A DNA stretch of 64,000 bases from an uncultured Gammaproteobacteria bacterium. GTDB taxonomy: Bacteria > Patescibacteriota > Patescibacteriia > Magasanikbacterales > GWA2-37-8. The position numbers were made by a program, and so were the translations under genes. The notes under the pieces are model-generated. The model worked only from the letters and a program-made list of their open reading frames with translations. It did not search any database and was not told the DNA's origin. The DNA lies in contig CAYTPE010000001.1 in NCBI GenBank assembly GCA_964439885.1, positions 9,031 to 73,030 on the forward strand. The letters run 5' to 3'. This document shows positions 1 through 64,000 of the stretch, piece after piece; within the stretch, counting starts at the first letter, position 1, and every line of letters starts with the position of its first letter.

Positions 1-35
1 TTGGAGTCGAACTGCTCGAAGAGAGTATCGCCCAG

Positions 36-461
36 ATGAAGGCAAAGCCCTGCGACTTTCTAGCTGTACCCGAAGGCATTGCCTGCGGCGGAGCGGAATT
101 TTGTTTTAGTGTGGAGGCGCTCAACAAAGTATGTGATATGAAAGATACGAGCGACACCGAAATGATGTGGGTATACTTTACCAAGACCGGAAAATTTAAC
201 GTCCGCGATCAAGACATTCCCGACCGACGTTACTATTCAAACACGGTTCGCATGACGCTCGATTATATCGAAGACTTTAATTTTTTCGCGCGGGTATTTG
301 ACGAGTTTAACACCGATACGAACACTATTCCACTGCTCGACATCATGGCACTGCTCGAAAAGAAACCAGAAATCGCCGCTATTAACTATTTCCGTCAGCA
401 AGAATTTTTAGATAATCAAAAACGCAAAACCAAAATTGTGTTAAAATCTAACCCTGTTTAA
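36..461 (+). CDS. hypothetical protein, possibly 5'-truncated at the window edge
   Basis: 141-aa ORF from the six-frame track. The reading frame stays open back to nt 3, so the true start may lie upstream of the window. No recognisable motifs. Confidence 0.4.
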   Translation: MKAKPCDFLAVPEGIACGGAEFCFSVEALNKVCDMKDTSDTEMMWVYFTKTGKFNVRDQDIPDRRYYSNTVRMTLDYIEDFNFFARVFDEFNTDTNTIPLLDIMALLEKKPEIAAINYFRQQEFLDNQKRKTKIVLKSNPV

Positions 462-462
462 T

Positions 463-1713
463 ATGTCCAATCAAAGTCGCAAATGGCGCTATAGCGGTAA
501 CGAGTTGCAATATGTACAGGAAGTGCTGGATTCCGGATTTGCCGCCGCAACCAGCGGAAACAAAAATAAACAATTCGAAGACATGTTTGCCGAGCGCTTG
601 GGTGTAAAGTACGCGATTACACTTAATTCAGGTACGTCGACTCTCCACACCGCTCTCGCGGCTTTTGGTGTTGGTATGGGGGATGAAGTGATCATCCCTG
701 CCCTCACGGTAGTGATGTGCGCGTACGCTGTTTTTTATGCTAACGCCACTCCGGTTTTTGCCGATGTTGACCCGAATACTTTTCTGATCGATCCGGCCGA
801 TATTGAACGCAAAATTACCCCACGTACCAAAGCAATCATGCCGGTGCATCTGTATGGCCAGGTATGCGACATGGACGCGATTATGGCCATTGCCAAAAAA
901 CATAATCTTAAAGTAATAGAAGACAGTGCCGAATGTATGCTCGGTCTCGATAGTCACGGTCGTATCGGTGGCACCATTGGGGACGCCGGTAGTTTCTCGT
1001 TTGAAAATTCCAAACACTTAGCGGTAGGTGATGGTGGTATGCTTGTTACCAATGATGAAGCACTCGCCGAAAAAATGCGTAAATTTGCTGGTATGGGCTT
1101 TAAAAATATCAAAGCGAGCACTGGGCAAGTGCGCAAGAATAAAGACACCTTTCAAAATCCGGCGTACTTGCGCCACGATGCAGTGGGTTGGAATTATCGC
1201 ATGACCGAAGTGGCAGCCGCGGTTGGTATTGGTCAACTCGAACGCATCAACGAATTGGTGGGTCGTCGTAAAGATGTGGGCAATCGCTTAGTACAAGTTA
1301 TTAAAGATGCTCAGTGCGATTGGCTTGCGTATCAACACACACCAGCTGGTTACGAAAATTCTTACTGGACGCTGGCGGTGCGATACGACGGGCAAGAAAA
1401 AATCGGTGTTTCATGGGAAGATTTTCGTAAGAAATTTATGGAGTTTGGTGGTGATGGTATTTATTCGGCTTGGGCACTAGTCTACAACGAGCCCGCAGTG
1501 CAGATGGTAAGTAAGGAAGGAAAATTTTTTACAGATCTACCCGCCCGAGCTGAATTTTTGAAAGGCATATGCGATAATGTGCAGTGCCCCAAAGCAGATG
1601 TATTGCAGCCAAAAATGATGCACTTCCCAACTAATCAGGGCAGCGAAGAAGAGATTGTTGGGCAGGAAAAAGCTCTCAAAGAAACAATTAGCTTCTTTAG
1701 TCGCGCTGTATGA
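463..1713 (+). CDS. DegT/DnrJ/EryC1/StrS-family PLP-dependent sugar aminotransferase
   Basis: 416-aa ORF. Family-typical motifs are NSGTSTLHTALAAFG...DEVIIPALTVV and the PLP-lysine context GDAGSFSFENSKHLAVGDGGML. It ends with TGA, overlapping the next ATG (ATGA). Confidence 0.85.
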   Translation: MSNQSRKWRYSGNELQYVQEVLDSGFAAATSGNKNKQFEDMFAERLGVKYAITLNSGTSTLHTALAAFGVGMGDEVIIPALTVVMCAYAVFYANATPVFADVDPNTFLIDPADIERKITPRTKAIMPVHLYGQVCDMDAIMAIAKKHNLKVIEDSAECMLGLDSHGRIGGTIGDAGSFSFENSKHLAVGDGGMLVTNDEALAEKMRKFAGMGFKNIKASTGQVRKNKDTFQNPAYLRHDAVGWNYRMTEVAAAVGIGQLERINELVGRRKDVGNRLVQVIKDAQCDWLAYQHTPAGYENSYWTLAVRYDGQEKIGVSWEDFRKKFMEFGGDGIYSAWALVYNEPAVQMVSKEGKFFTDLPARAEFLKGICDNVQCPKADVLQPKMMHFPTNQGSEEEIVGQEKALKETISFFSRAV

Positions 1714-2513
1714 AGCAAACATTTTTCGATTTAACCAAAAAAGTAGTCCTCCTTACCGGAGGGCTTGGTTTTTTGGGAAAACATTTTGCGCGCTATTTGG
1801 TTACCTATGGTGCCACCGTGCTTATTCTTGACGTGCCAGATTACAAAACAGCAAAAACAATAATGCAGACATTTTTTACCCCGGCCGAAAAAAAACGCAT
1901 TACCTATTTTCAGGCGGATATAACGAACAAAGCTGAGTTGGTAACGCTTCACAAAATTATTATCAAGCGTTACAAAAAAATTGATGTATTAATAAACAAT
2001 GCGGCTCTGAACCCGGCGGTGCGAAAAAATCAAGCGCCCGAAGACGATAGTTTTGAGAATTTTAATTTGGATAAATGGCAGAAAATGTTTGATGTTAACG
2101 TGACTGGCACCATGTTGTGCTGCCAAGTTTTTGGCTCCGCCATGCACCCTGGTGGCTCCATTATTAATCTTGCTTCCCTATATGGAATTCAGGCGCCGGA
2201 TCAACGAATTTATAAAAAAGGTTTTACCAAACCGGTGTCGTATTCAGTCACTAAAGGCGGCGTTGTTATGCTCACGCGTTATTTGGCGGCCTACTGGGGT
2301 CCAAAAGGAATCCGCGTGAATAGTTTATCGCCGGGTGGTATTGAAGCGGATCAAGATAAGGATTTTGTCGAAAAATTTTCTTTTAGAACTCCACTAGGCA
2401 GAATGGGCAAGGTGGAGGAGCTTGGGGGGATGCTTGTCTACTTAGCGTCCGACAGTTCATCGTATACCACCGGTGCCAATATGATTATTGATGGGGGTAT
2501 TACAGTTTGGTAA
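1710..2513 (+). CDS. short-chain dehydrogenase/reductase (SDR) family oxidoreductase
   Basis: 267 aa. N-terminal TGGLGFLGKHFARYL (TGxxxGxG Rossmann) and the catalytic YxxxK in SYSVTKGGVVMLTRYLA. Confidence 0.8.
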   Translation: MKQTFFDLTKKVVLLTGGLGFLGKHFARYLVTYGATVLILDVPDYKTAKTIMQTFFTPAEKKRITYFQADITNKAELVTLHKIIIKRYKKIDVLINNAALNPAVRKNQAPEDDSFENFNLDKWQKMFDVNVTGTMLCCQVFGSAMHPGGSIINLASLYGIQAPDQRIYKKGFTKPVSYSVTKGGVVMLTRYLAAYWGPKGIRVNSLSPGGIEADQDKDFVEKFSFRTPLGRMGKVEELGGMLVYLASDSSSYTTGANMIIDGGITVW

Positions 2514-2536
2514 CCCTCTACTAATATTTATTCAAT

Positions 2537-4780
2537 ATGGTCATCGACCGCGCTCTCGACCCACTTATTATCAAAGAGTACGAAAGTATCAAAACCGCTC
2601 TGGTGAAGATTGATAAAAATCAACAGCAGGTTATTTTGGTTGTTTCCGAAGAAGGAGTGCTTTTGGGCATTGCCACCGATGGCGATATTCGCCGCTGGCT
2701 TATTAAACAGCCTGAAGTTGATTTGAACAAACCGATCAAGAGCGTCATGAAAGTTGATTTTATAAGCGTGCACGAGCAAACTGATACCGCTCGGGTTGAG
2801 CAGTTTTTTTCCAATGAAATTAAATTCATTCCTCTGCTTGACGACATGGGAAGACTGGTGGGAATAGCGCGGCCGTCATCAGACACATTTTTGATGGGTA
2901 ATCGTAAGATCGGTGTTGGTCAACCCGCCTTTATAATCGCGGAAATTGGAAATAATCATAATGGCAGCATCGAGCTTGCCAAGAAGCTTGTGGATCTGGC
3001 AGCCGAAGCTGGGGCTGATTGTGTTAAATTCCAAATGCGCGATCTCGGTTCACTCTACTCCAACCGCGGTAAAGCAGGCGATAAACGAGAAGATCTTGGT
3101 TCGCAGTATACATTGGATTTGCTCAATAAGTTCAATTTAACCCCCGAACAAATGTTTGAGGTGTTCGACTATTGTAAGAGTCGAAATATTTTGGCCTTCT
3201 GCACGCCGTGGGATTTGCAAAGTTTAGAGCACCTCAAACGTTATGGCATGCCCGGCTTCAAAATTGCTTCCGCCGACCTTACGAATCATGAACTGCTCAC
3301 CGCCGCGGCCAAAATCGGCAAACCACTCATCTGTTCGTCCGGCATGACCACCGAGAGCGAAATTCGAGCGGCAGTAAAAGTGCTCAGTGGCACCGGCGTG
3401 CCGTTTGCATTGTTACACTGCAATTCCACCTACCCAGCACCATTTAGCGATATCAATTTACGCTACATGCCCATGCTCAAAGAGATTGCCCACTGTCCGG
3501 TGGGGTATTCAGGGCATGAGCGCGGTATTAATGTCGCTGTCGCCGCCGTTGCGCTCGGCGCCAATATTATTGAGAAACATTTTACCATCGATCGAGCCAT
3601 GGAAGGCAATGATCATCGCGTTAGCCTTTTACCGGATGAATTCAAAAAGATGGTCGAAGGCATCCGCGAAGTAGAGCTTGCGCTCGGGAGTGGACAGAAA
3701 ACCGTACTCTCTCAGGGTGAGCTTATGAATCGTGAGGTGCTCGGTAAAAGCGTGGTTGTATCAAGAGCCGTATCCAAGGGCACCACTTTTACTCCCGACA
3801 TGCTCGATATAAAAAGCCCGGGCAAGGGTCTGCCCGCTTATCGAAAGGGTGATGTGATCGGCAAAATAGCGAATCGCGACTTTGCTCCTGGCGATTTTAT
3901 TTTTCCAAGCGATCTGAGCGAAGGTGGTACGAGCGAAACCACTTTTCGTTTTAAGCGTCGATGGGGTATTCCGGTTCGCTACCATGATTTTAAACAAATG
4001 CTCACGAAGGCTAATCCGGAATTGATTGAATTTCACTTAAGTTACAAAGATATCGAAGAAGACGCGCATCAGTTTTTCGACAAACCACTGAATATGCACT
4101 ACGTGGTGCATGCGCCCGAACTGTTTGCCGGCGACCATATTTTGGATCTTGCGTCGAGTGACGAATCGTACCGCCAGGCTTCGATTGCGAACATGCAACG
4201 AATAGTCGATATTACCCGCAGCCTCAAAACATATTTTACTACCGAACGACCCCTTATTGTCGCAAATGTGGGAGGCTTTACGGCCGATAAAAATATGCCA
4301 GTTGCCGAAAGAGCCGAGCGTTACAAACGAGTGGCCGAAAGTCTTCGTAAAGTTGATTCTGCGGGAGTGGAGATTATACCGCAGACTATGCCACCATTCC
4401 CATGGCATTTTGGTGGGCAGCGCTTCCATAATTTATTTGTCGACCCTGATGAGATTGTGGAATTTTGTAAAACATATGGTTATCGCGTGTGCCTTGATAT
4501 CGCGCACTCCAAACTCGCCTGCAACCACTATAAATGGTCATTCCGAGAATTTGTGGAAAAGGTCGGTCCCTACACCGCCCATTATCATATTTCAGACGCT
4601 CTTGGCGCCGATGGCGAAGGGCTGCAGATACACGATGGCGAAATTGATTTTAAAGCATTGTCCGATATTATGAATCACGTTTCCCCAGAGGCTTCCTTTA
4701 TTCCCGAAATTTGGCAAGGTCATAAAGACAGTGGAAGCGGCTTTTGGACCGCGCTTTCGCGTCTGCAAAAATGGTTTTAA
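2537..4780 (+). CDS. multidomain nonulosonic-acid (NeuB-like) synthase: CBS pair + NeuB sialic-acid-synthase domain + SAF domain + C-terminal xylose-isomerase-like TIM barrel
   Basis: 747 aa. CBS-like segments (VILVVSEEGVLLGIATDGDIRRWL), NeuB signature GVGQPAFIIAEIGNNHNGSIELAKKLVDLAAEAGADCVKFQ, a SAF-like segment (TFTPDMLDIKSPGKGLPAY...GDVIGKIA), then about 280 aa resembling a sugar-phosphate isomerase/epimerase TIM barrel (IEFHLSY...MHYVVHAPELFAGDHILDLAS). Confidence 0.75.
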   Translation: MVIDRALDPLIIKEYESIKTALVKIDKNQQQVILVVSEEGVLLGIATDGDIRRWLIKQPEVDLNKPIKSVMKVDFISVHEQTDTARVEQFFSNEIKFIPLLDDMGRLVGIARPSSDTFLMGNRKIGVGQPAFIIAEIGNNHNGSIELAKKLVDLAAEAGADCVKFQMRDLGSLYSNRGKAGDKREDLGSQYTLDLLNKFNLTPEQMFEVFDYCKSRNILAFCTPWDLQSLEHLKRYGMPGFKIASADLTNHELLTAAAKIGKPLICSSGMTTESEIRAAVKVLSGTGVPFALLHCNSTYPAPFSDINLRYMPMLKEIAHCPVGYSGHERGINVAVAAVALGANIIEKHFTIDRAMEGNDHRVSLLPDEFKKMVEGIREVELALGSGQKTVLSQGELMNREVLGKSVVVSRAVSKGTTFTPDMLDIKSPGKGLPAYRKGDVIGKIANRDFAPGDFIFPSDLSEGGTSETTFRFKRRWGIPVRYHDFKQMLTKANPELIEFHLSYKDIEEDAHQFFDKPLNMHYVVHAPELFAGDHILDLASSDESYRQASIANMQRIVDITRSLKTYFTTERPLIVANVGGFTADKNMPVAERAERYKRVAESLRKVDSAGVEIIPQTMPPFPWHFGGQRFHNLFVDPDEIVEFCKTYGYRVCLDIAHSKLACNHYKWSFREFVEKVGPYTAHYHISDALGADGEGLQIHDGEIDFKALSDIMNHVSPEASFIPEIWQGHKDSGSGFWTALSRLQKWF

Positions 4781-4783
4781 CCT

Positions 4784-5638
4784 ATGGTACAGTGCTACTT
4801 GTGTCACAATAAAAAATTAGTTTTGAGAAACGATTCCACGCGCGATCGACCGGAAATAAAGGTTCTCCATTGCCCGGCGTGCGATCTCACGTTTCTTGCT
4901 TCGTTCAAACATTTGAACGATTTTTCGTATAACGACAGTAAGCACAACTACGATAAACCAATACCGAGCAAGGAGGCTTATACCATGTTACTCAAGGAGC
5001 TGTCCGGTGACGATCTCAGACGTGTTGAGCAACACAAAAAAATGATCACCGGCAAGCGCTTGTTGGATTTTGGGTGTGGCGCTGGTGGGTTTTTACTACA
5101 AGCTAAAAAGCATGCCAAAGAAGCATACGGCGTCGAGATTGATTCAATTACGCGGTTCTATAATAAAAAAGTCTCGGTAAAAAAATCCATCGAGGAATTC
5201 AACATGCAATTTGACGTTATCACACTCTTCCATGTTATCGAACATATACCGGATCCGATTGCACTACTCACCATGTTAAAAAAATTTCTTCGTCCCGGCG
5301 GTACCATTATTATCGAAGTGCCGAACGATCATGATGCGCTTATCTCGTATTACCAATTGCCTGCCTTTAAGAATTTTACCTATTGGAGCCTACATCTGTT
5401 TTCGTTTTCGCCCCAAAGCATTACCAGGCTTTTCCGCAACGCTGGGTATAAGCGCAGTCAGGTAACCTTTTTTCAGCGCTACTCATTTGCCAATCACATT
5501 GGGTGGCTTAAAGACGGCAAACCAGGTGGGCAGAACCGCTATCCAGAGATGGATACCCAAAAATTGAACGCCGCGTATGTCGCGCATTTGAAAAAAAACG
5601 GTCTGTGCGACACGCTGATTGCTTATTTAAAAAAGTAG
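4784..5638 (+). CDS. class I SAM-dependent methyltransferase with N-terminal C4 zinc ribbon
   Basis: 284 aa. N-terminal CYLCHNKK...CPACDL zinc ribbon, then methyltransferase motif I LLDFGCGAGGFLLQ...YGVEID. This architecture is typical of methyltransferases in sugar-modification clusters. Confidence 0.75.
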   Translation: MVQCYLCHNKKLVLRNDSTRDRPEIKVLHCPACDLTFLASFKHLNDFSYNDSKHNYDKPIPSKEAYTMLLKELSGDDLRRVEQHKKMITGKRLLDFGCGAGGFLLQAKKHAKEAYGVEIDSITRFYNKKVSVKKSIEEFNMQFDVITLFHVIEHIPDPIALLTMLKKFLRPGGTIIIEVPNDHDALISYYQLPAFKNFTYWSLHLFSFSPQSITRLFRNAGYKRSQVTFFQRYSFANHIGWLKDGKPGGQNRYPEMDTQKLNAAYVAHLKKNGLCDTLIAYLKK

Positions 5639-5641
5639 TGT

Positions 5642-7042
5642 ATGAAAGTACTTTATATTGGCGGTGGCTTTGTGGGAGCCTGTAGCGCCGCAGTTTCTGC
5701 CGACAGTGGCCACGAGACGATGGTATACGATATCGACCAACACAAAACAGCCTTGCTTTCGTCGGGCGATCGGACGCGCATTGAATCATGTCTTTTTGAA
5801 AAAGGATTGGGAGATTTACTGGTGCGTAACGCCGACCGAATTACTTTTACCAGTGACTATGCTGATGTGGAAGCTTTTTTAGATACCTGTGAGGTTGTAT
5901 TCATGTGTGTGCCCACTCCCGAAATCGATGAGACGGGCGAAAGTGACCTGTCGTATTATAATGCAGCCACGGAAAAACTTTCTACTTGTTTAGTAAAGCG
6001 CAACAGTGGCTCTCAAAGCAATTACATTGTCGTCGTTAATAAGAGTACCGTTCCTATTGATACGGTGAGCCGAACCGAGCAGATGCTGGCTGAGCGTGGT
6101 GTCAAAAATGTGGGCGTGGTTTCTAACCCGGAATTTTTGGTTGAGGGCAAAGCCGTGCAAGATTCCCTCAAACCGGATCGGATAGTGGTCGGCGCGCGCA
6201 CTGAGCGTGACTTTGAGGTTATGCGCCGTTTGTATCAGCGGTTTTACGATTCTCCCACGGTGCAATATTTACAAGTAAGCCCGGAAGAAGGTGCCGCCAG
6301 TAAATTGTTAGCAAATTATTATCTCTTCAATCGCTTGGCTGTTTGTTTCGATGTGATTGGCAGAACCTGTGAAGCTTTTCCTGGCCTAAAATTCGAAAAT
6401 ATTCGTCGCGTGCTTACCACCGATAAAAGAATCGGCGAGTGGGGTTTTTACGATAGTCTGTATGCCGGTGGAAGCTGTTTTATCAAAGATACTCGCTCGC
6501 TTGCGCACCAACTGCAGTCCGTTGGCTATGATGCGCCGCTCGTACGCGAAACACATGCCGCCAATCGTCGCCAACTGATGTCCTTTTTGAATCGCGCCGA
6601 GCGCGAGGCGCAGTACCAGTGGGTGGGAAAAAAGGTGGCGCTCCTCGGCGTTGCTTTTAAACGAGACACTAACGATGTCCGCAATTCACCAAGCAGTGAT
6701 ATCGTCCGCTTTCTCCATGATAAAAAAGTGGGGAACATTACCGTGTACGATCCGGCAGCGATGGATACTTTTAAAAAAACGATTTCCGCGGATTTAACAC
6801 TTCACTACGCACAAAATGAAAGTGAGGCTATACACGACGCCGATGTCATTATCGTGGCTACCGATTGGCCACAATTTCGTGGTGTCGCCGACCAGCTGGT
6901 AATGCAAATGAATAGCACACATACGAATAAGCCTGAGTTGATTATGGATTGTCGCCGCATGTTCCAACATCGCTATGACGATTTGCAAAAAAGCGGCTGC
7001 GCTATTATCGCGGTTGGTTCGCCGCTTATCTCACCTCAATAA
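5642..7042 (+). CDS. nucleotide-sugar dehydrogenase (UDP-glucose/GDP-mannose dehydrogenase family)
   Basis: 466 aa. N-terminal NAD-binding segment MKVLYIGGGFVGACSAA and the catalytic-cysteine motif GGSCFIKD. Confidence 0.8.
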   Translation: MKVLYIGGGFVGACSAAVSADSGHETMVYDIDQHKTALLSSGDRTRIESCLFEKGLGDLLVRNADRITFTSDYADVEAFLDTCEVVFMCVPTPEIDETGESDLSYYNAATEKLSTCLVKRNSGSQSNYIVVVNKSTVPIDTVSRTEQMLAERGVKNVGVVSNPEFLVEGKAVQDSLKPDRIVVGARTERDFEVMRRLYQRFYDSPTVQYLQVSPEEGAASKLLANYYLFNRLAVCFDVIGRTCEAFPGLKFENIRRVLTTDKRIGEWGFYDSLYAGGSCFIKDTRSLAHQLQSVGYDAPLVRETHAANRRQLMSFLNRAEREAQYQWVGKKVALLGVAFKRDTNDVRNSPSSDIVRFLHDKKVGNITVYDPAAMDTFKKTISADLTLHYAQNESEAIHDADVIIVATDWPQFRGVADQLVMQMNSTHTNKPELIMDCRRMFQHRYDDLQKSGCAIIAVGSPLISPQ

Positions 7043-7046
7043 TTGT

Positions 7047-8378
7047 ATGGTTTCTTTTGCAGAATTACAATCCAAACGTCAGTCAATCGTGGTTGTCGGG
7101 CTGGGATATGTCGGGCTGCCTCTCGCCATCGCACTTGCCAGACATTTCAAGGTGATTGGTTTTGATGTTAAAGAAAATAGGATTACCGAACTTCAAGCGC
7201 ACTACGACCGAACGAGAGAAGTCACTGCTGACGATCTAATGAGCAGCACAATGGAGTTTGTGAGCGATCCGGTTGAGGTACGGAAAAAGCTGTGCGGTGA
7301 GTCGGCGTTTATTATTGTGGCGGTACCAACTCCTGTAAACCAAAAAAACGAACCAGATCTTACACTTGTAGAAAAAGCGTCAGCGATGGTAGGAAAAGAT
7401 TTTCTTTCCCCCGGCAGCGTGGTAGTGTATGAATCCACTGTCTACCCGGGAGTCACCGAAGACATCTGCATTCCAATTCTTGAAGAAAAATCACAAACTA
7501 AACGTGGTATTGATTTTAAGGTCGGTTATTCGCCGGAGCGTATTAACCCGGGCGATCACGAGCACACTATCAACAAAGTCACTAAAATCGTTTCCGGCAT
7601 GGATGCTGAATCCCTCGACGTAATTGCCGCGGTGTATGGGAGTATTACCACTGTTTTTAAAGCCTCATCCATCAAAGTAGCCGAAGCGGCCAAGGTTATC
7701 GAAAATACCCAGCGCGATATCAATATTGCCCTGATGAATGAACTGGCAGTTATCTTTAGCAAGATGGGCATTTCCACGTACGATGTTCTGGCGGCCGCCG
7801 GTACCAAATGGAATTTTCTCAAATTTACACCTGGCCTCGTTGGGGGCCACTGTATCGGGGTGGATCCGTATTACCTCACACACCGCGCCGAGCAGCTCGG
7901 CTACACGCCAGAAGTCATTTTGTCGGGACGCAAAATCAATGATGGAATGGGGGAGTGGATCGTGGAGCAGGTAGTGCAGCGAAGTAAAAAGCTGGGTAAA
8001 GATATTACCAAGTGTAATGTACTTGTTTGCGGCATGACATTTAAAGAAAACGTCCCCGATGTACGCAATTCCAAAGTATGGGATATTATCCAAGCGCTTA
8101 AAAAGCGTGGCGCCCAGCCTACCGTGTATGATCCGATTGCCTATAAAGACGAAGTCGAGTATGAATATGATTTTAAGCTTGCCGAAACGGAGGCGCTTTC
8201 CCGTGGTAAAAATTATGACATTATTATAGTAGCAGTAGCCCACCGGGAATTTGTGAATATGACGTCAGAAGCTTGGCAAAAAATAGCGTCTTCGAACCAA
8301 CCAATGGTTGTTGATGTAAAAGGAGTTCTAAATAAAGCCGAACTTGAACGAGTTGGATTTTCTTATTGGACTTTATAA
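7047..8378 (+). CDS. nucleotide-sugar dehydrogenase (UDP-N-acetyl-mannosamine/glucosamine dehydrogenase-like)
   Basis: The ORF track starts at 6975, but an in-frame ATG at 7047 follows the upstream stop at 7042. IVVVGLGYVGLPLAIALA Rossmann segment and the catalytic-Cys motif LVGGHCIGVDPYYL. Confidence 0.8.
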   Translation: MVSFAELQSKRQSIVVVGLGYVGLPLAIALARHFKVIGFDVKENRITELQAHYDRTREVTADDLMSSTMEFVSDPVEVRKKLCGESAFIIVAVPTPVNQKNEPDLTLVEKASAMVGKDFLSPGSVVVYESTVYPGVTEDICIPILEEKSQTKRGIDFKVGYSPERINPGDHEHTINKVTKIVSGMDAESLDVIAAVYGSITTVFKASSIKVAEAAKVIENTQRDINIALMNELAVIFSKMGISTYDVLAAAGTKWNFLKFTPGLVGGHCIGVDPYYLTHRAEQLGYTPEVILSGRKINDGMGEWIVEQVVQRSKKLGKDITKCNVLVCGMTFKENVPDVRNSKVWDIIQALKKRGAQPTVYDPIAYKDEVEYEYDFKLAETEALSRGKNYDIIIVAVAHREFVNMTSEAWQKIASSNQPMVVDVKGVLNKAELERVGFSYWTL

Positions 8379-8418
8379 TCTTCTAATCTTTCAGTCTTTT
8401 AGTCTTCAGTCTTTCACT

Positions 8419-9333
8419 ATGTCTCATTATCTCGTCACTGGCGGTGCTGGCTTCATCGGTACTAACCTCGTTAAACGCTTGCTCGCCGATGGTCATACCG
8501 TAAAAGTCTATGACAATTACGCTGCCGGGAAAAAACCGGAGCGTATACAAAGTGGCGCCGAGTATATCGAAGGCGACATTCGTGATCTGGAAAGTCTGAA
8601 AAAAGCGTGTGCGGGCGTGGATGGCATTTTTCACTTAGCGGCGCTGCCGCGAGTTCTTTTCTCCGTCGAAAATCCGCTGCTCACACACGACGTGAACGTG
8701 AACGGCACACTCAATGTGCTTCTTGCCGCCCGTGATATGAAAGTGAAGCGTGTTGTTTTTTCCACTTCGTCGGCCGCGTATGGCGACCAGACGGTATATC
8801 CGCTTCCAGAAGATACGGTGATCAAGAAACCGGTCAGCCCGTACGGCTTCCATAAACTGGTTGGCGAAGAATATTGCCGACTATTCAGTCTGTTGTATGG
8901 AGTTGAAACCGTATCGCTCTGTTACTTCAATATTTACGGTCCCTATTTTGACCCCGAAGGCGCATACGCGCTCGTAATCGGTCGATTCCTCAAGCTCCGC
9001 AGCGAAGGTAAGCCCATGACCGTGCGTGGTGATGGTGAAATGTATCGCGACTATACGCACGTATTCGACGCGGTTGAAGCGAATATACTTGCTATGACAA
9101 AAGAGACGGTGGGCAAGGGCGAGGTGCTTAATATCGGCTACGGCGAACCGCATTCCGTAAACGAACTGGTGCAACTCATCGGTGGGGCAGCCGAATATGT
9201 TCCGGCTCTTCCTGGTGAAATGAAATTTACTCACGCTGATAACAGCAAGGCGCGTCGATTGCTTGGGTGGCAGCCCACCATCGCGCTTGCGGACGGTATT
9301 GCTATGCTCAAAAAAGAATGGGGATTAGAGTAG
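8419..9333 (+). CDS. NAD-dependent epimerase/dehydratase (UDP-sugar 4-epimerase-like)
   Basis: Start taken at the internal ATG 8419 (MSHYLVTGGAGFIGTNLVKRL), 40 nt after the upstream stop. GxxGxxG Rossmann motif and YxxxK (PYGFHKLVGE). Confidence 0.8.
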   Translation: MSHYLVTGGAGFIGTNLVKRLLADGHTVKVYDNYAAGKKPERIQSGAEYIEGDIRDLESLKKACAGVDGIFHLAALPRVLFSVENPLLTHDVNVNGTLNVLLAARDMKVKRVVFSTSSAAYGDQTVYPLPEDTVIKKPVSPYGFHKLVGEEYCRLFSLLYGVETVSLCYFNIYGPYFDPEGAYALVIGRFLKLRSEGKPMTVRGDGEMYRDYTHVFDAVEANILAMTKETVGKGEVLNIGYGEPHSVNELVQLIGGAAEYVPALPGEMKFTHADNSKARRLLGWQPTIALADGIAMLKKEWGLE

Positions 9334-9379
9334 AAAGTCATTGAAAAATTATTAAGAGATTATTAAAAAGTTATTATAC

Positions 9380-9416
9380 AAAAAACCCGGCTTTTCAAGC
9401 CGGGTTTAATTTTTTC
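9380..9416. terminator. bidirectional rho-independent terminator between the convergent epimerase and rpmA genes
   Basis: AAAAAACCCGGCTTTTCAAGCCGGGTTTAATTTTTT: a GC stem with an A-tract on one side and a T-tract on the other. Confidence 0.55.
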
Positions 9417-9420
9417 AGAT

Positions 9421-9699
9421 TTATGCGGTCACAACATGGACAAAACGGGCATCTTTGAGTTTGCCGTCGAAACGCATGCGTTTGGCTTCGGTAAATTTAA
9501 CCTTACCGTTTTCCATGGCAAACAAAGTATCATCTTTGGCGCGTTTCACGTTGGTGCCTGGGTGAATGCGGGTACCGCGCTGGCGAACCAAAATCATACC
9601 TTTTTTAACGGTCTGACCGCTGAAAAGTTTGATACCAAGACGTTGTGAATTTGACTCTCGCCCGTTACGTGATGAACCGGCGGCTTTCTTATGTGACAT
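9421..9699 (-). CDS. rpmA: 50S ribosomal protein L27
   Basis: 92 aa, [29 protein letters not shown]...; matches the L27 consensus (AHKKGGGSTRNGRDS..KRLGVK..G). Confidence 0.9.
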
Positions 9700-9804
9700 A
9701 TGAATTTACTTTCGCAAGGAAATTCACTTCGTAGCGACTCGCCGCGGCGAGGAGCGTAGAAGGTCCTTATATATGAATGATATGGTGTGTAAATGGTAGC
9801 CACA

Positions 9805-9833
9805 TTATATGCTAAAATCTTATTCTTGTCAAG
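9805..9833 (-). promoter_or_regulatory. consensus sigma70-type promoter for rpmA (TTGACA-17-TATAAT on the minus strand)
   Basis: The reverse complement of 9805-9833 reads TTGACAagaataagattttagcaTATAAT, about 100 nt upstream of the rpmA start. It overlaps a possible divergent plus-strand promoter (TTGTCA 9827-9832, TAAAAT 9850-9855). Confidence 0.45.
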
Positions 9834-9866
9834 CTTGGCTGTTGATGATAAAATTAAGCCATATTT

Positions 9867-10223
9867 ATGCATTTCTACTCGCCGAAACTATACATACAGG
9901 ACCCGTGGGTATATGGGCCTACCGTCGGAGCGCTGCTCAGCCTTATTGCGTCGGGCGTGTATGCGTTTGTCCGGGTGCCAACCGCTGGTGAAAGCTATTT
10001 TTTGCACAGCACTATTGTATTTGGCGTGGATCTCATCGGTCCACGTGGTTCTCTTTTTAACCCGCTGTTGGCCGGGCTTGTCATGGTGCTGGTGAATGTG
10101 GCTATTACCTTTGTGCTGTATGCCCGCGAACGTTTTTTAGCCCGATTTATGCTCAGCGCGCTCGCTCTTTCCGCGCTCGGTATAGCAATTGGTGTTTATT
10201 TCATAGTTGGTCTCAATACCTAG
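9867..10223 (+). CDS. hypothetical small membrane protein
   Basis: 118-aa ORF with 3-4 hydrophobic segments. No homology recognised and the start is uncertain. Confidence 0.3.
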   Translation: MHFYSPKLYIQDPWVYGPTVGALLSLIASGVYAFVRVPTAGESYFLHSTIVFGVDLIGPRGSLFNPLLAGLVMVLVNVAITFVLYARERFLARFMLSALALSALGIAIGVYFIVGLNT

Positions 10224-10226
10224 CGT

Positions 10227-11333
10227 ATGTCTGCAATTGCGCGTCCAGCTGACCGTATTTTTTTGAGCTATGTTGGTCTTTTGGTGGTGTTTGGATTGTT
10301 TGCTCTGATGTCGGCTAGCGGGCCTGTGGGTTTTGCTAAATTCGGCGATACCTATTTTTTTGTTAAACGACAAATACTGTTTGGCATTATACCGGGCCTG
10401 ATTTGTTTTGTAGCTCTCGCGAAGATTGATGTGCAGCTGTGGAAGCGGTTCGCTTGGTGGTTGTATGGGCTCACGTTAGGTTTGCTCGTGCTTGGTTTTA
10501 TTCCACATGTCGGTTCGGTAATCAACAATTCACATGGTTGGCTTAACCTCTTCGGCTTCAGTTTTCAGCCGTCGGAGCTGGCTAAAGTAAGTATTATCAT
10601 TTTAATGGCCACACTGCTCACGGAAAAAAAACGAGATTGGGACGACTGGCGTACTGGTCTCATGCCAGTGCTCGGTGCGGTAGCCCCGGCGCTCCTACTC
10701 ATTCTGGCGCAGCCCGATGTGGGAACGGCGTCAATTATTGTGGCAATCATTTTTGCTATGCTCTATGTGGCACGTCTACCGAATGTGTACCTGTTTATTC
10801 TGGGTGGGGTAGGGATAATCTGTTTTGCTCTGCTGATTATCATTGCGCCGTATCGGGCGCAGCGTATTACGGTATTTTTGCATCCCGAAGCTGACCCAAC
10901 CACCATTGGGTATCAGATCAATCAAGCCTTCCTCGCGGTCGGTTCAGGAGGTCTGTGGGGGTTGGGGTATGGCCACTCTCGTCAAAAATTTCAGTATCTA
11001 CCCGAAGTGAGCGCCGACTCTATCTACGCTGTTATTGCCGAAGAAAATGGGTTCATTATTTCCGCTGGTCTTATTATCCTTATCCTGCTACTCGTAGCGA
11101 GGGGCTTACGTATTGCCAAAAATAATCCAGACGAGTATAGTTGCCTTATTGTGAGTGGTATTATGGTGTGGTTTGTGTGCCAATCCTTTCTCAATATCGG
11201 CGCGATGGTGGGGGCACTGCCGCTCACCGGGGTACCACTGCTCTTTATTAGCCACGGCGGCTCAGCTATGATGACGGCTTTGGCGGCAGTTGGCCTCGTG
11301 GCGAATGTGAGTAAAAAGGCGAGGTTGGAGTAA
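10227..11333 (+). CDS. FtsW/RodA/SpoVE (SEDS) family peptidoglycan glycosyltransferase
   Basis: 368 aa, polytopic. SEDS-typical segments include GSVINNSHGWLNLFGFSFQPSELAK, DVGTASIIVAI and a C-terminal PLTGVPLLFISHGGSAMM. Confidence 0.85.
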   Translation: MSAIARPADRIFLSYVGLLVVFGLFALMSASGPVGFAKFGDTYFFVKRQILFGIIPGLICFVALAKIDVQLWKRFAWWLYGLTLGLLVLGFIPHVGSVINNSHGWLNLFGFSFQPSELAKVSIIILMATLLTEKKRDWDDWRTGLMPVLGAVAPALLLILAQPDVGTASIIVAIIFAMLYVARLPNVYLFILGGVGIICFALLIIIAPYRAQRITVFLHPEADPTTIGYQINQAFLAVGSGGLWGLGYGHSRQKFQYLPEVSADSIYAVIAEENGFIISAGLIILILLLVARGLRIAKNNPDEYSCLIVSGIMVWFVCQSFLNIGAMVGALPLTGVPLLFISHGGSAMMTALAAVGLVANVSKKARLE

Positions 11334-11842
11334 TGGTTAAATTGCTAAATTGTTATATTATTATGGAGATTAGGGAATATTCACGAAGAGATCTGGCCGA
11401 TGTACTTCAGATTACTCGCTTAGCATGGAAACCCATTTACGCTTCGTTTAAAAAGCTCATGGGGAATAAAAATTTCTTTGCTTTTTATCCTGATTGGGAA
11501 AAGTACAAAGTAAACCAGATGAAAAATTTTTTAAATGACTCCTCAATAGGAAAATGTGTGGCTGTAGTTGACGAAAAAGTTGTGGGCTTCGTAGTATATG
11601 AAGTCGATGAGAAAAAACAAGTTGCAGAAATTCACAACAATGCAGTAAATCCAGCATACCAGGGAAATGGTATTGGGCCACGTCTGTACAAATACGTATT
11701 TAAAAAAATGAAGGAATCAGGAGTAAAGAGTGTCGTAGTGCGTACAGGAGGCGACGCATCCCATGCTCAAGCGCGCCGAGCGTACGCAAAGGCTGGTTTT
11801 AATCACGAACTTCCAACAGTTAAACTGTACCGTACATTGTAG
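11333..11842 (+). CDS. GNAT-family N-acetyltransferase
   Basis: Acetyl-CoA binding motif VAEIHNNAVNPAYQGNGIGPRLYKYVF. An alternative start at ATG 11363 (MEIREYS...) is equally plausible. Confidence 0.7.
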   Translation: MVKLLNCYIIMEIREYSRRDLADVLQITRLAWKPIYASFKKLMGNKNFFAFYPDWEKYKVNQMKNFLNDSSIGKCVAVVDEKVVGFVVYEVDEKKQVAEIHNNAVNPAYQGNGIGPRLYKYVFKKMKESGVKSVVVRTGGDASHAQARRAYAKAGFNHELPTVKLYRTL

Positions 11843-11861
11843 TTTTTAAATTAAGATAACT

Positions 11862-12917
11862 ATGCGTTTACTTGTCTGCGGCGGGGCTGGGTTTATTGGC
11901 AGCAATTTTATCCGGCACATGCTCGCCACTCATCCGAATTACACCATCGTCAACTACGACAAACTGACGTACGCTGGCAACCTAGATAATCTCAAGGATG
12001 TTGCTGACAACAAAAATTATACTTTTGTTCAAGGTGATATTATCGATCTTGAAACGCTCAGTAACGTAATCCAAGAATATAAAATCACGCACGTTATCAA
12101 TTTCGCCGCGGAAACGCACGTTGATCGCAGTATCCACGGCGGTGCCAAAGAATTCGTACTCACGAACACCTTGGGCGTGCAGATGATTCTTGATGCGGTA
12201 CGTCACAATAATGTTGAGCGCTTTGTCAACGTTTCAACCGACGAAGTGTACGGCGCCCTCAGCCTTGACGATCCGCATAAATTTACCGAGCATACGCCCA
12301 TCTGGCCCAATATGCCGTACGCGGCCGCTAAAGCCGGCGGCGACCTGATGTGCAACGCGTATTGGGTAACGCACAAGGTGCCTGTTATTGTAACACATTG
12401 TAGCAACAATTATGGTCCATACCAGTTTCCAGAGAAGGTAATCCCATTTTTTGTTTTTAAACTGCTCAAAGGCGAAAAGGTTCCCGTGTATGGCGATGGG
12501 CTTAATATTCGCGACTGGATTCATGTACTGGATCACGCCCGCGCGCTCGATTTACTTCTTCACAAAGGAGAAGTCGGCCAGGTATACAACATCGGAGTAG
12601 ATAACGAGCGCTCAAACCTCGAACTGACTAAAATGATTCTAAGCATTTTAGGCAAAGGCGAAGAGATGATCGAGTATGTTACCGACCGTCCAGGTCATGA
12701 TCGCCGCTACGCGATTGACGAGAGTAAAATCAAAGCGCTTGGCTGGCAGCCCGAGTATACACGTGCTGAATTCGAGCGAGGATTGCGCGAAACCGTGGAA
12801 TGGTACAAAAATAATTCCGAGTGGGTAGAAAATTTATGGAAAAAGAAAAAAGATGAGATGAATAAGTTTCAAGAAGCGCTGGAAAGATCAAGCGATAAAA
12901 TGAAATCATCGACTTAA
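11862..12917 (+). CDS. rfbB: dTDP-glucose 4,6-dehydratase
   Basis: 351 aa, MRLLVCGGAGFIGSNFIRHML...YDKLTYAGNLDNL with a catalytic YAAAKAGGD-type YxxxK. Canonical RmlB. Confidence 0.9.
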   Translation: MRLLVCGGAGFIGSNFIRHMLATHPNYTIVNYDKLTYAGNLDNLKDVADNKNYTFVQGDIIDLETLSNVIQEYKITHVINFAAETHVDRSIHGGAKEFVLTNTLGVQMILDAVRHNNVERFVNVSTDEVYGALSLDDPHKFTEHTPIWPNMPYAAAKAGGDLMCNAYWVTHKVPVIVTHCSNNYGPYQFPEKVIPFFVFKLLKGEKVPVYGDGLNIRDWIHVLDHARALDLLLHKGEVGQVYNIGVDNERSNLELTKMILSILGKGEEMIEYVTDRPGHDRRYAIDESKIKALGWQPEYTRAEFERGLRETVEWYKNNSEWVENLWKKKKDEMNKFQEALERSSDKMKSST

Positions 12918-13011
12918 GTTGCGCAGAGTATCTGGTATATAGTATTTTGTATTGAGGCACTTACCATATGCCATATACCAAATACCAAATACTTAATACA
13001 AAATTCTTTCT

Positions 13012-13431
13012 ATGTCTCCATTCAAACAATTCACCCTCAAAACATTCACTTCAAAAGGCTATTCACTCACCCCGGTGGAGTTTAAAGATATTGCGCCGTT
13101 CGAAGTGAAGCGCATGTATTACCTTACCAATTTTGAAGCCGCCGCGCACACGGGCGAGCACTGTCACTACGTAGAACAAGAGGTTTTCATTGTTGCCAAG
13201 GGGTCAGTCACCGCCATAATCGATAGAGGGCAGGGTAAAGAGGAAATAACGCTTACCACTCCCGGCGAAGCTTTTTATGCTCCCGCCTACAGCTGGCACG
13301 GGTTTAAGGACGCATCGAACGATTGTGTTCTTATCGCTCTCACATCTACCAACTATAGTGCCGATCGCAGCGATTATTTGGAAGATTATGAAAAATACTT
13401 GACACTCAGAGATGAACACCTGAGTAAATGA
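13012..13431 (+). CDS. cupin-fold dTDP-4-keto-6-deoxyhexose 3,4-ketoisomerase (FdtA/WxcM C-terminal-domain-like)
   Basis: 139 aa, FEVKRMYYLTNFEAAAHTGEHCHYVEQEVFIVAKGSV...LIALTSTNYSADRSDYLEDYEKY; resembles FdtA/QdtA isomerases. Confidence 0.65.
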   Translation: MSPFKQFTLKTFTSKGYSLTPVEFKDIAPFEVKRMYYLTNFEAAAHTGEHCHYVEQEVFIVAKGSVTAIIDRGQGKEEITLTTPGEAFYAPAYSWHGFKDASNDCVLIALTSTNYSADRSDYLEDYEKYLTLRDEHLSK

Positions 13432-13527
13432 CTAATGACAAATGTCTAATTTCAAATAAAATGTCCAAGTTAAAATTTGAGCATTTGTATTAGATATTAG
13501 AAATTCGATATTAGATATTCAAGTTAT

Positions 13528-14379
13528 ATGCGTGTTGTTATCATTGGTTCCAAAGGCATGCTCGGTACCGCTCTCGTGGAGCGGTTTTCTCACAAACATG
13601 AAGTAGTAGGTCTTGACCGACCCGAAATCGACATTACGGACGAAGCGTCGACTCAAACCAAGCTTGAAACGCTTGCTCCCGAGGTACTTATCAACTGCGC
13701 GGCAATCAATGCCGTCGATGATATCGAATCCAAAAACGATGTGTTTGAACTGGCTTGGAAAGTAAACGCCAAGGCGGTGGAAACACTCGCCCTGGTAGCA
13801 AAAACGCTGAACATTCCCCTTGTGCATTTTTCTTCCGATTATGTGTTTGATGGTACAAATGACGAGGGTTACGTGGAAGATTTTTCACCCAAGCCAATCA
13901 GTAAATACGGCGAGACGAAATTTGAAGGCGAGAGACTCTTAGAAAGCGTTACGAGCAAGTATTATCTCATCCGACTGTCCCGGTTGTTTGGAAGACCAGG
14001 AATAGGGGAAGGGATGAAAAAAAGTTTTGTGGATAAAATGCTTGAAATTGCCGAAGCAGGAAAGGAACTCAAAGTGGTCGATGCCGAAGTAGGATCGCCC
14101 ACCTATAGCGTTGATTTGGCGGATTTCGTTTACAAGCTTCTCGAAAAGCAGTTACCGTATGGTGTATACCATGGCGCCAATAGCGGCGCGTGCACATGGT
14201 ACGAGTGGGCAGGCGAAATTTTTCGCTTAAAGAATATGCCGGTCAGCGTTGAGCGAATTGACCCAGCTGGTTTGATCCGCCCCGCCAAACGCCCAGCGTA
14301 CTCGGAACTTATCAATACCAAAACAGAGCCGCCGCGCAGCTGGCAGGAGGCACTTAACGACTATATTAGTAGTTTATAA
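13528..14379 (+). CDS. dTDP-4-dehydrorhamnose reductase-like (RmlD family)
   Basis: 283 aa, MRVVIIGSKGMLGTALVERF...; RmlD substrate-binding-domain pattern. No RmlC was found nearby, so the true substrate is uncertain. Confidence 0.8.
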   Translation: MRVVIIGSKGMLGTALVERFSHKHEVVGLDRPEIDITDEASTQTKLETLAPEVLINCAAINAVDDIESKNDVFELAWKVNAKAVETLALVAKTLNIPLVHFSSDYVFDGTNDEGYVEDFSPKPISKYGETKFEGERLLESVTSKYYLIRLSRLFGRPGIGEGMKKSFVDKMLEIAEAGKELKVVDAEVGSPTYSVDLADFVYKLLEKQLPYGVYHGANSGACTWYEWAGEIFRLKNMPVSVERIDPAGLIRPAKRPAYSELINTKTEPPRSWQEALNDYISSL

Positions 14380-14390
14380 ATATTCTACGT

Positions 14391-15344
14391 ATGTCAATCG
14401 ACCATCCACCAGTTGGAACTAATCCAGAGAAAAGTAAAGAAAAAGAGGCAGCAACCAAAGCCCTCGTTGAAACGATTGTTTCACTTAAACAACTTGCAAC
14501 CGAATGGGAGGATTACTTCGACCGCGCGATGGTTCCTGACCCAACGTTGCTGCCGCTCAGAAATGAGACGAGAAATTATCAACGCATATACGATCGTGCG
14601 ACAGGGGAGGCCGGAACGAATGAAAAACCAGAAGATAATGTTTTTGGTAGGCTAGCGGATATATTGGATTTGGAAAAAGCTGCACAAATTGCCGAAAATA
14701 CCGCCGCCCATCAAAATGTGATTGGCCCTATTACCCAAGGTTTCGAGCGGAATGAACATCTTGTCACTTTGCTCAGATCAATAAATAGCACAGGCGGCGA
14801 AAGAATTTTTGCTGGTGATCCACTTGCCATAGCACAGCATCTGCGATATTTAAGCGATAGGTTGATGCAAAAAATAAGAGTGCGCGCGGAATTGTCTGGA
14901 GCCAACGCATCTCTTATGCAGCTTATTGATGAGGGCTCTCGGCAACTACGGAGCACTCACAAGCTGGCAGGTAGCGAGCCGCGTGTACAGGAGCTAATAG
15001 CGATTGCCGAAAATTTAGAAAGAAATGTAGCTGCTTTCAAAGAAAACGTCGTCGTTCCAGACGAAAAGAAATTTATTCCACGAAAAGAAACATATAATTT
15101 TTTTAGTGTTAAGGATGGTAATGAAGCTCAGGCTTTTCCGTTTTCAGAACCTGCTTTTGGCGATAGCGAAGGTATGATGCCGCGGCAACTCACCGTTTCG
15201 AAACGCCAGGTAGGAGACACATTCAAATATGAAGGTCGAGAATGGAAAGTGACACAGAACGAACTTGTAGACGGCTCTTTAGTAACATCACGTAAATATA
15301 CCTTTGAGGCTGTTCCGTTGACTGAAGACCCGATTTACGGCTAG
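14391..15344 (+). CDS. hypothetical protein
   Basis: 317-aa ORF closely packed in the operon. Predicted soluble; no recognisable motifs. Confidence 0.5.
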   Translation: MSIDHPPVGTNPEKSKEKEAATKALVETIVSLKQLATEWEDYFDRAMVPDPTLLPLRNETRNYQRIYDRATGEAGTNEKPEDNVFGRLADILDLEKAAQIAENTAAHQNVIGPITQGFERNEHLVTLLRSINSTGGERIFAGDPLAIAQHLRYLSDRLMQKIRVRAELSGANASLMQLIDEGSRQLRSTHKLAGSEPRVQELIAIAENLERNVAAFKENVVVPDEKKFIPRKETYNFFSVKDGNEAQAFPFSEPAFGDSEGMMPRQLTVSKRQVGDTFKYEGREWKVTQNELVDGSLVTSRKYTFEAVPLTEDPIYG

Positions 15345-15430
15345 TCATCAAACGGAGAATGCCTTAAAGAAGCGTTTTGCTTAGTGCTTACCCTAACTTG
15401 ACAAACACCCTCTCAACATACTACCGTACA

Positions 15431-15461
15431 AAAAAGAGCCCTGTGTAGAAGCTCTTTTTTG
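15431..15461. terminator. putative bidirectional terminator hairpin
   Basis: AAAAAAGAGCCctgtgtagaaGCTCTTTTTT: a short stem flanked by an A-run and a T-run. Confidence 0.4.
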
Positions 15462-15520
15462 ATAGCTTTGGAATAAATAAGGTAAAATAACGCTGAGATA
15501 AGGCAAAAGATGGGAGGGGA

Positions 15521-15549
15521 TTGACAAAACCGGCAAAAAGGTGTATACT
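15521..15549 (+). promoter_or_regulatory. sigma70-type promoter (TTGACA-17-TATACT) upstream of the GT4-RmlD fusion gene
   Basis: TTGACAaaaccggcaaaaaggtgTATACT, about 28 nt upstream of ATG 15578. Confidence 0.45.
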
Positions 15550-15577
15550 TACCTGTTTTATTCAATAAACGGCAATT

Positions 15578-17713
15578 ATGCAACCAATCGCCATACATGA
15601 GCCAAAAAACGGTTACCGCGTCGCCATTCTCGGCCATCGAGGCATTCCGAGCACCTATGGCGGCTTTGAGACCTTTGCCGAAAAGATTACCGAGGCATTG
15701 GTTGGTTTGGGTTGCAAAGTAGCTGTGTATTGCCGCAAAAATTACTTCAAAGAGCGCCCGGCAGAATACAAAGGGGCACGTTTGGTGTACCTGTCCACGG
15801 TTACCAACAAAATGCTCGACACGTTTGTGCATACCTTCATCAGTGTCTTGCATGTAATCTTTAAGAACACGGCCGATACCATCATCGTGGTAAATGTAGG
15901 CAACGCGCCATTTGCGCTGCTTGCTAAACTGTTTGGTAAGAAAGTTATTTTCTGTGTAGACGGACTTGATTGGGAGCGCAAAAAATGGGGTGCATTTGCC
16001 AAATGGTATCTGCGCACTTGTTCGTATTTCGCCAAATGGGCAGCGCATGAAGTAGTGACCGATGCCGGCAGTGTGCAAGAATTTTATCTCAAAGAGCGCG
16101 GCACCAAGAGCCACATGATTCCCTATGGCACCGACATTGAATCCGGCAATTCGGACCCGAACGTACTCAAAGAAATCGGGGTCGAATCCAAAAAATACTT
16201 CATCTACGTGGCTCGCTTCGAACCGGAGAATAATCCGCTCATGGTGGTGAAGGCGCATGTGGCGTCGGGCAGCACGTTGCCCCTGGTGATGATCGGCGAC
16301 AACCGCTACAACCAAGCGTTTGTGGATGAAATTAAACGCGCCGCGAACGACAAAGTTATCTTCCTCGGTTATGTCTTTGGTACTACGTACAAAACATTAC
16401 TGCGTGAATCTCTCGCGTATATTCGCGCGGCGGAAGTCGGCGGTATTTCTCCAGCCGTGATCGAAGCCATGGGCCGCGGCGTGTGCGTTATCGCCAACGA
16501 CAAGCCAGAGAATCGCGAGCCACTCGCGGAAAGCGGTGTCTTTTACCAATTGAATGAAGCATCGCTCACTGAAGCCATCACCACTCTTACCGCTCACCCG
16601 GAGAAAGCGATCGAACTCGGCAAAAAAGCCGCTCAACGTGCGATGATTGTGTACAGTTGGGACACGATTGGTTTTGAATACTTTAAACTCATCAAACACA
16701 ACATGCACAGCGTGCGCGCAAACAATCAAGAGATTGATACACTGACACCAGCGAACGCGAATGCCGGTAAAAAGAAGATTTTGCTAACTGGTGCGGGCGG
16801 TATGCTCGGACGAGCCATGTACGAACACTATGCTCGCACGTATAACGTGCTTGCTACTAATCGAACCGCCTACGAAAGTTGGATGCGTCCGCTCGACGTT
16901 ACCAATTATGCCGAATACGAAAAAATGGTGGCTGAATTTAAACCCGACTATATTTTTCATCTGGCAGCCATGACGAACTTGGAAGAATGTGAGAAACATT
17001 TGGCCGATGCCTACACGCTTAACACGTTGTCGGTAAAACACGCCGCCCAACTCTCCACGAAATACGGAGCAAAATTGGTGTATGTGAGCACCAGCGGTGT
17101 GTTCGACGGCCATCAGACCTTTTACACCGAACGCGACGAAGCACACCCCACTACCGTCTACGGCCTCACGAAACAGATGGGCGCGCTCATGGTAGAGTAC
17201 TACGCTACCGATTGGCTCATTGTACGTCCGTCGTGGCTGATGGGTGGTGGCGCGCATCATGATAAGAAATTCGTGGGTAAAGTGATCGAGCAGATCGTAT
17301 CCGGTAAACGCGAACTGTTCGCTTTGAACGATACATTCGGCACGCTGACCTACGCTCTCGACGTGGCTATAACCCTCGAAAAATTACTCGCGCGTAATGC
17401 GACGGGGCTCTACAACATGGCTGGTATTGGTCGCGCCAGTCGTTACGATATCGCTCGCGAAATAGTGCATATCTTAGGCTATCAGCGTGAAATTATCGTG
17501 AACGCGGTAGACAATACCTTCTTCAAAACGACGTATACGACACCACGCGTCGCTTCCGAATGTTTGGTGAACGAACGATTGAATCAAGAGTCAGCCAACA
17601 CCATGCGCCCATGGCAGGTAGCGTTGCGCGATTATCTGGAGCGAGACTACGCGCACGCGTTCAACCATACTACAGCTTCAGAGCACAGTGGTTTGGTAGT
17701 CAAACCAGCTTAA
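15578..17713 (+). CDS. fusion protein: family-4 (GT-B) glycosyltransferase + RmlD-like NAD(P)-dependent sugar reductase/epimerase domain
   Basis: 711 aa. The N-terminal ~390 aa carry the GT4-type EAMGRGVCVIANDKPENREPL (E-x7-E). From about aa 398, KKILLTGAGGMLGRAMYEHYA...YIFHLAAMTN...VYVSTSGVF resembles the RmlD/NAD-epimerase family. Confidence 0.75.
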   Translation: MQPIAIHEPKNGYRVAILGHRGIPSTYGGFETFAEKITEALVGLGCKVAVYCRKNYFKERPAEYKGARLVYLSTVTNKMLDTFVHTFISVLHVIFKNTADTIIVVNVGNAPFALLAKLFGKKVIFCVDGLDWERKKWGAFAKWYLRTCSYFAKWAAHEVVTDAGSVQEFYLKERGTKSHMIPYGTDIESGNSDPNVLKEIGVESKKYFIYVARFEPENNPLMVVKAHVASGSTLPLVMIGDNRYNQAFVDEIKRAANDKVIFLGYVFGTTYKTLLRESLAYIRAAEVGGISPAVIEAMGRGVCVIANDKPENREPLAESGVFYQLNEASLTEAITTLTAHPEKAIELGKKAAQRAMIVYSWDTIGFEYFKLIKHNMHSVRANNQEIDTLTPANANAGKKKILLTGAGGMLGRAMYEHYARTYNVLATNRTAYESWMRPLDVTNYAEYEKMVAEFKPDYIFHLAAMTNLEECEKHLADAYTLNTLSVKHAAQLSTKYGAKLVYVSTSGVFDGHQTFYTERDEAHPTTVYGLTKQMGALMVEYYATDWLIVRPSWLMGGGAHHDKKFVGKVIEQIVSGKRELFALNDTFGTLTYALDVAITLEKLLARNATGLYNMAGIGRASRYDIAREIVHILGYQREIIVNAVDNTFFKTTYTTPRVASECLVNERLNQESANTMRPWQVALRDYLERDYAHAFNHTTASEHSGLVVKPA

Positions 17714-17796
17714 CACAATGTATATTACTTACTTTCACAGACACCCACCAGGGTGTCTTTGACGTGTCGAATTATTTTCGCTACTATAGGTGCACT

Positions 17797-18540
17797 ATGA
17801 TTACTATTACTACCACCATCCATGACCCCGATGCTGGGCTTAAGTGGCTCAGCGAACTGCACGTTGCGTCACTTCTGAAGGTATGCGACTCGCTTATCGT
17901 GGTCGCCACGCCAGCTACCAACCCTCAGTACCTTGACCGACTTACTGCGCAGGGGTGCACTGTATTTCGAGCTAGCAAAAATATTCCTGGCCGCGTGTAC
18001 TACGAAGCGGTACGCCGAGGATATGAGACCGGCGCCGAACGTATCATGTACTGTGATTTTGATCGACTCTTGCATTGGGTTCACACATTTCCGGACGACC
18101 TCAAACGGATGCCGCGCCGTTTGAGTGGCGATATGACATTTGTGGAAAGATTGCCCGAAGACTATAAGGCACATCATGAAGCCCTGTACGAAACCGAGCA
18201 GCTTGCTAACAAAGTACTTTCGTATCGACTTGGTAAAAAAGAATGTCACGACCACCTCAGCGGATGTTTTCTCCTCTCACGTCGCGCCGCGAAAATTGTC
18301 GTGCGCTACCCAACAGACGGGTATCAATTTTATGGATGGTGGCCTATGAAAGTGCGCGCGGCAAAACTCAAAGTATCGTACCGCTCAAGCCCCGGCCTTG
18401 CCTGGGAAACGCCGGATCGGTTTCAGAAGGAAATTGCCAAAGCCGGAGGACTCGCACCGTGGCGCGAACAGCTTTCGTCCAAAGAAGAATGGAAGAAGCG
18501 CGTTATCATGGCGCGTGAATTTGTGGAAAAATGTTTGTAA
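17797..18540 (+). CDS. hypothetical protein (possible nucleotide-sugar-transferase-like fold)
   Basis: Start taken at the internal ATG 17797, after the upstream stop. 247 aa with a DxD-like CDFDR. No confident family assignment. Confidence 0.45.
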   Translation: MITITTTIHDPDAGLKWLSELHVASLLKVCDSLIVVATPATNPQYLDRLTAQGCTVFRASKNIPGRVYYEAVRRGYETGAERIMYCDFDRLLHWVHTFPDDLKRMPRRLSGDMTFVERLPEDYKAHHEALYETEQLANKVLSYRLGKKECHDHLSGCFLLSRRAAKIVVRYPTDGYQFYGWWPMKVRAAKLKVSYRSSPGLAWETPDRFQKEIAKAGGLAPWREQLSSKEEWKKRVIMAREFVEKCL

Positions 18541-18543
18541 CCT

Positions 18544-19494
18544 ATGCGCAGTGAACTCCCTTCACTTTTTATTGAACGCCTGCACGACATGTACGGCGCC
18601 GCGCTTGTTGCTCAGATAGAAAAAACGTTTGCTGAGCGACCCACGACCTTTCGGGTTAATACGATCAAAACAAACCGAAAGAATGTGATGAACGAATTGG
18701 AGCGCCTTGGGTTCAAAACACAGCCGGTTGCGTGGTATGCCGATGCGTTTATATTGAAAAATAAAAGCAAACGTGAACTCACCGAAACAGCCCTATACGA
18801 AAATGGTCACATCTATATCCAAAGTTTGGCCAGCATGGTGCCCCCACTCGTGCTTGCTCCCATGCCAGGAGAAGTCGTGCTCGACCTCACCGCCGCTCCC
18901 GGAAGCAAGACCTCACAAATGGCTGCGATGATGGAAAAAACGGGAGAGCTTGTTGCTAATGACAATAACAAGATTCGGTTTTTTAAATTGAAACACAATA
19001 TGGAGGTGCTGGGGGTGGTGGGAGAGTCTGCGTGGCGCTTCTCTCTTCACATGCAGCACGGTGCCGCGCTGGTAAAAAAATACAAAAATTATTTTGATAA
19101 AATTTTGCTTGACGCGCCCTGTAGCGCGGAAGCCAGGTTTATTGCCGGCGACAGTACCACCTATGGCTATTGGAGCGAACGAAAAATAAAAGAAATGGCG
19201 TATAAGCAACGTCAACTTCTTTTGAGTGTGTGGGGCGCTCTGAAGCCTGGCGGCACACTGGTGTATTCCACCTGCACCCTTGCCCCCGAAGAGAATGAAG
19301 TGCAAATAGAGCGATTGCTTGAACGATACAAAGACGTCGAGTTGATGGATGTGTCACTCGGTAATCTCAGACGTTTGCCAACAGTGACGAAGTGGGGGAA
19401 TAGTACCTTTTCTGATGGTTTAAAAAAATGCGTACGCATCTTGCCCACCGACCTTATCGAAGGCTTTTTTGTGGCCAAACTAAGGAAAAAATAA
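18544..19494 (+). CDS. NOL1/NOP2/Sun-family RNA cytosine-C5 methyltransferase
   Basis: 316 aa. DLTAAPGSKTSQMA (SAM motif), LLDAPCSAEA (motif IV Pro-Cys) and LVYSTCTLAPEENE (motif VI Thr-Cys). Confidence 0.8.
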   Translation: MRSELPSLFIERLHDMYGAALVAQIEKTFAERPTTFRVNTIKTNRKNVMNELERLGFKTQPVAWYADAFILKNKSKRELTETALYENGHIYIQSLASMVPPLVLAPMPGEVVLDLTAAPGSKTSQMAAMMEKTGELVANDNNKIRFFKLKHNMEVLGVVGESAWRFSLHMQHGAALVKKYKNYFDKILLDAPCSAEARFIAGDSTTYGYWSERKIKEMAYKQRQLLLSVWGALKPGGTLVYSTCTLAPEENEVQIERLLERYKDVELMDVSLGNLRRLPTVTKWGNSTFSDGLKKCVRILPTDLIEGFFVAKLRKK

Positions 19495-19562
19495 CTGTTT
19501 ACAAAGGAGCGTGCAGTTGCTATCATACCAATGCCGTTCGAGGCATTGTTTTTGTATAGTAT

Positions 19563-19916
19563 ATGGATATCTATTACGCTGAAGAGCGCCCGTGGGGAAC
19601 GTTCAAAATACTGTACGAAACCCCGGACATGAAGGTGAAAGAGTTGGTTGTTAAACCAGGCTGTCGTTTGAGTTATCAAGTACACAGCAAACGTCACGAG
19701 CACTGGTTCGTAACGCGCGGCACGGCTACTATCACACTCAATGATCACATCAGCGAGCTCGCTTCAGGCGCGAGCGTTGATGTCCCCGCCGAAACCAAAC
19801 ATCGGATCGCGAACTTATCGGGCGAAGAGGTGGTGATTGTGGAAATTCAAACGGGAACCTATTTTGGCGAAGACGATATTGTGAGGATTTCAGACGATTA
19901 CAATCGCGCATTTTAA
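19563..19916 (+). CDS. cupin-type mannose-6-phosphate isomerase-like protein (type II PMI C-terminal domain)
   Basis: 117 aa, ERPWGTF...LSYQVHSKRHEHWFVTRGTATI...: a two-His cupin motif as in the ManC C-terminal isomerase domain. Confidence 0.65.
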   Translation: MDIYYAEERPWGTFKILYETPDMKVKELVVKPGCRLSYQVHSKRHEHWFVTRGTATITLNDHISELASGASVDVPAETKHRIANLSGEEVVIVEIQTGTYFGEDDIVRISDDYNRAF

Positions 19917-19918
19917 CT

Positions 19919-20773
19919 ATGGATCTTTCCATCATCACTGTTACCTGGAACTCCGCCAAGCTTATCGACGAGCAGATCCGTTCTGTTGATACAGGCTGCA
20001 AAGCAATTTCTCATGAACAATACGTGGTAGACAACGCCTCTCCCGATGGAACGGCCGATTTGGTGAAACGAATATTTCCAAACGTCACCGTTATCGCCAA
20101 TACCGACAATAAAGGTTTTAGCGCGGCTAATAACCAAGGCGCTCGTTTGGCAACAGGAAAATATATTCTTCTGCTCAACCCCGATATGCGCGTCTCTCCG
20201 GGGAGTTTGGATGTGATGTACCAATGGATGGAAAAGCACCCAGATGTCGGGCTCGCCAGTTGCAAACTCGTGGATGAACACGGTAATCTCAATAGTGAAG
20301 CGCAACCAAGGCGCTTTCCTCGGTTATTCGATCAGCTCGCCATTATTTTGAAGTTGCCACATTTTTTCCCCACAGTTCTCGATCGGTACTTATGGAAAGG
20401 ATTCGACGCGGATAAAGAACAAGAAGTTGATTCCGTGCGCGGATCATTTATGATAATGCGCCGTGAAGTGTATGAAAAACTCGGCTGGGCGTTCGATCCA
20501 CGCTATTTTATTTGGTTCGAAGACGTGGATACCTGTCGCGAAGTGCACCGACTGGGTTACAAGGTGGTGCACACGCCGGTAATCTCATGCGTGGATTATA
20601 TTGGTCAGAGTTTCAAGCAGCGCACCACGCTGTGGAAGCAAAAAGAATTCACCAAAAGCATGCTCACGTATTTTCAAAAATGGGAGCCATGGTATGTGTG
20701 GATGTGGATCGCCCTTTTTCGACCAGTGGGTATTGCCTTGGCTTGGATTAACGACCGATTTAGTAAATCATAA
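19919..20773 (+). CDS. family-2 glycosyltransferase
   Basis: LSIITVTWNSAKLI...VVDNASPDGTADLV: GT-A N-terminal pattern with a DxD-type motif. Confidence 0.75.
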   Translation: MDLSIITVTWNSAKLIDEQIRSVDTGCKAISHEQYVVDNASPDGTADLVKRIFPNVTVIANTDNKGFSAANNQGARLATGKYILLLNPDMRVSPGSLDVMYQWMEKHPDVGLASCKLVDEHGNLNSEAQPRRFPRLFDQLAIILKLPHFFPTVLDRYLWKGFDADKEQEVDSVRGSFMIMRREVYEKLGWAFDPRYFIWFEDVDTCREVHRLGYKVVHTPVISCVDYIGQSFKQRTTLWKQKEFTKSMLTYFQKWEPWYVWMWIALFRPVGIALAWINDRFSKS

Positions 20774-20794
20774 CTTTATTTCCCAATTCGTCGT

Positions 20795-21238
20795 ATGGAA
20801 AGTAAAAAAATAAAATGGTTGAGATACGTCACACTATTTTTTCTAGGATTCTCTCTATTGTCGGCGGCCACTACCAAGTTTGTTAAATGGACGAGCCTCA
20901 GTGATTATTGGATCGCAGAGGGGCAAGAGTTGGTGTGCGCTACACCGGACATAGTTGCAAGGCAAGAGTCTCCCAAGACGCAATATATAGCCGGCTGGAC
21001 ATCGATCAAATGTCCCACCTCATCGTGGTATCTACCGCTGTCGTTGAGTACGTTTATACTGTGTGCGCTATCACTTTTTTTGGCGTACATATACTTGGTA
21101 TTGAGAATATACCAGCGTTTGGTGGCTACTCAAAAGACATGGATACGTGTGATATATGATACGTTTATGATCTGCTTGTTCCCTGTAGTCATGATAATGT
21201 TTTCAATTTTTTCTTTCATCTATTATTTTAGTGGTTGA
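20795..21238 (+). CDS. hypothetical membrane protein
   Basis: 147 aa, 3-4 transmembrane segments, embedded in the glycosyltransferase cluster. Confidence 0.45.
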   Translation: MESKKIKWLRYVTLFFLGFSLLSAATTKFVKWTSLSDYWIAEGQELVCATPDIVARQESPKTQYIAGWTSIKCPTSSWYLPLSLSTFILCALSLFLAYIYLVLRIYQRLVATQKTWIRVIYDTFMICLFPVVMIMFSIFSFIYYFSG

Positions 21239-22365
21239 TTATGGCGAAGCTCTCTGTCCATCTCGTCTCCTGGAACGGTGCCAAATATATCCCATATCTT
21301 TTTGACTCTTTGCGCAAGCAAACCTACACAGACTGGGAATTATTTGTCGTCGACAACGCGTCGACTGACGAGACAGTTGCTTTGATTCAGAAAGAGCTTG
21401 TCAATTTTCCTTTTGCTTCGCGTGTTACAGTAAACACCACGAATACTGGTTTTGCGGGAGGGCACAACCAAGCGTTCAAAGCTGCGAGCGCTGAGTATTT
21501 TTTGTTACTCAATCAAGACATGTACCTCATGCCCGATTGTTTGGAGAAGATGGTACAGTTTCTCGATGAACATTCTGATGTGGCCGCTGTTTCGCCACGC
21601 CTGATGTGTTGGGCCTTTAGCGAGGATTTAAACGAATTTAAGGTTGATTCAGACAGATTTAGACAGAGTCTTACGCATCAGATTGACGCGCTGGGACTCA
21701 AAATTTTCCGCAATCGGCGAGTGGTGGAGCAGCATACGCGAGAAGAGTGGAGCGCATTTGTCATCCCCGACCATGATCGGGGATCTATCGCAAACGAACC
21801 GCAGAACGTGGATTCCCGTTTGCACGGGAATGACAGTGTCATAGTACTTGAAGTGTTTGGCGTTTCCGGTGCCTTCCCTATGTTGCGCCGTTCCATTATT
21901 AACGAAATTGTCTTTTCCGATGGAACGTTTCTGGATGAATCGTATCATTCGTACAAAGAAGATATGGACCTCGCGTATCGACTGGCTGCTCATGGAACAC
22001 GATCGTACATACTCAGCGATACGGTGGCGTACCACGATCGATCGGGAGCCGGCCCCAAGGAACTTTCCGACTGGGCAGCCGCCAAAAATAAATCCACCCA
22101 ATCGAGTTGGGTGCGCTACCATAGCTACAAAAATCATCTGATGACACTGTACAAAAACGAATACTGGCAGAACGCACTACTTGATGCGCCGTGGATATTG
22201 TGGTATGAAATTAAGAAGTTTGTTTATTTTCTACTGTTTGAACCGCGCGTGCTGAGGGGGTTAGGTGAGGTGTGGAAAATGCGTAAAGATTTGAAGATTA
22301 AAAGATTGAAGATTAAAGAATTAAGAAAGGTTGGTTGGCGGGAAATGAGAAAGTGGTGGCGGTGA
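21235..22365 (+). CDS. family-2 glycosyltransferase (contains an in-frame copy of a 29-nt repeat)
   Basis: LSVHLVSWNGAKYIPYL...FVVDNASTDETV GT2 N-terminus. Nucleotides 21808-21836 are identical to an intergenic MITE-like element at 30594-30622. Confidence 0.75.
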   Translation: MIMAKLSVHLVSWNGAKYIPYLFDSLRKQTYTDWELFVVDNASTDETVALIQKELVNFPFASRVTVNTTNTGFAGGHNQAFKAASAEYFLLLNQDMYLMPDCLEKMVQFLDEHSDVAAVSPRLMCWAFSEDLNEFKVDSDRFRQSLTHQIDALGLKIFRNRRVVEQHTREEWSAFVIPDHDRGSIANEPQNVDSRLHGNDSVIVLEVFGVSGAFPMLRRSIINEIVFSDGTFLDESYHSYKEDMDLAYRLAAHGTRSYILSDTVAYHDRSGAGPKELSDWAAAKNKSTQSSWVRYHSYKNHLMTLYKNEYWQNALLDAPWILWYEIKKFVYFLLFEPRVLRGLGEVWKMRKDLKIKRLKIKELRKVGWREMRKWWR

Positions 22366-22519
22366 GGTGGGGAGTGTAGTATTTTGTATCTCATATCTCA
22401 CAACTGATAACTCATAACACGATTGGAAATCTCAAGTGTGCAAGGTATGTTTTGAAAAGATTCAAAAGCATGAGTTTGAGATTACGGGTTACGAGTTGTG
22501 ATGTGCATGTTTTACTCGT

Positions 22520-23365
22520 ATGTTCGATATCAATATCGTTTTCGTCAATTTTAAGTGCAAGGAGGACATTTTTAGTGCTATCGAATCGGTGCGTGAGGAT
22601 GTTTTGGATTCACCGTATCGCGTGCAGATAACCGTTGCTGATAACAGTAGTAATAGCGATGGCATTAAGGAAGATTTAGCACAGGAGTTTCCCACCGTGA
22701 CATACGTTAATTCGGGGGGCAATGTTGGCTTTGGTAAGGGTAACACCGTCGGCTTCAAAGCTAATCCGGCTCGTTATTATTTCGCGCTCAACCCCGATAC
22801 CATTATTCCAAAAAATTCACGCACGATCGAACGCATTATCCGTTTTATGGACGATCACCCTGCTATCGGATGCATAGGGCCGAAGCTCGTGAACCCGGAC
22901 GGCACGCTCCAGTACTCCTGCTATCGCTTCGACCTGCCATCAATACTCATTAAACCACTCAAACAAATCAATTGGGATAAAAAATACGCCTGGGTCAGAC
23001 GATATTCCGATCGATTGATCATGAAAGACTTCGACCACAATTCCACTCTTCCAGTAGACTGGGTGCTTGGAGCCGCGATGGTGGTACGAGCTACCACGGT
23101 TGATCAGGTTGGTTGGTTCGATGAGCGCTATTTTCTGTATATGGAAGACTGTGACTGGTGTCACACTATGTGGGAACATGGCTGGCCAGTCTACTATGTC
23201 CATGATATACTGATTCAGCATCGTCACGCTCGCGACTCTGCGAAGGTGCCCGGTATAATAAACGCCTTGTTCAAAAATAAACTTGCCCGTTTCCATGGCA
23301 AAAGCTGGCTACAGTACGTATGGAAATGGCGACAGAATCACCGCTATTATGCCCACATTGCCTAA
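22520..23365 (+). CDS. family-2 glycosyltransferase
   Basis: FDINIVFVNFKCKEDI...VADNSSNSDG; GT-A pattern. Confidence 0.7.
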   Translation: MFDINIVFVNFKCKEDIFSAIESVREDVLDSPYRVQITVADNSSNSDGIKEDLAQEFPTVTYVNSGGNVGFGKGNTVGFKANPARYYFALNPDTIIPKNSRTIERIIRFMDDHPAIGCIGPKLVNPDGTLQYSCYRFDLPSILIKPLKQINWDKKYAWVRRYSDRLIMKDFDHNSTLPVDWVLGAAMVVRATTVDQVGWFDERYFLYMEDCDWCHTMWEHGWPVYYVHDILIQHRHARDSAKVPGIINALFKNKLARFHGKSWLQYVWKWRQNHRYYAHIA

Positions 23366-24446
23366 AGTTGGCATTGTCTATCTCTCGTACAATTCCGAAG
23401 TATATTTGGATGATTTAGTGTCTTCACTGAAAAAAATGTCATATCCCAAGGATCGCGTTGAGCTTATTATTGTCGATAATCCCCATCCCACCTTTGGTCC
23501 GTCAGTTCGTTCAATAGAAGAAATTGTGATGCCGCTCGCGGGTACCGTATTACCGCACGTGACACTTTTGCCGCAGGAAAAAAATTTAGGTTTTTCTGGT
23601 GGCAACAATATCGGCATACAGTCCGCGCTCGATATGGGGTGTGACTATGTATTTTTACACAATAACGATGGTTTTGGCGACGTGAATTGTGTGATGAAGA
23701 TTGTTGAGGCGATGGAAGTGGACAAGACAATCGGCGCCGCGCAATCGCTCGTACTTTTATATCCTGAAACCGATTTAGTTAATAGCTCAGGCAATTCACT
23801 GCAATATCTTGGCGTGGGTTATTGCAATAATTTTCGCATACCGCGCGCTAACCTCACATTAGCGCCGGTCACGGAAACCAATTACGCAAGCGGCGCGGCC
23901 ATTATGATGCGCGCCGATGTGATCAAAAAATGCGGACTCTGGGATGAAGATTATTTCATGTATCATGAAGATGTTGAATACTCGTGGCGTTTGCGTATAG
24001 CCGGTTATCGCATTGTAGTGGTTCGCGATTCGTTATTTTTCCATAAATATAGTTTTGGTCGAAATAAAATTAAATTTTATTGTATCGAACGCAACCGCTT
24101 GGGTTTTTTGCTCAGTTTTTTTCGATGGCCAACACTCATACTTATGTTACCAATGGCAATTGTGTGGGAGCTCGGTGTTTTGGTGTTCGCGGCGCAGGGT
24201 GGATGGCTCAAAGAAAAGCTGGCGACGTATGTGTATTGGCTAAAGATACGTACTTGGAAACTCTGGCTGGGCAAGCGAGCGCGGCTGCAGAAAATGCGAG
24301 TCGTGCCCGACAGACGTTTGCTCGCTGCCACGGTCAACACCGTTCATTTTATGGAAAAAAGCATCAATGTACCGCTCTTGCGCTATGTTGCCAACCCACT
24401 TTTAACAATGTATGGCACTATTCTTAAGGCGATTGTGTTTTGGTAA
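23349..24446 (+). CDS. family-2 glycosyltransferase with C-terminal membrane segments
   Basis: Start taken at ATG 23349 (MPTLPKVGIVYLSYNSEVY...IVDNPHP). DxD-type HNNDGFGD, and a C-terminal hydrophobic region. Confidence 0.7.
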   Translation: MPTLPKVGIVYLSYNSEVYLDDLVSSLKKMSYPKDRVELIIVDNPHPTFGPSVRSIEEIVMPLAGTVLPHVTLLPQEKNLGFSGGNNIGIQSALDMGCDYVFLHNNDGFGDVNCVMKIVEAMEVDKTIGAAQSLVLLYPETDLVNSSGNSLQYLGVGYCNNFRIPRANLTLAPVTETNYASGAAIMMRADVIKKCGLWDEDYFMYHEDVEYSWRLRIAGYRIVVVRDSLFFHKYSFGRNKIKFYCIERNRLGFLLSFFRWPTLILMLPMAIVWELGVLVFAAQGGWLKEKLATYVYWLKIRTWKLWLGKRARLQKMRVVPDRRLLAATVNTVHFMEKSINVPLLRYVANPLLTMYGTILKAIVFW

Positions 24447-24499
24447 TTTTTCACAATGCGAATCAACGAATTTCATGCGAATCTACAAAAGTGCAAATT

Positions 24500-25585
24500 A
24501 TGAAAATCCGTAAAGCTATTCTCACCGGAGGTGGTCGAGCCACACGGCTTCGACCAATTACCACCACCATCAACAAACATCTGATACCGCTGGCCAATAA
24601 GCCGATGATTTTTTACGCGATCGAAAAGGCTATAGAAGCAGGCGTGGAAGAAATATTCATCAATGTGAACTCTGACGAAACGCAGTTGCAACAGTACGTA
24701 GGCGACGGTGGGCATTGGGGTATTAAAATTCAGTTCTTTGTTCAAGAAGGCGGCCCGCTGGGCATCGCCCATGTTGTCAAGTGCGCTCAAAAATTTATCG
24801 GGGACGACCCGTTCATGTTCTATCTCTCCGACAACATCATTTTAGGAAGTTTAAAACCGCTGTTTGAACAATTCGAAAAAAGCGGCGACGATTGTCAGCT
24901 CGCTTTTGCCAAAGTGCCTGATCCTGAGCGGTTTGGCGTGCCGCGGTTCGATGAATCCGGCAAGCTCGTGGAGATGCTCGAAAAACCAAGCAACCCACCG
25001 AACAACTTCGCCCAAACTGGTATTTATCTGTATGGGCCGAAAGTATTTTACCAAGCTTTCGACAACATCAAAAAAAGCGCCCGAGGGGAATACGAGATTT
25101 CGGATATACATACCTATTTTTTGAGAAATGACTATGCTGTGTCGTGGCGCGAGGTTACCGGATGGTGGAAGGATACCGGCTTGCCGATCGATCTGATTCT
25201 GGCCAACCAATCCATACTTGACGAAATGCCTGCCGACAAATTTAGCATTCAAGCAAGTGTCGGCTCAGCCCAGATTGAAGGAAAGGTAACAATTGGAAGT
25301 GGTACCACGATCGGGCAGAATGTAGTGATTAAAGGGCCAGTGATGGTGGCCGAAAATTGCACGCTTGAAAATTGTGTAATCGGGCCACACGTGACTATTG
25401 GCAGCGGCACCACGGTAAGCGGGGGGGCTGTTATCAAGAATTCTATTATTTTTTCTAACGCGACGATTCGATATCCTCGTGGTATTGCTGACAGTATTAT
25501 TGGTGACAGGGCCATACTTGAAACAAAACGTTTTGACGAGTTTGAACGAGTTATTTTGGGCGATCATACTCTTATTGAGGTGTAA
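24500..25585 (+). CDS. sugar-1-phosphate nucleotidyltransferase (RmlA-like, long form with C-terminal left-handed beta-helix)
   Basis: Start taken at ATG 24500 (MKIRKAILTGGGRATRLRPITTTINKHLIP: G-x-G-x-R-L motif). C-terminal hexapeptide-repeat region (IGSGTTIGQNVVIKGPVMV...). Confidence 0.8.
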   Translation: MKIRKAILTGGGRATRLRPITTTINKHLIPLANKPMIFYAIEKAIEAGVEEIFINVNSDETQLQQYVGDGGHWGIKIQFFVQEGGPLGIAHVVKCAQKFIGDDPFMFYLSDNIILGSLKPLFEQFEKSGDDCQLAFAKVPDPERFGVPRFDESGKLVEMLEKPSNPPNNFAQTGIYLYGPKVFYQAFDNIKKSARGEYEISDIHTYFLRNDYAVSWREVTGWWKDTGLPIDLILANQSILDEMPADKFSIQASVGSAQIEGKVTIGSGTTIGQNVVIKGPVMVAENCTLENCVIGPHVTIGSGTTVSGGAVIKNSIIFSNATIRYPRGIADSIIGDRAILETKRFDEFERVILGDHTLIEV

Positions 25586-25603
25586 AGTCAATGAACAATT
25601 AAT

Positions 25604-25639
25604 CACCGCCGCGAGGTGGGATCCCACCTCGCGGCGGTG
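25604..25639. repeat. perfect 36-nt palindrome (CACCGCCGCGAGGTGGGATCCCACCTCGCGGCGGTG) downstream of the nucleotidyltransferase gene
   Basis: Exact dyad symmetry centred on GGATCC, with no flanking T-tract. Could be an operator or a T-tract-less terminator hairpin. Confidence 0.5.
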
Positions 25640-25673
25640 GCAATAAATAATTAGCAATAAATGCTCCTACTGT

Positions 25674-26597
25674 ATGTTTAGTACATTTGTCGTTATTTTG
25701 GGTCTATGTTTATTTGAAATAATTTCGAGCATCGACAACGCGGTAGTCAACGCCCACGTACTCAAAACCATGCCCGAAAAATACCGCAAAATTTTTATGT
25801 TTTGGGGCATACTTTTTGCCGTATTTATCGTGCGCGGTATACTGCCGTTTATTATCGTTTGGATCGCTAACCCAGGTCTCTCTTTTCATGAATCGCTTTC
25901 GTTTTTGTTTACGAACGATCCGCATATCTTGGCCTATGTGGAACGGTCGAAACCGTTTTTGCTTTTGGGTGGTGGTGTGTATTTATTTTTTGTATTTTTA
26001 TCATGGCTCTTTTTGGAAGAAAAGAAGTACGCCTTTCTTGTGGAGTCGTTTATTCACCGCCAAGGGTTTTGGTTTTACGCGATATCATCGCTGTGTTTAA
26101 CACTGTTCACGTATTACGCTCTGCGTATTAATCCTTTTTTGGCTTTGTCGGCAGCGATTGGTGCTTCGGCGTTTTTTATAACTGATGGATTCAAGAAGAA
26201 CGCTGAAGAAAAAGAAAAAAGTTTAGCCAGCGCGCATATGAGTGCGTGGAGCAAAATCCTGTATCTCGAAATTTTAGACGCCTCATTCTCACTCGATGGT
26301 GTCATTGGTGCTTTCGCGTTCACCGTGTCGGTGCCGCTTATTATTATCGGTAACGGCATTGGCGCGTTTGTGGTGCGCGAACTCACGGTACGCGGTATGA
26401 ATCTCATTTCTAAATTCGCGTATCTTAAAAACGGCGCTATGTATTCCATTGGTATGCTTGGTGCGCTTATGATACTCGAGAGCTATGGCCATGAGATGCC
26501 TTTTTGGATAGCACCACTCAATACCGCGATACTTTTGGTCGTATTTTTATCTTTGTCACGTCGCGAGATTAAACTCGCAGAGCGTAAACGCGCATAA
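25674..26597 (+). CDS. TerC/DUF475-like integral membrane protein
   Basis: 307 aa, polytopic. N-terminal ISSIDNAVVNAHVL and a later LDASFSLDGVIGAF resemble the paired SxDN motifs of the TerC/DUF475 family. Confidence 0.5.
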   Translation: MFSTFVVILGLCLFEIISSIDNAVVNAHVLKTMPEKYRKIFMFWGILFAVFIVRGILPFIIVWIANPGLSFHESLSFLFTNDPHILAYVERSKPFLLLGGGVYLFFVFLSWLFLEEKKYAFLVESFIHRQGFWFYAISSLCLTLFTYYALRINPFLALSAAIGASAFFITDGFKKNAEEKEKSLASAHMSAWSKILYLEILDASFSLDGVIGAFAFTVSVPLIIIGNGIGAFVVRELTVRGMNLISKFAYLKNGAMYSIGMLGALMILESYGHEMPFWIAPLNTAILLVVFLSLSRREIKLAERKRA

Positions 26598-27415
26598 TGC
26601 GTATGCTACAAGCGAAACAACCTCGTATTGGATTGGCTCTTGGAAGCGGTGGTTCACGCGGCTTGGCACATGTGGGAGTTATCAAGGTCCTCAGTGACGC
26701 GGGGTATCGCATCAGCGCTATTGCCGGTTCGAGCGCGGGAGCGCTGGCAGGAGCTTTATACGCGCGCGACACCGACATTGAACGCCTTGAAAAAGCCATG
26801 ACCTCTACCACGTGGAAGGATGTGATGAAGGTGCTTTTTGATTTTTCGCTGCGCGGTGGAGTGGTAAAAGGCAGACGATTGGCCGAATTCGTAAAGCACG
26901 AGCTCGGCTCACGATCGTTTTCTGACCTCGTAGTACCATTTGCGGCTGTGGCAACTGAGCTTAAGACTGGCCGTAAGACTATTTTTACCGATGGAAAAGT
27001 AGGTACGGCTGTGATGGCCAGTATGGCCGTCCCGTTTGTGTTTCCACCTGTTACTATTGGACGCACGCTCTATGTGGATGGCGGTGTGGTGGAACCAGTG
27101 CCGGTACAAGCAGTACGCATGCTGGGTTGTGATGTTGTTATTGCCGTTAATCTGGATGGCAAGGAACTTGTTCGCTTTACCGGCTCGACCTCCAAGCCGT
27201 TTGACGTGATGAATCAAACACTCAATATTTTTCGTCATAACGTCGCGCGTTTGAATGTGATGCACGCGGATGTGGTGCTCGAGCCAAATACCGGTGTCAA
27301 AGGTATTATTGGTTGGGAAGGATTTTTGAACGGTCAACGCATCGTGAGAAGTGGTGAACGTGCGATGCGCGCAGCGCTACCCGAACTCAAACGCATACTT
27401 GAAAATTGGCAATAA
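26597..27415 (+). CDS. patatin-like phospholipase
   Basis: Glycine-rich oxyanion loop GSGGSRGLAHVG, nucleophile elbow GSSAG (GxSxG) and the catalytic Asp motif VDGGVVEPVP. Confidence 0.8.
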   Translation: MRMLQAKQPRIGLALGSGGSRGLAHVGVIKVLSDAGYRISAIAGSSAGALAGALYARDTDIERLEKAMTSTTWKDVMKVLFDFSLRGGVVKGRRLAEFVKHELGSRSFSDLVVPFAAVATELKTGRKTIFTDGKVGTAVMASMAVPFVFPPVTIGRTLYVDGGVVEPVPVQAVRMLGCDVVIAVNLDGKELVRFTGSTSKPFDVMNQTLNIFRHNVARLNVMHADVVLEPNTGVKGIIGWEGFLNGQRIVRSGERAMRAALPELKRILENWQ

Positions 27416-27444
27416 AAAAACAGCCCACGCAGGCTGTTTTTTTT
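27414..27444. terminator. bidirectional rho-independent terminator
   Basis: AAAAAAACAGCCCACGCAGGCTGTTTTTTTT between the convergent patatin (+) and secreted-protein (-) genes. Confidence 0.6.
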
Positions 27445-27452
27445 GAACGACT

Positions 27453-28025
27453 TTAGTGTTGTACCGGAACCACAGGAGCGGTAGCTGATTTATTTGCGCT
27501 CAGAGTCGCGTCGCGTGTTGCTTTGGCGGCGGCCACTGCAGCATCATATACCTTTTTGGCAGCAACCTTCGCGTCACTGAACGTTTTTTGAGCGGCTTCT
27601 TTTGCTGATTGATATGCTGTGCGAGCCGCAGTTTTTTGATCAGTGGTAGAAGCTGCTTTCATGCTTGTTTCGAAAGTGGCGCGCGTCGATTTGAGAGCGG
27701 CGAGGTAGGTTTCACGCGCGGTTTTAACGCTGGCCTCGCGAGTTTGTGCGGCTGCTTTTACGGCTTCACGATAGGCTTTGCGAGCAGCTTCATTGGCCTG
27801 GATTTTGGCTTTGGCAGCAGCTATTTTTGCCTGGCGAGCTTCTTCGGCAGCCTTACGATCGGCAGCTAATTTTTCTTTTGCAGCCTTTACCGCTTCGCGG
27901 TCGGTCTGCACGGTGGTTTTGGTGGTGGCAGTTTTCTCGGGAGAGGTGTTGGTTTCTGCAAAAGCAGGAGCCAGCACACTGAGCGCCATTACTGCAGAAA
28001 CGGCCAAGGTAACAAATTTTTTCAT
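27453..28025 (-). CDS. secreted Ala/Lys-rich alpha-helical repeat protein
   Basis: Start taken at the internal ATG (MKKFVTLAVSAVMALSVLAPAFA signal peptide). The mature part is low-complexity AKEKLAADRKAAEEARQAKIAAAKAKIQ...-type amphipathic repeats. Confidence 0.5.
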   Translation of the reverse strand: MKKFVTLAVSAVMALSVLAPAFAETNTSPEKTATTKTTVQTDREAVKAAKEKLAADRKAAEEARQAKIAAAKAKIQANEAARKAYREAVKAAAQTREASVKTARETYLAALKSTRATFETSMKAASTTDQKTAARTAYQSAKEAAQKTFSDAKVAAKKVYDAAVAAAKATRDATLSANKSATAPVVPVQH

Positions 28026-28128
28026 AGTGTAAAAAATTAAGATGTGTATATACTTCGACCTTTGGCGATTGATATAGTAAGTATACCCATGTACTGTCAA
28101 AAAGTTACAGTGGGTTATTGTATTTATT

Positions 28129-30528
28129 TTAAAAACTGCGGCCAATAAAATCGACGACATTTTTCCCTACGGTCTCTATACTCTCTGAACTACATTGATC
28201 AATCGTATCACGCGGTGTATCGAGAAAGGAGTATGAGCCATTGATAAGCAAAATGCTCGGAATACCGGCAGTGGTAAGCGTGGTGTGGTCATCGAAAATT
28301 TCTCCGGCGGCGCGACCAGAAAAAATATGAGGGAACTCGGAATTTGCATACTTGGAAAAAGCGCTGGCGAGCGTAACCGCTCCGCCTGAACGCGGATCCT
28401 CGATGTTAACTCGATCATTTTTTCCGCACACTACGTCGAGCACGATGCCAAAGCTTGGCAGCACGGTTGAATAGTACTCGCTCAGGTGCCTGGAAAAATA
28501 CTGCGAGCCAAGCGGCTGCCACAATGCCCACGAGCTGGTTGGCAAACTGGCAATTTCATCGCCTTCTTCGCCGTCAAAGAAAACAAGATCGATTCCATAG
28601 GGAGGGGTGGTAGGGTGAGTACTCAAGTAGCGCGCAATTTCGAGCAGCATGGCCACACCGGAAGCCGAGTTATTGGCGCCCGGTGGAGAAACGAGATAGT
28701 TGCGTTTGTCGAATTTGGCGTACCGCATACTGTCGTAGTGCGTGGCAAGCATGATTCGGCTGGTATTCGTAGGGTTCAAACGACCAATGATATTTTGTAA
28801 ATGAAATACATACCCTTGCGCGTCAGTGTAATCAAACTGTTGCACAGACGTTGATACGCCCAAAGCGCGCAGCTCGGTGACAATAAATTTTTGTTCCTCG
28901 GCATGCCCAGGAGCGCTGAGATAGCGTGGCCCAAAACTGAGTTGCTTTTTTATGATACCAAGCATTTCGTTTCCTTCAATTGTGTCGTGCTCCGTGAGTT
29001 CGTCCTCTGTTAAAAGTGGCGACAAAAAATATTCTACGGGCGCGTAGTTGTCGGTAAAAAGCGGGGTGGCGCTCAAATCAAATCTATCTGGATCGATGCG
29101 ATGAGCGCTGAGGCCAGCAATGAGTGGGTCCGTGCTCTGTAGTACGGTTGGCGCGGAAAAGTTAATGGTCGACGTGCTGTTATAGCCTACAAAAATAATA
29201 TTCTGTGCGCGGGTAGAAGTGGGTGAATCGACAGCAAAAAAATAACTGTTTGGAAAAACAGAACGAAATGTCTTGATCTCCGACATGAGAAAAGAGGGGT
29301 CGCTGCGCGACAGGCTGCCAATAAGATTGGCCATGAAAATGCCTCCAGGAGCAAGCTTTTGTTTGGCAGCGGCAAAAAATTCTTGAGTGGTAAAGTGAGT
29401 CGGGATTGAATAGAGTGAATAGTAAACATCACTAAAAATGATATCGTACCGATGGGGAGTATCGTGCACAAAACGGCGACCATCTACCACAAAATTGGTG
29501 AGCCGGGGAGTGCTGGGAACGGCAAAATATTTTTTTGACAGGTCGAACAAACGTGGCTCAATTTCGGTAACATCAACGGTGGATGATGGAATTTTTTCCA
29601 GCACTGCTTTGGGAATAGAATACGCGCCGCCACCGAGCGCAAGCACGCGTGTGGCGTGGGGAGTAAAGAGGCGATAGAGCGAAATGTACTTTGTATAATC
29701 AAAAGCGAGCTCAGGATTATCCAAAAACATTGCTCCAGAGTTACTACGATCTTGCAGCAGAAAACGCGCAGGGCGACCGCGATAGGTGGTATCGTAAATA
29801 GTCAATTTTTCGTACACACCATCGTGGCTATACACGGTGCCGGCGTTGCCTAGTAGCGACAAAAAATGTAAGCCTACTGTAACAGCGACTACAAGACCAA
29901 GTTTAACAAATGTTTTTTTTTGAGCGCGCAAGCGAATAAGATTCGCGCCTCCCACAACAATAAGCACAGCGGCTACGATTTCCACAATACGATTGACGCC
30001 AAGGTGGGGGATAAGCACAAACCCCGCGCTGAGGCTGCCGGCAATACTACCGGCGGTGGACCAGAAAAAAATATCGCCCGCCACGCTGCCCGCTCCTTTG
30101 TGCGGATATTGCAAGGCCTGCAATTTAACGGAAAATGGCGAGAGCATGCCCAACATAAAACTCGGCAGAAAAAAAAGCAGGAGCGCCATCACGAGTGGGC
30201 CGCTCATGAGCGTGAGTGAGTATCCTACAAAGGGCAGTGCGATAAGTTGGAGTGCGTACATGAGTATCGTGGCCACACCACTGAGCGTTATGAGCCCATA
30301 AAAAAAAGTTTCGTTCGGATATCGATCGGCCACTCGTCCGCCTACATAATATCCAATGCTTAGAGCGGCAAGCACCACACTAATAATGCTCGAAACCGTA
30401 AAAATAGTGTTGCCAAAATAGGGTGACAAAATACGGGTGGCCACCACTTCGATAATAAGCACGCAGGCACCGGTGAGGAAGACCACAAAGGGGAGTAGTA
30501 TTTTTTTTGCATTGATCATATTAAACAA
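28129..30528 (-). CDS. tri-domain membrane protein: N-terminal polytopic domain + spermidine/spermine-synthase-like aminopropyltransferase fold + C-terminal M28-family zinc peptidase domain
   Basis: 799 aa. About 8 N-terminal transmembrane helices, then a spermidine-synthase-like Rossmann segment (VLALGGGAYSIPKAVLEKIPSSTVDVTEIEPRLFDLSKKYF...YDIIFSD). M28 motifs follow (HYDSM, GANNSASGVAMLLEIARYL, FFDGEEGDE). Confidence 0.75.
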   Translation of the reverse strand: MFNMINAKKILLPFVVFLTGACVLIIEVVATRILSPYFGNTIFTVSSIISVVLAALSIGYYVGGRVADRYPNETFFYGLITLSGVATILMYALQLIALPFVGYSLTLMSGPLVMALLLFFLPSFMLGMLSPFSVKLQALQYPHKGAGSVAGDIFFWSTAGSIAGSLSAGFVLIPHLGVNRIVEIVAAVLIVVGGANLIRLRAQKKTFVKLGLVVAVTVGLHFLSLLGNAGTVYSHDGVYEKLTIYDTTYRGRPARFLLQDRSNSGAMFLDNPELAFDYTKYISLYRLFTPHATRVLALGGGAYSIPKAVLEKIPSSTVDVTEIEPRLFDLSKKYFAVPSTPRLTNFVVDGRRFVHDTPHRYDIIFSDVYYSLYSIPTHFTTQEFFAAAKQKLAPGGIFMANLIGSLSRSDPSFLMSEIKTFRSVFPNSYFFAVDSPTSTRAQNIIFVGYNSTSTINFSAPTVLQSTDPLIAGLSAHRIDPDRFDLSATPLFTDNYAPVEYFLSPLLTEDELTEHDTIEGNEMLGIIKKQLSFGPRYLSAPGHAEEQKFIVTELRALGVSTSVQQFDYTDAQGYVFHLQNIIGRLNPTNTSRIMLATHYDSMRYAKFDKRNYLVSPPGANNSASGVAMLLEIARYLSTHPTTPPYGIDLVFFDGEEGDEIASLPTSSWALWQPLGSQYFSRHLSEYYSTVLPSFGIVLDVVCGKNDRVNIEDPRSGGAVTLASAFSKYANSEFPHIFSGRAAGEIFDDHTTLTTAGIPSILLINGSYSFLDTPRDTIDQCSSESIETVGKNVVDFIGRSF

Positions 30529-30551
30529 CCAACAGTGAACGGTCTATTTTT

Positions 30552-30621
30552 TTGTCATTCCCGCCGGAGCGGGAATCTCGGGTATATAACGAAGTGGATT
30601 CCCGTTTGCACGGGAATGACA
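30552..30621. mobile_element. MITE-like double-hairpin element with terminal inverted repeat TTGTCATTCCC / GGGAATGACA
   Basis: TTGTCATTCCCgccggagCGGGAATctcgggtatataacgaagtggATTCCCGtttgcaCGGGAATGACAg. It has the same termini as the element at 36631-36736; the internal 29 nt recur at 21808-21836 and a degenerate copy lies at about 60245-60275. Confidence 0.5.
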
Positions 30622-30685
30622 GACGGTAAATCGGGTGCTATATTCTAATTGTAAACAGTATAGCATGGGGTGTCTATAAAGGAAA

Positions 30686-30716
30686 TAAAAAACACAGCTT
30701 ACGTCTGTGTTTTTTA
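30686..30716. terminator. rho-independent terminator downstream of the minus-strand tRNA-Pro pair
   Basis: AAAAAACACAGcttacgtCTGTGTTTTTT. Confidence 0.5.
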
Positions 30717-30720
30717 TGTG

Positions 30721-30794
30721 TCGGGCTGACACGACTTGAACGTGCGACCTCATGCACCCCATGCATGCGCTCTAGCCAACTGAGCTACAGCCCG
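30721..30794 (-). tRNA. tRNA-Pro (anticodon GGG)
   Basis: 74-nt cloverleaf folded by hand from the reverse complement: acceptor CGGGCUG/CAGCCCG with the bacterial tRNA-Pro hallmark C1:G72, anticodon loop AUGGGGU, T-loop UUCAAGU. Confidence 0.8.
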
Positions 30795-30880
30795 GTGCTT
30801 CGTTTGCCTGTGGCGAACTACGCACCGTAAACTTTTACAAAACTGAAAGTTCACTGGGCGTAATTACAACAGAGTCGAAG

Positions 30881-30954
30881 TGAAGACTGGTCGGGATACC
30901 GGGATTTGAACCCGGAATCTCGTCGTCCCGAACGACGCGCCTTAGCCAATTAGG
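30881..30954 (-). tRNA. tRNA-Pro (anticodon CGG)
   Basis: 74-nt cloverleaf: acceptor CGGGAUA/UAUCCCG (C1:G72), anticodon stem CGUCG/CGACG with loop UUCGGGA, T-arm CCGGG-UUCAAAU-CCCGG. Confidence 0.8.
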
Positions 30955-31054
30955 CCATATCCCGTTTGAATATCCAGAGCATATCACACTTGGCTTTGCT
31001 TTTCAAGGACATGCGGAGTGTGCTACAATTGCCTCATTCATTTCTCACAATTCT

Positions 31055-32089
31055 ATGATTACTCTCAAAAACTATTTTAAAGAAGCTATTAAACAAGACG
31101 CGTCCGACCTGCATTTGGTAGGTGATGAAAAGCCACTCATCAGAATTGAGGGCGAACTCAAAGAGCTTGAAGATAAACCACTGGCGAACAAAGAGCTTGA
31201 AACAGCTTTGTTTGGCTTGATTGATAAAGACCAGCAAGCTCGCTATGAAGAAGAAAAAGAGCTTGATTTTGGCTATGAACTCGACGGCGTTCGCTTTCGC
31301 GTGAATCTGCACCAAGAAAGCGGCCGCATTGGCATGGCAGCGCGCCTGATTCCGGCCGAGATCCCGGCTTCCACCGACTTGCATTTTGAACCACAGTTAC
31401 TGGAGTTGCCAAAATTGCTCGATGGCCTCATTCTCGTCACCGGCCCCACTGGCAACGGTAAATCCACCACCATCGCGAGCATGATCGAAGAAATAAATAA
31501 AACACGCAAAGCGCACATTGTAACCGTGGAAGATCCAATCGAATTTGTTTTCAAAGATAAAATGAGCCTGGTGGAGCAGCGTGAAGTAGGCACCGACACG
31601 AAATCGTTTGCCACCGCGCTCAAATACGTGCTCCGCCAGGATCCAAACGTCATCTTCGTTGGCGAAATGCGCGACCCCGAAACCATCGCCACGGTGCTCA
31701 CTGCCGCCGAAACTGGTCACCTCGTATTTTCTACACTCCACACCAGTAGTGCCGCTGAAGCAATTGAGCGTATCGTGGATGTATTTGAAGGTAGCAAGCA
31801 GAAACAAGTACTGATTCAGCTTTCGGCAGTGCTACGCGCCGTGATTTCGCAGCAGCTCGTACCGGCCAAAGACGGTGGTCGCGTACCAGCTCGTGAGATA
31901 CTCATGAATACTCCAGCCGTTGCCAATTTGATTCGTGAGAACAATATCGCGCAAATTAAATCCACCATTCAAACAAGTAGCAAAGACGGTATGATCAGTT
32001 TGGAAAATTCACTCAAGCAGCTGGTAAAAGAAGGGTGGATTACCGAAGAGGTGGCAGAGAATAGGATGGGGACGCGGAAGAAGATTTAG
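31055..32089 (+). CDS. pilT: type IV pilus retraction (twitching motility) ATPase PilT
   Basis: 344 aa. ASDLHLVGDEKPLIRIEGEL, Walker A GPTGNGKSTT, VGEMRDPETIA, and the His-box/Asp-box region of PilT/PilU ATPases. Confidence 0.85.
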   Translation: MITLKNYFKEAIKQDASDLHLVGDEKPLIRIEGELKELEDKPLANKELETALFGLIDKDQQARYEEEKELDFGYELDGVRFRVNLHQESGRIGMAARLIPAEIPASTDLHFEPQLLELPKLLDGLILVTGPTGNGKSTTIASMIEEINKTRKAHIVTVEDPIEFVFKDKMSLVEQREVGTDTKSFATALKYVLRQDPNVIFVGEMRDPETIATVLTAAETGHLVFSTLHTSSAAEAIERIVDVFEGSKQKQVLIQLSAVLRAVISQQLVPAKDGGRVPAREILMNTPAVANLIRENNIAQIKSTIQTSSKDGMISLENSLKQLVKEGWITEEVAENRMGTRKKI

Positions 32090-32290
32090 TCGGTTTTGGA
32101 GACATAGCCACGCCCCACCCTGGGGCTGGTTTTATTTTGGTTTTGTGTTATACTCTTTGAAAATGTCAAGTATCAAATTTCTAATGCCAAATAAAAAGCA
32201 CATTATCCAATTTTCAATACAATATATTTGATATTTGAGCTTAAAATTTGATTGGAAATTCGTCATTTGTCATTTGACATTTACTGATGT

Positions 32291-33808
32291 ATGGACGGGA
32301 AAGAGGTATTTGAACTTATAGCCACAATCGCCAAACATAATAAAACTCCAACATATATCGTCGGTGGTTTTGTGCGTGACGCGCTGCTCGGTCGCGGGCA
32401 AAAAAAGGACATTGATTTTGTGGTGGTTGGTTCCGGCATTGCATTCGCAAAAAAATTTGATGAGGCAATGAAGCAGTCAGGCTCGCTTATTGAGTTTCCC
32501 GATTTTGATACGGCGCGGTATGTCATAAATCCCCGCTTGGGCGGGGAGCCGTCCGCCTTGGCGGCGGACGGGGGGTGGGTTGGTGAGAGCAACGAAACAC
32601 TTGTTTTGGAATTCGCGGGAGCGCGTACCGAAAAGTATGACGAGAAATCACGCAAACCAAAAGTGGAGGCAGCTAGTTTGGAAAAAGATTTGGAGAGACG
32701 AGATTTTACTGTGAATGCAATGGCAATAGATGTAACGAAATACGAAAGGTACGAAAATACGAAAGAGATAAGTGATATAGCGATTGATCCATTCAACGGT
32801 CGGCAAGACCTTGAAGATAAAATTTTGCGCACGCCGCTCGATCCGGATGTTACATTTAGTGACGATCCGCTACGTATGCTTCGCGCAGTGAGGTTCGCGG
32901 CTCAGCTTAATTTCAGTATCGAACCAAAAACACTCGAAGCCGTTCATCGAAATCGTGAGCGAATGAAAATCATTTCCGGTGAGCGAGTGCAAGAAGAACT
33001 TATTAAACTGATGGCGACTCCCGTGCCATCAATCGGACTGCAACTTATGTGGACCACAGGGCTCATGGATGTGGTACTCCCCGAAGTGTCGGCCCTGGAC
33101 GGTGTGGAAGAAATTTTTGGTCACCAACACAAAAACAATCTCGTACATAGTATCAAAGTAGTCGACAACATCGCCGAGTGGTCCACGAACCCGTGGCTAC
33201 GCCTCGCCGGGCTTCTCCACGACATTGGCAAACCCGGTACCAAGCAATTCCTCCCCAAAATTGGGTGGAGCTTTCACGCGCACGAGCACCTCGGTAAAAA
33301 ATTGTTTTATAACGTCGCGCGCCGCCTCAAACTCTCCAAAGAAAAAACCGATTATATCGCTAAGCTTATCCGCTGGCATCTACAGCCAATCGCGCTCATG
33401 GACGAAGGTATTACCGACTCGGCAGTGCGCCGGCTCATTGTCACAATGGGGGAGGAACTGGAGGATCTGCTCATCCTCGGTAAAGGTGACATTACTACGG
33501 GCAACCCGTATAAAAAAGAAAAAAGATTAAAGAATTACGATCGTTTGCGTTCAACGATTGATGACTTGATTGAGCGAGATAAACTCCGCGCCTTCCAGTC
33601 TCCGGTGCGCGGTGATGAGATAATGCAGCTGTGTGGGCTTAAACCTGGGCCAACGGTGGGTAAAATAAAAGAAGCCATTGAAGAAGCTATTCTCGACGGT
33701 AAAATTCCGAACGAGTATGACGCGGCGAAACAGTATTTCGAAGAGATTAAAGACGAGTATCTGAAAGAAGCAGCGCGATGGGAAAGAGAGGAAAATGGTA
33801 CGGAGTAA
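32291..33808 (+). CDS. cca: CCA-adding tRNA nucleotidyltransferase (head domain + HD domain)
   Basis: PTYIVGGFVRDALLGRGQKKDIDFVV nucleotidyltransferase signature, RDFTVNAMA, and the HD motif LLHDIGKP. Carries an approximately 40-aa insertion in the head domain. Confidence 0.8.
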   Translation: MDGKEVFELIATIAKHNKTPTYIVGGFVRDALLGRGQKKDIDFVVVGSGIAFAKKFDEAMKQSGSLIEFPDFDTARYVINPRLGGEPSALAADGGWVGESNETLVLEFAGARTEKYDEKSRKPKVEAASLEKDLERRDFTVNAMAIDVTKYERYENTKEISDIAIDPFNGRQDLEDKILRTPLDPDVTFSDDPLRMLRAVRFAAQLNFSIEPKTLEAVHRNRERMKIISGERVQEELIKLMATPVPSIGLQLMWTTGLMDVVLPEVSALDGVEEIFGHQHKNNLVHSIKVVDNIAEWSTNPWLRLAGLLHDIGKPGTKQFLPKIGWSFHAHEHLGKKLFYNVARRLKLSKEKTDYIAKLIRWHLQPIALMDEGITDSAVRRLIVTMGEELEDLLILGKGDITTGNPYKKEKRLKNYDRLRSTIDDLIERDKLRAFQSPVRGDEIMQLCGLKPGPTVGKIKEAIEEAILDGKIPNEYDAAKQYFEEIKDEYLKEAARWEREENGTE

Positions 33809-33900
33809 GCAGTGAATCGTTTACTCCTTATTCTTTACTCTTTACTCTTTTGAAAAAGCATGGTATGATAAGTATGAAATTACATATTTAACTTTTTTCT

Positions 33901-34122
33901 ATGGCGACACGCAAAAAACGCCATGACGAAGCCCATTTTAGCGGGACGGCCGTGCTCGGTGAACGAGGGCAAGTGGTGATACCCAAAGAAGCCCGTGCCC
34001 AGATGGAGCTGAAGCCCGGCGATACGTTTGTGGTTATGGCTCACAACGGGGCGGTCATATTTTTACCCAAAAAGAAAATGGAGGCGTTTATTAAGCAGAT
34101 GACTGCGAAATTGCATCTCTAA
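33901..34122 (+). CDS. AbrB/MazE/SpoVT-family swapped-hairpin DNA-binding protein
   Basis: 73 aa, GERGQVVIPKEARAQMELKPGDTFVVMAHNGAVIFLP. Confidence 0.65.
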   Translation: MATRKKRHDEAHFSGTAVLGERGQVVIPKEARAQMELKPGDTFVVMAHNGAVIFLPKKKMEAFIKQMTAKLHL

Positions 34123-34127
34123 AAAAT

Positions 34128-35747
34128 ATGAGTACAGCTTTTTTTAAAAAGAAATCATTCTACATTCCAGCCATGATTGTGGTGTTGGTGGCAGTATTTA
34201 TTGTCTATCGGAACTACAAAAAAGCCAATCAACCACCCAACTATGAAATGGCCACCGTCACACGCACAGACCTCGTCCAAAAAGTAGAAGCGACCGGCAA
34301 TGTGGAATCAGTGAACGACCTCGATTTACGATTCGAAACTCCCGGAACGCTCACCTATGTGGCTGTAAAAGAAGGTGATCATGTGCGCGCTGGTACGCTT
34401 CTGGCCAATTTGAATTTGGCTGCCCTGAACGCTCAGGTTGCGCAGGCCAATGCCAATTTGCAACAGCATCTTGCCGGCTCAACCGACCAGGATATTGCTT
34501 TTTACGCTTCGGCTGTGGAAGCTGCTCGTGTATCGCTCGAACAAGCCAAAGCAAACGCTGGTGTGGACGCAACAGTAGTCGGCGGGATAAGCATCTCCGG
34601 TAGCGCGTATGCGAATGCAGTTACGACGCTGCAGGCATCACTCGGTAAAATGGATGATGCTATTACACAAGCGGACAACATTTTGGGCATTGATAATACG
34701 ATTGCAAACCAAAATTTCAAAAATTATCTCAGCAGCGGCAACCCAGTTCTAATGAATGACGCCGGTTTCATGTATGCTGATGCGAAGGCAAAACGTGATG
34801 CGGCTCGCAGTGCCATTGCATCGCTTAGTTTGGTAAGCACCCCTTCGGCAGTCGAGTCGGCTTTTGCCCCTGCCACCGCATCGCTCACTTCTATTAGTAC
34901 GCTACTCGGACAAGTGGGCCAAATTCTTAACGCAACCGTGCCACAAGGCAGTTTGACGCAGGATTTGCTTGATGCTAAGAAAACAATTATCACGACGTCT
35001 CGTTCCGGAGTCAATACAACCCTTACGAGCATTGCGAGCGCCGTGCAGGCGATTGCTGACGCGAAAGTGGCCGTGAACGCCAAACAGGCGGCGTATGACC
35101 AAGCAGTGGCGAACTATCAGGCTCGTACGGTACCGCCACGTGAAGTTGATGTGGCGTCATATCGTGCCGCACTTTCGGCAGCCGTAGCAGCGCGTGATAA
35201 AGCAGTAATTCGCGCGCCGATCGATGGCGTCATCGCGAAAGTAAACAAAAAGCGTGGTGAACTCGTAACATCGGCCGATGTGGCTATCCAAATGGTATCA
35301 CCGCATTTCGAAGTGAAAGTTGATATCCCCGAAACCGATGTATCCAAACTCAAATTGAACGACCCGGTGGATATCACGCTTGATGCCTTCGGCCCGGAAA
35401 CCAAATTCAGCGGTGTGATTACAGCGATCGACCCGGCCTCCACTGTTATCCAAGATGTGGTGTACTACAAAGTAACGGTAGCCTTGAACGATACGGATCA
35501 AGCGATCAAACCAGGGATGACGGCAAACGTATCGGTGACCACCGACAAACGCGATGCCACACTCTCGATCCCAGTACGCGCGGTGCGCACCAACGATGAC
35601 GGTAGTAAGAGTGTGCGTATTCTGGAAAACAAGAATCAAGAAAAGAGTGTCCCCGTAACACTCGGCCTGAAAGACAGTGAAGGACGCGTGGAAGTGGTGA
35701 GCGGCCTTACGGAAGGACAACAGATTATTGTGAGCACCAAGCAATAA
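34128..35747 (+). CDS. HlyD-family periplasmic adaptor (membrane-fusion protein) of an ABC export system
   Basis: N-terminal transmembrane anchor, long coiled-coil region (LNAQVAQANANLQQHLAG...), and C-terminal beta-barrel/lipoyl-like segments (IRAPIDGVIAKV...GMTANVSV). Precedes a MacB-type ATPase and permeases. Confidence 0.7.
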   Translation: MSTAFFKKKSFYIPAMIVVLVAVFIVYRNYKKANQPPNYEMATVTRTDLVQKVEATGNVESVNDLDLRFETPGTLTYVAVKEGDHVRAGTLLANLNLAALNAQVAQANANLQQHLAGSTDQDIAFYASAVEAARVSLEQAKANAGVDATVVGGISISGSAYANAVTTLQASLGKMDDAITQADNILGIDNTIANQNFKNYLSSGNPVLMNDAGFMYADAKAKRDAARSAIASLSLVSTPSAVESAFAPATASLTSISTLLGQVGQILNATVPQGSLTQDLLDAKKTIITTSRSGVNTTLTSIASAVQAIADAKVAVNAKQAAYDQAVANYQARTVPPREVDVASYRAALSAAVAARDKAVIRAPIDGVIAKVNKKRGELVTSADVAIQMVSPHFEVKVDIPETDVSKLKLNDPVDITLDAFGPETKFSGVITAIDPASTVIQDVVYYKVTVALNDTDQAIKPGMTANVSVTTDKRDATLSIPVRAVRTNDDGSKSVRILENKNQEKSVPVTLGLKDSEGRVEVVSGLTEGQQIIVSTKQ

Positions 35748-35884
35748 AACTCTAAATACGAAACCCTAAACTCTAAACAAACTCAAATTTTTAATCACCT
35801 ACATTCAAAAGGTGGTTTCGTAATGTGGTATGTGAGTTTTGAAATTGTTTAGGATGTAGAGTTTAGAACTTAAAATTTGAAGGT

Positions 35885-36607
35885 ATGTCATTAATCCAGA
35901 TCATTGATTTAAAAAAGGATTATGTGAACGAGGAGCTCGTCACCCCTGTTCTGAAAGGTCTCAATTTCAGTATCGAAAAAGGGGAATTTGTCTCCATCAT
36001 GGGGCCGAGCGGTTCCGGCAAATCGACGCTCATGCATATTCTGAGCTTCATGGACAAACTCTCCACGGGTAAATATCTCTTTGATGGGCAGGATGTAAGC
36101 ACGCTTACCGACGATGAACTGGCCGAGATGCGCAGTACCAAGGTAGGCTTTGTGTTCCAGGCTTTTAATTTGCTCCCTCGCGCCAGCTCGCTCGAAAATG
36201 TGGTGTTGCCACTTATCTATAGCAAAACAGCCGCCGCAAAACGCGAACAGCGCGGTAAACAACTGCTTGAGTCAGTTGGCCTATCGCATCGCCTCGCCAA
36301 TACGCCAGCGCAGCTCTCGGGTGGTGAAAAGCAACGCGTGGCGATCGCTCGCGCGCTCGTGAACAATCCGGATGTTATTTTTGCGGACGAGCCAACTGGT
36401 AACCTCGACTCCAAGTCCGGCCTCGCGGTGATGAAAATTTTACAGCAGCTCAACGACGAAGGGCGTACGATTATACTCGTCACCCACGAACGCTTCACCG
36501 CCGAGCACGCTAAACGTATTTTGGAAATTCGCGACGGCCTCATCATAAAAGATGAAGCAGTCAAAAATCGTCAGATCGCGAAGGAGCGGGAGGAATTGGC
36601 GAAGTAA
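35885..36607 (+). CDS. ABC transporter ATP-binding protein (MacB/LolD type)
   Basis: Walker A GPSGSGKST, ABC signature LSGGEKQRVAIARAL, Walker B IIFADEPTGNLD. Confidence 0.9.
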   Translation: MSLIQIIDLKKDYVNEELVTPVLKGLNFSIEKGEFVSIMGPSGSGKSTLMHILSFMDKLSTGKYLFDGQDVSTLTDDELAEMRSTKVGFVFQAFNLLPRASSLENVVLPLIYSKTAAAKREQRGKQLLESVGLSHRLANTPAQLSGGEKQRVAIARALVNNPDVIFADEPTGNLDSKSGLAVMKILQQLNDEGRTIILVTHERFTAEHAKRILEIRDGLIIKDEAVKNRQIAKEREELAK

Positions 36608-36630
36608 TGTGTTTTACCGGAGCATTTATT

Positions 36631-36736
36631 TTGTCATCCTGAGGCCACAGCCGAAGGATCCCTCTCCACCAATCGAAAGGGATTCTTCCCGCCAAAGGCG
36701 GATAGGCGGGGGTGTTAACCCCACTCAGAATGACAA
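36631..36736. mobile_element. MITE-like hairpin element (TTGTCATCCTGAG...CTCAGAATGACAA termini) between the ABC ATPase and permease genes
   Basis: Imperfect 13-bp terminal inverted repeat flanking about 80 nt with internal CCCGCC/GGCGGG hairpins. Its termini resemble the 30552-30621 element. Confidence 0.45.
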
Positions 36737-36770
36737 TTGTCCTTTTTGAGATATTTGGTAATCCATCATC

Positions 36771-38006
36771 ATGTTATTCGAAAATCTCAAATCAGCCTGG
36801 CAAATTATTTCCCGCAACAAAGTGCGGTCGTTTTTGACGATGCTTGGAATTATTATTGGTGTCATGTCAGTCGTCGTCATTATGTCCGTAGGTGCCGGCG
36901 CGCAAAGTCTTATCATCAACCAAATCAATAGCCTTGGATCGAACTTAGTGGGCATCTTACCCGGTAAGTCGGACGACAACGGGCCACCGGCAGCAGTCTA
37001 CGGCATTGTTATTACCACGCTTAAAGATAGCGATGGCACGGCTATATTGAATTCAGGCAACCCTCATGTTGTGGCATACTCGTCATATGTGCGTGGTGCC
37101 GACACGGTAACGACCGATGAATCCAAAACCGATACGACGTTTATGGGTGTGAGTGCATCGTACCCGAATGTGGAAAATATCTCGATGGCCGAAGGGCACT
37201 TCTTTACGCATGATGATGAGGTGGGCGTAGAGCGAACAGCGGTGCTCGGCAGCGCGGTGGCGCATGATTTGTTTGGCGACCAGAGCGCACTCGGACGACG
37301 AATAAAAATTAAAAAAACAAATTTTCAAGTGGTAGGCGTGCTTGCGTCGCGCGGGCAAAGTGGATTCCAAAATCAAGATGATCAAATTCTTGTGCCGGTT
37401 ACGACCGCGCAGAAATTGTTGCTTGGCATCGATCATGTAAATTTTATTCGGGTGAAAATAGATGACGCTGCGTATGTGGATAGCTCGATGGAAGAAATTC
37501 GCTCCATACTGCGTGATCGACACAACATCGTAAACGCGGAAAACGATGACTTTTCGGTTCGCTCCACCAATCAAGGAGTGGATGTGTTGCTGAATATTAC
37601 TAACGCTCTCAAATTTTTTCTCGCTGCCATTGCCGCTATTTCGCTCGTGGTTGGCGGTATCGGCATTATGAATATTATGCTGGCAGCCGTGGAAGAGCGC
37701 ACCAAAGAAATCGGCTTACGAAAAGCCATTGGTGCCAAGCGGCGTAATATTATCAGTCAATTTTTGGTGGAAACGGTACTCATCACGTTTTTGGGGGGTG
37801 CTATTGGCATACTACTCGGTAGTTTGCTCGCGGTCACAGTGGCCAAAGTCGCGCAAGGCATGGGGTATCAGTGGGATTTGGTAATCACTTGGTCGTCGGT
37901 GATACTCGGCTGCGTCGTTTCTATTTCCATTGGCCTCATCTTCGGACTCAACCCAGCACGCCGCGCCGCCGCCCTTGATCCGATGGTGGCGTTACGGTAT
38001 GAATAA
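36771..38006 (+). CDS. ABC transporter permease (MacB/FtsX-like)
   Basis: 411 aa: N-terminal transmembrane helix, large periplasmic domain and a C-terminal FtsX-type 3-helix bundle (LAAVEERTKEIGLRKAIGAKRRNI). Confidence 0.8.
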   Translation: MLFENLKSAWQIISRNKVRSFLTMLGIIIGVMSVVVIMSVGAGAQSLIINQINSLGSNLVGILPGKSDDNGPPAAVYGIVITTLKDSDGTAILNSGNPHVVAYSSYVRGADTVTTDESKTDTTFMGVSASYPNVENISMAEGHFFTHDDEVGVERTAVLGSAVAHDLFGDQSALGRRIKIKKTNFQVVGVLASRGQSGFQNQDDQILVPVTTAQKLLLGIDHVNFIRVKIDDAAYVDSSMEEIRSILRDRHNIVNAENDDFSVRSTNQGVDVLLNITNALKFFLAAIAAISLVVGGIGIMNIMLAAVEERTKEIGLRKAIGAKRRNIISQFLVETVLITFLGGAIGILLGSLLAVTVAKVAQGMGYQWDLVITWSSVILGCVVSISIGLIFGLNPARRAAALDPMVALRYE

Positions 38007-38094
38007 TTATTGAAAAGTTATTAAAAAATTATTAAGAAATTATTGTGTGAAAATATTAAAATAATTTTTCAATAATTTCTTAATAATTTTAAAA
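38004..38094. repeat. AT-rich inverted repeat built from TTATTAAGAAATTATT-type units
   Basis: TTGAAAAGTTATTAAAAAATTATTAAGAAATTATT...AATAATTTCTTAATAATTTTTCAATAATTTT. One arm recurs at 9339-9378 downstream of the epimerase gene. Confidence 0.5.
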
Positions 38095-39327
38095 ATGAAT
38101 TTCACCCCCATACAACTCGCTTACGGCTCACTGGTTCGTCAAAAGAAACGAGCGATTTTAACGATGCTCGCGATTGCTATTGGTATTGCAGCTGTTATCA
38201 CTATTAGCGCGGCAGGAGCAGGGCTTCGAAGGCTGGTGCTGGGGCAGATCGATATTTTTGGCGCAAGTACGTTTCATATAGAAACCCGTGTGCCAAGCTC
38301 AAAAAGCTCTGGCGGGTTTGGTTCAGTTGGTATTACTATTACCACTCTCAAAGAAAAAGATGTGATTGATATGCTGAAACTCCCGAATGTGGAGGCGGCC
38401 GAAGGTGAAGTATCGGGCCAGGAAATCGTGAGCTATAACGGACAGATTAGCAAATCATTACTTTCTGGTGCCGGCTACTCATCACCTGAAGTGCAGGTGC
38501 TTGAATTTCAAGAAGGACGTTTCTATACCAAAGACGAAGAAGATTCGCTCGCACAGGTAGCAGTGCTCGGACCCAAAACCAAACAAAAATTATTTGGTGA
38601 TGATACGGCCGAAGGCAAAACTATCTACATCAAAGGCAAACCGTTCCGCGTGATTGGCGTTCTGAAGCCGCGTGGCGCAGCATTCTTTTTTGACCTCGAC
38701 AATATGGTGATGCTCCCCACTAAAACCATGCAAAAACGATTGCTCGGGATAGATTACTATGTGAGTATTTCCGGTAAATTTAAAGACGTAAACCAGTCCG
38801 AAAGTACCGCGAAGGATATTGCCTATATCTTGCGTGAAAATCACAATATAGCCGACGAGGCTCATGATGACTTTGTGGTGCAAACGACGGTGCAGGCGCA
38901 GTCGTCACTCAGTGCGATCACGAGCGGTATTACTCTATTACTTATCGCACTCGTCTGCATCTCGCTTATTGTAGGTGGAGTTGGCATTATGAATATCATG
39001 TATGTATCGGTAGCCGAACGCACCTTCGAAATCGGTTTGCGCAAGTCGCTTGGAGCCAAAGGACGCGATATTTTGGGTCAATTTTTGGCGGAGGCAGTGC
39101 TTGTGACGCTCGGCGGGGGAGTGGTGGGAGTCGTGCTCGGCGCGCTTTTGGCTTTGCTTATTTATCTTGGTGCCACTGCAGCCGGATTTAAATGGGTGTT
39201 CAGCATTTCTCTTTCATCTATCATTTTGTCAGTTTGCTTTTCCGGTTTTATTGGCTTACTCTTTGGCTTGTACCCAGCCAAAAAGGCCGCGGCACTCAAT
39301 CCAATCGAAGCACTAAGGAAGGAATAA
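38095..39327 (+). CDS. ABC transporter permease (MacB/FtsX-like), second copy
   Basis: 410 aa, same architecture (VSVAERTFEIGLRKSLGAKGRDI). Confidence 0.8.
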   Translation: MNFTPIQLAYGSLVRQKKRAILTMLAIAIGIAAVITISAAGAGLRRLVLGQIDIFGASTFHIETRVPSSKSSGGFGSVGITITTLKEKDVIDMLKLPNVEAAEGEVSGQEIVSYNGQISKSLLSGAGYSSPEVQVLEFQEGRFYTKDEEDSLAQVAVLGPKTKQKLFGDDTAEGKTIYIKGKPFRVIGVLKPRGAAFFFDLDNMVMLPTKTMQKRLLGIDYYVSISGKFKDVNQSESTAKDIAYILRENHNIADEAHDDFVVQTTVQAQSSLSAITSGITLLLIALVCISLIVGGVGIMNIMYVSVAERTFEIGLRKSLGAKGRDILGQFLAEAVLVTLGGGVVGVVLGALLALLIYLGATAAGFKWVFSISLSSIILSVCFSGFIGLLFGLYPAKKAAALNPIEALRKE

Positions 39328-39379
39328 TGTTGAGTGAAGGCTGGTGAATTGCCGTTGGGTACAAAAAATATTTTAAAAA

Positions 39380-39410
39380 AAATAAAACCTTGGACAAAGG
39401 TTTTTTTGTT
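39380..39410. terminator. bidirectional terminator hairpin flanked by an A-run and a T-run
   Basis: AAAAAAATAAAACCTTGGACAAAGGTTTTTTT. It terminates the + strand permease operon and the - strand tRNA(UCA)-containing transcript. Confidence 0.5.
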
Positions 39411-39411
39411 G

Positions 39412-39687
39412 TGTAGTAGCTGGCCTGCCTCGGCTGCTACAGCTTGCTCCATCACCACCGGAGGGTAAGGTGAGAGCACATGCTGTGCAGCCGAGGCGAG
39501 GTCACTTGGCCCTACGCACGTACGTGCGTAGGTAAAGAGAGCCGCGGGCACCCGCTCGTCGCCGCCATGCCTTGTTCGTTCACCGGGGGGCCGGAGTTTT
39601 CCGAACAGAGACACACACGCGGTCACGACTAGCGGGGCCCGAGGCCCGACTGTGCCAACCACGATGAAGCTGTGGCTGGCGTTTGGA
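39412..39687 (-). ncRNA. GC-rich highly structured RNA of unknown class, co-transcribed downstream of tRNA(UCA)
   Basis: About 276 nt at about 65% GC in an AT-rich context, with no plausible ORF. Contains several perfect or near-perfect helices, including the 22-nt palindrome CCTACGCACGTACGTGCGTAGG, GCCTCGGCTGC...GCAGCCGAGGC (11 bp, long-range), GGGCCtcgGGCCC and CCGGccccCCGG. Bounded by the tRNA on one side and a terminator on the other. Confidence 0.25.
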
Positions 39688-39757
39688 TGGGGCCAGGAGG
39701 ATTCGAACCTCCGCATTCCGGTTTGAAGCCGGACGCTCACCTCTGAGCCATAGCCCC
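39688..39757 (-). tRNA. tRNA-like gene with anticodon UCA (UGA-decoding; resembles Trp-type anticodon arm)
   Basis: Hand-folded 70-nt cloverleaf: acceptor GGGGCUA/UGGCCCC, D-arm GCUC-AGAGGU-GAGC (short loop), anticodon stem UCCGG/CCGGA with loop CUUCAAA (U33, U34-C35-A36, A37), 4-nt variable loop, T-arm GGAGG-UUCGAAU-CCUCC, discriminator A. No encoded CCA. Confidence 0.5.
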
Positions 39758-39898
39758 ATACACCAGCACCGCCGAAGCGGTGCCGTCCTCTCTCACGCAC
39801 ATGCATGCGTGAGAAAAAAGCGACCCCCAAACCCGGGATCCGTCCACGGGAGGGAACCCGCGACAAACCACGCGAGATCTGGGGGTCAGTTGGGCACA

Positions 39899-39927
39899 AG
39901 TAAACCAGTTTTGGTGTGTTTTGTCAA
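39899..39927 (-). promoter_or_regulatory. putative sigma70-type promoter (TTGACA-17-TTTACT) driving the tRNA(UCA)-structured RNA unit
   Basis: The reverse complement of 39899-39927 reads TTGACAaaacacaccaaaactggTTTACT, about 130 nt upstream of the tRNA 5' end. Confidence 0.3.
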
Positions 39928-40199
39928 TAGCTAAAGAAAAATGAATGTCGATAAAGTGGCTAAATTAAACAGAATTTCACAATTATAGTGAAAAAAGTAA
40001 AACAAAAAATCCCCACTCAAATAGTAAGGATTTTTATCTTGATGAAGCCTTTTTCCAAAAGGAAATGCCTCGGCTACTCGTTAAATCTATACGCATCGGT
40101 AGAGACCTAACGAGTCGGTAGCCGGGGCGAGGCTTCCGTCTCGCTCCGTTGTGGCGGGGTGGGGGCGGCACGGAGGAGCCGCCAGCGGGGGGCTCCTCT

Positions 40200-40376
40200 T
40201 CAGCTCTTGTAGAGGTAGAACACGACGGCGCCCGCTCCGAAGAGCAGGCAGAGCCACGAGAAGTGGCTCATGAGTCGGGGGAAGAAGCGGAAGTTGTCCC
40301 GATCGATCCACCAGAGGATCCTCACCCAAACTCCCACTGCGAAGAGCAGTATTCCAAGCACTCGCCACGTTTCCAT
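40200..40376 (-). CDS. small (58 aa) two-helix membrane protein with atypical GC3-rich codon usage
   Basis: METWRVLGILLFAVGVWVRILWWIDRDNFRFFPRLMSHFSWLCLLFGAGAVVFYLYKS. A perfect GGAGGAGG ribosome-binding site lies 5-6 nt upstream of the ATG, which is unusual for this genome. Stop codon TGA; GC-rich hairpins downstream. Confidence 0.4.
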   Translation of the reverse strand: METWRVLGILLFAVGVWVRILWWIDRDNFRFFPRLMSHFSWLCLLFGAGAVVFYLYKS

Positions 40377-40695
40377 CTTGACCTCCTCCGGGTCACCACG
40401 ACCCGTGTCTACCGCAATAGTATATACGCATAATACACTACTACGATCGACACCGGTCAGAAAGATTACATTATTAAAGCGCACTTTATTTAAATAAAAC
40501 ATACTCTAGGGCAGGCTTAATGTCAATAATGACGAAACATTATACGGAATATTCAAGGTGAGAATTTTTTTATACTCCGCAGTTACTTTTTTGGTTTAAT
40601 TAGCGTATATAGTAGCGTGCTATTGGCAGGGTTATGAGTGTGCTTCTGTAAAGCATATTTATAACCCGGCCGATGTCGCTGGGGGGAGGAAGAAG

Positions 40696-40965
40696 ATGGC
40701 CAATCGTCGTGCAAACGTGGTGCCGGGAGCTCCGGCGCCGGTTACTCCAGACCGTACCGCCGGGGCCGATGCCCCGACGCGGTACATGCCTCAGATCGAT
40801 GGCAGCAGTGCGGCCGACAAGCGGCATCGGCCGCTCGCTGACGGGCTGGCAGAGAGCCGGCTCGTCCAGATCGTCTGCCTGCGCCGCTACCTCTGGGTGG
40901 CGGGCGGAATCGCGGCCCTGGAGGCCGCTCTGCTGGCCGCGCTGGCGGCTAAGTTCCTCCTCTAG
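40696..40965 (+). CDS. small (89 aa) protein with Pro/Ala-rich N-terminus and a C-terminal transmembrane helix; GC3-rich codon usage
   Basis: GGGGGAGGaagaagATG ribosome-binding site. C-terminal RLVQIVCLRRYLWVAGGIAALEAALLAALAAKFLL. Followed by a strong 11-bp GC hairpin (GGGGTCTCGCC...GGCGAGACCCC). Confidence 0.4.
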   Translation: MANRRANVVPGAPAPVTPDRTAGADAPTRYMPQIDGSSAADKRHRPLADGLAESRLVQIVCLRRYLWVAGGIAALEAALLAALAAKFLL

Positions 40966-41086
40966 GAGGCTGACCCCGCGGGGTCTCGCCCGTGAGCGCT
41001 TTCGAGCGACCGGCGAGACCCCCGGGTCTCACTACTCCACGTATTGCTTTTTAAGCCGTGGGGTGATAAGGTTTGAGTGTTGTGTG

Positions 41087-41199
41087 AAAAGAATAAAGAG
41101 TAAAGAATAAAGAATAATAAACGAAACCACCACTCTTTACCTGCCTGCGTAGGCAGGCTCTTTACTCTTTACTCTTTACTCTTTACTCTTTACTCTTTC
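41087..41199. repeat. inverted heptamer tandem arrays (TAAAGAR x3 ... CTCTTTA x6) flanking a central GC hairpin, immediately upstream of dnaG
   Basis: aaaGAATAAAGAGTAAAGAATAAAGAAtaa ... GCCTGCgtagGCAGGC ... CTCTTTACTCTTTACTCTTTACTCTTTACTCTTTACTCTTTC. Confidence 0.6.
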
Positions 41200-41205
41200 T
41201 CATCC

Positions 41206-43041
41206 GTGGCCACCGATACACAGGCGATAAAGGATCGCATCGACATCGTACAACTCATCGGCGAATACATAACACTCAAAAAAGCGGGCGCGAACTGGAA
41301 AGCCAACTGCCCGTTCCATCACGAAAAATCGCCGTCATTTATGGTGCATGCCGATAAGCAAATCTGGCATTGTTTTGGTTGTGGGAAAGGCGGCGATATT
41401 TTTAGCTTTGTGCAAGAAATGGAAGGGCTTGATTTTGTGGAAGCGCTGAAACTCCTGGCCAAGCGTGCCGGTGTACCAATAGAAACATTCAAAAGCGAAA
41501 CCGACACGAGCGCGCGCAACCGGGTGCTGGAAGTGAACACGAAAGCGGCGGAATTTTTTCACCGCGTTCTCATGGAGTTGCCCGCATCTCAAAGCGCGCG
41601 CGAATATCTGGAGCGCCGCGGATTGAAAAGAGAAACTATTATAGAATGGCAAATTGGATTTATTCCCGACCAGTGGGATTTGCTCACTCGATATTTTCTC
41701 AAAAAAGGTTTTGGTATCAACGACTTGGTAGCCGCGGGACTGGTGATTAAACGTGAAGGAGTCACTTCGACTACCACCCCTACCCCTCCTTCGCAAGGAG
41801 GGGAGATTACGAGTGAATCCATACGTGGGTATTACGACCGTTTTCGTGGACGTGTAATGTTTCCTATTGCCGACACGCATGGCAATGTGGTGGGTTTTAC
41901 CGGCCGTGTACTGGTCGAAACCGAGAATTCGGGGGGTAAATACGTCAATACTCCGCAAACCGCCGTCTACGATAAATCACGTGTGCTGTATGGGCTTTCT
42001 CGAGCGAAAACTGAAATAAAAAACCAGGATCAGGTTGTACTAGTAGAAGGTCAGATGGATGTGATAGCCTGCCACCAGGCGGGCATGAAGAACGTCGTAG
42101 CCGCATCGGGCACCGCGCTGACAACAGAGCAGATTAAACTGATTAAACGATATACGACCAATATTGCCATGGCGTTCGACGCCGACAGCGCCGGAGAGAA
42201 TGCCGGCAAACGTGGTATTACCACAGCGATATCCGAAGCAATGAACGTGCGCGTGATTCGTATTCCACCCGGCTTTGCCAAAGACGCTGACGAGTGCATC
42301 AAAAAAGATCCGACGGTATGGTTTACGGCGGTGAAAGAAGCAGCTGATGTGATGGAGTGGTATCTGGCGATTGTACTCTCACGCTATGATATTCGTGAAC
42401 CCAAAGCGAAACGCGTCGCCGCGACTATTCTGCTCGAACAAATCCGCTCTATTCCCAACGCCGTGGAACGCGATGAATGGATTAAACGAGTAAGCGGCGA
42501 ACTCGGTATCGAATTACCCATTTTACGCGAAGAACTCAAAAAAATTAAAACGTTGCCGTCACCAAAAAACAATGAGCCCGTGAGTAAAGTGGTAGAGCGA
42601 GTAGAAGCACTCACACCGTACGAATTGTTGCTGCAGGAATTTTGGTCATTACTTTTGAAATTCCCGGAATTGTATTCGACATACGCGAGTTCGCTGTCGC
42701 CAGACTATTTCGCAGGCACACCTTTTAGTGCTCTTTACCAAAACGCTGTGGGTGTGTATACTAAAGCTCAAGCACTGGATATGGAAGCGCTTCGACAACT
42801 CTATGCGACCGAAGCGCAAAATCCGATTGATATATTGGTGCTCCGACCCTACCGCAATGTAGAGGATTTGTCGCTGCCGACCGCTAAAGCCGAACTCACT
42901 GAATTGTGGAAGCGCATCGCCGAGCAGTGGAACAAAGAACGACGCAAGGCACTGGAGAGAGAAATGGCGATGGCCGAAAAAAGTGGGGAGAAACAGAAGA
43001 TGCTTGAGCTGCTCCAAGAACTACAAAATTTGAACGTTTAA
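41206..43041 (+). CDS. dnaG: DNA primase
   Basis: 611 aa. CHC2 zinc finger CPFHHEKSPSFMVHADKQIWHCFGCGKGGD, TOPRIM EGQMDVIACHQAG...AFDADSAG. Carries a Thr/Pro-rich insertion (TSTTTPTPPSQGGE) before the RNA-polymerase domain core. Confidence 0.9.
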   Translation: MATDTQAIKDRIDIVQLIGEYITLKKAGANWKANCPFHHEKSPSFMVHADKQIWHCFGCGKGGDIFSFVQEMEGLDFVEALKLLAKRAGVPIETFKSETDTSARNRVLEVNTKAAEFFHRVLMELPASQSAREYLERRGLKRETIIEWQIGFIPDQWDLLTRYFLKKGFGINDLVAAGLVIKREGVTSTTTPTPPSQGGEITSESIRGYYDRFRGRVMFPIADTHGNVVGFTGRVLVETENSGGKYVNTPQTAVYDKSRVLYGLSRAKTEIKNQDQVVLVEGQMDVIACHQAGMKNVVAASGTALTTEQIKLIKRYTTNIAMAFDADSAGENAGKRGITTAISEAMNVRVIRIPPGFAKDADECIKKDPTVWFTAVKEAADVMEWYLAIVLSRYDIREPKAKRVAATILLEQIRSIPNAVERDEWIKRVSGELGIELPILREELKKIKTLPSPKNNEPVSKVVERVEALTPYELLLQEFWSLLLKFPELYSTYASSLSPDYFAGTPFSALYQNAVGVYTKAQALDMEALRQLYATEAQNPIDILVLRPYRNVEDLSLPTAKAELTELWKRIAEQWNKERRKALEREMAMAEKSGEKQKMLELLQELQNLNV

Positions 43042-43179
43042 AATGTAAATTATAAACTTTCAATCCTGATCACATAAAAGTTCCAATGTTTTAAATGGCA
43101 TAATACTACTTAAAACATTTGAAATGTGTCATTCGTCATTGTTTAGATTTTAGAGCTTAGGGTTTAGAGTTTCAAAAGT

Positions 43180-44511
43180 ATGGTTGCAAAACCACATCGC
43201 CCGGTAAAACGAGCGAAGACAACTAAGAAGGCTGTTAAATCAGCCCCCAAAAAAGCAGCTCAGAAGGCTGTAAAAAAAATTCTTAAGAAAAACGGCCACA
43301 AGGCCCCACGGGTCAAGGCCAAAAGTACTGTTTTCTCCACCAGAGGTGGATCCTCCTTTGGAGGAAAAAAAGCACCCGCCAAATCGCGCGTGCCACTTAT
43401 TCCCCTCGAGCCGGTACGTGAACCGTCCGAAGCCGAGCTCTGGGAACTCATCCGCAAGGGGCGCAACCGTGGTTTCATCACGGAAATCGAACTCATGCGC
43501 GTTTTGCCGCAACCAGAACAATACCTCGATTTATACGAAGGCTTTTTGGATTTGGCCGAGCGCAATGGCATATCGGTAGTAGAAACCGCGCCCAGTCTGC
43601 TCGGCACCAAAGAACAAAACAAAGAAACCCTCAAACAATTTCAAGGCGAGCAACCGGACATGGACGTGCCGTTTGATCTGGCTCAAATCTCGAGCGACTC
43701 CATACAGATGTATTTGCGCGAGATCGGCAAGATCCCGCTGCTGTCTGGTGAAGAAGAAGTCGCGCTCGCCAAACGAAAAGAACGAAACGATAAAGCCGCC
43801 GAGCGCAAACTCATCGAAGCGAACCTGCGCCTCGTGGTTTCCATTGCCAAAAAATTCGTGGGCAAAAGCTTGTCGCTCCTCGACCTGATCCAGGAAGGTA
43901 ACATCGGCCTGTTTCGCGCGGTAAAAAAATTCGACTACCGTAAAGGGTATAAATTTTCCACCTACGCCACTTGGTGGATACGCCAGGCCATAACGCGCGC
44001 GCTGGCCGACCAGAGCCGCACCATCCGCATTCCAGTGCACATGGTGGAAACTATCAACCGCTTCCAGCAAGTGCAGCGCCGTTTGCAGCAAGACCTCGGC
44101 CGTGACCCCACGCCCGAAGAGCTGGCCGCCGAAATGGGGGAGGAAGTCGATAAGATTCATCACATCATCAAGATCTCGCAAGACACCATGAGCTTGGAAG
44201 TGCCGATTGGTGACGACGATGAAGATACACAACTTAGTGATTTTATCGAAGACGTCAAAAATGTCTCACCCGATCGCGCGGCGGGATTGCAAATTTTGCG
44301 TGATTACGTTCAAAATGCAATTAAAGATCTCTCTCCTCGTGAACAAAAAATTCTTGAGATGCGTTTTGGTTTAAGTGACGGTGTAACACACACACTGGAA
44401 GAAGTAGGGCAAGAATTTGGTGTGACGCGCGAACGTATTCGCCAGATTGAAGCGAAGGCACTCGAAAAAATTCAGCAGACGGATATTGTGAGTAAATTGC
44501 GTGATTATTAA
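43180..44511 (+). CDS. rpoD: RNA polymerase sigma-70 factor RpoD (with Lys-rich N-terminal tail)
   Basis: Region 1.2/2 [66 protein letters not shown], and region 4 [15 protein letters not shown]...[24 protein letters not shown]. Confidence 0.9.
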
Positions 44512-44513
44512 TT

Positions 44514-45026
44514 ACGTACAGACGTACAGAAAGTACAGAAATACGGAAGGTACAAGAATTAAATATAAAATATATGTCAAGGGAGGGGGTTGCTATCATC
44601 AAAAAAGATTTCTTATATCCGGATTTGACCTACAAAATTAACGGTGTTTTATTCGATGTATTTAAAGAGTTGGGCGGAGGTCACCTGGAAAAATATTATT
44701 AGAAAGCTGCGGCAATCGGGCTGAGCAAAATTCCTCTCAAGTTTGTAGAACAATACATGGTTCCATTAACCTACGCCGGACAAAAGGTTGGTAAATAGTA
44801 TGTAGACTTTTTGATCGAAGAAAAAATAGTATTGGAATTAAAACGAGGTCTATTCATTCCGGCAAATGTAATCCGTCAGACAAAACAGTATTTGATTGCA
44901 ACAAAATTGCAACTGGCACTGGTGGCGTGCTTTACACACAACGGTGTGATTATAAAACGAGTGCTTAATATTTATTAACGAGGTCAGTACGTTCTGTACT
45001 TCTGTACTTTCTGTACGTCTGTACGT
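44514..45026. mobile_element. MITE-like non-autonomous element with about 40-bp terminal inverted repeats composed of GTACAGAA-type octamers, carrying a decayed GxxExxY gene
   Basis: Left end ACGTACAGACGTACAGAAAGTACAGAAaTACgGAAgGTAC (44514-44553). The right end's reverse complement is ACGTACAGACGTACAGAAAGTACAGAAgTACaGAAcGTAC (44987-45026), with a 26-nt exact core. It is inserted exactly between the rpoD stop (44511) and the murG start (45032). Confidence 0.55.
44574..44978 (+). pseudogene. GxxExxY-family (PD-(D/E)XK nuclease-like) gene interrupted by two in-frame TAG codons
   Basis: Translation MSREGVAIIKKDFLYPDLTYKINGVLFDVFKELGGGHLEKYY*KAAAIGLSKIPLKFVEQYMVPLTYAGQKVGK*YVDFLIEEKIVLELKRGLFIPANVIRQTKQYLIATKLQLALVACFTHNGVIIKRVLNIY matches the GxxExxY family. 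TAG at 44700-44702 and 44796-44798. TAG is a bona fide stop elsewhere in the window. Confidence 0.6.
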
Positions 45027-45031
45027 TCTCT

Positions 45032-46111
45032 ATGAAAATTATCCTCTCTGGTGGCGGCACACTTGGTCCGGTCATTCCGCTACTTGCGATCGCCGAAACC
45101 TACCGACAGAAATTTCCGGAAGTAAAATTCATCTGGGTTGGCACCGCCAATGGCCCGGAAAGGGGAGTGGTGGAAAGTTATAATATACCTTTTTTTTCGC
45201 TTGGTTCAGGCAAATGGCGGCGGTATGTATCGCTGTGGAACGTGGTGGATCTCTTCCGAATAGTCGTGGCTTTTTTTCAGTCGCTGTATTTTTTGCTGCG
45301 TGAAAAACCGGACTTACTTATCTCGGCCGGTGGCTACGTGAGCGTGCCGCTGCACTGGGCAGCCGGACTGCTCGCTATGCCCACGTGGGTGCATCAGCAA
45401 GATGTGCGTGTCGGGCTCGCGAACAAACTGATGTTACCGTTCGCGCGCAAAGTCACAACGGCCGTGCGCGAGACAGCGGATGCGTTGAAAAAAAATCACG
45501 CCGAGTGGATCGGTAATCCGTCACGTGATCTGCGCGTCGCCGACAAAGTGGCGGCGCGAAAAAAATTTGCTATTCCGTTTGACGCGCCGGTGATCTTCGC
45601 GCTCGGTGGTGGTACGGGGTCGGCAAGTGTGAACAAGTTGGTGCTTGACGCGTTGCCGCACTGGCCAAGTAAATGGCACGTGATCCACCTCGTGGGAAAA
45701 GAGCGCCCCAAGGAACTTTCGGAACGTGCCGCTGTCGTCTATCCGAACTATCATGTGTATGATTTTTTTACCGATGAGATGAAGGACGCGTATGCCATTG
45801 CCGATGTGGTAATAGGCAGGGCCGGTTTCTCAACCTTGACTGAGATCGCCGCTCTTTCGAAGGCGGCAGTAATACTGCCTATGTTTGGCACTCATCAAGA
45901 ACAAAATGCCGATCTTTTCGCCACCCATGGCGGGATCATAACTTTGGAGCGGGGGACAGAGACCGGACTTAAGCTAGCTCAGGTAGTAAAAGACCTGGTA
46001 GAAGTGCCCGAAAAGCGCCGTGAATTGGGGGTGGCTATGCACGAACTTTTGCCGCGGACACCTGGGGATAAGATTCTTGCGCTCATCGAAGAGGTGTGCA
46101 TACAAAAGTGA
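45032..46111 (+). CDS. murG: undecaprenyldiphospho-muramoylpentapeptide beta-N-acetylglucosaminyltransferase MurG
   Basis: 359 aa, MKIILSGGGTLGPVIPLLAIAE... N-terminal G-loop, and a C-terminal GGSLGA-like/UDP-binding region. Confidence 0.85.
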   Translation: MKIILSGGGTLGPVIPLLAIAETYRQKFPEVKFIWVGTANGPERGVVESYNIPFFSLGSGKWRRYVSLWNVVDLFRIVVAFFQSLYFLLREKPDLLISAGGYVSVPLHWAAGLLAMPTWVHQQDVRVGLANKLMLPFARKVTTAVRETADALKKNHAEWIGNPSRDLRVADKVAARKKFAIPFDAPVIFALGGGTGSASVNKLVLDALPHWPSKWHVIHLVGKERPKELSERAAVVYPNYHVYDFFTDEMKDAYAIADVVIGRAGFSTLTEIAALSKAAVILPMFGTHQEQNADLFATHGGIITLERGTETGLKLAQVVKDLVEVPEKRRELGVAMHELLPRTPGDKILALIEEVCIQK

Positions 46112-46193
46112 CCTACCCTTAGCGAAAAATGTGCCGTTCGACACTTTGTCAACGGTAGTCAAAGCTTGGGCTGTGAATAACTCGTATTATTAA

Positions 46194-46222
46194 TTGCTGA
46201 AAGAGCAATTTTTTGTTATAAT
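46194..46222 (+). promoter_or_regulatory. sigma70-type promoter with extended -10 (TTGCTG-17-TGtTATAAT) for the giant surface-protein gene
   Basis: TTGCTGaaagagcaattttttgtTATAAT, 36 nt upstream of ATG 46258. Confidence 0.45.
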
Positions 46223-46257
46223 TAGATAAAATTTAATTCATTTCCTTCCTGAAAACC

Positions 46258-49200
46258 ATGCATTTGGGAAGTGCTCGTACAATAGCTGCACAATTAGGCC
46301 GCATTACCGGCTATTTTTTGCTTTTTGTACTTGCTTTAGGGGGCCTTTTTGTTGATCCGTTTGTATCGACAGCTGCCACTGGTGTACCTAAAATTTTCAC
46401 CTATCAGGGTCGTTTGCTTGATGGGGCGGGGAATTTGCTTGGTGGCAATGGTACCAACTATTGTTTCCGTTTCTCGCTGTACGACAACGCCACCGTCGGG
46501 CAGGGCGCAAAGGTATGGCCGGCAGGAGTTCCGTCTACCATGACGCTACAAGTTAAGAGCGGTGTTTTCAACGGCGCAATCGGCGATCTTGCTGCGGGAG
46601 GGGATTTGCTTGATTATAATTTTCAGGATTCCGATGAGGTGTACTTGAACGTAGAAGTAGCAGCCCAGGTGGGTGGCTCATGCGCGGGTGTGGCATTCGA
46701 AACACTGGCTCCACGTCAGCGTGTGACTGCTAGCGGTTATGCCATCAACGCGAACACAGATGGCGGATTTACCACATCGCAGATTGCAACAGGCAGCCAG
46801 ATTCCCGTGCACACCAATGGTGCTATCGTGCTTGGTGGTGCCACTGCCGGGCTCAGTGCTACCAACGCAAACCCGCTTCTTTTGCAGGGGAGTGGTAGTG
46901 GTGACATTCAATTTTTTTCTGCACTGAATAAACTTTCTTCTGCCGGTAATTTAACATTGGCCGGATCACTCACTGCCAACGGCGCACTTCTCATCAACAA
47001 TGACGCGACTATTACTGGCACAACGACGTTGGCAACAACGAGTATTTCCAAAGCAACAATTGCGAATGCTACGGTGAATAATTTAACTGTAACGGGGGTG
47101 TGTTTTGGTTGTGGTGGGGGGGGGGCGGCAGGTGGGGTGAACACATCAACGGCAGGATACATGGCGTATTATCTGAATGGCACAAGCGTAACGGGCACAA
47201 GCATGGTGACCTTTGCTGGTAACACATTTACGGTTTCAGGTTTGTCTGTATTTACTGCTACCGCAACTTTTGCCACAACAAGCATTACGAACGCCGCTAT
47301 TGGCTCTGCTTCAGTAGGAAATTTGGTAGCTACAAACAGTACATCGACAAATAGCTTTGCTGAGGGGCTTGCTTATACCAATTTGTCTGGTGTCAATGCT
47401 ACTTCGACAAATTTGTTTGCGTCACAATTTAATTTTGTGAATGCAAATGGAACGAGTCTGACTTCTACGAATGCATTTTTTTCTAATTTAGCTGTAGGTA
47501 ATTTCAGTCCGACGAATTTGTCGACTTCTAACATTACCACTACCAATTTTGTCGCGACGGGCGCGGTGAGTCTGCCAGTTAACTCGGTGACCGACGCGAT
47601 GGTTTCGAACTCTTTGACTATTGACAACACGGGAAATATTTCCGCTACCGCTATCAATTCGGGAACACTTGGTAACAATGCTGTCACGTTGGCTCTCGGA
47701 TCTTTTGGCTCGATCACTGGAGCGCTTGGAGATGCCAACGTAGCGGACAATCTTACCATCAACGGTGGCACTATTAACAACACAACGATTGGCGCGTCGA
47801 GCCCCTCCACGGGTGTGTTTACGAACGCGACAGCTACCAATTTTGTTGCCTCGAATGTTACCACTACTAATTTGGCAGTGACGGGAGCACTAAGTGTGAC
47901 CTCACTCAACCCCACGAATTTGGCTTGGGTAAACGCCACGGGAACGAACAGTATTCTGAACAATGTAACAAGTACGAATTTGTCCGTCTCTGGCTTAACC
48001 ACTCTCGCCAACACCACCTTGACCAACGCCACCTCCACCAACTTCAACACCGTTGGCCTCACCTTCACCAACGCCACGGGCACCAACAGTGTCTTCACGA
48101 ACGCTACCAGTACCAACCTCTTTAGCACTGGCCTTGCCTTCACCAACTTAAACGGTACGAATGCCACCTCCACCAACTTCTTTGCCACCAACCTCGCGAG
48201 CCTTGGCCTGACCAGCACCTACGGCAACCTCTCCTTTATCACCGCCACCGGTGTCACCTCCACCAACGCGAGCTTTACGAACCTCAGTGCTGCCACCTTC
48301 AACCCCACCAATCTCACCTGGACCAACGCCACGGGGACCAACAGCGTCCTGACCAATGTGACCAGCACCAACCTCGCCGTCAGTGGCCTGGTTGCCTTAA
48401 CAGGGAACACCACCTTGACCAACGCCACCTCCACCAACCTCTTCTCAACCGGCCTCGCCTTCACCAACCTCTCTGGTACCAACGGAACAAGTACCAATTT
48501 CTTTGCCACGAACCTCGCGAGCCTTGGCATTACGTCCACGTATGGCACCATTACCTTCTTAACAACCAGCGGCATCACCTCAACCAACGCGAGCTTGACC
48601 AACGTTACCTCCACCAACCTGTCCGTCTCTGGCTTAACCACTCTCGCCAACACCACCTTGACCAACGCCACCTCCACCAACTTCAACACCGTTGGCCTCA
48701 CCTTCACCAACGCCACGGGCACCAACAGTGTCTTCACGAACGCTACCAGTACCAACCTCTTTAGCACTGGCCTTGCCTTCACCAACTTAAACGGTACGAA
48801 TGCCACCTCCACCAACTTCTTTGCCACCAACCTCGCGAGCCTTGGCCTGACCAGCACCTACGGCAACCTCTCCTTTATCACCGCCACCGGTGTCACCTCC
48901 ACCAACGCGAGCTTTACGAACCTCAGTGCTGCCACCTTCAACCCCACCAATCTCACCTGGACCAACGCCACGGGGACCAACAGCGTCCTGACCAATGTGA
49001 CCAGCACCAACCTCGCCGTCAGTGGCCTGGTTGCCTTAACAGGGAACACCACCTTGACCAACGCCACCTCCACCAACCTCTTCTCAACCGGTTTGGCATT
49101 TACTAATCTCAATGGTACCAATGGAACCAGCACCAACTTCTTTGCCACCAACCTCAGCAGTCTTGGCAGTACTTCCACCTACGGTAACATCTCCTTCATC

Positions 49201-52200
49201 ACGGCTAGTGGCATCACATCGACTAATGGTAATTTCACTAATTTAACAGCTTCGAACTTCATTCCAACCAATCTCACCTGGGTGAGTGCCACCGGTACCA
49301 ACACCGTTCTAACCAACGCCACATCAACCAACTTAAATACGGTTGGGTTAACCTTTACGAATGCCACGGGGACCAACGCTGTCTTGACCAACGCCACGTC
49401 AACCAACCTCTTCTCAACAGGTCTGGCATTTACTAACTTGAACGGCACGAACGCAACGAGCACCAACTTTTTTGCCACCAACCTAAGTAGTCTCGGGCTC
49501 ACCACTACGTATGAGAAAAGTACATTCCTTGTAGCGACAAATGCTACTTCAACTAATTCTTTTGTCACTAATCTATCAAGTCTAGGCATAACATCCACAT
49601 ACGCAAATCTTGGTTTCTTGGTAGGTACTAATATTACTTCAACAAATCAATACAGCAACGGTCTCACCTTTAATATCGCCACAGGTACCTCTATCACTAC
49701 TACAAATGCATATATCGCAAGTTTGGTCGTCGGCACATGTACGGGTTGTGGTGGCGGTGCGGCAAGCGGTGGTGTAAATACTTCGACAGCTGGAAATTTT
49801 GCTTATTATCAGGGTGCCAGCTCAGTCACCGGTACATCTGCCCTTACCTTGTCTGGTACGAATATTACTGCGAATGGCGCAGTAGCCTTAACTGCTACTA
49901 CCACCGCCACCAATCGTTTTATTAACACCATATCAAGCGGCTCAAATATATCAGTGGTCGGCAGCGTTGCTCTTGCCAACTCAGGTTCTAAACCATACAA
50001 CCTAGTACTTCGAGGACGGTATGCCTATGTAACAAATTTCGCTAGTTCTACCATATCTGTGGTTGATTTAAGCAATCCGGCAGCACCAACTGTAATTAAT
50101 ACAATTAGCGTTGGAATTAACGTCGGGCCAACAGGCATCGATAATGATAGTAGATATTTGTATGTTGCCGCGTCGTCTACGCCAAGCCTTTATATTTACG
50201 ATCTTTCAACTGCAGCAGCCCCGTCTCAAGTTGGTCAGTCGCTTTTGTCTTTTTCACCAACAGATATAGGAGTAGATGGTCATTTTGTCCTACTTCCGTC
50301 TCCGAGCTTTGGTCAGGTCCAAATTCGTGATATTAAATATCCAAATAATGTATCATCTGTTCCTGGCTTGGGTGGTGTTACTGGTGGAACCCGCATTACT
50401 ATCTTTGGTAAATATGCCTACTACTCGGGCTCTTCCAATCTGTATATTGCTGACGCCTCCAACCCTGCCTCAATGGTTGTTAATGGTAGTATTGCTATGC
50501 CTAATCAGGTTAATGGCGTGTATGTTGTAGACCGATACGCGTACGTATTAAATGGAGGCTCGTTAAACGTAGTTGATATTAGTACGCCCAGCGCTCCAGT
50601 AAATGTTGCGACCACTTCAATCGGCGGCACTCTCTGGGGAGTGGCTGGTACTGGCCGCTATCTCTACATTACAGATAAAGCCAACAGCTCCGTTGATGTC
50701 GTAGACGTGGCAAGCTCTACCAACCCAGTCTTAGTAAAAACCATTACAGGCTTTGCTTCACCGCAAGGCATCGCCGTTAACGGAAGATACGCCTACGTTG
50801 TAGATAATGGTGATGGTACTCTCTATGTAATTGATTTACAGGGAACGGAAGTGAGCTCTCTGGTGGCATATTCTGCCGATGTCGGTTCACAACAAATTAG
50901 AAATGATCTCTACATTGGCAACAAAGCTTTTGTGCTTGGAGGGTTGACTGTTGGTAGTTTGGGCATCGCGTCAGCCGGAGATCTTGTGGTCCAAGGCACC
51001 GGCAATTCTACACTAGCCGGCGCTTTGGTTGTTTCGTCATCCATTTCAGCAAGTGCTTTTTCTGTGTCTGATAATTCATTTTATACAAGTGTAGGAACAA
51101 CCTATATAACAAATCTAAACGCTACTAGCATTACCTCCACCAACCTCTTTTCTACCGGTCTCACCTTTACTAACGCTACAGGTACCAAGGCCATTTTCAC
51201 GAGCGCCACCTCGACGAATTTGTATACAACAAACGGCGTGTTTACTAATGCCACTACTACCAACCTGTATTCAAACGGGTTGGTCTTCTCACGCGCCACA
51301 AGTACGGCATTAACTTCCACCATCGCATACATCGGCAGCCTGACAGTCGGCAGCTGTTCAGGTTGTGGCGGCGGAGTCTCTTTGAGCGGCAATAATACAT
51401 GGAGCGGGCTAAATATATTTACCAATACTACCACATTAGCCACCACCACCATTTCAGGTATATTTGATGGTGATGCTAAATTCGTCCCAGCTAGCCCGAA
51501 TGGGAATGGTTTCCAAGTAATGAATTTAGAAAACGATGAGACGCTTTTCAGCGTCGGCCCTTCAGCAGGGAATGCTGATTTTGTGGCGATAGGGGATAGA
51601 AGTGCCGCGCTTACGACCACTACACTCTTATATGTTGATACCAAATCTGATGCTGGCGACCCCACGCCTCCACTGAGTGCGGACGGTGCTATCTATTATA
51701 ATTCGAATAGCAAAAAATTCCGGTGTTACGAAAATTCGTCATGGAAAAATTGTGATAGCGCTGCTAATGCTCAAACATTTACCGCCACAAGTACCTGGAA
51801 CAAGCCAAACGGTGTTACATATGTTACCGTGCGTTGTATTGGCGGTGGCGGTGGCGGTGGCGGCGGAAGTTCGAAGGCGGCTGGTGGTGCACGAGCTGGG
51901 GGCAGTGGCGGTGGCGGTGGCTCTGTGCTCATCAGAACATTTTTAGCTTCTGACGTAACATCTAGTATTGGTATTACTGTTGGCCAGCCAGGTGGGGCTG
52001 GCGCCGGCGGCGTAAACGGAGCCAACGGCACCAGCGGCAGCGCTGGTACTGCATCCAGTTTTGGCACGTATGTCACCTGTTATGGTGGTGGCGGCGGTTT
52101 TGGGGGCACAACTGCAGTGAATTCAGGTGGTACAGGTGGTGGTCACGGTGGTGCTGGTAATAGTGGCAGTGGTTCAGCTTCCACTGGCGGCTTGCCGGCT

Positions 52201-52704
52201 ACTGCCAGCAACGCAGTTGGTTTGTCGGGACAGGGTTCTGGTAGCAGCGCGGGTACGGCTTCTGGCCAACCATCCGAATGGGGTGGTGCTGCTGGTGGCG
52301 GATCTTCAATCACAGTAGCTAGTCAAAATGGCGGTACCTCGCTCTGGGGTTGTGGTGGCGGTGGCGCAGGTGGAAATATTACTACTGGTAACGTGGCCAA
52401 TGCACCAGGCGCTGGTGGTAACACCGGTGTTTGGGTTACGGCTGGCGGCGGCGGTGGAGCGGCTGGTTCAAGCGGTGCGGCTGGTACTAACGGCACCGAC
52501 GGAACGGGAGGAACCTCCTTGTTGTGCGGTAAAGGCGGCGGCGGTGGTGGATCTTCCACAAACGGTGCTAACAATGGCGGTACCGGTGGTAACGGTGGCG
52601 CTCCTGGCGGCGGCGGTGGTGGTGGTGGAGCCGGTACTACTACTGTTAATGGAGGTACTGGTGGCAGAGGAGGGGCAGGTGAGGTCGATGTATGGGCCTG
52701 GTAA
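46258..52704 (+). CDS. giant (2148 aa) secreted/cell-surface repeat protein: signal-anchor, Thr/Asn/Ser-rich ~106-aa tandem repeats, YVTN-type beta-propeller repeats, Gly-rich C-terminal domain
   Basis: N-terminal hydrophobic segment [15 protein letters not shown]. Low-complexity repeats of the form [46 protein letters not shown].... [29 protein letters not shown]... repeats (YVTN/LVIVD-like) follow. The final ~300 aa are about 45% Gly ([18 protein letters not shown]...[25 protein letters not shown]). Confidence 0.8.
47981..49258 (+). repeat. near-identical 639-bp (213-aa) tandem duplication inside the giant gene, itself composed of ~106-aa sub-repeats
   Basis: TGTCCGTCTCTGGCTTAACCACTCTCGCCAACACCACC... 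occurs at 47981 and again at 48620. Hundreds of following nucleotides are identical between the copies. Confidence 0.8.
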
Positions 52705-52728
52705 TTCTAAAATAAACAACATAATAAT

Positions 52729-53859
52729 ATGCGTATAAAAATTTTTTCTTCCCTTCTCCTTGTTCTTGTTGCAACACTCCTCGTGCCAGCAGCTCATGTG
52801 TCAGCCGCCAGTTCGGTGTATTACAACCCTGATTCGAAAGAATTAATTATTAATGGCGATTGCAGTGGTGATACAGCCAACATTGTGATGTACAAAAGAG
52901 CTACTAATACCGGATGGGGAAGCTTTTCCGCACCCTGTGTGAATAATCAATTTTCACTCACCGAGAAAATGACCGAATGGAAAATCGATGAAGGCCAGTA
53001 TGATGTGAAAATTGTCGACAATGCCGCACAAAAGAAGAATAATGGAAAATTTTTTAATTTTGGCAACAATGACAATCGAGTTACCGTCAACATTACAAAT
53101 TTAGTTCCGCCTGCTCCTGAGAGTCCGCTCTCCCAAGTTTCCACATCAAGCGACACCACAACGACACCACCTGCCGGTTTTACCGGTGTAGGCAGTTTAA
53201 GTACATCCACCGAGCAGGCCATAGCCGACCAACAATCATTGCTCGAACAGCTCTTCGGTGTTTTTAAGGCTATCGAAGAGTCCATTGTTCGAGTAACTAC
53301 ACTCTTTGCCGAAAGTGTCCGAACCACACTGATAAGCACAGTACAGTTCTTTAGTAAAAACATTACTGTCTTACCCGAAGGTTCAGTCACACTTCCATCC
53401 GGAACGAATCAAATCACCGGCCATGCCGAAATTCCCGCTGATGCCGATCATATTTTCATATCAAACACGCAGGTTACCGTCGACTCGCGCATTATTCTCA
53501 CGCCGCTGCACAACATTATCGCACCGTTAGCCGTAACCAACAAAATCGCCGGACAAGGCTTCGAGGTTAGCATCGTCGCCCCCCTCAAAGAACCTTTACC
53601 CTTCGATTGGGTACTCTTCCAGACGTATTCAGCCGGTGGGGAAGTGTATACGATTCCGGTCAATCTGCCAGCGCAAAATGCAGTACCCGATCAAAATAAT
53701 CAAGTAAATACAAGCACACCACCCACTGATGCGACGGTTTCTGATGGTACTAGTACTACACCTGATGCTGTTGTGCAGTCGCCGGTGCCAGTAGAAGAAG
53801 GCGGTAACTCTCCATCCGCACCTGGGGAACAAAGTAACAGTTCTACGCCGGCACAATAA
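52729..53859 (+). CDS. secreted hypothetical protein (signal peptide, Thr/Pro-rich linker and C-terminal tail)
   Basis: MRIKIFSSLLLVLVATLLVPAAHVSAASS signal peptide. No recognisable domain. Confidence 0.55.
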   Translation: MRIKIFSSLLLVLVATLLVPAAHVSAASSVYYNPDSKELIINGDCSGDTANIVMYKRATNTGWGSFSAPCVNNQFSLTEKMTEWKIDEGQYDVKIVDNAAQKKNNGKFFNFGNNDNRVTVNITNLVPPAPESPLSQVSTSSDTTTTPPAGFTGVGSLSTSTEQAIADQQSLLEQLFGVFKAIEESIVRVTTLFAESVRTTLISTVQFFSKNITVLPEGSVTLPSGTNQITGHAEIPADADHIFISNTQVTVDSRIILTPLHNIIAPLAVTNKIAGQGFEVSIVAPLKEPLPFDWVLFQTYSAGGEVYTIPVNLPAQNAVPDQNNQVNTSTPPTDATVSDGTSTTPDAVVQSPVPVEEGGNSPSAPGEQSNSSTPAQ

Positions 53860-53872
53860 TTCGATATAGTGT

Positions 53873-54307
53873 ATGAAATTCATACGTCAGCATGTGTTGG
53901 TTTTTGTTGTCGGAGCGATACTTTGTGTCGGTGGGGGATTTGTCGTGTATCAAAAAAAATGGGCGCCATTTGATTTTACCTCTCTTGTTCAAAAGCAGTT
54001 AACCGATGATGATAAACAGCGAATCGTACAAGTGGTAAGCCGGGTGGTGGAGCTCCCACGAAATGAAATTCCCGAGATAAATTTTGTCACCAAACTCGAT
54101 CGTCTCAAAACCCAAAGTTTTTTTGCTCAAGCCCAAACAGGCGATGTGGTGCTTATCTATCGCCAAGCCAAAAAAGCCTTTTTGTATCGATCCACTACCC
54201 ATCGACTTGTCAATCAGGCAACAGTTGTTCTGGTGTCTCAACCACCCGATGATACACTACTGCCCGATGGTGCTATCCCAGGGTTTGCGTTGCCCGGCAT
54301 GCACTAG
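53873..54307 (+). CDS. small N-terminally membrane-anchored protein (paralog pair member 1)
   Basis: 144 aa: transmembrane anchor, then ...ELPRNEIPEINFVTKLDRLKTQSFFAQAQTGDVVLIYRQAKKAFLY. Paralogous to the next gene. Confidence 0.5.
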   Translation: MKFIRQHVLVFVVGAILCVGGGFVVYQKKWAPFDFTSLVQKQLTDDDKQRIVQVVSRVVELPRNEIPEINFVTKLDRLKTQSFFAQAQTGDVVLIYRQAKKAFLYRSTTHRLVNQATVVLVSQPPDDTLLPDGAIPGFALPGMH

Positions 54308-54388
54308 CTCATTGTGGACAACCACTTTACTCGATTACAAAAATCATTTATACTGTAAGCATATTAACTATTAAATTTTACTTTCCGT

Positions 54389-54820
54389 ATGGAAACACGA
54401 GAAAAAATTATCATAGCGGTATTGGCAGCATTGGTGCTTGTTTTAGGTGGTACCACTTTTTATTACTCCAAAAAATTCGTTCAAGCCAAAGAAAATCCGC
54501 AGCAGTATGTGCAGCAAACAGTTGACTCGCTCGTCAAACAGGTTGGTCAGCTTATGGAGCTCCCGGCAGGTGAAGTTCCAACCGTTGCTACTGTTGTTGA
54601 TCCGGAAAAATTAAAAGGCCAACCATTTTTTGCTCATGCATCAGTAGGGGACAAAGTGCTCATTTACGGCAATGCTCGTAAAGTTGTCTTGTATAACCCA
54701 AACACAAACAAGATCGTCGAAGTTGCACCGCTCAGTATCGGCAATCCAACCGGCACGAACCAGCCAGCTCCTACGCCAACTCCAACTCAGCCTACTGAAA
54801 CTGACACTAACAAACAATAG
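54389..54820 (+). CDS. small N-terminally membrane-anchored protein (paralog pair member 2)
   Basis: 143 aa: ...ELPAGEVPTVATVVDPEKLKGQPFFAHASVGDKVLIYGNARKVVLY. Shares the ELP..E.P....V.....LK.Q.FFA.A..GD.VLIY..A.K..LY pattern with 53873-54307. Confidence 0.5.
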   Translation: METREKIIIAVLAALVLVLGGTTFYYSKKFVQAKENPQQYVQQTVDSLVKQVGQLMELPAGEVPTVATVVDPEKLKGQPFFAHASVGDKVLIYGNARKVVLYNPNTNKIVEVAPLSIGNPTGTNQPAPTPTPTQPTETDTNKQ

Positions 54821-54843
54821 TAGTTTATCTAAAGGGGACGTGT

Positions 54844-56145
54844 ATGCGCCTGGCTATTCTCAGCGTATGCCTGCTCGGCTGCATACTCACTCTGAGCGCG
54901 GTCGCGCGAGCTGAAACATTTTCTTCTCCGAGTTACACTTCTGCCGACCCGGTAGTGACTCTTCATGGTGGCTACGCGGCTTCACCGAGCTTTCAATTAT
55001 TTGGAAGTTCTGGCCCCATCGTCATCGGCGAAAGTACCAGTACGAACTTTGTGTATCGTACTGGTTTTCTTTATTTTCCCTTAGTAACCGCGCCGATCGC
55101 TGTGGCCACCCCCGGTAACGCTTCCGTAAATCTCACCTGGACAGCTGCCACAGCGGCACTCGGCTACACCATTAGTGGTTATGATGTCGGCGTGTCTGCG
55201 GCGGACGGAGGTCCGTACTCTTATTCAAATGTGGGAGACGTGCTGGCGCACACCGTGCAAGGGTTGCCCAACAACAGCGTTCGATATTTTGTGGTTAGAG
55301 CGAATGATTTTTATGGCAATCCTATTGCCACGTCATCGCAAGTTTCCGCTACACCTGTTGGCGGAAATAATAATCAAAATAATGCTGGAGGTGGTGGTGG
55401 GGGTGGGGGTGGGGGAGGCGCTGTCGCTACTACCATTCAGGCATCCGGCATTACGTTCCCCAGTGCTTTGGTGTATCTCGTGAAGGATGGTGTGATCATT
55501 GCTACTGCCGAGAGCACCGCGCAGGGCACCTTTTCTATCGGCCAGTCCGTGAGTCCAGGCACAGCGGTTTTTACCATCTATGCCGCTGATAAAAATGGCA
55601 ATCGTACCGGTTCCGTATCGTATACTACTGATGTCCAGTTCGGATCTACGACAAAGATAGAAAATATTGTGTTACCGCCTCTTGTTACAACCGATAAAGA
55701 GTCCGTCAAACCGGGCGATATCATTACCATCACCGGCAGAGGCGCGCCGAACTCGAATTCCGTTATCACCATTGATGAAATACCTGGTTTGCAGTTCAAA
55801 GTCACCCTCGATTCGAGTGGTACATTCTCCACTCCCTTCAAAGTGGCGGATCTCGGCAACGGTGCCTACAGCGTGCGCGCTCGGCTGGAGCGCAATGGGA
55901 CAGTGACGGGTCTCAGTCAACTGATACAATTTATTGTTGGCAATAAAACAGTTGATCGAACCGAACAACAGCAATGTTCAGAGGCAGATTTTAATTGTGA
56001 CGGTAAAGTTAATTTGATTGATTTTTCCATTTTGTTGTTCTGGTTTGAAAAAAAGAATCCACCGGATGCCATCGATCTGAATCATGACGGCAAAGTGGAT
56101 ATTATTGATTTTAGTATTCTTATGTACTATTGGACGGGTGGATAA
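54844..56145 (+). CDS. secreted protein with fibronectin type III-like domain, poly-Gly linker and C-terminal dockerin-type (type I) calcium-binding repeats
   Basis: Signal peptide MRLAILSVCLLGCILTLSAVARA. Fn3-like APIAVATPGNASVNLTWTAA..GYTISGYDV. Two dockerin-like repeats DFNCDGKVNLIDFSILLFWF and DLNHDGKVDIIDFSILMYYW. Confidence 0.65.
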   Translation: MRLAILSVCLLGCILTLSAVARAETFSSPSYTSADPVVTLHGGYAASPSFQLFGSSGPIVIGESTSTNFVYRTGFLYFPLVTAPIAVATPGNASVNLTWTAATAALGYTISGYDVGVSAADGGPYSYSNVGDVLAHTVQGLPNNSVRYFVVRANDFYGNPIATSSQVSATPVGGNNNQNNAGGGGGGGGGGGAVATTIQASGITFPSALVYLVKDGVIIATAESTAQGTFSIGQSVSPGTAVFTIYAADKNGNRTGSVSYTTDVQFGSTTKIENIVLPPLVTTDKESVKPGDIITITGRGAPNSNSVITIDEIPGLQFKVTLDSSGTFSTPFKVADLGNGAYSVRARLERNGTVTGLSQLIQFIVGNKTVDRTEQQQCSEADFNCDGKVNLIDFSILLFWFEKKNPPDAIDLNHDGKVDIIDFSILMYYWTGG

Positions 56146-56146
56146 T

Positions 56147-57112
56147 ATGCTTAAACATATATTTCGTACTTTGCTTTTCGCTGCATTCGCAGTAGCTGTC
56201 GCCATTCCTGCCGCAGCCGCGAGCGATCCGTCAATAGTGATGGTTTTTAGTCCTGCCACGGTGGCCGCATCACGCCCAGAAGGGGCTACACTTGATGTGG
56301 CTGTGAATACTGGGGCGGCCACCATCAATGCGCTCGAAGGCGAACTGGTGTATCCAGCCAAAGAGCTCGCTGTTGATCAGGTGCTCGATGGTGATTCGGT
56401 CGTTTCGCTCTGGGTAGAGCGACCCACGGTGGATGAGGCACATGGTACGATACGATTCAAAGGTTTGTCAGCCGGTGGTATAAGCACCGGTCATGGTCGC
56501 TTGTTTAAAATAACCTTTCACACGGTACAAACCTCAATCGACGGTGCGTCGCGGTCAATTGTGCAAGCTCGGAATGTGCGTGGATTTTTGAGCGATGGGC
56601 GAGGTACGCCGGTGCCGGTTATTGGTGGAAGCAGTGAATTGGCCGTGGTACCAAGTGCCAGTGAATTAATTCCAACAAGCACAGCAACTTCTTCAACGCA
56701 ACCAATCGATACGACTGCTCCTGACCCTTTTAAACCAGCCATTTCTCGGTATCCGTCACTCTACAACAATCAATGGTTTGTGGTGTTTGCTTCACGTGAT
56801 GGGGGAGGGGGGATAGATCGATACGAAGTTCAGGAAACAAAAAGTGCCACACCCAATCCTGAGCGTTGGATTGAAGTGGCGAGCCCGTATGTATTAAACG
56901 ATCAATCATTAGGTAGTTATGTGCACATACGGGCGCTCGACAAATCAGGTAATGAGAGAATTGAAACGATATCGCCTGCATCAGGTGCGCGTAATTCATA
57001 TACGAAACTCTTTTTTTGGTGTATACTACTAATCGTAGTACTTTTCGGTGGTTTTGTGGTATGGAAAAAACAGTCGCGACAAACCGACACACCACCCCAG
57101 ACACGCAGCTAA
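56147..57112 (+). CDS. membrane-anchored protein with cohesin-like N-terminal domain
   Basis: Start taken at ATG 56147 (MLKHIFRTLLFAAFAVAVAIPAAAA signal peptide). MVFSPATVAASRPEGATLDVAVNTGAATINALEGELVYPAKELAVDQ...FKITFHTVQ resembles cohesin domains. C-terminal transmembrane helix LFFWCILLIVVLFGGFVVW. Confidence 0.5.
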   Translation: MLKHIFRTLLFAAFAVAVAIPAAAASDPSIVMVFSPATVAASRPEGATLDVAVNTGAATINALEGELVYPAKELAVDQVLDGDSVVSLWVERPTVDEAHGTIRFKGLSAGGISTGHGRLFKITFHTVQTSIDGASRSIVQARNVRGFLSDGRGTPVPVIGGSSELAVVPSASELIPTSTATSSTQPIDTTAPDPFKPAISRYPSLYNNQWFVVFASRDGGGGIDRYEVQETKSATPNPERWIEVASPYVLNDQSLGSYVHIRALDKSGNERIETISPASGARNSYTKLFFWCILLIVVLFGGFVVWKKQSRQTDTPPQTRS

Positions 57113-59145
57113 ATGGGGGAGTGGTACGCAGATTTTTCTTCAGCGCAATAGTAGCCGCTGCTCTTTTTTTCGCTTTCCCTTTTTCCGCGCATGCCGCTTC
57201 TCTCACTTTTAGTCCGTCAAGTGGTACGTTCACCGTGGGGAGTACTTTTTCCATCACCGTACTACTCAACACTGAAGACGAAACAGCTAATACCATTCGC
57301 GCGCAAATCTCATATCCAGCGGATAAATTACAACTGGTTTCTCCTTCCACGGGCAATTCAGTCATTAGTATTTGGACAAGCTTGCCCAAAGTAGACAATC
57401 AACGAGGTATCGTCGATCTGCAAGGTGGCATTCCCGGCGGCATTAAGTCCACCGGTGCGGCTATTACAACTTTGGTTTTTCGAGTTAATTCTGTAGGAAA
57501 TGCCGTGGTTCGTTTTACCGATCAATCAAAAGTATTGTTGAATAATGGTCTCGGCACCGAAGCGCTACGCCAAGTAACTAACGGCGTCTACAATTTGGTT
57601 CTTCCGCCACCAGCGGGGCCCATTGTGAGCTCAGAAACACATCCCGATCAGACCAACTGGTATAATATCTCTACGGTCGTGCTCCGTTGGGCACCAGAAC
57701 AAAATGTTGATGGCTATAGTTACATGCTCAGTGAGAACCCGGGAGATGTGCCCGATGATATTTCCGAAGGCATCAACCAAAGCGTCACGTACAAAAATGT
57801 TCCCGATGGTATTCATTACTTCCACATCAAATCACTTAAAGACAAAGCTTGGGGTGGAGTCACGCATTTCGCCCTTAAAATAGATACCGCTGCCCCGGCG
57901 GCTTTTCCGGTTGATATTATCCCTGATGCGCGTACCAGTCGTCGTGAACCAATCGTGCAATTTTCTACCACCGATGGTCTATCGAGTGTGAGCCATTACG
58001 AACTGAAGCTTATTCCACTTTCACCGAGCGCCGATGGCGGCTTTAATGCGCAACCACTCTTTATCGAAGTCACAAGCCCGTACGTGTTTTCGGAATTACC
58101 AATTGGTAATTACGACGTGATCGTTCGAGCGTACGATTTTGCCGGCAATTATCAAGAAATTACGGAGCGCATGAGTATTGTCAATCCGGTCTTTACAGTC
58201 GTGCGAGGTGAAGGTGTTAAAATCGGATCCGCACTCACCATTCCATGGTATGTGTTCTGGATACTCATGGCCACGGGCATTCTTGCAATCGGGCTCATAT
58301 TTTGGCGCATTCGCAGTTGGCGCCATCGTATCATCGCGCAGCGTGCCAATCGAGAATTACCCCAAAAGCTCCAGCAGGATCTTGATGAACTGAAACGCTT
58401 TCGAGCGCGCTATGGTAAGCTTGCGGCGTGTTTGCTCATCATCGCGTTTGTAGCGCTGGCTCGGCCAGCTCGCGCCGATGTCGTCCAAGTGACGCCGCCG
58501 ATCGTGGACACCATTTCTCGTAACATCACAAACGAAGATATTTTTTATATCGGTGGAAAAACCGACACGGGCGGTAGTTCGGTTATCATTTATTTGCAAA
58601 ATCTTTCCACCGGAGAAACACTCACCGAAGTCGTGCCCGTCGATAATCGCGGCAACTGGTTCTATCGCCACGGTTCGTTTCTTTCGAGTGGTGAATATTT
58701 GCTCTGGACGCAAAATAAAATTGGTAACGAAATCAGTCCGCCGAGCCCGCAAGAAAAACTGAAAGTCAGTACTTCTGTTGTACACCTCGGCACGTCACGC
58801 ATCAGCGTCGAAACGATCAATGGCGCGGTGGCCGCTGTCGCGCTCCTTGGTTTCCTGATTTTATTGTTCTACACACTATACCATGCGCGCCATGTGCATC
58901 GTGAGCGCAAGGCGCTCCTTACCGAAATTCGCACCGCCGAGGAGTCCGTACGTCGCGGATTTGCCGTCATTCGCCGTGATATTCAAGCAGAGCTGGAGCT
59001 TGTACACAAAGTAAAACTCGAGAAAAATTTGTCCGATGATGAGCGCACGCGCGAGGAACAGCTCCTCAAAGATTTGGAAGCGATCGAGCAAAATATTGGC
59101 AAGGAAATTTGGGAGATCGACCACTTAGAGGCCCAATTACGTTAA
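57061..59145 (+). CDS. large multi-domain membrane protein with cohesin-like N-terminal domain, Fn3-like domain, three transmembrane segments and C-terminal coiled coil
   Basis: Start ambiguous: ATG 57061 overlaps the upstream gene by 52 nt; an in-frame GTG at 57121 would give MVRRFFFSAIVAAALFFAFPFSAHA as a signal peptide. LTFSPSSGTFTVGSTFSITVLLNTEDETANTIRAQISYPADKLQLVSP is paralogous to the previous gene's cohesin-like domain. Confidence 0.55.
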   Translation: MEKTVATNRHTTPDTQLNGGVVRRFFFSAIVAAALFFAFPFSAHAASLTFSPSSGTFTVGSTFSITVLLNTEDETANTIRAQISYPADKLQLVSPSTGNSVISIWTSLPKVDNQRGIVDLQGGIPGGIKSTGAAITTLVFRVNSVGNAVVRFTDQSKVLLNNGLGTEALRQVTNGVYNLVLPPPAGPIVSSETHPDQTNWYNISTVVLRWAPEQNVDGYSYMLSENPGDVPDDISEGINQSVTYKNVPDGIHYFHIKSLKDKAWGGVTHFALKIDTAAPAAFPVDIIPDARTSRREPIVQFSTTDGLSSVSHYELKLIPLSPSADGGFNAQPLFIEVTSPYVFSELPIGNYDVIVRAYDFAGNYQEITERMSIVNPVFTVVRGEGVKIGSALTIPWYVFWILMATGILAIGLIFWRIRSWRHRIIAQRANRELPQKLQQDLDELKRFRARYGKLAACLLIIAFVALARPARADVVQVTPPIVDTISRNITNEDIFYIGGKTDTGGSSVIIYLQNLSTGETLTEVVPVDNRGNWFYRHGSFLSSGEYLLWTQNKIGNEISPPSPQEKLKVSTSVVHLGTSRISVETINGAVAAVALLGFLILLFYTLYHARHVHRERKALLTEIRTAEESVRRGFAVIRRDIQAELELVHKVKLEKNLSDDERTREEQLLKDLEAIEQNIGKEIWEIDHLEAQLR

Positions 59146-59153
59146 CTACTTTT

Positions 59154-59576
59154 ATGAACATATACTATTCCAAGAATTGGGTTAAACGTGGATTGCTTGG
59201 GCGTCGATATCAAACCTATGATGTGCTTATTACAGCTGAAGGTATGTTTGTGCTCAAAATGCCAATCAGTTTTGTGGCTAATTTTACCCATCTGTTTGGA
59301 GCTTTGGGGCAACTGGCAGGGTATTTGTTACAAAATAGGGTTTCCGATAAAGCGCGTAGATTATGGCTTGATGCAAACGGTGCGCTCATCAGTGAAGCCT
59401 ATCGTGATCGTGCCGAACAGTTTGTACCGCGCACCATGATCCTGCCGTGCATTTCCTTTCAAAAGAATTGGCTAGGCAAAGAATATATCATTATCAAAAA
59501 TAACGGTACTGAATTTCCACTGCAAAATAAACCAGCAGATATTATAATGTTTATACAGTTTATTTCCTCACTCTAA
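59154..59576 (+). CDS. hypothetical protein
   Basis: Start taken at the internal ATG 59154, after the upstream stop. 140 aa, no recognisable motif. Confidence 0.4.
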   Translation: MNIYYSKNWVKRGLLGRRYQTYDVLITAEGMFVLKMPISFVANFTHLFGALGQLAGYLLQNRVSDKARRLWLDANGALISEAYRDRAEQFVPRTMILPCISFQKNWLGKEYIIIKNNGTEFPLQNKPADIIMFIQFISSL

Positions 59577-59587
59577 AACAGTGAAAC

Positions 59588-59612
59588 AAAAAGAGCGCTC
59601 GCGCGCTCTTTT
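59588..59612. terminator. bidirectional rho-independent terminator between convergent genes
   Basis: AAAAAGAGCGCTCGCGCGCTCTTTT. Confidence 0.6.
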
Positions 59613-59628
59613 AACTTTTATTCGATGT

Positions 59629-60213
59629 TTAGGTATTTTTTCTATTTTTAAAGACGTCCTGCGCCGCCTTGAGCATTATTTCTATAATTTCGATTTCGGT
59701 TTCTGATCTGCCACCACTTTCAGTAATTAAGGTCTGCATTCTTTCGATTTCTTCGGCAAGCGTGCCTGTTTCCATTTGATCAAAGCGGGTACGAGTCAGA
59801 TCATAGATGTTCGTTGCGGGCACTGTTTCGCTCACCATTTCTTCGGTTTGATCTTCCATTGTTTCAATAGCTCTGGTCAGAGTAAGCAGCTGATCCGGCG
59901 GGCACTCCGAAAGAGCTTTTTTTCTGATTGCCTGATACAAAGAAAATTGTTTGTCCGTTTTTTGGCTGTAGACTTCTAAATCATCCGGCTGTCTTTTTTG
60001 TGCTTTTGGCCAAACTCCTGTGCGAGCGATAAATTCAACGTTCGGAAGCCTGGTTTCGTCAACGCTTTGTATGGCGAGTTTGATAGTGTCGAGTGTCTCT
60101 CGTGCAGCGCGGTAATTTTTGAAAGCTTCGACTACTGGCGCAATAAGCGACGTTATTTCGGTGGTGTCAGCGGATTGCAGCTGCCGCTCAGTACCTGTTT
60201 CGGTTGTGTTCAT
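59629..60213 (-). CDS. hypothetical acidic protein
   Basis: 194-aa ORF, Glu/Thr-rich, predicted helical. No homology recognised. Confidence 0.5.
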   Translation of the reverse strand: MNTTETGTERQLQSADTTEITSLIAPVVEAFKNYRAARETLDTIKLAIQSVDETRLPNVEFIARTGVWPKAQKRQPDDLEVYSQKTDKQFSLYQAIRKKALSECPPDQLLTLTRAIETMEDQTEEMVSETVPATNIYDLTRTRFDQMETGTLAEEIERMQTLITESGGRSETEIEIIEIMLKAAQDVFKNRKNT

Positions 60214-60384
60214 AGTATATGATTGCAGTAAGTTACTAGTCGTTTTTTGTCATTTCCGCTTTCGCCGGAACGAGATTGCTGAGATTGTTATATCTAGATT
60301 GTATCAAAAGACCGGCACAATGGCAAAAGTTAAACGAGAGCATCGCAGTAAACAAAAACACCACCTGTCGGCGGGTTTTTGTTG

Positions 60385-60457
60385 TGGGTCGGCTGGGGTT
60401 CGAACCCAGGACCTTATCCTTAAAAGGGATCTGCTCTACCAGCTGAGCTACCGACCC
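60385..60457 (-). tRNA. tRNA-Lys (anticodon UUU)
   Basis: 73-nt cloverleaf: GGGUCGG-UA-GCUC-AGCUGGUA-GAGC-A-GAUCC-CUUUUAA-GGAUA-AGGUC-CUGGG-UUCGAAC-CCCAG-CCGACCC-A; closely resembles bacterial tRNA-Lys(UUU). Confidence 0.85.
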
Positions 60458-60570
60458 AATATATTACCGAAGCTGGCACACCTCTGAAAGGTGAATTTAT
60501 GGACTTTAGACTTTCATAATGATATACTAAACAATGAAAAAAATCAAGAGTTTTTTGTGTATAACACGTT

Positions 60571-63249
60571 ATGTCAGAAAAAATGCCCATTATAGTAGAT
60601 GGTTCAAGAGGGGTAGAAGAGAAAGCTGGGCTGTCGGAGCCTCAGGGCGGCTCGGATCAACGAGAAATAATTCAACCAGAAACTCCAGAATCCATTCCCG
60701 AACTGACACCAAAACAGTCACGCTTTTTTAATTTTTTACGTCAGCACCGCCTAGGTGTGGCGCTTGGTTTGTCGTTTTCGCTGCATGGCGGATACATGGA
60801 ACGAGACAAAGTTGTTGCGTTTGCCGATGATACTGTGGAGGTGAGTAAAGAAGCTCTCAGCGCGCTTGGCAGTCTTCCAAAAAAGGCTTGGCACGAAATG
60901 GCAAATTGGTACCATCGTAACAGAATTGATACCACACAAGCCGAAGCGTTTAGCCGCAAAGCCGGCGAGATTATGGAACGCTCTGAGCGTGGTGAGCGGC
61001 AGCAGCTTGATTGGGCAAATCTTATGCCAGATATAGAATTTTTTTCCGGTGGCATTAGTGTAGAAGAGCACGAACATGAAAAAGCATATATTGCTGCAGA
61101 ATATGCTCGTATCGACGCGCTACCGCGTTTGCCCGACGAATTGGCCGATATGAACTCAGTGTTAGCCCTGCAGCCGCCAAGTGGCGAGGGCACATCGATG
61201 CTCGCGCGCGCAGATAAGCAGCCAGTATGGTGTGAGGGTTTGGCCAAGTGGGTGCTCGTTATGTTTCGCCATCGTTATCCCGAAAAAGAAATACACATGC
61301 AGCAGCTTTTAGTGGAAGGCAAGAACAAGAAAGCCGAACCGCATTTGCGCGCATTCATGAAAGTAGGAGACAAAACATACGCCTTGGACGGAAGCGAAGC
61401 ATATGAGTTGACTCAAAACGATTTTGAGGGTTCAGTAGTGACGACGCCTGAGGAATTGTATCTCGCGCCATTGGTTCCACATCCACGTTCGCAGGTAGTA
61501 GACAAACACGAAGACTTTCTCGCTGCCGAGCGATCCAAAGCTGCACTCAAATCAAAAGCAGAAGATGTTGCGTTGGCTGAACCGCCACCACGAGAGGTTA
61601 CCATGCGTAGCCGTTTGCAAATGGCGTCAGCAAGCAGCGATACTTCAATAGATCAGCGAGATATTGTTTTCCGTCTCAAAAGAGTGCATCGCGACAAACG
61701 GGAACCGCTCGAAGATCCCACCGCCGCACAGGATAAAAAATTACGCAAAGCTTTTGAAGACGACAAGAGCTTTAGGTTCTACCGAGCCTTGAGTAGCGGA
61801 GGACACGTACAAAATACCAAAGATGATTTTTCGTGGCGCGTATCGGGCGAGCCAGGCGAGCTGGTTGTTTCGCACCTGCCCTATCAAGAATTGATGGAGA
61901 GAATTAAAGATCCTGAGGGGTATGGGTGGAGAGAGAGGGTCTTTGAACTTAATCCCAATGTGCTCGTGGTAGGTAAAATTCCTGATTGGTATTCTCTTCG
62001 TAGAGAAGGTTTGGCTGTTGTTGAAGTCAGACCTTCAACTCTGGGAGCAAAAGAAATCGAATTGGTAGACAGAGTGGGTGATGTGGTGCTAGCAGGACAA
62101 AACAGCTGTCGGTTCGATAATGAATCGGCTGGTGTGTGGGAGTGTAGTGCAAAAGAACCAAGGTCTGTCGGTGAAGAAGTGGAGAAAACAGTTGTGTGGT
62201 ATGACATGAACGGTATGCTCCAAAAAAAAATGCTCGCCAAAGAAGGCCGATACGTTAGTGGGGGCTATATAAGTTTAGCCAAAAACGAAGCTGGAATCAA
62301 AAAAGTCTCGCTCAGTCGTTTGGATGAAAATGAACCATTCGCTTCATTTCTGGGTGAGCGGGCATTCATCAACTCTTTAACTGGTCTTGTATCAACCGAT
62401 GAACGCCGGCCGAATGGAGACATTAAACGTCTTTATACTGTGGACGGAAAATTATTGGATGATACACTAATGGGGGACATTACACCTAATGAGCCCTATA
62501 CGATTTGCCCTCGAAAAGGTAGTAGGGGTGGATATATTCTGAATAAAGAACACCAACGCATTTTTGAGGCACCCTCAGGCTTCATTGGTGAAGATGTCCA
62601 AAATGATGGTCCGTTTGTTTTTTTTACGTGGTCTTTAGGCAGTAATGCACATAAAAAGTTTTATTTTATCCGCGTTGATGGAAGCGTTAGCCAAGCCTAC
62701 GATCATGTTCGCTTTGAAGGTGCACTCGGAGTTGTAATGATCGGCCGTAAAAAATATTTTATAGATGATCATGAAAACAAGCTTTCAGATGGGTATGAAT
62801 ATGCGAACGTGTTGCCGGGTGGTATACGAGTGGCGCGGTTGAACGGTAAGCAGGTAATTCTCGACACTTATTTTCAACCTATTTCGGATGGTTATAAAAA
62901 TATAAGCTATGCTGGTTTTGGCCACATCTGCATTGCCGATGAAGAAGTAGAAAGCGGTAGGACAAAAAAATACTTACTTGACGGCAAAACCGGTAAACGC
63001 ATTACTCAAAAACCCTATAGAAAAATATCTAATTTTGTATATGGAAGAGCCATAGCTCGAGATTTTGAAGGTGGGTATAACTACCTCCTTGACGATAAAG
63101 GAAATGAAATACGCCAGGAAGTGTATAACATAATTTATGGCAGAGATGGTGATGTGGCCAGTGATGCGGCTGAAGCAGTGTGGTGGCTTATGGATGCCGA
63201 AGGAAAGTTCGCGTATTATATAGATAAAAATGGTAAAAAAATTTTTTAG
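60571..63249 (+). CDS. large hypothetical protein with C-terminal WG-repeat-like (KxYxIDxxGKxI) beta-repeats
   Basis: 892 aa. The C-terminal third contains repeated units such as KKYFIDDHENKL, KKYLLDGKTGKRI, YNYLLDDKGNEI and KFAYYIDKNGKKIF. Confidence 0.55.
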   Translation: MSEKMPIIVDGSRGVEEKAGLSEPQGGSDQREIIQPETPESIPELTPKQSRFFNFLRQHRLGVALGLSFSLHGGYMERDKVVAFADDTVEVSKEALSALGSLPKKAWHEMANWYHRNRIDTTQAEAFSRKAGEIMERSERGERQQLDWANLMPDIEFFSGGISVEEHEHEKAYIAAEYARIDALPRLPDELADMNSVLALQPPSGEGTSMLARADKQPVWCEGLAKWVLVMFRHRYPEKEIHMQQLLVEGKNKKAEPHLRAFMKVGDKTYALDGSEAYELTQNDFEGSVVTTPEELYLAPLVPHPRSQVVDKHEDFLAAERSKAALKSKAEDVALAEPPPREVTMRSRLQMASASSDTSIDQRDIVFRLKRVHRDKREPLEDPTAAQDKKLRKAFEDDKSFRFYRALSSGGHVQNTKDDFSWRVSGEPGELVVSHLPYQELMERIKDPEGYGWRERVFELNPNVLVVGKIPDWYSLRREGLAVVEVRPSTLGAKEIELVDRVGDVVLAGQNSCRFDNESAGVWECSAKEPRSVGEEVEKTVVWYDMNGMLQKKMLAKEGRYVSGGYISLAKNEAGIKKVSLSRLDENEPFASFLGERAFINSLTGLVSTDERRPNGDIKRLYTVDGKLLDDTLMGDITPNEPYTICPRKGSRGGYILNKEHQRIFEAPSGFIGEDVQNDGPFVFFTWSLGSNAHKKFYFIRVDGSVSQAYDHVRFEGALGVVMIGRKKYFIDDHENKLSDGYEYANVLPGGIRVARLNGKQVILDTYFQPISDGYKNISYAGFGHICIADEEVESGRTKKYLLDGKTGKRITQKPYRKISNFVYGRAIARDFEGGYNYLLDDKGNEIRQEVYNIIYGRDGDVASDAAEAVWWLMDAEGKFAYYIDKNGKKIF

Positions 63250-63265
63250 AATAACCAGAAATAGT

Positions 63266-63844
63266 ATGCTCAACAAAAAATACTTCCAACAAGTTCGTAC
63301 CGATTTGCTCTCATACGCCGAGAAGCGCCGCGATGTTATCAAATCCGCCGGAGACGCCCAGCACCACGCCAAGCGCGCTATTTTCGCTCTGCAACGCGAT
63401 AGCACCGCCGATGCCGACGAGTCTCTCACGGCGGCCAAAGAGCTGCTCGCCGGTTTGGTCAAAAAGTACAAGAATGATAGCCGCATTATTGAAGAAGGAT
63501 CTTATCGAGCCGCGCTCGAGGAATTTATCGAAGCTACTTTGTTTCAGCAGTTTCTCGCCAAAAAAGATTTAGGAGAAATTAAAGGGTTGCCCATCGATTC
63601 CGATGCCTTTATCGCTGGGTTGGCCGATGTGCCGGGAGAAATTGTACGCTACGCTACTAAATCGGCCACCGAACGTAATTTCAATATGGTGCAATACTGC
63701 TATCAAGTCGCCGAAGCAATTATTGGGGAGTTGCTCGATATGGACTTAACTGGGTATAATAGACAGAAGTTCGACCAAGCCAAACAGGCGTTGCATAAAT
63801 TGCAGCAAATCGTCTACGAGGTGAGCCTTAAAAATAACTTGTAA
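63266..63844 (+). CDS. translin-family protein
   Basis: Start taken at ATG 63266. AKRAIFALQRD...YRAALEEFIEATLFQQFL...AFIAGLADVPGEIVRYATKSA matches translin/TRAX helical-bundle conserved blocks. Confidence 0.5.
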   Translation: MLNKKYFQQVRTDLLSYAEKRRDVIKSAGDAQHHAKRAIFALQRDSTADADESLTAAKELLAGLVKKYKNDSRIIEEGSYRAALEEFIEATLFQQFLAKKDLGEIKGLPIDSDAFIAGLADVPGEIVRYATKSATERNFNMVQYCYQVAEAIIGELLDMDLTGYNRQKFDQAKQALHKLQQIVYEVSLKNNL

Positions 63845-64000
63845 AGCCCAATATTATAAACGTTATGTTTTTGTTTTTATCACAAAAAGTATCTGACTAT
63901 TGGGTGAGAGCTGTGGTAGTGCTAGCTTTTATAGCAAGTTGTGCGTTTGCCGTAACTGTTGCTCGCGCAGCTGATGCGCCTCTTGTTTCCGCATCCCTTT

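Follow-up and report, generated by a model that had tools for sequence, protein, structure and literature searches.

The gene at positions 2537..4780 on the forward strand of the window, as the 64,000-nucleotide stretch of DNA analysed here is termed, encodes a 747 aa fusion protein built, in this order, of a CBS pair, a NeuB domain, a SAF domain and a TIM barrel with the xylose-isomerase fold (Table 1). The product is proposed to be one regulated bifunctional enzyme that would make a free 2-keto-3-deoxy nine-carbon sugar acid (nonulosonate). In the preferred reading, which is given a probability of about 35%, the barrel would be a metal phosphoesterase freeing the aldose from its nucleotide or phosphate handle for the NeuB domain; sugar isomerisation is probably not its role. 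The window protein is a divergent representative of an already catalogued family and is encoded in an ordinary surface-polysaccharide operon. The family has been known since 2012, from Leptospira, and is functionally uncharacterised.

Table 1. Features of the fusion gene and its operon in the window.
Feature	Positions	Strand	Details
CTP_transf_3 (SpsF/KdsB-like) cytidylyltransferase, C-terminal 152 residues	3..461	+	gene cut by window start
DegT/DnrJ/EryC1 PLP aminotransferase (LegC/PseC-like)	463..1713	+	Pfam E 1.4e-91
Classical short-chain dehydrogenase (PRK09186 / gluconate-5-dehydrogenase-like)	1710..2513	+	Pfam adh_short_C2 E 1.9e-49
CBS pair (Bateman module)	2537..2875	+	residues 1-113; Pfam CBS, two stretches
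NeuB catalytic barrel	2909..3700	+	residues about 125-388; Pfam NeuB E 1.3e-86
SAF (antifreeze-like) domain	3749..3916	+	residues 405-460; Pfam SAF E 1.5e-10
Xylose-isomerase-fold TIM barrel	3962..4777	+	residues 476-747
SAM methyltransferase (Methyltransf_23)	4784..5638	+	Pfam E 2.1e-27; 3 bp past fusion stop
UDP-glucose dehydrogenase-like, TviB-like UDP-GlcNAc 6-dehydrogenase and TviC/GalE-like 4-epimerase	5642..9333	+	distal genes, same operon
Terminator-like hairpin	9383..9407		11-bp stem, T runs on both strands

The original prediction of a single polypeptide was borne out: the gene is one unbroken open reading frame, stop codon included, and its relatives are colinear with it at 100% coverage, which rules out a frameshift or two separate genes. 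The four domain calls were confirmed by Pfam profile matches, as was the location of the gene among those for a DegT aminotransferase, a short-chain dehydrogenase (SDR), a methyltransferase and sugar dehydrogenases. The NeuB domain scores 290 bits against a PF03102 gathering threshold of 22 and the SAF domain 41.9 bits against 21 for PF08666; the C-terminal domain scores above the threshold of PF01261 and has an eight-stranded barrel fold. The predicted model of the whole protein has a pTM of 0.51, so its interdomain geometry is unusable for judging domain packing.

A search for the same architecture in other genomes found full-length relatives in at least 589 species-level genomes of about ten phyla, with 53–64% identity between the window protein and any relative found. 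The rarity of the fusion that had been implied is contradicted by this number and by the publication of the NeuB–barrel core in 2012. The fusion of Leptospira interrogans (YP_002104 / NP_711794), which shares both protein family and architecture with the window protein, was called a putative synthase-phosphatase by Ricaldi et al. and, in the accessible part of that account, is described as a nonulosonate synthase whose C-terminal domain shows homology to endonucleases that cleave phosphodiesters (PMC3438082). The same part mentions no CBS pair and contains no residue analysis or assay (PMC3438082). A full-length relative from Leptospira limi (P0119) is 58% identical to the window protein at 100% coverage and one from L. 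borgpetersenii (L047) is 54% identical; the cluster of the window fusion, with its SpsF-like cytidylyltransferase, DegT, SDR and methyltransferase genes, nevertheless differs from the cluster type of the Leptospira fusion. A literature search for enzymology of the fusion found none, the 2012 Leptospira account being the only description, although finding none does not prove absence. The barrel subfamily is met only together with NeuB: fused in proteins of about 750 or about 630 aa, in N-truncated fusion fragments, or in an adjacent gene, as at locus L090, where the barrel gene immediately follows a NeuB–SAF gene. Other fusion partners, considered as a clue to the step carried out by the barrel, were not obtained from its matches of intermediate length, since, of ten examined, nine proved to be NeuB(-SAF)–barrel proteins truncated at the N-terminus; the N-terminal part of the tenth, P0133, is unassigned. 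The confinement of the barrel to the company of NeuB counts in favour of the proposed bifunctional enzyme.

The NeuB domain aligns with the NeuB of Neisseria meningitidis (NmNeuB) with an E value of 4e-53. The metal histidines, His327 and His348, are matched, as are K164, Q166, K242, S245, S267, Y299 and D359, whose counterparts in NmNeuB (K53, Q55, K129, S132, S154, Y186 and D247) we take from the 1XUZ structure to be PEP and substrate ligands; all of these residues are invariant in 38 homologues. Since the metal and PEP ligands are all intact, the NeuB/SAF part should be competent for condensing PEP with an open-chain aldose, and this competence counts in favour of a nonulosonate synthase role for the fusion. 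The NeuB/LegI/PseI synthases (N. meningitidis NeuB, 1XUU; Campylobacter jejuni PseI, 8H2C) share with it the NeuB barrel, the SAF domain and the conserved metal and PEP residues; the fusion differs from them in the added CBS and TIM modules, in two substitutions and in NCBIfam scores below the equivalog cut-offs, namely 336.6 against 399.65 bits for N-acetylneuraminate synthase (TIGR03569) and 249.4 against 340.25 bits for pseudaminate synthase (TIGR03586). In NeuB dimers, the SAF domain caps the active site of the partner subunit, and SAF Arg314 of NmNeuB contacts the N-acetyl group of ManNAc. In the fusion, Ser427, a residue almost invariant across the family, takes the position of Arg314, and Asp247 that of Glu134. 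The identity of the NeuB domain to any reference is 33–41%, with 41% to a LegI-like NeuB and 34% to NmNeuB; the 36% to human NANS is a lead only. A special closeness to 9-phosphate synthases was considered on this basis and set aside, the value for NANS being lower than that for the LegI-like NeuB, and the comparison is not decisive.

The N-terminal module contains two tandem CBS motifs (Pfam CBS, within residues about 8–113) and is presumed to be a nucleotide-binding regulator. It carries a TDGDIRRW motif in common with the CBS pairs of PtmE-type CBS-nucleotidyltransferases and KpsF/GutQ, and it matches the CBS region of KpsF/GutQ (E 6e-10). A CBS-nucleotidyltransferase encoded in a Leptospira nonulosonate cluster has an N-terminal CBS module to which it is 29% identical (E 3e-12). 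In KpsF/GutQ and the PtmE-type enzymes, CBS pairs occur in ulosonic-acid pathways as well, but are joined to other catalytic domains than in the fusion. The pair is missing from 31 of 113 near-full-domain family representatives and is therefore dispensable for the core function.

Residues of the barrel conserved across the family include R481, D484, E498, H500, D505, H525, D654, H657, H684, D687, E694, E724, W726 and H729. The trinuclear zinc site of endonuclease IV (Nfo) has nine ligands: H69, H109, E145, D179, H182, H216, D229, H231 and E261. Its first zinc site presumably comprises His69, His109 and Glu145; the residue types at these three positions were confirmed in the sequence. Strand-3 His525, which is 100% conserved in the family, aligns to Nfo His69, and among the Escherichia coli references tested (Nfo, YcjR, UlaE and Hyi) only Nfo has this counterpart. 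D654-x-x-H657 aligns to Nfo D179/H182 and H684 to H216; for Nfo D229/H231 and E261 the alignment is ambiguous. Gln616 on strand 5 aligns to a glutamate in every reference (Glu145 in Nfo, Glu146 in YcjR, Glu155 in UlaE, Glu143 in Hyi), and strand-4 position 577, where hhalign leaves a gap, was set opposite Nfo His109 by hand from strand order. Positions 577 and 616 covary perfectly across the 114 family representatives: His is paired with Glu in 35, and Asn, Ser or Thr with Gln in 79, with no mixed pair. Position 624 is a third covarying site, with the combination H/E/Y in P0002, for example, and the window protein has the triad N577/Q616/H624; its N577 and Q616 are not of ligand type, so that two of the three first-site ligands are gone.

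The ligand layout of the barrel thus appears to resemble that of endonuclease IV more than that of the ketose epimerases, and this layout (H525, D654/H657 and H684, with the 577/616 covariation) counts for the phosphoesterase reading. A weak match to the CbiR phosphodiesterase (E 0.0015) offers a precedent for such an activity within the same superfamily. The barrel does not appear to be a member of endonuclease IV proper, although a related metal centre is possible: R481, E498, H500 and H729, invariant in the fusion family, have no counterpart in Nfo, and the third-site ligands of Nfo are without a clear match in the fusion. The two histidines of the first zinc site of Nfo have been described as separating true endonucleases (endonuclease IV) from a paralogue (PMC2770678). 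Against the phosphoesterase reading stand the NCBIfam endonuclease IV models, none of which matches the barrel, the Asn577 and Gln616 of the window protein, and the profile–profile comparison, in which the barrel is slightly nearer to UlaE (83% probability) and YcjR (77%) than to Nfo (54%).

The neighbourhood of the fusion was surveyed in two censuses, one of 80 genome loci and one of 80 metagenome loci of the CBS-less subtype, 160 in all. A CTP_transf_3 gene lies within 10 kb in 74 of the 80 genome loci, about 50 of which have it immediately next to the fusion in the same orientation, and near the fusion in 60 of the 80 metagenome loci; for a typical partner, PseF gives the highest score. The constant genomic partner of the family is a cytidylyltransferase of the CMP-nonulosonate type, predicted to activate the product. 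NeuC-type hydrolysing epimerases are near the fusion in five and one of the 80 loci, respectively (6/160), and there is no PseG-like cluster among the annotated frequent neighbour clusters. NeuC, LegG and PseG release the free hexose from its nucleotide before condensation, the role proposed here for the barrel; the equivalence is an inferred one, as their folds are unrelated to the barrel and they show no sequence relationship to it. Genomic loci with the fusion hardly ever contain them, and the scarcity of NeuC-type genes and of PseG-like clusters near it argues for the barrel as the hydrolase. Such evidence from gene neighbourhoods is indirect.

A Gmd-like NDP-hexose 4,6-dehydratase gene is located near the fusion in 24 of 80 loci of the subtype with His577/Glu616 (H/E) and immediately adjoins it, in the same orientation, in 20, and some of these loci have a window-like order (SpsF-like cytidylyltransferase, DegT, SDR, Gmd-like, fusion). 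A 6-deoxy NDP-sugar has no site for a 6-phosphate but must still lose its nucleotide, which counts for NDP-sugar hydrolysis; the Gmd-like gene could, on the other side, serve another polymer sugar. A further point against is that most loci of the CBS/N-Q subtype, to which the window belongs, contain no NDP-sugar-modifying gene, so that one of the common NDP-sugars, GDP-mannose for instance, would have to be the precursor there. The modules of the nearest syntenic relatives, L003 and L015, include a kinase of the APH family and a phosphatase of the KdsC family; the phosphatase stands beside the fusion at L003 (TIGR01670, 130 against 107 bits) and is represented by a homologue of it at L015. This pair fits a sequence of free sugar, kinase, synthase and phosphatase that leaves the barrel as supplier of the free sugar.

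At the start of the window, the translation of the truncated gene aligns to the C-terminal half of the 267 aa CTP_transf_3 product of L003, itself placed weakly by NCBIfam with KdsB-type cytidylyltransferases, and is 71% identical to the syntenic L015 gene. It is presumed to be the CMP-activating enzyme of the pathway; a cytidylyltransferase gene, the mark of a CMP-nonulosonate module, is thus encoded together with the synthase in the window. The DegT enzyme is 70% identical to its L015 counterpart and falls below the equivalog cut-offs of both the LegC (229 against 420 bits) and the PseC (223 against 423 bits) families; the start of the SDR gene overlaps the DegT stop, and the best NCBIfam matches of the SDR are all below cut-off. 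The methyltransferase is 54% identical to that of L015 and has homologues near the fusion in 22–25 of the 80 genome loci.

In the proposed mechanism, the SDR and DegT enzymes, encoded upstream, would either convert the hexose to an amino sugar ahead of its release or aminate the acid afterwards. Acting as a divalent-metal phosphoesterase, the barrel would strip the sugar of a phosphate-containing handle at a step adjoining that of NeuB; in the preferred version, it would hydrolyse an NDP-hexose (or a sugar phosphate), the job of NeuC, LegG or PseG in classical pathways, and the free aldose would go straight into the NeuB site. The NeuB domain would condense the open-chain aldose with PEP to a nonulosonate, the cytidylyltransferase would activate this in a CMP-nonulosonate pathway and the downstream methyltransferase would methylate the sugar. 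The most speculative point is that the CBS pair may tune the flux by binding a nucleotide.

It is less likely, though worth weighing, that the NeuB domain uses a hexose 6-phosphate (Man-6-P or ManNAc-6-P), yielding a nonulosonate 9-phosphate from which the barrel, as a non-HAD metal phosphatase, would remove the 9-phosphate; this would be the animal or Bacteroides type of route in one polypeptide. Ricaldi et al. took the domain name as the basis for proposing such a synthase-phosphatase; in the accessible part of their account, they also report no clustering with animal enzymes (PMC3438082), which speaks against it. The phosphoesterase-like ligand layout of the barrel fits it equally well, and its two-gene core of cytidylyltransferase and fusion could start from ubiquitous Man-6-P, a precursor equally suitable for the CBS/N-Q loci. 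The Kdn-9-P pathway of B. thetaiotaomicron and Prymnesium parvum is a precedent, a short route that starts at a central hexose phosphate and runs through a synthase, a phosphatase and a CMP-synthetase (PMC6200933). In the Kdn-9-P and Neu5Ac-9-P routes (animal NANS with NANP, BT1713-1715 of B. thetaiotaomicron, P. parvum), the HAD phosphatase is a separate protein; KdsC-type HAD phosphatases are missing from the window and from 159 of the 160 loci, a gap that a fused phosphatase would fill. As a test of displacement this census is uninformative, HADs being almost always absent in every subtype. The KdsC-family phosphatase beside the fusion in its closest relatives cuts both ways: at L003 it points to a phosphorylated ulosonate in the closest clade, but it would make the barrel redundant wherever it is present (L003, L004 and L015). 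The 20 loci with an immediately adjacent Gmd-like gene also stand against a 9-phosphate, since 6-deoxy precursors carry no 6-phosphate, and the NeuB domain is not specifically near the 9-phosphate synthases.

The original prediction was that the barrel may isomerise or epimerise a sugar. As a sugar(-phosphate) isomerase or 2-epimerase it would convert, for example, Glc-6-P, Fru-6-P or GlcNAc-6-P to a manno-configured open-chain aldose channelled into NeuB; this reading has been weakened and is now rather improbable. The ketose 3-epimerases and sugar-phosphate epimerases (D-tagatose/psicose 3-epimerase, UlaE and YcjR; structures TM0416 and MJ1311) are the best fold and profile matches to the barrel, and the full Glu-Asp-His-Glu tetrad of such epimerases is kept in 35 of 114 representatives. 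In ketose 3-epimerases, the strand-5 Glu binds the metal and also serves as one of two catalytic bases. The window protein retains D654, H684 and E724 of the tetrad but has Gln616 in place of this glutamate, as do 79 of the 114 representatives in all. The invariant strand-3 His525 and the strand-4 His/Asn are, moreover, without counterpart in YcjR and UlaE as aligned, Man-6-P is already available in cells, and in Gmd-like contexts the NDP-sugar would be left uncleaved with no hydrolase in sight. Another chemistry on the sugar or sugar acid (for example dehydration, elimination, multinuclear-iron oxidation or the tailoring of an SDR-made keto intermediate) or a mainly structural role is very improbable: the barrel is invariably linked to NeuB, but only about a fifth of the loci have SDR and DegT genes; DUF692 matches to the barrel are weaker than those of the epimerases and endonuclease IV; and conservation reaches 90% or more at some 25 polar residues of the catalytic face, which speaks against a structural role.

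If the phosphoesterase reading is combined with its wider consequences, the barrel would represent a new endonuclease-IV-like class of sugar phosphoesterases, fused to NeuB and replacing NeuC/LegG/PseG (or the HAD 9-phosphatase). The fusion and its cytidylyltransferase would form the main route, as yet overlooked, by which hundreds of environmental bacteria, most of the sampled cyanobacterial lineages among them, make nonulosonates of the Kdn/Neu type and new deoxy-amino ones, and the SDR, DegT and methyltransferase of the window would lead to an undescribed methylated amino-nonulosonate. This joint proposal is tentative, and the odds are against its holding in full. According to mass-spectrometric surveys, nonulosonic acids of the Kdn/Neu type are about as frequent in environmental prokaryotes as those of the bacterial Pse/Leg types (PMC8157484). 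Genes of the classical NeuC-dependent kind are often missing. The wide distribution of the fusion, nearly always with a cytidylyltransferase, makes it a plausible explanation for Kdn/Neu-type acids where NeuC-dependent genes are lacking. Once settled, the function of the barrel (NDP-sugar hydrolase, 9-phosphatase or epimerase) would give a well-studied fold a new activity and would provide the correct annotation for hundreds of polysaccharide clusters; the covarying 577/616/624 triad is a natural mutagenesis system for the remodelling of a metal site.

In some cyanobacteria, a conserved 379 aa ORF, for which no relative with a solved structure was found, lies downstream of the fusion. In the window, GC content is flat (0.45–0.50), and a foreign island was rejected on composition. 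The window shares synteny with a MAG of an uncultured gammaproteobacterium. The two UDP-sugar dehydrogenases had been grouped with the nonulosonate module, a grouping that is not upheld: together with the 4-epimerase, these TviB/TviC-like enzymes appear to form a supply line of their own for UDP-GlcA and UDP-GalNAcA, and the three distal genes probably provide other sugars of the polymer, outside the nonulosonate module. The hairpin that follows them is the predicted end of the operon.

The gene at 2537..4780 of the window is a single ORF encoding four modules, each matched by Pfam as the original prediction had proposed: a CBS pair, a NeuB synthase domain, a SAF domain and a xylose isomerase-like TIM barrel. 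Among 5.8 billion proteins searched, over 120 clusters with lengths of about 748 residues match the entire query at 56–64% identity and have the same Pfam domains. Because these full-length relatives are colinear and share its domains, the fusion is real, one polypeptide rather than two genes or a frameshift artefact. The C-terminal homology to TIM barrels is confirmed by the AP_endonuc_2 match and by the AlphaFold model of the barrel alone, which has eight strands (pLDDT 86.8). In the model of the whole protein (pLDDT 84.3), the domains are individually confident and the packing between them is unreliable (pTM 0.51). The CBS pair, absent from about a quarter of the family, resembles CBS regions of KpsF/GutQ (E 6e-10) and is 29% identical (E 3e-12) to the CBS module of a PtmE-like CBS-nucleotidyltransferase from a Leptospira nonulosonate cluster, with the TDGDIRRW motif in both; it could plausibly be a nucleotide-binding regulator.

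Features of the window, with the modules of the fusion protein given in residues
Feature	Position	Strand	Remarks
CTP_transf_3 cytidylyltransferase, C-terminal 152 residues	3..461	+	cut by window edge; matches 267-aa product 5' of DegT in closest relative's locus
DegT aminotransferase, LegC/PseC-like	after cytidylyltransferase	+	under cut-offs
Classical SDR	between DegT and fusion	+	
Fusion gene	2537..4780	+	747 codons, ATG start, zero internal stops
CBS pair, two stretches	residues about 8-113		Pfam E 1.8e-10
NeuB	residues 151-388		Pfam E 1.3e-86
SAF	residues 405-460		Pfam E 1.5e-10
AP_endonuc_2 barrel	residues 495-728		Pfam E 7.7e-24
Methyltransf_23 methyltransferase	directly after fusion	+	
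UDP-glucose dehydrogenase-like protein	first of last three operon genes	+	
TviB-like UDP-GlcNAc 6-dehydrogenase	6975..8378	+	second of last three; mechanically called ORF with 68-nt overlap with preceding gene; Pfam match only from residue 37; true start probably near 7080
TviC/GalE-like epimerase	last operon gene	+	
Terminator-like hairpin, strong	9383-9407		after last operon gene
Sigma-70-like promoter match	9832-9804	-	perfect, 12/12; in gap after operon terminator
Sigma-70-like promoter match	9826-9854	+	10/12, extended -10 TG; same gap
FtsW/RodA/SpoVE-family gene, full-length	10227..11333	+	Pfam E 1.3e-91; amid sugar-nucleotide genes; followed by GNAT, 4,6-dehydratase-like SDR, FdtA-like ketoisomerase, RmlD
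ORFs of 317, 326 and 147 aa	14391..15344, 17560..18540, 20795..21238	+	in polysaccharide cluster; no Pfam match at E<=0.01
GT4 glycosyltransferase (DUF1972 + Glycos_transf_1) fused to C-terminal RmlD-like dTDP-4-dehydrorhamnose reductase domain	15578..17713	+	711 aa
Spermidine-synthase-like domain (residues about 287-445) + C-terminal M28 peptidase domain	28129..30528	-	799-aa ORF
GC skew minimum, 4-kb bin	48001..52000		-0.18, against +0.01 to +0.12 elsewhere

The rarity implied at first does not hold, since at least 589 genomes encode a relative when each species is represented by one genome. The same architecture was recovered elsewhere, with near-full-length matches in all 80 loci kept from these genomes; they belong to Cyanobacteria, Alpha-, Beta-, Gamma- and Deltaproteobacteria, Bacillota, Leptospira and other spirochaetes, Actinomycetota, Bacteroidota, Verrucomicrobiota, Nitrospinota, Fibrobacteria and Chloroflexi. 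In databases the family goes by the name 'N-acetylneuraminate synthase family protein', and a literature search found no enzymology of it. The window protein adds a divergent new member to this family, which is widespread, already catalogued and noted before. An exhaustive HMMER search of 1.84 billion representatives with the barrel alone gave 848 matches at E<=1e-3 and 208 at E<=1e-30. Among 113 matches spanning nearly the whole barrel domain, 43 exceed 700 aa (with CBS), 31 have 561–700 aa (without CBS), 23 are of intermediate length and 16 have at most 340 aa. Of ten intermediate matches checked, nine are fragments of NeuB(-SAF)-barrel proteins truncated at the N terminus, and in one relative's locus (L090) a stand-alone barrel gene directly follows a 344-aa NeuB-SAF gene. 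The fused forms, the fragments and this split pair tie the barrel subfamily to NeuB alone.

The NeuB/SAF part aligns with N. meningitidis NeuB (NmNeuB) at E 4e-53. It is expected to be catalytically active, because both metal histidines (His327, His348) and the equivalents of NmNeuB K53, Q55, K129, S132, S154, Y186 and D247 show no variation across 38 homologues. NmNeuB Arg314, the contact to the N-acetyl group, is replaced by Ser427, and Glu134 by Asp247. Identity as a NeuB or PseI equivalog was rejected, both scores being under the cut-off (336.6 against 399.65 bits and 249.4 against 340.25 bits, respectively). By BLASTP, on one common scale, the NeuB part is 41% identical to the LegI-like Leptospira NeuB and to the split NeuB of L090, 36% to human NANS (a lead only), 35% to C. 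jejuni PseI and 34% to NmNeuB. The domain belongs to a distinct clade, and similarity does not reveal the sugar substrate.

In the 80 genome loci, all of the CBS type, unbiased neighbour clustering makes a cytidylyltransferase by far the commonest partner; it lies within 10 kb of the fusion in 74 loci, adjacent and on the same strand in about 50, and typically scores best against PseF (137 bits, cut-off 205). Methyltransferases come next (Methyltransf_23 in 22 loci; TylF-like in 13, nine of them adjacent), with DegT in 18, SDR in 16 and an MptE-like/DUF115 protein in eight (six adjacent). The usual cyanobacterial order is Wzm-Wzt-methyltransferase-cytidylyltransferase-(TylF)-fusion-DUF115-glycosyltransferases; in Crocosphaera and Rippkaea, the fusion gene is solitary. 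NeuC-type hydrolysing epimerases occur in five of these loci and a KdsC-type phosphatase in one. In L003 and L015, the loci closest to the window by synteny (L015 comes from an uncultured gammaproteobacterial MAG), genes for an APH-family kinase and a HAD phosphatase separate DegT from SDR; both are missing from the window; the L003 phosphatase is of the KdsC family (TIGR01670, 130 bits against 107). In several filamentous cyanobacteria (L008, L009, L010; e.g. L009 12253..13392), the next gene 3' of the fusion is a conserved ORF of about 379 aa; no relative was found among solved structures, and its product might transfer the sugar acid. One O-antigen cluster of Leptospira limi (L006, 555..19390) holds four CTP_transf_3 genes, the fusion gene and a complete Leg/Neu-like set that includes a separate 333-aa NeuB, a content implying several different nonulosonates in one organism.

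Among 80 metagenome loci of the CBS-less type with His577/Glu616 in the barrel, a cytidylyltransferase is found in 60, a NeuC-type enzyme in one and a KdsC-type phosphatase in none. A Gmd-like NDP-hexose 4,6-dehydratase gene (210 bits against a cut-off of 415) is near the fusion in 24, adjoining it on the same strand in 20, and is just upstream in the 15 adjacent loci listed. Three of these have the order SpsF-like cytidylyltransferase-DegT-SDR-Gmd-like-fusion (L096 with DegT instead of SDR), which is the order of the window except that a dehydratase gene takes the place of the CBS pair. In nine loci of this subtype, L097, L101 and L120 among them, the cytidylyltransferase is followed by a 319-aa DHDPS/NanA-family class I aldolase-like gene, which thereby stands beside a sugar-acid synthase.

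All models assign the fusion to the condensation step of a CMP-nonulosonate pathway. For the barrel, the tentatively preferred reading (probability about 0.35) is a metal phosphoesterase that would free the aldose from an NDP-sugar or sugar phosphate, the job of NeuC, LegG or PseG in other pathways. It is favoured because these hydrolases are near-universally absent and the barrel is exclusively coupled to NeuB, and because the accessory genes modify NDP-sugars and the L003 kinase and phosphatase fit as 'adapters'; it is the only reading that fits every context seen. What the barrel does matters for the question of how widely Kdn/Neu-type sugars are made among environmental bacteria (PMC8157484). 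Leptospira relatives are 54–58% identical to the window protein over the full length and thus belong to the same family. For the Leptospira fusion, whose C-terminal domain they described as homologous to endonucleases that cleave phosphodiesters, Ricaldi et al. (PMC3438082) proposed, as inference only, an animal-like route from PEP and a phosphorylated hexose, with subsequent dephosphorylation by the fused domain. Such a 9-phosphatase acting on the condensation product is possible, if rather doubtful: it explains why HAD phosphatases are missing and why the site is phosphoesterase-like, but would be redundant wherever a KdsC-type enzyme is present and chemically impossible if the adjoining Gmd-like dehydratase provides a 6-deoxy precursor.

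Among E. coli barrels, hhalign ranks UlaE (83% probability) and YcjR (77%) before Nfo (endonuclease IV, 54%) and Hyi (19%). The NCBIfam matches are weak, to CbiR phosphodiesterase for the window barrel (E 0.0015) and to L-ribulose-5-P 3-epimerase for a stand-alone member (E 7e-6); fold and profile therefore leave the function undecided. In the 114 representatives, R481, D484, E498, H500, D505, H525, D654, H657, H684, D687, E694, E724, W726 and H729 are at least 92% conserved. By strand order and hhalign, strand-3 His525 corresponds to Nfo His69, Asp654 and His657 to Asp179 and His182, and His684 to His216; strand-5 Gln616 takes the place of Nfo Glu145, YcjR Glu146, UlaE Glu155 and Hyi Glu143. 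Strand-4 Asn577 (N-V-G-G against H-P-G-S) lies opposite Nfo His109 by manual placement in an hhalign gap. His69, His109 and Glu145, whose residue types were confirmed in the Nfo sequence, are taken here as the first zinc site of endonuclease IV (Hosfield 1999 structure). The two histidines of this site, His69 and His109, have diagnostic value, setting true endonucleases apart from a paralogue (PMC2770678). The residues of the window protein do not place it in the endonuclease IV family. Positions 577 and 616 covary without exception in the same representatives (His with Glu in 35, Asn/Ser/Thr with Gln in 79, mixed in none), and position 624 follows them in the patterns NQH, SQY and HE(Y/F/L). 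NQH is the pattern in the window protein. The relatives nearest to it (proteins P0002, P0004, P0010 and P0037) have His/Glu at 577/616, P0002 retaining His624. This residue pattern makes a tagatose-epimerase-type two-glutamate mechanism unlikely for the window protein, and the site resembles a multi-histidine metal centre that has been remodelled. The isomerase or epimerase role first suggested for the barrel is therefore not sustained and is now considered unlikely: it agrees with the L003 context and with the closest neighbours by fold and profile, but is at odds with Gln616 and leaves NDP-linked precursors uncleaved. Some other chemistry of the barrel is quite improbable.

The window operon, an ordinary surface-polysaccharide operon, comprises genes from base 3 to 9333, all on the plus strand and tightly packed or overlapping. 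Of the partners named in the original prediction, DegT, SDR and methyltransferase stand as same-strand neighbours; the UDP-sugar dehydrogenases are read as outside the nonulosonate module, the last three genes supplying other uronic sugars. Either before or after the condensation step, SDR and DegT would probably add an amino group; the methyltransferase would probably add a methyl group. The exact product is not predictable. Beyond the operon extends a long polysaccharide region that includes dTDP-sugar genes, glycosyltransferases and a nucleotidyltransferase; the GT4-RmlD protein encoded there is a second unusual fusion. The GC content of the window is flat (0.45–0.50), and the drop in GC skew may mark a block of opposite-strand genes.

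Follow-up and report, generated by a model that had tools for sequence, protein, structure and literature searches.

How does the same short sequence come to lie both within an intact gene and in an intergenic hairpin 8.8 kb away? In the window (the whole 64-kb stretch of DNA analysed here), the 29-nucleotide (nt) sequence GTGGATTCCCGTTTGCACGGGAATGACAG occurs exactly twice, at 21808–21836 and 30594–30622, on the forward strand in both cases, and 100 dinucleotide shuffles yielded no chance match even when up to three mismatches were tolerated. The first-pass annotation was therefore right that the two stretches are identical, and right that the gene stays open across the repeat: its 376-residue open reading frame (ORF) reads ..NVDSRLHGNDSVIVLEV.. 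without a stop codon, the 29-mer itself giving VDSRLHGNDS. We put the probability of the following reading at about three in four: a CGTC-1-type REP dimer, a miniature of a hairpin-flanked Ssn nuclease unit, sits in frame in a tolerant loop of a family-2 glycosyltransferase (GT2) as a passenger.

Two hairpin dimers in the window

The 29-mer had been described as the core of a repeat, with GTGTCAT behind it as a partial terminus. GTGTCAT does lie directly 3′ of the 29-mer, but no stem extends beyond it, and the core itself had to be redrawn. Alignment of the two loci revealed that their similarity continues upstream of the 29-mer, into a second, inverted hairpin arm at each. The 29-mer is one such arm, with three and one flanking bases, of a 77-nt inverted dimer that is wholly intragenic (Table 1). 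In this dimer, a 27-nt left arm and a 25-nt right arm are set 25 nt apart, with TGTCAT/ATGACA ends that point outward. In the numbering of the 376-aa ORF, it encodes V176–D200 and parts of both flanking codons, with the left arm, whose Ssn-related motif (SRM) is on the forward strand, translated as (F)VIPDHDRGS and the right arm as (V)DSRLHGND. The intergenic dimer sits between the start of a 799-aa gene on the minus strand and a terminator-like hairpin after tRNA-Pro, and folds as one long hairpin (−39.6 kcal/mol, z −5.3).

Table 1 Features of the two dimers and the host gene (window coordinates)
Feature	Coordinates	Strand	Description
GT-A-fold family-2 glycosyltransferase	21235–22365	+	PF00535, 1.9e-26; second of four consecutive GT2 genes
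Complete inverted dimer of CGTC-1/SRM hairpins, 77 nt	21759–21835		In frame in the GT2 gene; aligns arm for arm with the intergenic heterodimers of L178 and L049
Left arm, TGTCATCCCCGAccatgaTCGGGGATC	21759–21785	+	TGTC tag; 8-bp stem ATCCCCGA/TCGGGGAT; 6-nt loop; perfect hairpin
Spacer between the GT2 arms, 25 nt	21786–21810		Translated as IANEPQN(V); bears no relation to the intergenic spacer (19 nt)
Right arm	21811–21835	−	SRM on the minus strand, TGTCATTCCCGTgcaaACGGGAATCCAC; 8-bp stem; 4-nt loop; CCA tail
Intergenic dimer, 69 nt	30553–30621		Arms at 30553–30577 (TGTCATTCCCGCcggaGCGGGAATC) and 30597–30621; 19-nt spacer

All four arms have perfect stems, ATTCCCGT/ACGGGAAT in two of them and ATTCCCGC/GCGGGAAT and ATCCCCGA/TCGGGGAT in the others. 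Three of the loops are 4 nt long (GCAA twice, CGGA) and that of the GT2 left arm is 6 nt; both right arms end in a CCA tail, whereas the left arms have CTA or CTC. The two dimers have only the right arm in common, as their left arms and spacers differ. Relaxed searches of the 64-kb window found these two dimers, with spacers of 25 and 19 nt, and no family members beyond the four arms. The loop variant TTTGCA, present in both 29-mers, was seen in none of 154 same-type hairpins from 120 other genomes among the matches listed. It is thus private to this genome, which indicates that the two copies share a within-genome origin, through an event of copying or conversion. Two other identities for the element were considered and rejected: a CRISPR repeat (there is no array) and a transcriptional terminator (there is no T-run, and the site lies inside coding sequence).

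The 376 codons of the host gene are counted from the first TTG; an identical database protein (P0001) has 374 aa, and the true start is therefore probably the ATG at 21241. GT2 homologues bear the names Candidatus Magasanikbacteria or Patescibacteria (CPR), and the gene order is kept around orthologues in other contigs. An AlphaFold2 model built from 38 orthologues has the GT-A fold (mean pLDDT 82.4, pTM 0.84), with SpsA, TarS, TarP, GalNAc-Ts and K4CP as the closest PDB structures by Foldseek. Two runs within V176–D200, residues 179–186 and 193–199, fall below a pLDDT of 50, and the flanking core exceeds 85. The element adds about 25 residues to a tolerant, probably disordered surface loop between the GT-A halves, with the frame kept. 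It leaves the catalytic core of the GT2 intact and is most likely a neutral passenger sequence for the enzyme.

Family of the hairpins and a candidate nuclease partner

The first-pass annotation had called the family a MITE, a label that did not hold: the arms fit a hairpin family already described under the names CGTC-1 REP, dRS3-NTS and SRM. The superfamily of CGTC-tagged REPs was defined by Di Nocera, De Gregorio and Rocco (BMC Genomics 2013; PMC3733652) in a survey of five phyla, CPR not among them. In that scheme, CGTC-1 repeats are recognized by a tag of CGTC or TGTC, a stem of 8 bp whose first bases are AT, a loop of 4 nt and an unpaired tail fitting CCA; most are paired as inverted dimers with 20–100-bp spacers. 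The family is equated with Neisseria dRS3 and with the R. conorii member RPE-6 of the Rickettsia palindromic elements (RPEs), and RPE-4 with CGTC-4. Intragenic CGTC and GTAG REP copies were also recorded there; over half of these are dimers or groups that encode 20–30 aa. In the window, TGTC, the accepted variant of the tag, starts all four arms on the SRM-bearing strand, and all four have perfect 8-bp stems with complementary A/T at positions 1 and 2. The SRM pattern HGTCWYN(0-2)YYVSBRHN(0-5)WNVSBRGN(0-2)RNCYNB matches three of the four (both GT2 arms and the intergenic right arm), against 0.2 matches expected per window; the GT2 left arm fits the published degenerate motif across 21759–21788, and the intergenic left arm is not matched by the regular expression. 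An additional match at 33461–33491 was discarded: it forms no convincing hairpin, and its occurrence does not exceed chance. None of the arms comes within one mismatch of the strict Neisseria NTS, CGTCATTCCCGCGMAVGCGGGAATCYRG; they differ from it at four to five positions, partly through compensatory changes in the stem. By sequence, the window's arms are of the SRM class and not Neisseria NTS proper.

The family is widespread. A scan with the pattern GATTCCCG-N6-CGGGAATGACA, restricted to one genome per species, returned the exact hairpin in at least 120 stretches from nearly every bacterial phylum. The matches listed include Proteobacteria, Bacteroidota, Chloroflexota, Planctomycetota, Nitrospirota, Cyanobacteria and Omnitrophota, many CPR lineages with a Magasanikiibacteriota metagenome-assembled genome (MAG) among them, a Rickettsia endosymbiont, Tisiphia and a Nanoarchaeota MAG. 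In many matches an inverted partner arm lies 20–60 nt away, with TGTCAT/ATGACA outward and ATCCAG/CTGGAT inward. The stem variant of the GT2 left arm recurs in L005, L049, L092 and L178. The heterodimer type, a ATCCCCGA-type arm joined to an ATTCCCG-type arm, is intergenic in L178, where it lies immediately upstream of a GT2 relative, in L049 (a contig of Uhrbacteria) and in L092. The presence of this heterodimer between genes elsewhere speaks for arrival of the entire 77 nt as a single unit.

A protein partner for such hairpins is known from Neisseria. There, the oriented 28-nt form of dRS3 (the NTS) is bound as single-stranded DNA (ssDNA) by SsnA, which cuts it a few bases upstream; SsnA is a 94-aa single-domain GIY-YIG nuclease that does not bind RNA (PMC11893778, Nat Commun 2025). 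The same study describes ssn genes as typically flanked by hairpins in an architecture like that of an insertion sequence (IS), and defines the degenerate SRM, which it finds across phyla, with Rickettsia and Wolbachia among the richest genomes; the word 'Patescibacteria' is absent from its text. Consistent with such a partnership, the loci fetched by our pattern scan contain nine small GIY-YIG ORFs (PF01541), and in five loci (L065, L081, L122, L126 and L022) a forward SRM, a GIY-YIG gene of about 95 aa and a reverse SRM follow one another with the tags outward. Around these ssn-like genes the tags point outward in the same geometry, and the 77-nt unit therefore resembles a miniature of hairpin-ssn-hairpin from which the gene is missing. 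The relationship of the hairpin-flanked nuclease to PDB and NCBIfam entries is only the generic one to GIY-YIG/UPF0213, and by architecture it is a putative member of cd10448. A profile built from six hairpin-associated GIY-YIG proteins detected ssn-like genes in nine pattern-scan loci and in two CPR GT2 loci (L170 and L176), for which hairpin flanks were not found under the criteria used. The same profile detected no ssn-like ORF in the 64-kb window among ORFs down to 40 aa. Across 496 kb of GT2-relative loci, the strict SRM expression matched only twice, in L178 both times; since it allows little variation at the tail and passes over real arms (that of L129, for example), this count is no estimate of density.

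These observations suggest a mechanism, which we set out conditionally. The 77-nt element would be a non-coding miniature of the IS-like hairpin-ssn-hairpin unit, with its arms serving as ssDNA recognition sites for a small GIY-YIG Ssn nuclease that would bind the hairpin and nick within the TGTC tag, a few bases upstream of it. As the tags point outward, each end of the unit would receive one nick, the two lying on opposite strands; spread, or homogenization of copies through repair or gene conversion, would follow. Nick-driven spread or homogenization of this kind would account for the 29/29 match, private to this genome, between the arm in the gene and the intergenic one at a distance of 8.8 kb. 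Selection would then keep those insertions whose net length is a multiple of three, that are open in the frame of the host gene and that lie in tolerant loops. By reading of the hairpin consensus, five of its six reading frames are open. Ssn is a demonstrated nuclease and not a transposase, and mobility of these hairpins has never been demonstrated (PMC11893778, PMC3733652). We count against the Ssn-unit reading that the 64-kb window holds no ssn gene and only two dimers, whose left arms and spacers differ.

The glycosyltransferase loop and its orthologues

The first-pass annotation had proposed, among other possibilities, a recent in-frame insertion into a tolerant linker. Most GT2 orthologues have 340–355 aa. 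When they are aligned, the element lies within a hypervariable stretch bounded by the conserved ...RRV.E..T...W and LEVFGVSGAFP. Between fixed anchors this loop measures 52 aa in the window, as opposed to 26–33 aa in the great majority of the 56 metagenomic relatives that were parsed. A neighbour-joining (NJ) tree on conserved columns groups the window with P0015, P0049, P0026 and P0068, and in the orthologue alignment the segment is missing from the short loops of the nearest relatives, P0015 and P0049. The element belongs to a repeat family, is in frame, is missing from these two relatives and lies in a disordered region, all of which agree with insertion; its recency is uncertain, as a distant clade has the same hairpin in the same place. 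We found no near-identical variant of this GT2 in the protein database or the metagenome scan (best non-self match 61–68% identical), no target-site duplication at either copy and no clean empty site among orthologues. With the closest orthologues only 62–68% identical, the boundaries of the insertion are approximate.

The annotation had also stated that the same peptide at this position in orthologues from genomes lacking the MITE family would refute its idea. DSRFHGND does occur there in orthologues, which formally triggers that test, but insertion is not refuted, because in them, too, it is the hairpin DNA that encodes the peptide. Within the ten codons of the hairpin, residues identical between proteins use the same codon in 8 of 8 cases (against L129) and 7 of 8 (against L002), compared with 42–48% in the rest of the gene. 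This excess indicates conservation, or renewal, of the hairpin as a nucleotide sequence and not by way of the protein. The clade in question is phylogenetically distant and has the right arm at the same loop position; instead of one simple recent insertion, the arm could be an old inheritance that was lost several times, or the product of re-insertion or conversion with a preference for this site.

The loop has received such sequences more than once. A solo right arm stands directly before LEV in L002 and L129, where the L129 hairpin is perfect (ATTCCCGTtttcACGGGAAT); it is progressively decayed in L130, L132 and P0014 and reduced further in P0016 and P0017. The solo right arm is the ancestral state of this clade, which is distant from the window. 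In another clade, an arm in forward orientation is read in another frame, and there the DNA has decayed while the peptide KMKMSFRAERF is kept through the whole clade, as in L142 (ATG TCA TTC CGT GCT GAA CGC) and L197. P0008, encoded at L005, has a complete dimer in the other variable loop and a GTAG-type REP hairpin in the present one, and unrelated hairpin-repeat peptides are found in P0029 (L140), P0076 and P0026. A single GT2 loop thus displays a small evolutionary series of intact dimer, solo arm, decayed arm and peptide-only relic, and in other clades of the same gene hairpin-derived peptides have persisted while the hairpin decayed.

In N. meningitidis only 2% of NTSs are intragenic (PMC11893778). 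In our scan, 18 of 154 exact hairpins lie inside long ORFs, with 6 of 18 at CPR loci and 12 of 136 elsewhere, small counts that refer to the matches listed. The CPR cases lie in real genes: in L050 (Magasanikiibacteriota) and L072 the hairpin is in a P-type ATPase that has the DKTGTLT motif and, by eye, the proteins of L015 and L117 are GatB-like and PrmC-like. A stronger generalization would be that in CPR CGTC/SRM dimers colonize coding loops far more often than elsewhere, that this GT2 loop was hit repeatedly and in both orientations, and that KMKMSFRAERF was exapted; taken as a whole, we consider it doubtful. Should Ssn still act on the hairpins inside genes, these could also influence recombination or the uptake of DNA at loci for surface polysaccharides, and an analogous role has been proposed for the NTS clusters around Neisseria surface genes.

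Competing explanations and known systems

Of the other accounts of the locus, gene conversion is the least improbable, although we hold it to be rather unlikely. It supposes that the loop hairpin goes back to an ancient insertion shared with the DSRFHGND clade, and that a recent transfer of sequence took place between it and the intergenic copy, which lies 8.8 kb away, in one direction or the other. The right arm in the distant clade is indeed in the same place, just upstream of LEV, and the residues after it are similar (NDS-VI here, NDN-VI in L130); within the window, identity is confined to the 29 nt around the right arm, the left arms and spacers differ, and the TTTGCA loop is common to these two copies only. 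The NJ tree, however, places the window with the segment-less P0015 and P0049, and the whole 77-nt heterodimer matches a unit that is intergenic elsewhere, which favours arrival as a complete unit. Conversion and insertion are compatible and not mutually exclusive readings. A vertically inherited protein segment, whose likeness to the intergenic repeat would be coincidental or convergent, could account for the similar DSRFHGND peptide at this position in several orthologues. It is already contradicted by 29/29 identical nucleotides where no match is expected by chance and by same-codon use of 88–100% in the hairpin codons against 42–48% elsewhere; the perfect 8-bp stems of both arms and the lack of the segment in the nearest relatives also speak against it, and we give it very little credence.

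A role in the mRNA, with the hairpins acting as a translational pause, attenuator, RNase site or stabilizer for the GT2 operon, had been raised by the first-pass annotation in part (pause, attenuator or cleavage site) and finds no support here. Folding of the region does give two stable hairpins (−34.8 kcal/mol over 96 nt, z −3.0), and REPs and MITEs can act as RNA elements (literature summarized in PMC3733652). Against this, orthologues lost the stem in their DNA while the peptide was kept or changed (L130, L132, P0014 and the MSFRAERF clade), the nearest relatives lack a hairpin at this place, and the cognate protein acts on ssDNA, SsnA binding no RNA (PMC11893778). Rfam, at gathering thresholds, reports four tRNAs in the window and no family at the element. 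Across phyla the family is conserved in sequence and not just in structure, which points to recognition of the DNA by a protein. Such a role is therefore improbable. A chimeric join at a short repeat is scarcely credible: the source is a metagenome assembly and repeats can mislead assemblers, but this repeat is far shorter than a read, and the ORF is in frame and aligns with orthologues on both sides of the element. In addition, a Logan contig from run SRR11567520, which may or may not be the window's own source, encodes the identical GT2 protein, making an assembly error unlikely. We therefore retain the reading of a CGTC-1-type dimer inserted in frame.

Set beside known systems, the inserted dimer shares with CGTC-1 REPs the TGTC tag, the 8-bp stem starting with AT and the inverted-dimer arrangement; intragenic dimers and heterodimers are known for them as well (PMC3733652). 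It differs from them in the 6-nt loop and CTA tail of the GT2 left arm and in its CPR host, outside the five phyla described. With Neisseria it has in common the core ATTCCCG-N6-CGGGAAT, which is the dRS3 palindrome, and an oriented GTCAT flank. Unlike the NTSs of N. meningitidis, with their 2% intragenic share, it is in frame in a gene, and no ssn accompanies it in the window. The RPEs of Rickettsia offer the parallel of a palindromic repeat that sits in frame in a tolerant region of an intact gene, adds a peptide and is absent from the nearest relatives. Classical RPE-1 is longer, about 100–150 bp. The element's host, unlike that of the RPEs, is a free-living or episymbiotic CPR bacterium and not Rickettsia, although a Rickettsia endosymbiont locus (L097) does carry the exact hairpin, including inside a 1,137-aa ORF. 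The link to RPE membership is solely the equation of RPE-6 with CGTC-1 (PMC3733652).

Two further comparisons are less close. In REPINs (Bertels & Rainey 2011), too, a short spacer separates two inverted REP hairpins, and the whole can form a single long hairpin; they are non-autonomous, and the gene of their protein partner is present once, with the same hairpins on either side. REPINs, however, combine a GTAG tag with a RAYT, an IS200-like Y1 transposase, whereas the element has a TGTC tag and a candidate GIY-YIG partner, and its tag places it outside REPIN/RAYT. MITEs such as Correia/NEMIS and Nezha are also short non-coding elements with inverted terminal sequences, occasionally in frame in genes, and the intergenic arms, 25 nt long and 80% complementary, together with the TGTCAT/ATGACA ends of both copies, conform to this. 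The element differs from MITEs in having neither a target-site duplication nor an IS transposase with matching inverted repeats, and its arms are themselves palindromes. No direct repeats flank either copy, the only recurrent neighbour gene of the family is the GIY-YIG nuclease, and the base after the outer ATGACA end is not conserved in the 154 copies among the matches listed.

REP dimers of the CGTC/RPE type that sit in frame in genes are an established kind of event, and this case reveals no new mechanism. The searched literature contained no description of these repeats in CPR and none of the peptides VIPAKAGIQ, LDSRLRGNDK and others. For annotation, VIPxxxG(I/S), LDSR(L/F)(R/H)GND, CHSRxxGNP and SFPRKRES in CPR proteins mark REP insertions and not conserved domains. 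What is new is the host lineage, CPR, and the multi-stage series in one enzyme loop, and the case joins Neisseria dRS3/NTS, the in-frame palindromes of the Rickettsia RPE type and Ssn motifs in a single CPR element.

Repeat insertions in GT2 orthologs and in genes of other genomes

One ortholog of the window's family-2 glycosyltransferase (GT2) gene, P0008 (locus L005, 6001-7134), carries two distinct repeat insertions. Its first variable loop contains a full CGTC dimer, translated as the peptide ..VIPAKAGIQ..LDSRLRGNDK.., and the loop corresponding to the insertion-bearing loop of the window's gene contains a GTAG-tagged REP hairpin, GTAGGGAACGCagatccGCGTTCCCTAC. At a locus from another genome, L178, the heterodimer type seen in the window's GT2 gene recurs shortly before the point where a GT2 relative starts; therefore, the same type of locus bears the element either inside or beside the gene.

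In-frame arms of CGTC/Ssn-related motif (SRM) hairpins were also found within genes at loci L050 (around 7686-7710), L072, L023, L015, L117, L124, L097 and L040. The arm-bearing genes of other CPR genomes are evidently real, encoding two P-type ATPases, one GatB-like protein and one PrmC-like protein. Beyond these, such arms occur in frame within an IleRS-like gene of a Rickettsia endosymbiont and a methylase-like gene of a Nanoarchaeota MAG.

Palindromes and a repetitive ORF in the window

Two perfect hairpins inside long ORFs of the window may be additional in-frame palindromic insertions, from repeat families other than the one in the GT2 gene. A further, intergenic palindrome follows the GT2 gene cluster, with no T-run after it.

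The 2,155-aa ORF is built of tandem units with periodicities of about 639 nt and 320 nt, in which copies are up to 100% identical, and GC skew is strongly negative across it. This ORF probably encodes a giant, repetitive protein of the cell surface.

Features discussed in this section (window coordinates unless a locus is named)
Feature	Position	Strand	Details
Heterodimer	L178 3926-3996		Just upstream of GT2 relative's start
Perfect palindrome, CACCGCCGCGAGGTGGgatcCCACCTCGCGGCGGTG	25604-25639		Intergenic; 36 nt; GC-rich 16-bp stem
Perfect hairpin, CCGTCCGCCttggcGGCGGACGG	32549-32571		9-bp stem; within 505-aa ORF 32291-33808
tRNA, anticodon UCA	39688-39757	-	70 nt; anticodon loop CUUCAAA
tRNA-Pro(tgg)	40887-40975	+	ARAGORN; 89 nt
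Perfect hairpin, CCCCTCCTTcgcAAGGAGGGG	41783-41803		9-bp stem; within 645-aa ORF 41104-43038
ORF, long tandem units	46237-52701	+	2155 aa

Unusual tRNA calls

The tRNA-Pro(tgg) call had no match in Rfam, even at E ≤ 0.01, and is either false or a tRNA carrying an insertion or intron. The tRNA with anticodon UCA lacks a long variable arm, despite its ARAGORN label of 'SeC'. By its anticodon it would read UGA, and a suppressor-type or recoding function is possible, in a lineage that is not known to be recoded. Even so, TGA still terminates some genes of this genome, the GT2 gene among them: it is the stop codon of 6 of the 50 ORFs of at least 200 aa.

Follow-up and report, generated by a model that had tools for sequence, protein, structure and literature searches.

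The window, a stretch of 64,000 nucleotides, encodes on its minus strand a three-part membrane protein that is probably neither a bona fide spermidine synthase nor a canonical zinc M28 peptidase, since catalytic residues of both enzymes are missing and both soluble domains are predicted to lie outside the cell. The protein, with its C-terminal domain (C-domain), belongs to a fused MFS/SpeE-like family that is already known but uncharacterised. The explanation considered best, to which we give about an even chance of being right, is an outward-facing, amine-modifying core composed of an MFS lobe and a SpeE-like domain, joined to a zinc-free accessory domain that is either N-terminus-binding or cyclase-like. 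The conserved job would be seated in the core, which most likely alkylates a primary amine by a transfer of the methyl or aminopropyl type, or binds one, at the outer membrane surface. Delivery of a cationic donor or substrate would fall to the half-transporter, which is probably a homodimer. As a membrane-tethered accessory module, the cyclase-like domain would recognise the free N-termini of peptides. In most relatives this module is probably catalytic, through pyroglutamate formation or as an aminopeptidase, and in the present organism it would be either a cyclase that works without zinc or a binding domain with no catalytic role.

Gene, reading frame and upstream region

The sequence-only reading described a single ORF of 799 residues, and the frame analysis agreed: from the TTG at 30528 the ORF is one continuous frame with no frame change, and all of the domains share it (Table 1). 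The ATG at 30519, yielding 796 residues, is the more likely start and is preferred over the TTG; an identical database protein (P0001) has 796 residues, matching the length from this ATG. The gene had also been described as divergent from a pair of tRNA-Pro genes, which proved incorrect, as both are located upstream on the same minus strand and are co-oriented with it. The tRNA-Pro pair is set apart from the fusion gene by a hairpin that resembles a terminator and by a promoter-like site. Since the hairpin closes the tRNA-Pro unit, the fusion gene constitutes its own transcription unit. A search of Rfam found no riboswitch in the structured 5' leader. No conserved gene neighbourhood was found in three long contigs and 82 loci with flanks of 3-6 kb; the commonest neighbours at the 82 loci were IF-2 and an unannotated ORF of 157 aa, at 8 loci each. 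The fusion gene is autonomous, standing alone with its own promoter-like site and no conserved neighbours.

Table 1. Positions in the window of the fusion gene, its upstream elements and the residues discussed in the text.
Feature	Position	Strand	Remark
Whole ORF	28129..30528	-	799 aa from TTG 30528; frame analysis
Stop codon TAA of fusion ORF	28129-28131	-	
tRNA-Pro gene 1	30720-30794	-	upstream of fusion gene
tRNA-Pro gene 2	30888-30964	-	upstream of fusion gene
Terminator-like hairpin, 3' end of upstream tRNA-Pro unit	30685..30717	-	
Promoter-like site TAGACA-17-TACAAT for fusion gene	30648..30676	-	consensus match only
Palindromic repeat element, probable 5' leader, directly upstream of start codon	30545..30630	-	
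Residues 1-228, seven TM helices: six-helix MFS lobe and TM7	29845..30528	-	
Residues 229-510, SpeE-fold (class I Rossmann) domain	28999..29844	-	
Residues 511-799, linker helix and M28-fold domain resembling type II glutaminyl cyclases	28132..28998	-	
GGGAYS (residues 299-304), glycine-rich nucleotide loop	29617..29634	-	Ala302 at Asp of GGGDG
Asp367, equivalent of SpeE catalytic Asp (first Asp of DxxD)	29428..29430	-	invariant
Asn620 (AAC) at zinc-ligand Asp (PgQC Asp149, human QC Asp159, M28 bridging Asp)	28669..28671	-	
Glu654-Glu655, retained catalytic Glu and sole retained zinc-ligand carboxylate	28564..28569	-	
Cys701, half of conserved Cys pair	28426..28428	-	
Asp770 (GAT) at zinc-ligand His (PgQC His299, human QC His330)	28219..28221	-	
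Cys779, second half of conserved Cys pair	28192..28194	-	

Architecture, family and predicted topology

The proposal that an MFS-type polytopic N-terminus, a SpeE fold and an M28 fold reside on one chain was borne out. The Pfam families Peptidase_M28 (PF04389; residues 579-794, E = 1.1e-25, exceeding the gathering score) and Spermine_synth (residues 288-446, E = 1.8e-9) were both matched above their cut-offs. The NCBIfam model NF037959, 'fused MFS/spermidine synthase', matched residues 21-500 and scored 256.8 bits (cut-off 40), the fusion protein covering 2-479 of the 480 model positions. Members of NF037959, which include COG4262-type 'membrane-bound spermidine synthase', are laid out alike, with an MFS lobe, TM7 and a SpeE fold, under a family name that is annotation only; the fusion protein differs in the extra cyclase-like M28 domain of ~290 residues at the C-terminus. 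The AF2 model of the full-length protein had a pLDDT of 89.6 and a pTM of 0.87, the high pTM suggesting that in the modelled protein the three domains are held in a fixed mutual arrangement. The description of the class as poorly understood stands, in that a literature search found no paper on the fusion and no functional study of it, of membrane-bound SpeE-like proteins or of Rv2601. In transcriptome papers on TM7x, the only mention is of a gene annotated as 'spermidine synthase', whose expression rises when the host is first contacted.

The three-part architecture recurred in all of the 120 best database homologues (~780-830 aa, 48-57% identity) and at 53 of 80 loci from separate GTDB species genomes. 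Forms with two domains, lacking the C-domain, were found at 22 of the 80 loci and forms with a short C-domain at 5; the two-domain, NF037959-type members are 51-57% identical and are present in the same phyla as the three-domain protein. That faulty assembly or a frame error produced the three-domain ORF has a negligible probability and was rejected, given the uninterrupted frame and at least 120 independent homologues with the same length and domain order. Since the architecture recurs in these homologues and at the 53 loci, the fusion is not the product of chance or mis-assembly. The full-length homologues, at least 120 in number, are mainly from Patescibacteria/CPR, with others from Acidobacteriota; the family is spread over many classes of the former and is present in some members of the latter. 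The Patescibacteria/CPR are tiny and host-dependent with a surface biology that is little understood, which lends interest to a fusion protein conserved across many of their classes.

Seven transmembrane helices are predicted in the N-terminal domain, and MFS structures could be aligned with it over ~180 residues, within one of their lobes. Whereas MFS transporters have two six-helix lobes (12 TM) and a central substrate path, the fusion protein has a single lobe plus TM7, and its N-terminus is half of an MFS transporter, not a full one. We know of no single MFS lobe that transports alone. The lobe contains a buried Glu27, a conserved outer loop RxLSPxxGNT (32-41) and a motif-A-like inner loop GGRVADRYP (63-71) between TM2 and TM3, a loop that is cytoplasmic in MFS proteins. 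The count of K+R was 9.0 in predicted inner loops versus 1.4 in outer loops (120 sequences). TM7 was hydrophobic in 205 of 205 sequences, with no hydrophobic segment downstream. Of 120 sequences, 113 have exactly two Cys in the soluble part; both lie in the C-domain, which leaves the SpeE part Cys-free. The Cys pair is retained even in degenerate C-domains and both Cys are missing from the stand-alone relative P0130, a pattern consistent with a probable Cys701-Cys779 disulfide. The stand-alone relatives of the C-domain have N-terminal signal anchors, and PgQC, the nearest characterised relative, is tethered to the inner membrane on its outer side (PMC7948796; PMC10653852).

Application of topology rules to these features predicts that the N-terminus is inside and that helix 7 places both soluble domains at the outer face of the membrane, consistent with the extracellular position proposed earlier for the M28 domain. 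The prediction derives from the seven helices, the positive-inside rule, the motif-A-like loop, the co-varying Cys pair and the signal-anchored relatives. It has a difficulty, in that we are aware of no supply of an AdoMet-type donor outside the bacterial cell; an outward-facing AdoMet-type pocket is a point either against that topology or in favour of another route of supply. The corresponding alternative would put the soluble domains in the cytoplasm and make the protein an AdoMet-dependent transferase, anchored to the membrane and with its M28-like partner domain in the cytosol. It is consistent with the invariant residues of the AdoMet-type pocket, the donor being cytoplasmic only, and with the resemblance of the SpeE-like domain to the C-terminal domain of METTL13 (5wcj, E = 3.5e-8), a cytosolic N-terminal methyltransferase. 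Nevertheless, we regard this alternative as unlikely. The positive-inside count, the position of GGRVADRYP in the TM2-TM3 loop, seven helices rather than six or eight, the co-varying Cys pair beside a SpeE part without Cys, and the signal anchors of the C-domain relatives all stand against it. Such a cytoplasmic enzyme could, for example, methylate an amine on a lipid or a protein. If the predicted outside topology is true, the label 'spermidine synthase', common in databases, is misleading for the whole family and the outward AdoMet-type pocket needs explanation.

The SpeE-like domain

Signature residues were judged by alignment to the SpeE of E. coli and Synechococcus. Gly299-Gly301, Tyr303, Asp349-Gly350 and Asp367 are invariant in the family; Tyr303, Asp349 and Asp367 were unchanged in 85 of 85 aligned sequences, and position 322 is acidic throughout, being Glu in 78 of them and Asp in the other 7. 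In E. coli SpeE the counterpart of Asp367 is the first Asp of 'SDCTDP'. The aspartate of GGGDG is replaced by Ala302, a position that is A, V, I or S in the family and never Asp, and the second Asp of DxxD is replaced by Tyr370, where the family has Y, F, H or S. In aminopropyltransferases the former aspartate binds dcAdoMet through its aminopropyl amine and keeps AdoMet out, and the latter binds the diamine through its distal amine. Of their three signature aspartates two are missing from the fusion protein, and the residues of the adenosyl pocket are all retained. True SpeE proteins (E. coli 3o4f, T. maritima 1inl, Synechococcus 6qmm) have Asp at both positions, in contrast to 3gjy of C. glutamicum and the METTL13 C-domain (5wcj), which depart from true SpeE in the same manner as Ala302/Tyr370.

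The SpeE equivalog models all failed, with scores 4-6 times below cut-offs: 48.4 bits against 249.55 for TIGR00417, 47.8 against 260 for PRK00811, 72.9 against 472 for PRK03612 and 73.9 against 304 for PRK04457. Furthermore, unlike polyamine aminopropyltransferases the domain is predicted to be outside the cell, where to our knowledge dcAdoMet does not occur. Polyamine synthesis, one of the activities suggested in the sequence-only reading, is unlikely for the fusion protein because of Ala302 and Tyr370, the failed equivalog models and a predicted location away from dcAdoMet.

The C-terminal domain

The C-domain had been assigned as an M28 aminopeptidase. The M28 fold was confirmed and the aminopeptidase type was not, since the nearest relatives by both sequence and structure are bacterial type II glutaminyl cyclases, matched with E = 1e-27 versus 7.6e-4 for the aminopeptidase 3b3t. 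The relatives among the type II (animal-type) cyclases are PgQC (6qql), TfQC (6qro), 3tc8, 4fuu/7d1d, 7d1b and 7d18; the similarity to the sequences of classical M28 aminopeptidases, the Vibrio/Aeromonas AAP (1amp/1rtq) and the Streptomyces SGAP (1cp7), is far weaker. Among the departures of the domain from the bacterial cyclases are its GEE motif, of the animal/aminopeptidase type where bacteroidal cyclases have the ED type, and its fusion to a polytopic protein in place of their lipid anchor. Degenerate M28-like ectodomains of membrane complexes also occur in GPAA1 (GPI transamidase) and the transferrin receptor, which are distant structural relatives, eukaryotic and with other partners, and provide a parallel in principle, not of descent. 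Nicastrin and nicalin are further examples of such ectodomains.

Judged from sequence only, Glu654, Asp698 and Asp746 line up with the residues of an acid network. We take them to be the equivalents of E201/D248/D305 of human QC, a network said, in work attributed to Huang et al. in J Mol Biol 2021, to separate cyclases from M28 peptidases. In cyclases a Trp precedes the ligand His (PgQC Trp298, human Trp329; PMC7948796); Leu769 occupies this position in the fusion protein, and mostly Phe or Tyr in the family.

The zinc ligands of the cyclases are D159/E202/H330 in human QC and D149/D183/H299 in PgQC (PMC7948796). Of the three ligands of this single-zinc site only Glu655 is kept. With respect to the M28 ligand set His-Asp-Glu-Asp-His, His597, Glu655 and Asp698 are present, and Asn620 and Asp770 replace two of the five. 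The zinc-ligand motifs are thus not intact, contrary to the earlier claim, the bridging Asp being Asn620 (GANN) and the ligand His being Asp770. The domain, without the bridging Asp and the second His, has no di-zinc centre as in AAP and SGAP. Asn620 lies in GANNSASG, where Asp is found in the family majority and in all solved relatives. Asn620, Glu655 and Asp770 could nonetheless hold a metal other than zinc, and zinc-free does not prove inactive.

Among 120 sequences, 98 have D and 22 have N at position 620; at position 770, 96 have H, 19 have A and 3 have D. N620 is always paired with a residue other than His at 770; the full HDEED-H-H ligand pattern is present in 94. The N/A, N/N, N/D and N/Y states at 620/770 form separate similarity clusters and are also found in stand-alone relatives. 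The pair N620/D770 is common to P0001, P0002, P0036 and the fragment P0124, which excludes sequencing error as its source; the pair is a real variant, since P0002 and P0036 carry it as well. The ratio of identity in the M28 domain to that in the SpeE domain was 0.88 in N-variants versus 0.90 in canonical forms, and the remaining active-site residues are invariant in the N-variants. By these sequence measures, the C-domain is still under constraint in N-variants. Acidobacteriota forms have also lost E654, E655, H748 and H770. Within a conserved domain, two zinc ligands have repeatedly been lost as a pair, which amounts to a natural experiment on whether M28 domains of the cyclase type work, or gain another use, without zinc. 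Across the relatives the state of the C-domain ranges from intact, through loss of ligands, heavy degeneration and truncation, to complete absence, with the MFS lobe and SpeE-like core constant; because it is absent, truncated or more degenerate in relatives, the C-domain is considered accessory.

These results bear on two alternatives to the proposed amine-modifying core with a zinc-free accessory domain. The first, that of the sequence-only reading, is a bifunctional enzyme that couples active synthesis of polyamines, or of other alkyl products, to an active zinc aminopeptidase outside the cell. Such an enzyme is what the two Pfam matches above cut-offs, the intact Asp367 and nucleotide pocket, and the presence of all five M28 ligands in most members would lead one to expect. 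It is improbable in view of Asn620 and Asp770 at two ligand positions, Ala302 and Tyr370 at two of the three SpeE signature aspartates, the low equivalog scores, and a C-domain that is nearest to cyclases rather than aminopeptidases. The fusion protein is unfit as evidence for polyamine synthesis or a secreted peptidase in the annotation of such genomes.

The other alternative, which is possible if somewhat unlikely, is that the C-domain is an active glutaminyl cyclase without canonical zinc or with another metal, and that the SpeE-like core performs an unrelated job. The retention of Glu654, Asp698 and Asp746, the apparent constraint on the C-domain in N-variants, the signal anchors of stand-alone relatives and the potential of Asp770 to ligate a metal are in agreement with a cyclase, and metal dependence is possibly not universal in type II cyclases (PMC7948796). 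On the other hand, zinc chelators inhibit all of the bacteroidal and human cyclases tested (PMC7948796), Leu769 is found at the position of PgQC Trp298, and relatives drop the whole C-domain or its Glu pair yet keep the gene. A cyclase of this kind could convert N-terminal Gln/Glu of newly exported proteins to pyroglutamate, as in Bacteroidetes, with the fusion acting as a membrane tether. A crude test of the flanking genes for Gln after the signal peptide ('Q-rule') was swamped by false positives, which included TM1 of the fusion protein.

A more specific mechanism, considered highly improbable, is an export-coupled surface alkyltransferase, in which a homodimer of the MFS lobe would pass AdoMet or a related cationic donor outwards and directly into the SpeE-fold domains, which would face outward and alkylate free amines held by the zinc-free cyclase-like domain. 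If true, it would be the first bacterial AdoMet-dependent chemistry outside the cytoplasmic membrane and a trait common to CPR episymbionts. The N-termini of surface or host proteins are candidate amine targets for such an enzyme.

Domain architecture and its distribution

The membrane N-terminus, SpeE fold and M28 fold of the studied protein (the query) were found in one ORF and in the same frame, both from reading of the ORF and from the Pfam and NCBIfam matches, as the sequence-only reading had proposed. The start codon is more likely ATG 30519, three codons 3' of the TTG, and the identical database protein (P0001) has the 796 aa predicted for that start. By score and layout the query belongs to NF037959.

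Positions of the studied gene, its domains, its zinc-site residues and the elements upstream
Feature	Position	Strand	Remarks
Studied ORF	30528 to 28129	-	single frame without interruption; 799 aa counted from TTG
NF037959 'fused MFS/spermidine synthase'	residues 21-500		NCBIfam, 256.8 bits vs cut-off 40
Spermine_synth	residues 288-446		Pfam, E=1.8e-9
Peptidase_M28	residues 579-794		Pfam, E=1.1e-25
PgQC Asp149 site	Asn620		motif 'GANN'; codon AAC
PgQC Asp183 site	Glu655
PgQC His299 site	Asp770		'FLDT' vs 'WHT' in relatives; codon GAT
Two tRNA-Pro genes	30720-30794 and 30888-30964	-	upstream of studied gene, co-oriented
Terminator-like hairpin	30717-30685	-	between tRNA-Pro pair and studied gene
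Promoter-like site	30676-30648	-	between tRNA-Pro pair and studied gene

Of 5.8 billion database proteins searched, the 120 best matches were about 780-830 aa with 48-57% identity and 94-99% query coverage, and both Pfam domains were present in all 120. The tri-domain architecture is thus conserved at similar length, and the order of the domains and its conservation in the family are as good as certain. Named homologues were from Parcubacteria, Falkowbacteria, Saccharimonadales, Roizmanbacteria and similar groups, with the labels 'fused MFS/spermidine synthase', 'M28 family peptidase' and even 'glutaminyl-peptide cyclotransferase'. A literature search found no paper describing the fused family, which is already in the databases under conflicting automatic names and is uncharacterised.

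When one genome for each GTDB species was scanned, 331 related loci were obtained, the best 80 of which were sorted by form. Three-domain proteins with all active-site residues canonical were encoded at 34 loci, three-domain proteins with Asn620 and a residue other than His at position 770 at 12, and more degenerate three-domain proteins at 7, mostly in Acidobacteriota on contigs up to 2.9 Mb; another 5 encoded proteins of ~670-700 aa with a short C-domain and 22 encoded two-domain proteins that stop at the end of the SpeE-like domain. Among these 80 loci, two-domain forms matched the query no less closely (51-57% identity) than three-domain forms did (39-53%), and there were never two in one genome. 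The fusion is real and old, with a C-domain that is present in some members and missing from others. The ~670-700 aa relatives (L053, L060, L064, L065 and L076, from Acidobacteria and Deferribacteres MAGs) have a C-domain ~100 residues below M28 domain size, without the M28 catalytic residues but with a Cys pair still present in some; it may be an intermediate of domain decay or a different add-on.

Membrane domain and orientation of the soluble domains

In the confident AlphaFold2 full-length model (pLDDT 89.6, pTM 0.87) two globular domains come after seven long helices, and Pfam MFS_1 was matched in 30 of 45 family members (best E 5e-7). On these grounds the N-terminus is one half of an MFS transporter with a single helix added, resembling a complete MFS transporter in fold only. 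Conserved in the family are Glu27, buried in TM1, the RxLSPxxGNT loop that follows this helix, and GGRVADRYP between TM2 and TM3, which resembles MFS motif A. Motif A lies on the cytoplasmic side in MFS proteins, and the motif-A-like loop was on the predicted inner side, consistent with that expectation. Over the 120 sequences the mean Lys+Arg count was 9.0 in the segments predicted to be inside (N-terminus plus the loops following TM2, TM4 and TM6) and 1.4 in the outer loops.

Helix 7 was hydrophobic in 205 of 205 sequences examined and no hydrophobic segment follows it, which places the SpeE-like domain and the C-domain on the same side. Exactly two Cys residues follow helix 7 in 113 of the 120 proteins, Cys701 and Cys779, both in the C-domain, and the SpeE-like part of those proteins is without Cys. 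The pair is kept even in degenerate Acidobacteriota forms, and both residues are absent from the stand-alone relative P0130, a keep-or-lose-together pattern that, judged from sequence, is the one expected of a disulfide. The closest relatives of the C-domain that stand alone (P0121, P0125, P0127, P0130 and P0137; 300-330 aa, with E-values as low as 1e-61) have at their N-terminus a charged stretch and one hydrophobic helix, that is, a signal anchor. Charge bias, helix 7, the Cys pair and the signal-anchored relatives together predict an extracytoplasmic M28 domain, and both soluble domains are probably outside the membrane. The opposite topology, with the soluble domains on the cytoplasmic side, is kept as a rival mainly because the intact AdoMet-type pocket would otherwise face a compartment in which we know of no donor. 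The predicted outward placement of a cyclase-type domain resembles that of PgQC, the bacterial type II glutaminyl cyclase (structure 6qql), which is tethered at the outer face of the inner membrane (PMC7948796, PMC10653852).

Active sites of the two soluble domains

Alignment with E. coli and Synechococcus SpeE revealed that the glycine loop, ribose-binding Glu322, Asp349-Gly350 and catalytic Asp367 are kept. Tyr303, Asp349 and Asp367 were invariant in all forms, two-domain and degenerate ones included, and position 322 was acidic throughout (Glu in 78 and Asp in 7 of 85 aligned sequences). In aminopropyltransferases the Asp of GGGDG contacts the aminopropyl amine of dcAdoMet and keeps AdoMet out, and the diamine is held at its far amine by the second Asp of DxxD; SpeE structural work made these two the defining residues of true aminopropyltransferases. 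The query has Ala302 and Tyr370, respectively, at these sites. The closest solved proteins were C. glutamicum 3gjy (uncharacterised, E=1e-16) and the SpeE-like C-domain of METTL13, an N-terminal methyltransferase, and all SpeE equivalog models scored four to six times under cut-off. For these reasons the label "spermidine synthase" is unsupported; the SpeE fold of the earlier description as spermidine-synthase-like stands (Pfam, NF037959), and by score and residues the protein falls outside SpeE. Its residues suggest a transferase that has an AdoMet pocket and works on some different amine.

The best solved sequence relatives of the C-domain were bacterial type II glutaminyl cyclases (3tc8, 3gux, 6qro and 6qql, 1e-27 to 1e-22), followed by animal cyclases (about 1e-10) and a true aminopeptidase from Vibrio (7.6e-4). 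Foldseek target TM-scores were 0.84-0.86 for cyclases and about 0.73 for true aminopeptidases. Since both measures favour cyclases, the C-domain is cyclase-like, although on structure alone an aminopeptidase is also compatible; the M28 match of the "M28 aminopeptidase domain" first proposed was upheld, with cyclases as nearest solved relatives. Residues were mapped with printed structure alignments and the PgQC paper, in which the zinc ligands are Asp149 (with Gly150 directly after it), Asp183 and His299 (PMC7948796). The zinc-ligand motifs had been read as intact; in fact, Asn620 and Asp770 replace the ligand Asp and His. Sequencing error was ruled out because P0002, P0036 and the fragment P0124 carry the same pair. 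Position 620 was Asp in 98 and Asn in 22 of 120 members, position 770 was His in 96, Ala in 19, Asp in 3 and Tyr in 1, and Asn620 was always paired with a residue other than His770. The Asn620 proteins form at least two or three similarity clusters, and other CPR (Patescibacteria) clades and stand-alone relatives also include Asn/Asn and Asn/Tyr pairs. The canonical zinc site has very probably been lost in the query, which resembles di-zinc M28 peptidases and zinc-dependent type II glutaminyl cyclases in fold without belonging to either.

In the Asn620 variants His597, Glu654, Glu655, Asp698, Asp746/747 and His748 were all invariant, and the M28/SpeE-like domain identity ratio was 0.88 vs 0.90 in canonical members, so that relative to the SpeE-like domain the variant C-domain evolves no faster than the canonical one. 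Acidobacteriota versions have also lost Glu654, Glu655, His748 and His770. In our reading the C-domain is retained for some role without need of canonical zinc, which could be either cyclase-type chemistry via the acid set Glu654/Asp698/Asp746 or binding only. By alignment this set corresponds to human cyclase E201/D248/D305, which Huang et al. 2021 reportedly describe as a cyclase hallmark. Metal dependence is perhaps not universal in type II cyclases (PMC7948796).

The conserved function might reside in the MFS-lobe/SpeE-like core, which would act on or bind a primary amine at the membrane surface, with the half-transporter, probably dimeric, handling a cationic donor or substrate. The C-domain would be an accessory recognising free peptide N-termini, probably catalytic in most relatives and zinc-free or non-catalytic in the query. 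This is the most likely working model, but the specific mechanism has at best a low probability. The interest of the family lies in the predicted outward AdoMet-type domain, the repeated paired loss of zinc ligands and the breadth across CPR bacteria.

Genomic context and other features of the window

The two tRNA-Pro genes, first described as divergently placed, are upstream of the studied gene on its own strand. The leader region folds much better than shuffled sequences (z=-6.9), and an Rfam search of it returned no family match. The interval separating the tRNA-Pro pair from the gene also holds a palindromic element of ~75-85 nt with two GGGAAT hairpins, CTGTCATTCCCGTGCAAACGGGAATCCAC...GATTCCCG(n6)CGGGAATGACA, present in two copies in the window with an exact 29-nt identity (21808-21836 = 30594-30622). 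One copy (30545-30630) is within the 5' leader; the other (21750-21845) is in-frame within the glycosyltransferase ORF 21241-22365, coding ...VIPDHDRGSIANEPQNVDSRLHGNDS..., a placement like that of Rickettsia in-frame palindromic elements.

Comparison across homologue loci found no conserved neighbours. The gene is flanked by the tRNA-Pro pair and a gene for a secreted Ala/Lys-rich protein, and nearby genes encode glycosyltransferase, nucleotidyltransferase, TerC-like, patatin, PilT-like and CCA-adding enzyme proteins; the context is without functional clue. The Ala/Lys-rich protein (27453-28025, -, directly downstream; 190 aa) has a clear signal peptide (MKKFVTLAVSAVMALSVLAPAFA|ETNT...) and no match in a Pfam search; a longer 235-aa ORF overlaps the end of the studied gene and probably does not begin at the real start. 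A crude signal-peptide scan of flanking genes placed an exposed Gln at 8 of 19 predicted cleavage sites in the 'other/degenerate' group of loci, which is mostly Acidobacteriota and includes the Acidobacteriota MAG loci L035-L041. Many of these sites are in mutual orthologues. The result hints at a Q-rule-like habit there, though the fused M28 domain of these genomes has lost its catalytic residues.

A 75-nt tRNA with a UCA anticodon (39684-39758, -), which would read UGA, was labelled tRNA-SeC by ARAGORN; its length falls short of that of a selenocysteine tRNA, and Rfam scores it as an ordinary tRNA (69.5 bits). The genome appears not to be fully recoded for UGA, since among 47 long ORFs in the window 5 still end in TGA, in some cases with an ATGA start/stop overlap. 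An 89-nt 'tRNA-Pro(tgg)' called by ARAGORN (40887-40975, +) overlaps the doubtful ORF 40673-41110 and was not detected by Rfam at gathering score; it could be a spurious prediction, a tRNA with an intron or another RNA.

A 2148-aa ORF (46258-52704, +) with Gly-rich stretches and internal tandem repeats with units of ~320 nt and ~640 nt, in part with 97-100% identity between copies, is followed by several signal-peptide genes (52729-59145), and the whole probably forms a large cluster for surface proteins. Immediately 3' of genes, short AT-rich tandem motifs turn up in different intergenic regions, at 9334-9375 and 38003-38044 and at 33820-33850 and 41161-41205, with an 11-nt period (AAAGTTATTAAAAAATTATTAAGA...) in one set and a 7-nt period (TTTACTC repeats) in the other.

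Follow-up and report, generated by a model that had tools for sequence, protein, structure and literature searches.

TGTC-tagged hairpin dimers in a putative Patescibacteria genome probably belong to the CGTC-tagged REP and NTS/SRM class of repeats

The CGTC-tagged REPs were defined by Di Nocera, De Gregorio and Rocco (2013; PMC3733652). There, the family CGTC-1 is described by the tag CGTC, which in many repeats is TGTC and may also be CCTC, an 8-bp stem starting with AT, a 4-nt loop and 3-nt tails that are mostly CCA. Inverted dimers with spacers of 20-100 bp predominate, and dimers that lie inside genes code for 20-30 aa. CGTC-1 is the same repeat as dRS3 of Neisseria and RPE-6 of Rickettsia conorii, and both RPE-6 and RPE-4 are CGTC REPs. 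The same paper describes CGTC REPs as lacking a dedicated transposase and as not being flanked by RAYT genes.

For Neisseria, the 28-nt NTS (CGTCATTCCCGCGMAVGCGGGAATCYRG) and a degenerate Ssn-related motif (SRM) were given by Chenal et al. (2025; PMC11893778). SsnA is a 94-aa single-domain GIY-YIG protein (cd10448) that binds the motif only as ssDNA, does not bind RNA and cuts a few nucleotides 5' of the motif tag. Binding by SsnA depends critically on the C that follows the palindrome and cutting on the three bases that precede it, and the loop of the NTS is not essential for cleavage. In the same work an IS-like NTS-ssnA-NTS arrangement was reported and an analogy to REPIN/RAYT was drawn, and only 2% of the NTS, in N. 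meningitidis, were found to be intragenic. Mobilization by Ssn is still a hypothesis in this literature (PMC11893778).

The DNA analyzed here, referred to as the window, is a stretch of 64,000 nucleotides (64 kb) with a GC content of 47%. The neighboring proteins point to a Patescibacteria genome of the Magasanikbacteria type as its host. A scan for hairpins anchored at GTCAT identified as the repeat unit a module of ~27 nt, which consists of a TGTC tag, an 8-bp stem beginning with AT, a loop of 4-6 nt and a tail with C as its first base. Four canonical modules are present in the window as two inverted pairs with the tags outermost (elements E1 and E4), plus two variant modules (element E2). 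TGTC was found 5' of all four canonical modules. An 8-bp stem beginning with AT and a 4-nt loop were found exactly in three of the four (ATTCCCGC with the loop CGGA, and ATTCCCGT with the loop GCAA, twice), and the fourth has a ATCCCCGA stem with a 6-nt loop. The tails are CCA (twice), CTC and CTA. Thus, a C directly 3' of the palindrome and TGTC 5' of it, the determinants of binding and cleavage in the literature, are present in 4/4 canonical modules. The spacers of E1 and E4 are 15-25 nt long, depending on whether the 3-nt tails are included. As ssDNA, the canonical modules all fold better than their shuffles, with z values from -2.4 to -4.8. A whole element forms one long hairpin with a z of about -5 to -6 (ssDNA z -5.9 and -5.3 for the double-hairpin element).

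Element E1, which is intergenic and located at 30552-30621, is an inverted dimer in which two TGTC-tagged hairpin modules have their tags facing outward. It reads TTGTCATTCCCGCCGGAGCGGGAATC...GATTCCCGTTTGCACGGGAATGACA, with an 18-nt spacer between TTGTCATTCCCGCCGGAGCGGGAATC and GTGGATTCCCGTTTGCACGGGAATGACA, and the initial annotation, in which a double hairpin bounded by inverted repeats had been described at this site, could be confirmed in its reading of the sequence. The left module (30553-30579, plus strand) is composed of the tag TGTC (30553-30556), the stem half ATTCCCGC (30557-30564), the loop CGGA (30565-30568), the stem half GCGGGAAT (30569-30576) and the tail CTC, and its ssDNA hairpin has an energy of -8.8 kcal/mol (z -4.5). 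It departs from the Neisseria NTS consensus in its first tag base, its loop and one position of the YRG tail (TCG). The left module at 30553-30579 is missed by the SRM pattern in its strict published form, and this solely because the stem-closing C-G pair adjoins the unusual CGGA loop. The right module (30595-30621, minus strand), TGTC-ATTCCCGT-GCAA-ACGGGAAT-CCA, is a canonical CGTC-1/SRM unit; it is matched by the published SRM pattern and its ssDNA hairpin has a z of -4.8. When the whole double-hairpin element was folded as RNA, which had been proposed as a check of its stability, its fold was far more stable than those of shuffles (z -5.3 and -6.0).

A gene for a spermidine-synthase-like/M28 peptidase membrane protein has its ATG at 30519 on the minus strand, and E1 lies 32 nt upstream of this ATG. 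The distance to tRNA-Pro, given earlier as about 100 nt from the tRNA-Pro pair, was measured as 98 nt to tRNA-Pro(ggg) (30720-30794). A promoter-like site and a terminator-like hairpin after tRNA-Pro (30685-30717) are both located upstream of E1, and E1 is likely part of a 5' leader.

The motif ATTCCCG-N6-CGGGAAT, scanned as N(3-12), occurs three times in the window compared with 0.01 expected from shuffles, and its third occurrence (21812-21831) revealed element E4, which had been missed in the initial annotation. E4 is an inverted dimer like E1, located at 21758-21836 and measuring 78 nt (26 codons) from tag to tag. It lies in frame within the ORF of a GT2 glycosyltransferase (21241-22365, plus strand) and encodes VIPDHDRGSIANEPQNVDSRLHGNDS as residues 174-199. 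The left module (21759-21787, plus strand; TGTC-ATCCCCGA-CCATGA-TCGGGGAT-CTA) has an 8-bp stem and a 6-nt loop and matches the SRM pattern, and the right module (21809-21835, minus strand) is identical to the right module of E1. The right 29 nt of E4 (GTGGATTCCCGTTTGCACGGGAATGACAG) equal 30594-30622 of E1 without a mismatch. An extra TGTCAT tag (21837-21842, plus strand) abuts the right end of E4; it is missing from that junction in orthologues and may be a remnant of an earlier neighboring module.

The SRM pattern, used as HGTCWYN(0-2)YYVSBRHN(0-5)WNVSBRGN(0-2)RNCYNB, gave four matches in the window compared with 0.18 expected. These are 21759-21788(+), 21808-21835(-), 30594-30621(-) and 33461-33491, of which the last is likely due to chance and the other three are true. 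Chance palindromes or unrelated local hairpins have next to no probability as a general explanation: only a further site at 60245-60274 (see below) behaves in that way, and against it stand three observed occurrences where 0.01-0.18 are expected, the 29-nt identity between E1 and E4 and hundreds of copies elsewhere. For E1, E4 and E2 this explanation is already refuted. Two CGTC-like hairpins at 20491-20524 and 33900-33927 were rejected as further members, as both are without the family stem; the hairpin at 33900-33927 also overlaps with the beginning of an AbrB-like ORF.

Other repeats and features were observed in the window. A 40-nt inverted repeat (93% complementary, with GTACAGA-like heptamers) at 44514-45026, between the ORFs 43180-44511 and 45032-46111, flanks 433 nt in which a small GxxExxY/PD-(D/E)xK-like protein with two in-frame stops (a pseudogene) was recognized by eye; this unit resembles another small mobile or selfish unit. 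A pair of 45-nt inverted repeats (82% complementary, ..AATGACTAATGACAAATGTC..) is located in distant regions at 13418-13462 and 32246-32290. AT-rich repeats with an 11-nt period (AAAGTTATTAA and AAAATTATTAAG, respectively) at 9334-9378 and 38003-38090 are palindromes directly 3' of the ORFs 8344-9333 and 36771-38006, and may be terminator-like or end-of-gene elements of the host. Runs of the heptamer TTTACTC and its complement are present at 33820-33850, 41088-41117 and 41161-41205, and 41088-41117 forms a 30-nt hairpin with 41162-41191. This hairpin lies just downstream of an 89-nt 'tRNA-Pro(tgg)' (40887-40975), an ARAGORN call without confirmation by Rfam. At gathering thresholds, Rfam identified only tRNAs over the window. 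The tRNA at 39684-39758 was called tRNA-SeC (anticodon TCA) by ARAGORN and an ordinary tRNA by Rfam (69.5 bits). Either this is a miscall or the tRNA could have a suppressor or recoding function, which bears on the genetic code of the CPR genome. The ORF 46258-52704 (2148 aa) contains tandem repeats of 321/639 nt (about 47.9-49.5 kb), some copies of which are 97-100% identical, and Gly-rich GGCGGTGGC runs, and probably encodes a large repetitive surface protein.

Element E2 (36631-36736), with the termini TTGTCATCCTGAG...CTCAGAATGACAA, is an inverted dimer of a sister module type (TGTCATCCTGAG...; TGTC-AT-YCT-GA...GA-AGR-AT-C), and the whole element folds with a z of -5.5. Both its termini and its setting between an ABC ATPase and a permease gene were as claimed before: it is intercistronic in an operon for a MacB-type ABC transporter, its neighbors being the genes for the ABC ATPase (35885-36607) and the MacB/FtsX permease (36771-38006). 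The left module (36632-36661, plus strand) reads TGTC-ATCCT-GA-GGC-CACA-GCC-GA-AGGAT-CC and folds as ssDNA into ....(((((..(((....)))..))))).. (z -2.2), which corresponds to a stem of 5+3 bp that is interrupted by a 2x2 G/A internal loop and capped by a loop of 4 nt. From sequence reading and folds, the right module (36680-36735, minus strand) is TGTC-ATTCT-GA-[34-nt expanded loop, two small hairpins]-GA-AGAAT-CC. A reading of the E2 modules as containing tandem G.A mismatches was considered; what the ssDNA fold supports is the stem of 5+3 bp with its 2x2 internal loop. With their ATYCT-GA...GA-AGRAT stems, these modules differ from the four CGTC families described in PMC3733652, and they also fall outside the SRM pattern. 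TCCCG-type and CCTGAG-type elements have the terminal tag TGTCAT in common. Modules of the TGTCATYCTGAG type, which are related to those of E2, were found in other genomes and in GT2 orthologues, and loci are shared with other TGTCAT-tagged families (TGCGAG, TCTGAG, CCTGAG, GCTGAA and others). Because of this co-occurrence in the same loci, E2 is placed in the same superfamily.

At 60245-60274 (plus strand), a doubtful relic (TTTGTCATTTCCGCTTTCGCCGGAACGAG) consists of the tag and a damaged hairpin without the ATC tail; the ORF 59629-60213 on the minus strand begins about 35 nt downstream of it. It had been annotated as a degenerate left end of the same family. The sequence is as given, but its folds are at shuffle level (RNA z +0.6 and 0.0, ssDNA z -0.8) and it is not matched by the SRM pattern; the site is chance-like and its membership in the family is unproven. 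The estimate of at least three intergenic copies in 64 kb is therefore corrected to two solid intergenic copies, to which the missed intragenic E4 is added, and the third proposed site counts as a doubtful relic.

The E4 insertion was checked against orthologues at the protein and the DNA level. The segment is absent from most of the 120 closest GT2 orthologues (340-350 aa). An AlphaFold model contains a confident GT-A core (pLDDT above 90), on which the insert is predicted to occupy a surface loop; it is modeled as an unstructured loop with a pLDDT below 50 at residues 181-197. Four orthologues with other insertions were confirmed by their DNA: one (L242) contains a full dimer in another loop of the protein (VIPAKAGIQ...LDSRLRGND), one (L243) a slightly decayed solo module in the loop of E4 (MDSRFHGND), and two (L244 and L245) dimers of the TTGCGAGG and CCCGAGG families in the loop of E4. 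In 3/4 genes with an insert in this loop, the insert ends at the shared junction ATGACAG|TCTnGAGGT, and in the GT2 gene of the window the extra TGTCAT is located between ATGACAG and TCTnGAGGT. At least three module families (the TCCCG, TTGCGAGG and CCCGAGG types) end at one GT2 junction in orthologous Magasanikbacteria genes. Many GT2 orthologues contain progressively decayed relics, e.g. DPRFHGDD, DSSFYGND and NSLFSNKD, and dozens carry decaying DSRFHGND relics at the E4 site. In the metagenome sample about 6% of the copies are modules within long ORFs, which agrees with the 2% in N. meningitidis in the literature and with known in-frame insertions of RPEs and REPs. A conserved loop peptide, KMxMSFRAERF(N/R)G..., was observed in the GT2 orthologues P0009, P0012, P0013, P0039, P0066, P0076, P0080, P0081, P0097, P0101, P0103, P0109 and P0115; it resembles an old domesticated TGTCATTCCGAGCG-type module that now evolves as protein sequence.

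When one genome per species was scanned, at least 120 genome stretches, representing nearly all bacterial phyla, were found to contain the TGTCATTCCCG-N6-CGGGAATC module. Among the matches listed are Bacteroidota, Planctomycetota, Chloroflexota, Nitrospirota, Proteobacteria, Cyanobacteria, Spirochaetes and Omnitrophota, as well as many CPR lineages such as Magasanikiibacteriota, Uhrbacteria, Saccharibacteria and Paceibacteria. No close relative of the window was identified by BLASTN against all fetched loci. In metagenomes, at least 120 stretches contain the right module as an exact 26-mer, on contigs with a GC content of 31-64%, in unrelated contexts and in both orientations. The general module pattern was found in at least 120 viral-contig stretches of IMG/VR. 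In five of the viral loci (L247-L366; e.g. L265 922-1263 and L306 2922-3335) an ssn gene lies beside the modules, and either phages or prophages may move the system between hosts or these regions of viral contigs may be host flanks. Dense module arrays, mostly of alternating orientation, in which tags that stand back to back are always about 15 nt apart, were observed on five contigs with the prefix Ga0209381 and a GC content of 31-34% (L124, L133, L153, L180 and L184), and resemble the clusters of Neisseria and Wolbachia.

The 319 distinct modules hardly vary in the GTCA tag bases, in the closing A-T pair and in the tail C, with C as the first tail base in 299/319, and the loop, usually GNRA-like, is mostly G-N-A-R. 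Compensatory changes were found at 7/8 pairs of the stem, with GTCA invariant. The percentage of paired positions is circular, because the modules were selected for pairing, and the informative contrast is that between the variable stem and the fixed tag.

The suggestion that the elements may act as transcription terminators or attenuators was not borne out. No T-run follows any of the elements, no intrinsic terminator was found at E1 or E2 by scans including a consensus scan, which instead gave the terminator-like site at 30685-30717, and E4 is located in an ORF; the lack of a T-run and of a scanned terminator leaves this idea without support. REPs of other bacteria can alter mRNA stability. 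More generally, the elements could be cis-regulatory RNAs (terminators, attenuators or mRNA stabilizers) selected for that role, in line with their stable RNA folds, the intercistronic position of E2, the likely leader position of E1 and the effects that REPs can have on mRNA elsewhere. We regard this as improbable, since in addition to the intragenic copy and the lack of terminators no element matches Rfam, the same 26-mer is scattered over such different genomes and contexts, and SsnA does not bind RNA (PMC11893778). Side effects on transcripts or mRNA stability are possible.

Neighboring modules in the genome loci are arranged as 71 convergent pairs (tags outward), 16 divergent pairs and 17 same-strand pairs, and the spacers of the dimers fall into two classes of 2-92 nt and 298-312 nt. 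Every spacer of 298-312 nt carries an ORF of ~95 aa (MxxYYVYILASxRNGTLYIGVT...REKQIKKWNRxWKxxLIE) that is assigned to GIY-YIG by Pfam. Additional ssn genes flanked by modules were identified, five in metagenome loci and five in viral loci. The Ssn family has thousands of members, which are 70-80% identical across phyla, and homologues are named in Berkelbacteria, Doudnabacteria and the "Patescibacteria group". On a Berkelbacteria contig, ssn lies between the modules 2956-2980(+) and 3286-3310(-), with a short dimer immediately adjacent. The family and its Ssn partner reach into CPR/Patescibacteria. A different small GIY-YIG gene (MYYVYIL...GKVKSTKNRxP...) was observed near modules, and not flanked by them, in Moraniibacteriota (L097 1924-2169) and Paceibacterota (L118 4238-4492). 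Within the 64-kb window no ssn or other GIY-YIG gene was found with a motif regex and an HMM built from eight locus-derived Ssn proteins.

Among the occurrences of the right module, 52/129 scored as dimers in a strict test. They are 57-115 nt long, most of them 66-80 nt, so that E1 (70 nt) and E4 (78 nt) are typical. As a rule the dimers are heterodimers, in which the partner is of the TCCTGC, TCCCAC or TCCCGC type and the spacer is unrelated. This set bears on the proposal that the elements are a family of MITEs, i.e. deletion derivatives of an IS on whose TTGTCAT... termini a transposase acts with the formation of target-site duplications. A length of 70-106 nt and inverted termini speak for this proposal, as does the TGTCAT or TTGTC after the right ends of E4 and E2, which resembles the left end. 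However, whichever boundary offset is taken, the flanks of the 52 dimers are identical over 2-6 nt no more often than by chance, and no target-site duplication was found at E1 either; the TGTCAT/TTGTC repeats that follow E4 and E2 are thus no general feature. In addition, each arm is a hairpin module in its own right, the two arms often differ in stem sequence and the spacers are variable, the only gene found between the arms encodes the ~95-aa GIY-YIG nuclease and not a transposase, and CGTC REPs have no associated transposase (PMC3733652). A classical MITE is thus very unlikely. What remains of the proposal is a real repeat family of miniature inverted repeats in the descriptive sense.

The same architecture of doublets and the same absence of target-site duplications would also be expected if REP doublets were moved as REPINs by an IS200/IS605-like tyrosine transposase (RAYT), and the analogy drawn in PMC11893778 points in this direction. 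Yet the tag is TGTC instead of GTAG, RAYT genes do not flank CGTC REPs (PMC3733652), and in the sampled loci the gene between the arms is of the GIY-YIG type and no association with a RAYT was seen. Mobilization by a RAYT is accordingly given very little weight.

The best explanation, which we consider probable, is that E1, E4 and E2 are inverted dimers of CGTC/TGTC-tagged REP hairpins (dRS3/NTS, RPE-6, SRM class) in a Patescibacteria host, the short dimers of the window being presumed non-autonomous miniatures of the module-ssn-module unit. As is known from the literature, it is in ssDNA that Ssn recognizes the folded module, and its cut lies on the 5' side of the tag (PMC11893778). The dimers would be kept or spread via ssDNA intermediates by an Ssn that is encoded elsewhere in the genome or was a past resident, in a relationship like that of REPIN and RAYT; GIY-YIG nucleases are, however, not known to perform strand transfer. 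The copies in the window would then be passengers with side effects, namely a 26-residue insertion in the loop of the GT2 protein (E4), a stable hairpin in the 5' region of the gene for a membrane protein (E1) and an intercistronic hairpin in an ABC transporter operon (E2). Across phyla, one architecture is common to the short inverted dimers and to the units that carry ssn, as would fit a selfish life cycle of the REPIN kind.

That TGTC-tagged hairpin dimers actively and site-preferentially insert into coding DNA of CPR bacteria is a much more tentative idea, and one that we think unlikely at present. If the insertions in the GT2 loop arose from independent events, and not from selection for a tolerant loop, new copies would enter beside existing tags, exactly where Ssn cuts ssDNA. 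If the idea were true, the module-ssn-module unit would represent a new class of GIY-YIG-driven ssDNA mobile element with spread across phyla and remodeling of protein loops. The recurrent in-frame GT2 insertions at the same site are the one aspect that could lead to something new, and CPR protein loops with in-frame elements at recurrent sites are a natural data set on repeat insertion.

The family had initially been considered previously uncatalogued, but it matches the CGTC-tagged REPs of PMC3733652 and the NTS/SRM of PMC11893778. The finding is thus the rediscovery of a catalogued repeat superfamily and its main value is correct annotation: the hairpins yield spurious small ORFs and odd peptides (VIPAKAGIQ, DSRLRGND, CHPERSE) in many MAGs, and they break assemblies.

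Compared with the CGTC-1 REPs of PMC3733652, the elements of the window are alike in tag, stem, loop, tail, inverted dimers and intragenic coding dimers, and the right modules fit CGTC-1 exactly. The differences are that the portion of that paper used here names no CPR host, whereas the host of the window appears to be a member of the CPR/Patescibacteria, and that the left loop of E4 has 6 nt. The NTS CGTCATTCCCGCGMAVGCGGGAATCYRG can be set against TGTCATTCCCGYnnnnRCGGGAATC of the window, the first tag base being C in the NTS and T in the window (PMC11893778). The terms MITE, REPIN and in-frame do not occur in the text of the Ssn paper, which does not describe short dimers as miniatures, and unlike the NTS/Ssn system of PMC11893778 the window has no ssn gene.

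REPIN/RAYT systems resemble the TGTC dimers in that inverted doublets of tagged hairpins fold into one hairpin and are without target-site duplications. They resemble the module-ssn-module units in having a single-copy partner gene flanked by repeats and in their dependence on hairpins in ssDNA. They differ in the tag, which is GTAG and not YGTC, and in the partner, which is an HUH tyrosine transposase and not a GIY-YIG nuclease. The RPEs of Rickettsia are likewise located in frame in loops of conserved proteins with the reading frame intact, in a different host clade, and what sets the case of the window apart from them is that several TGTC-tagged module types share one loop of orthologous glycosyltransferases.
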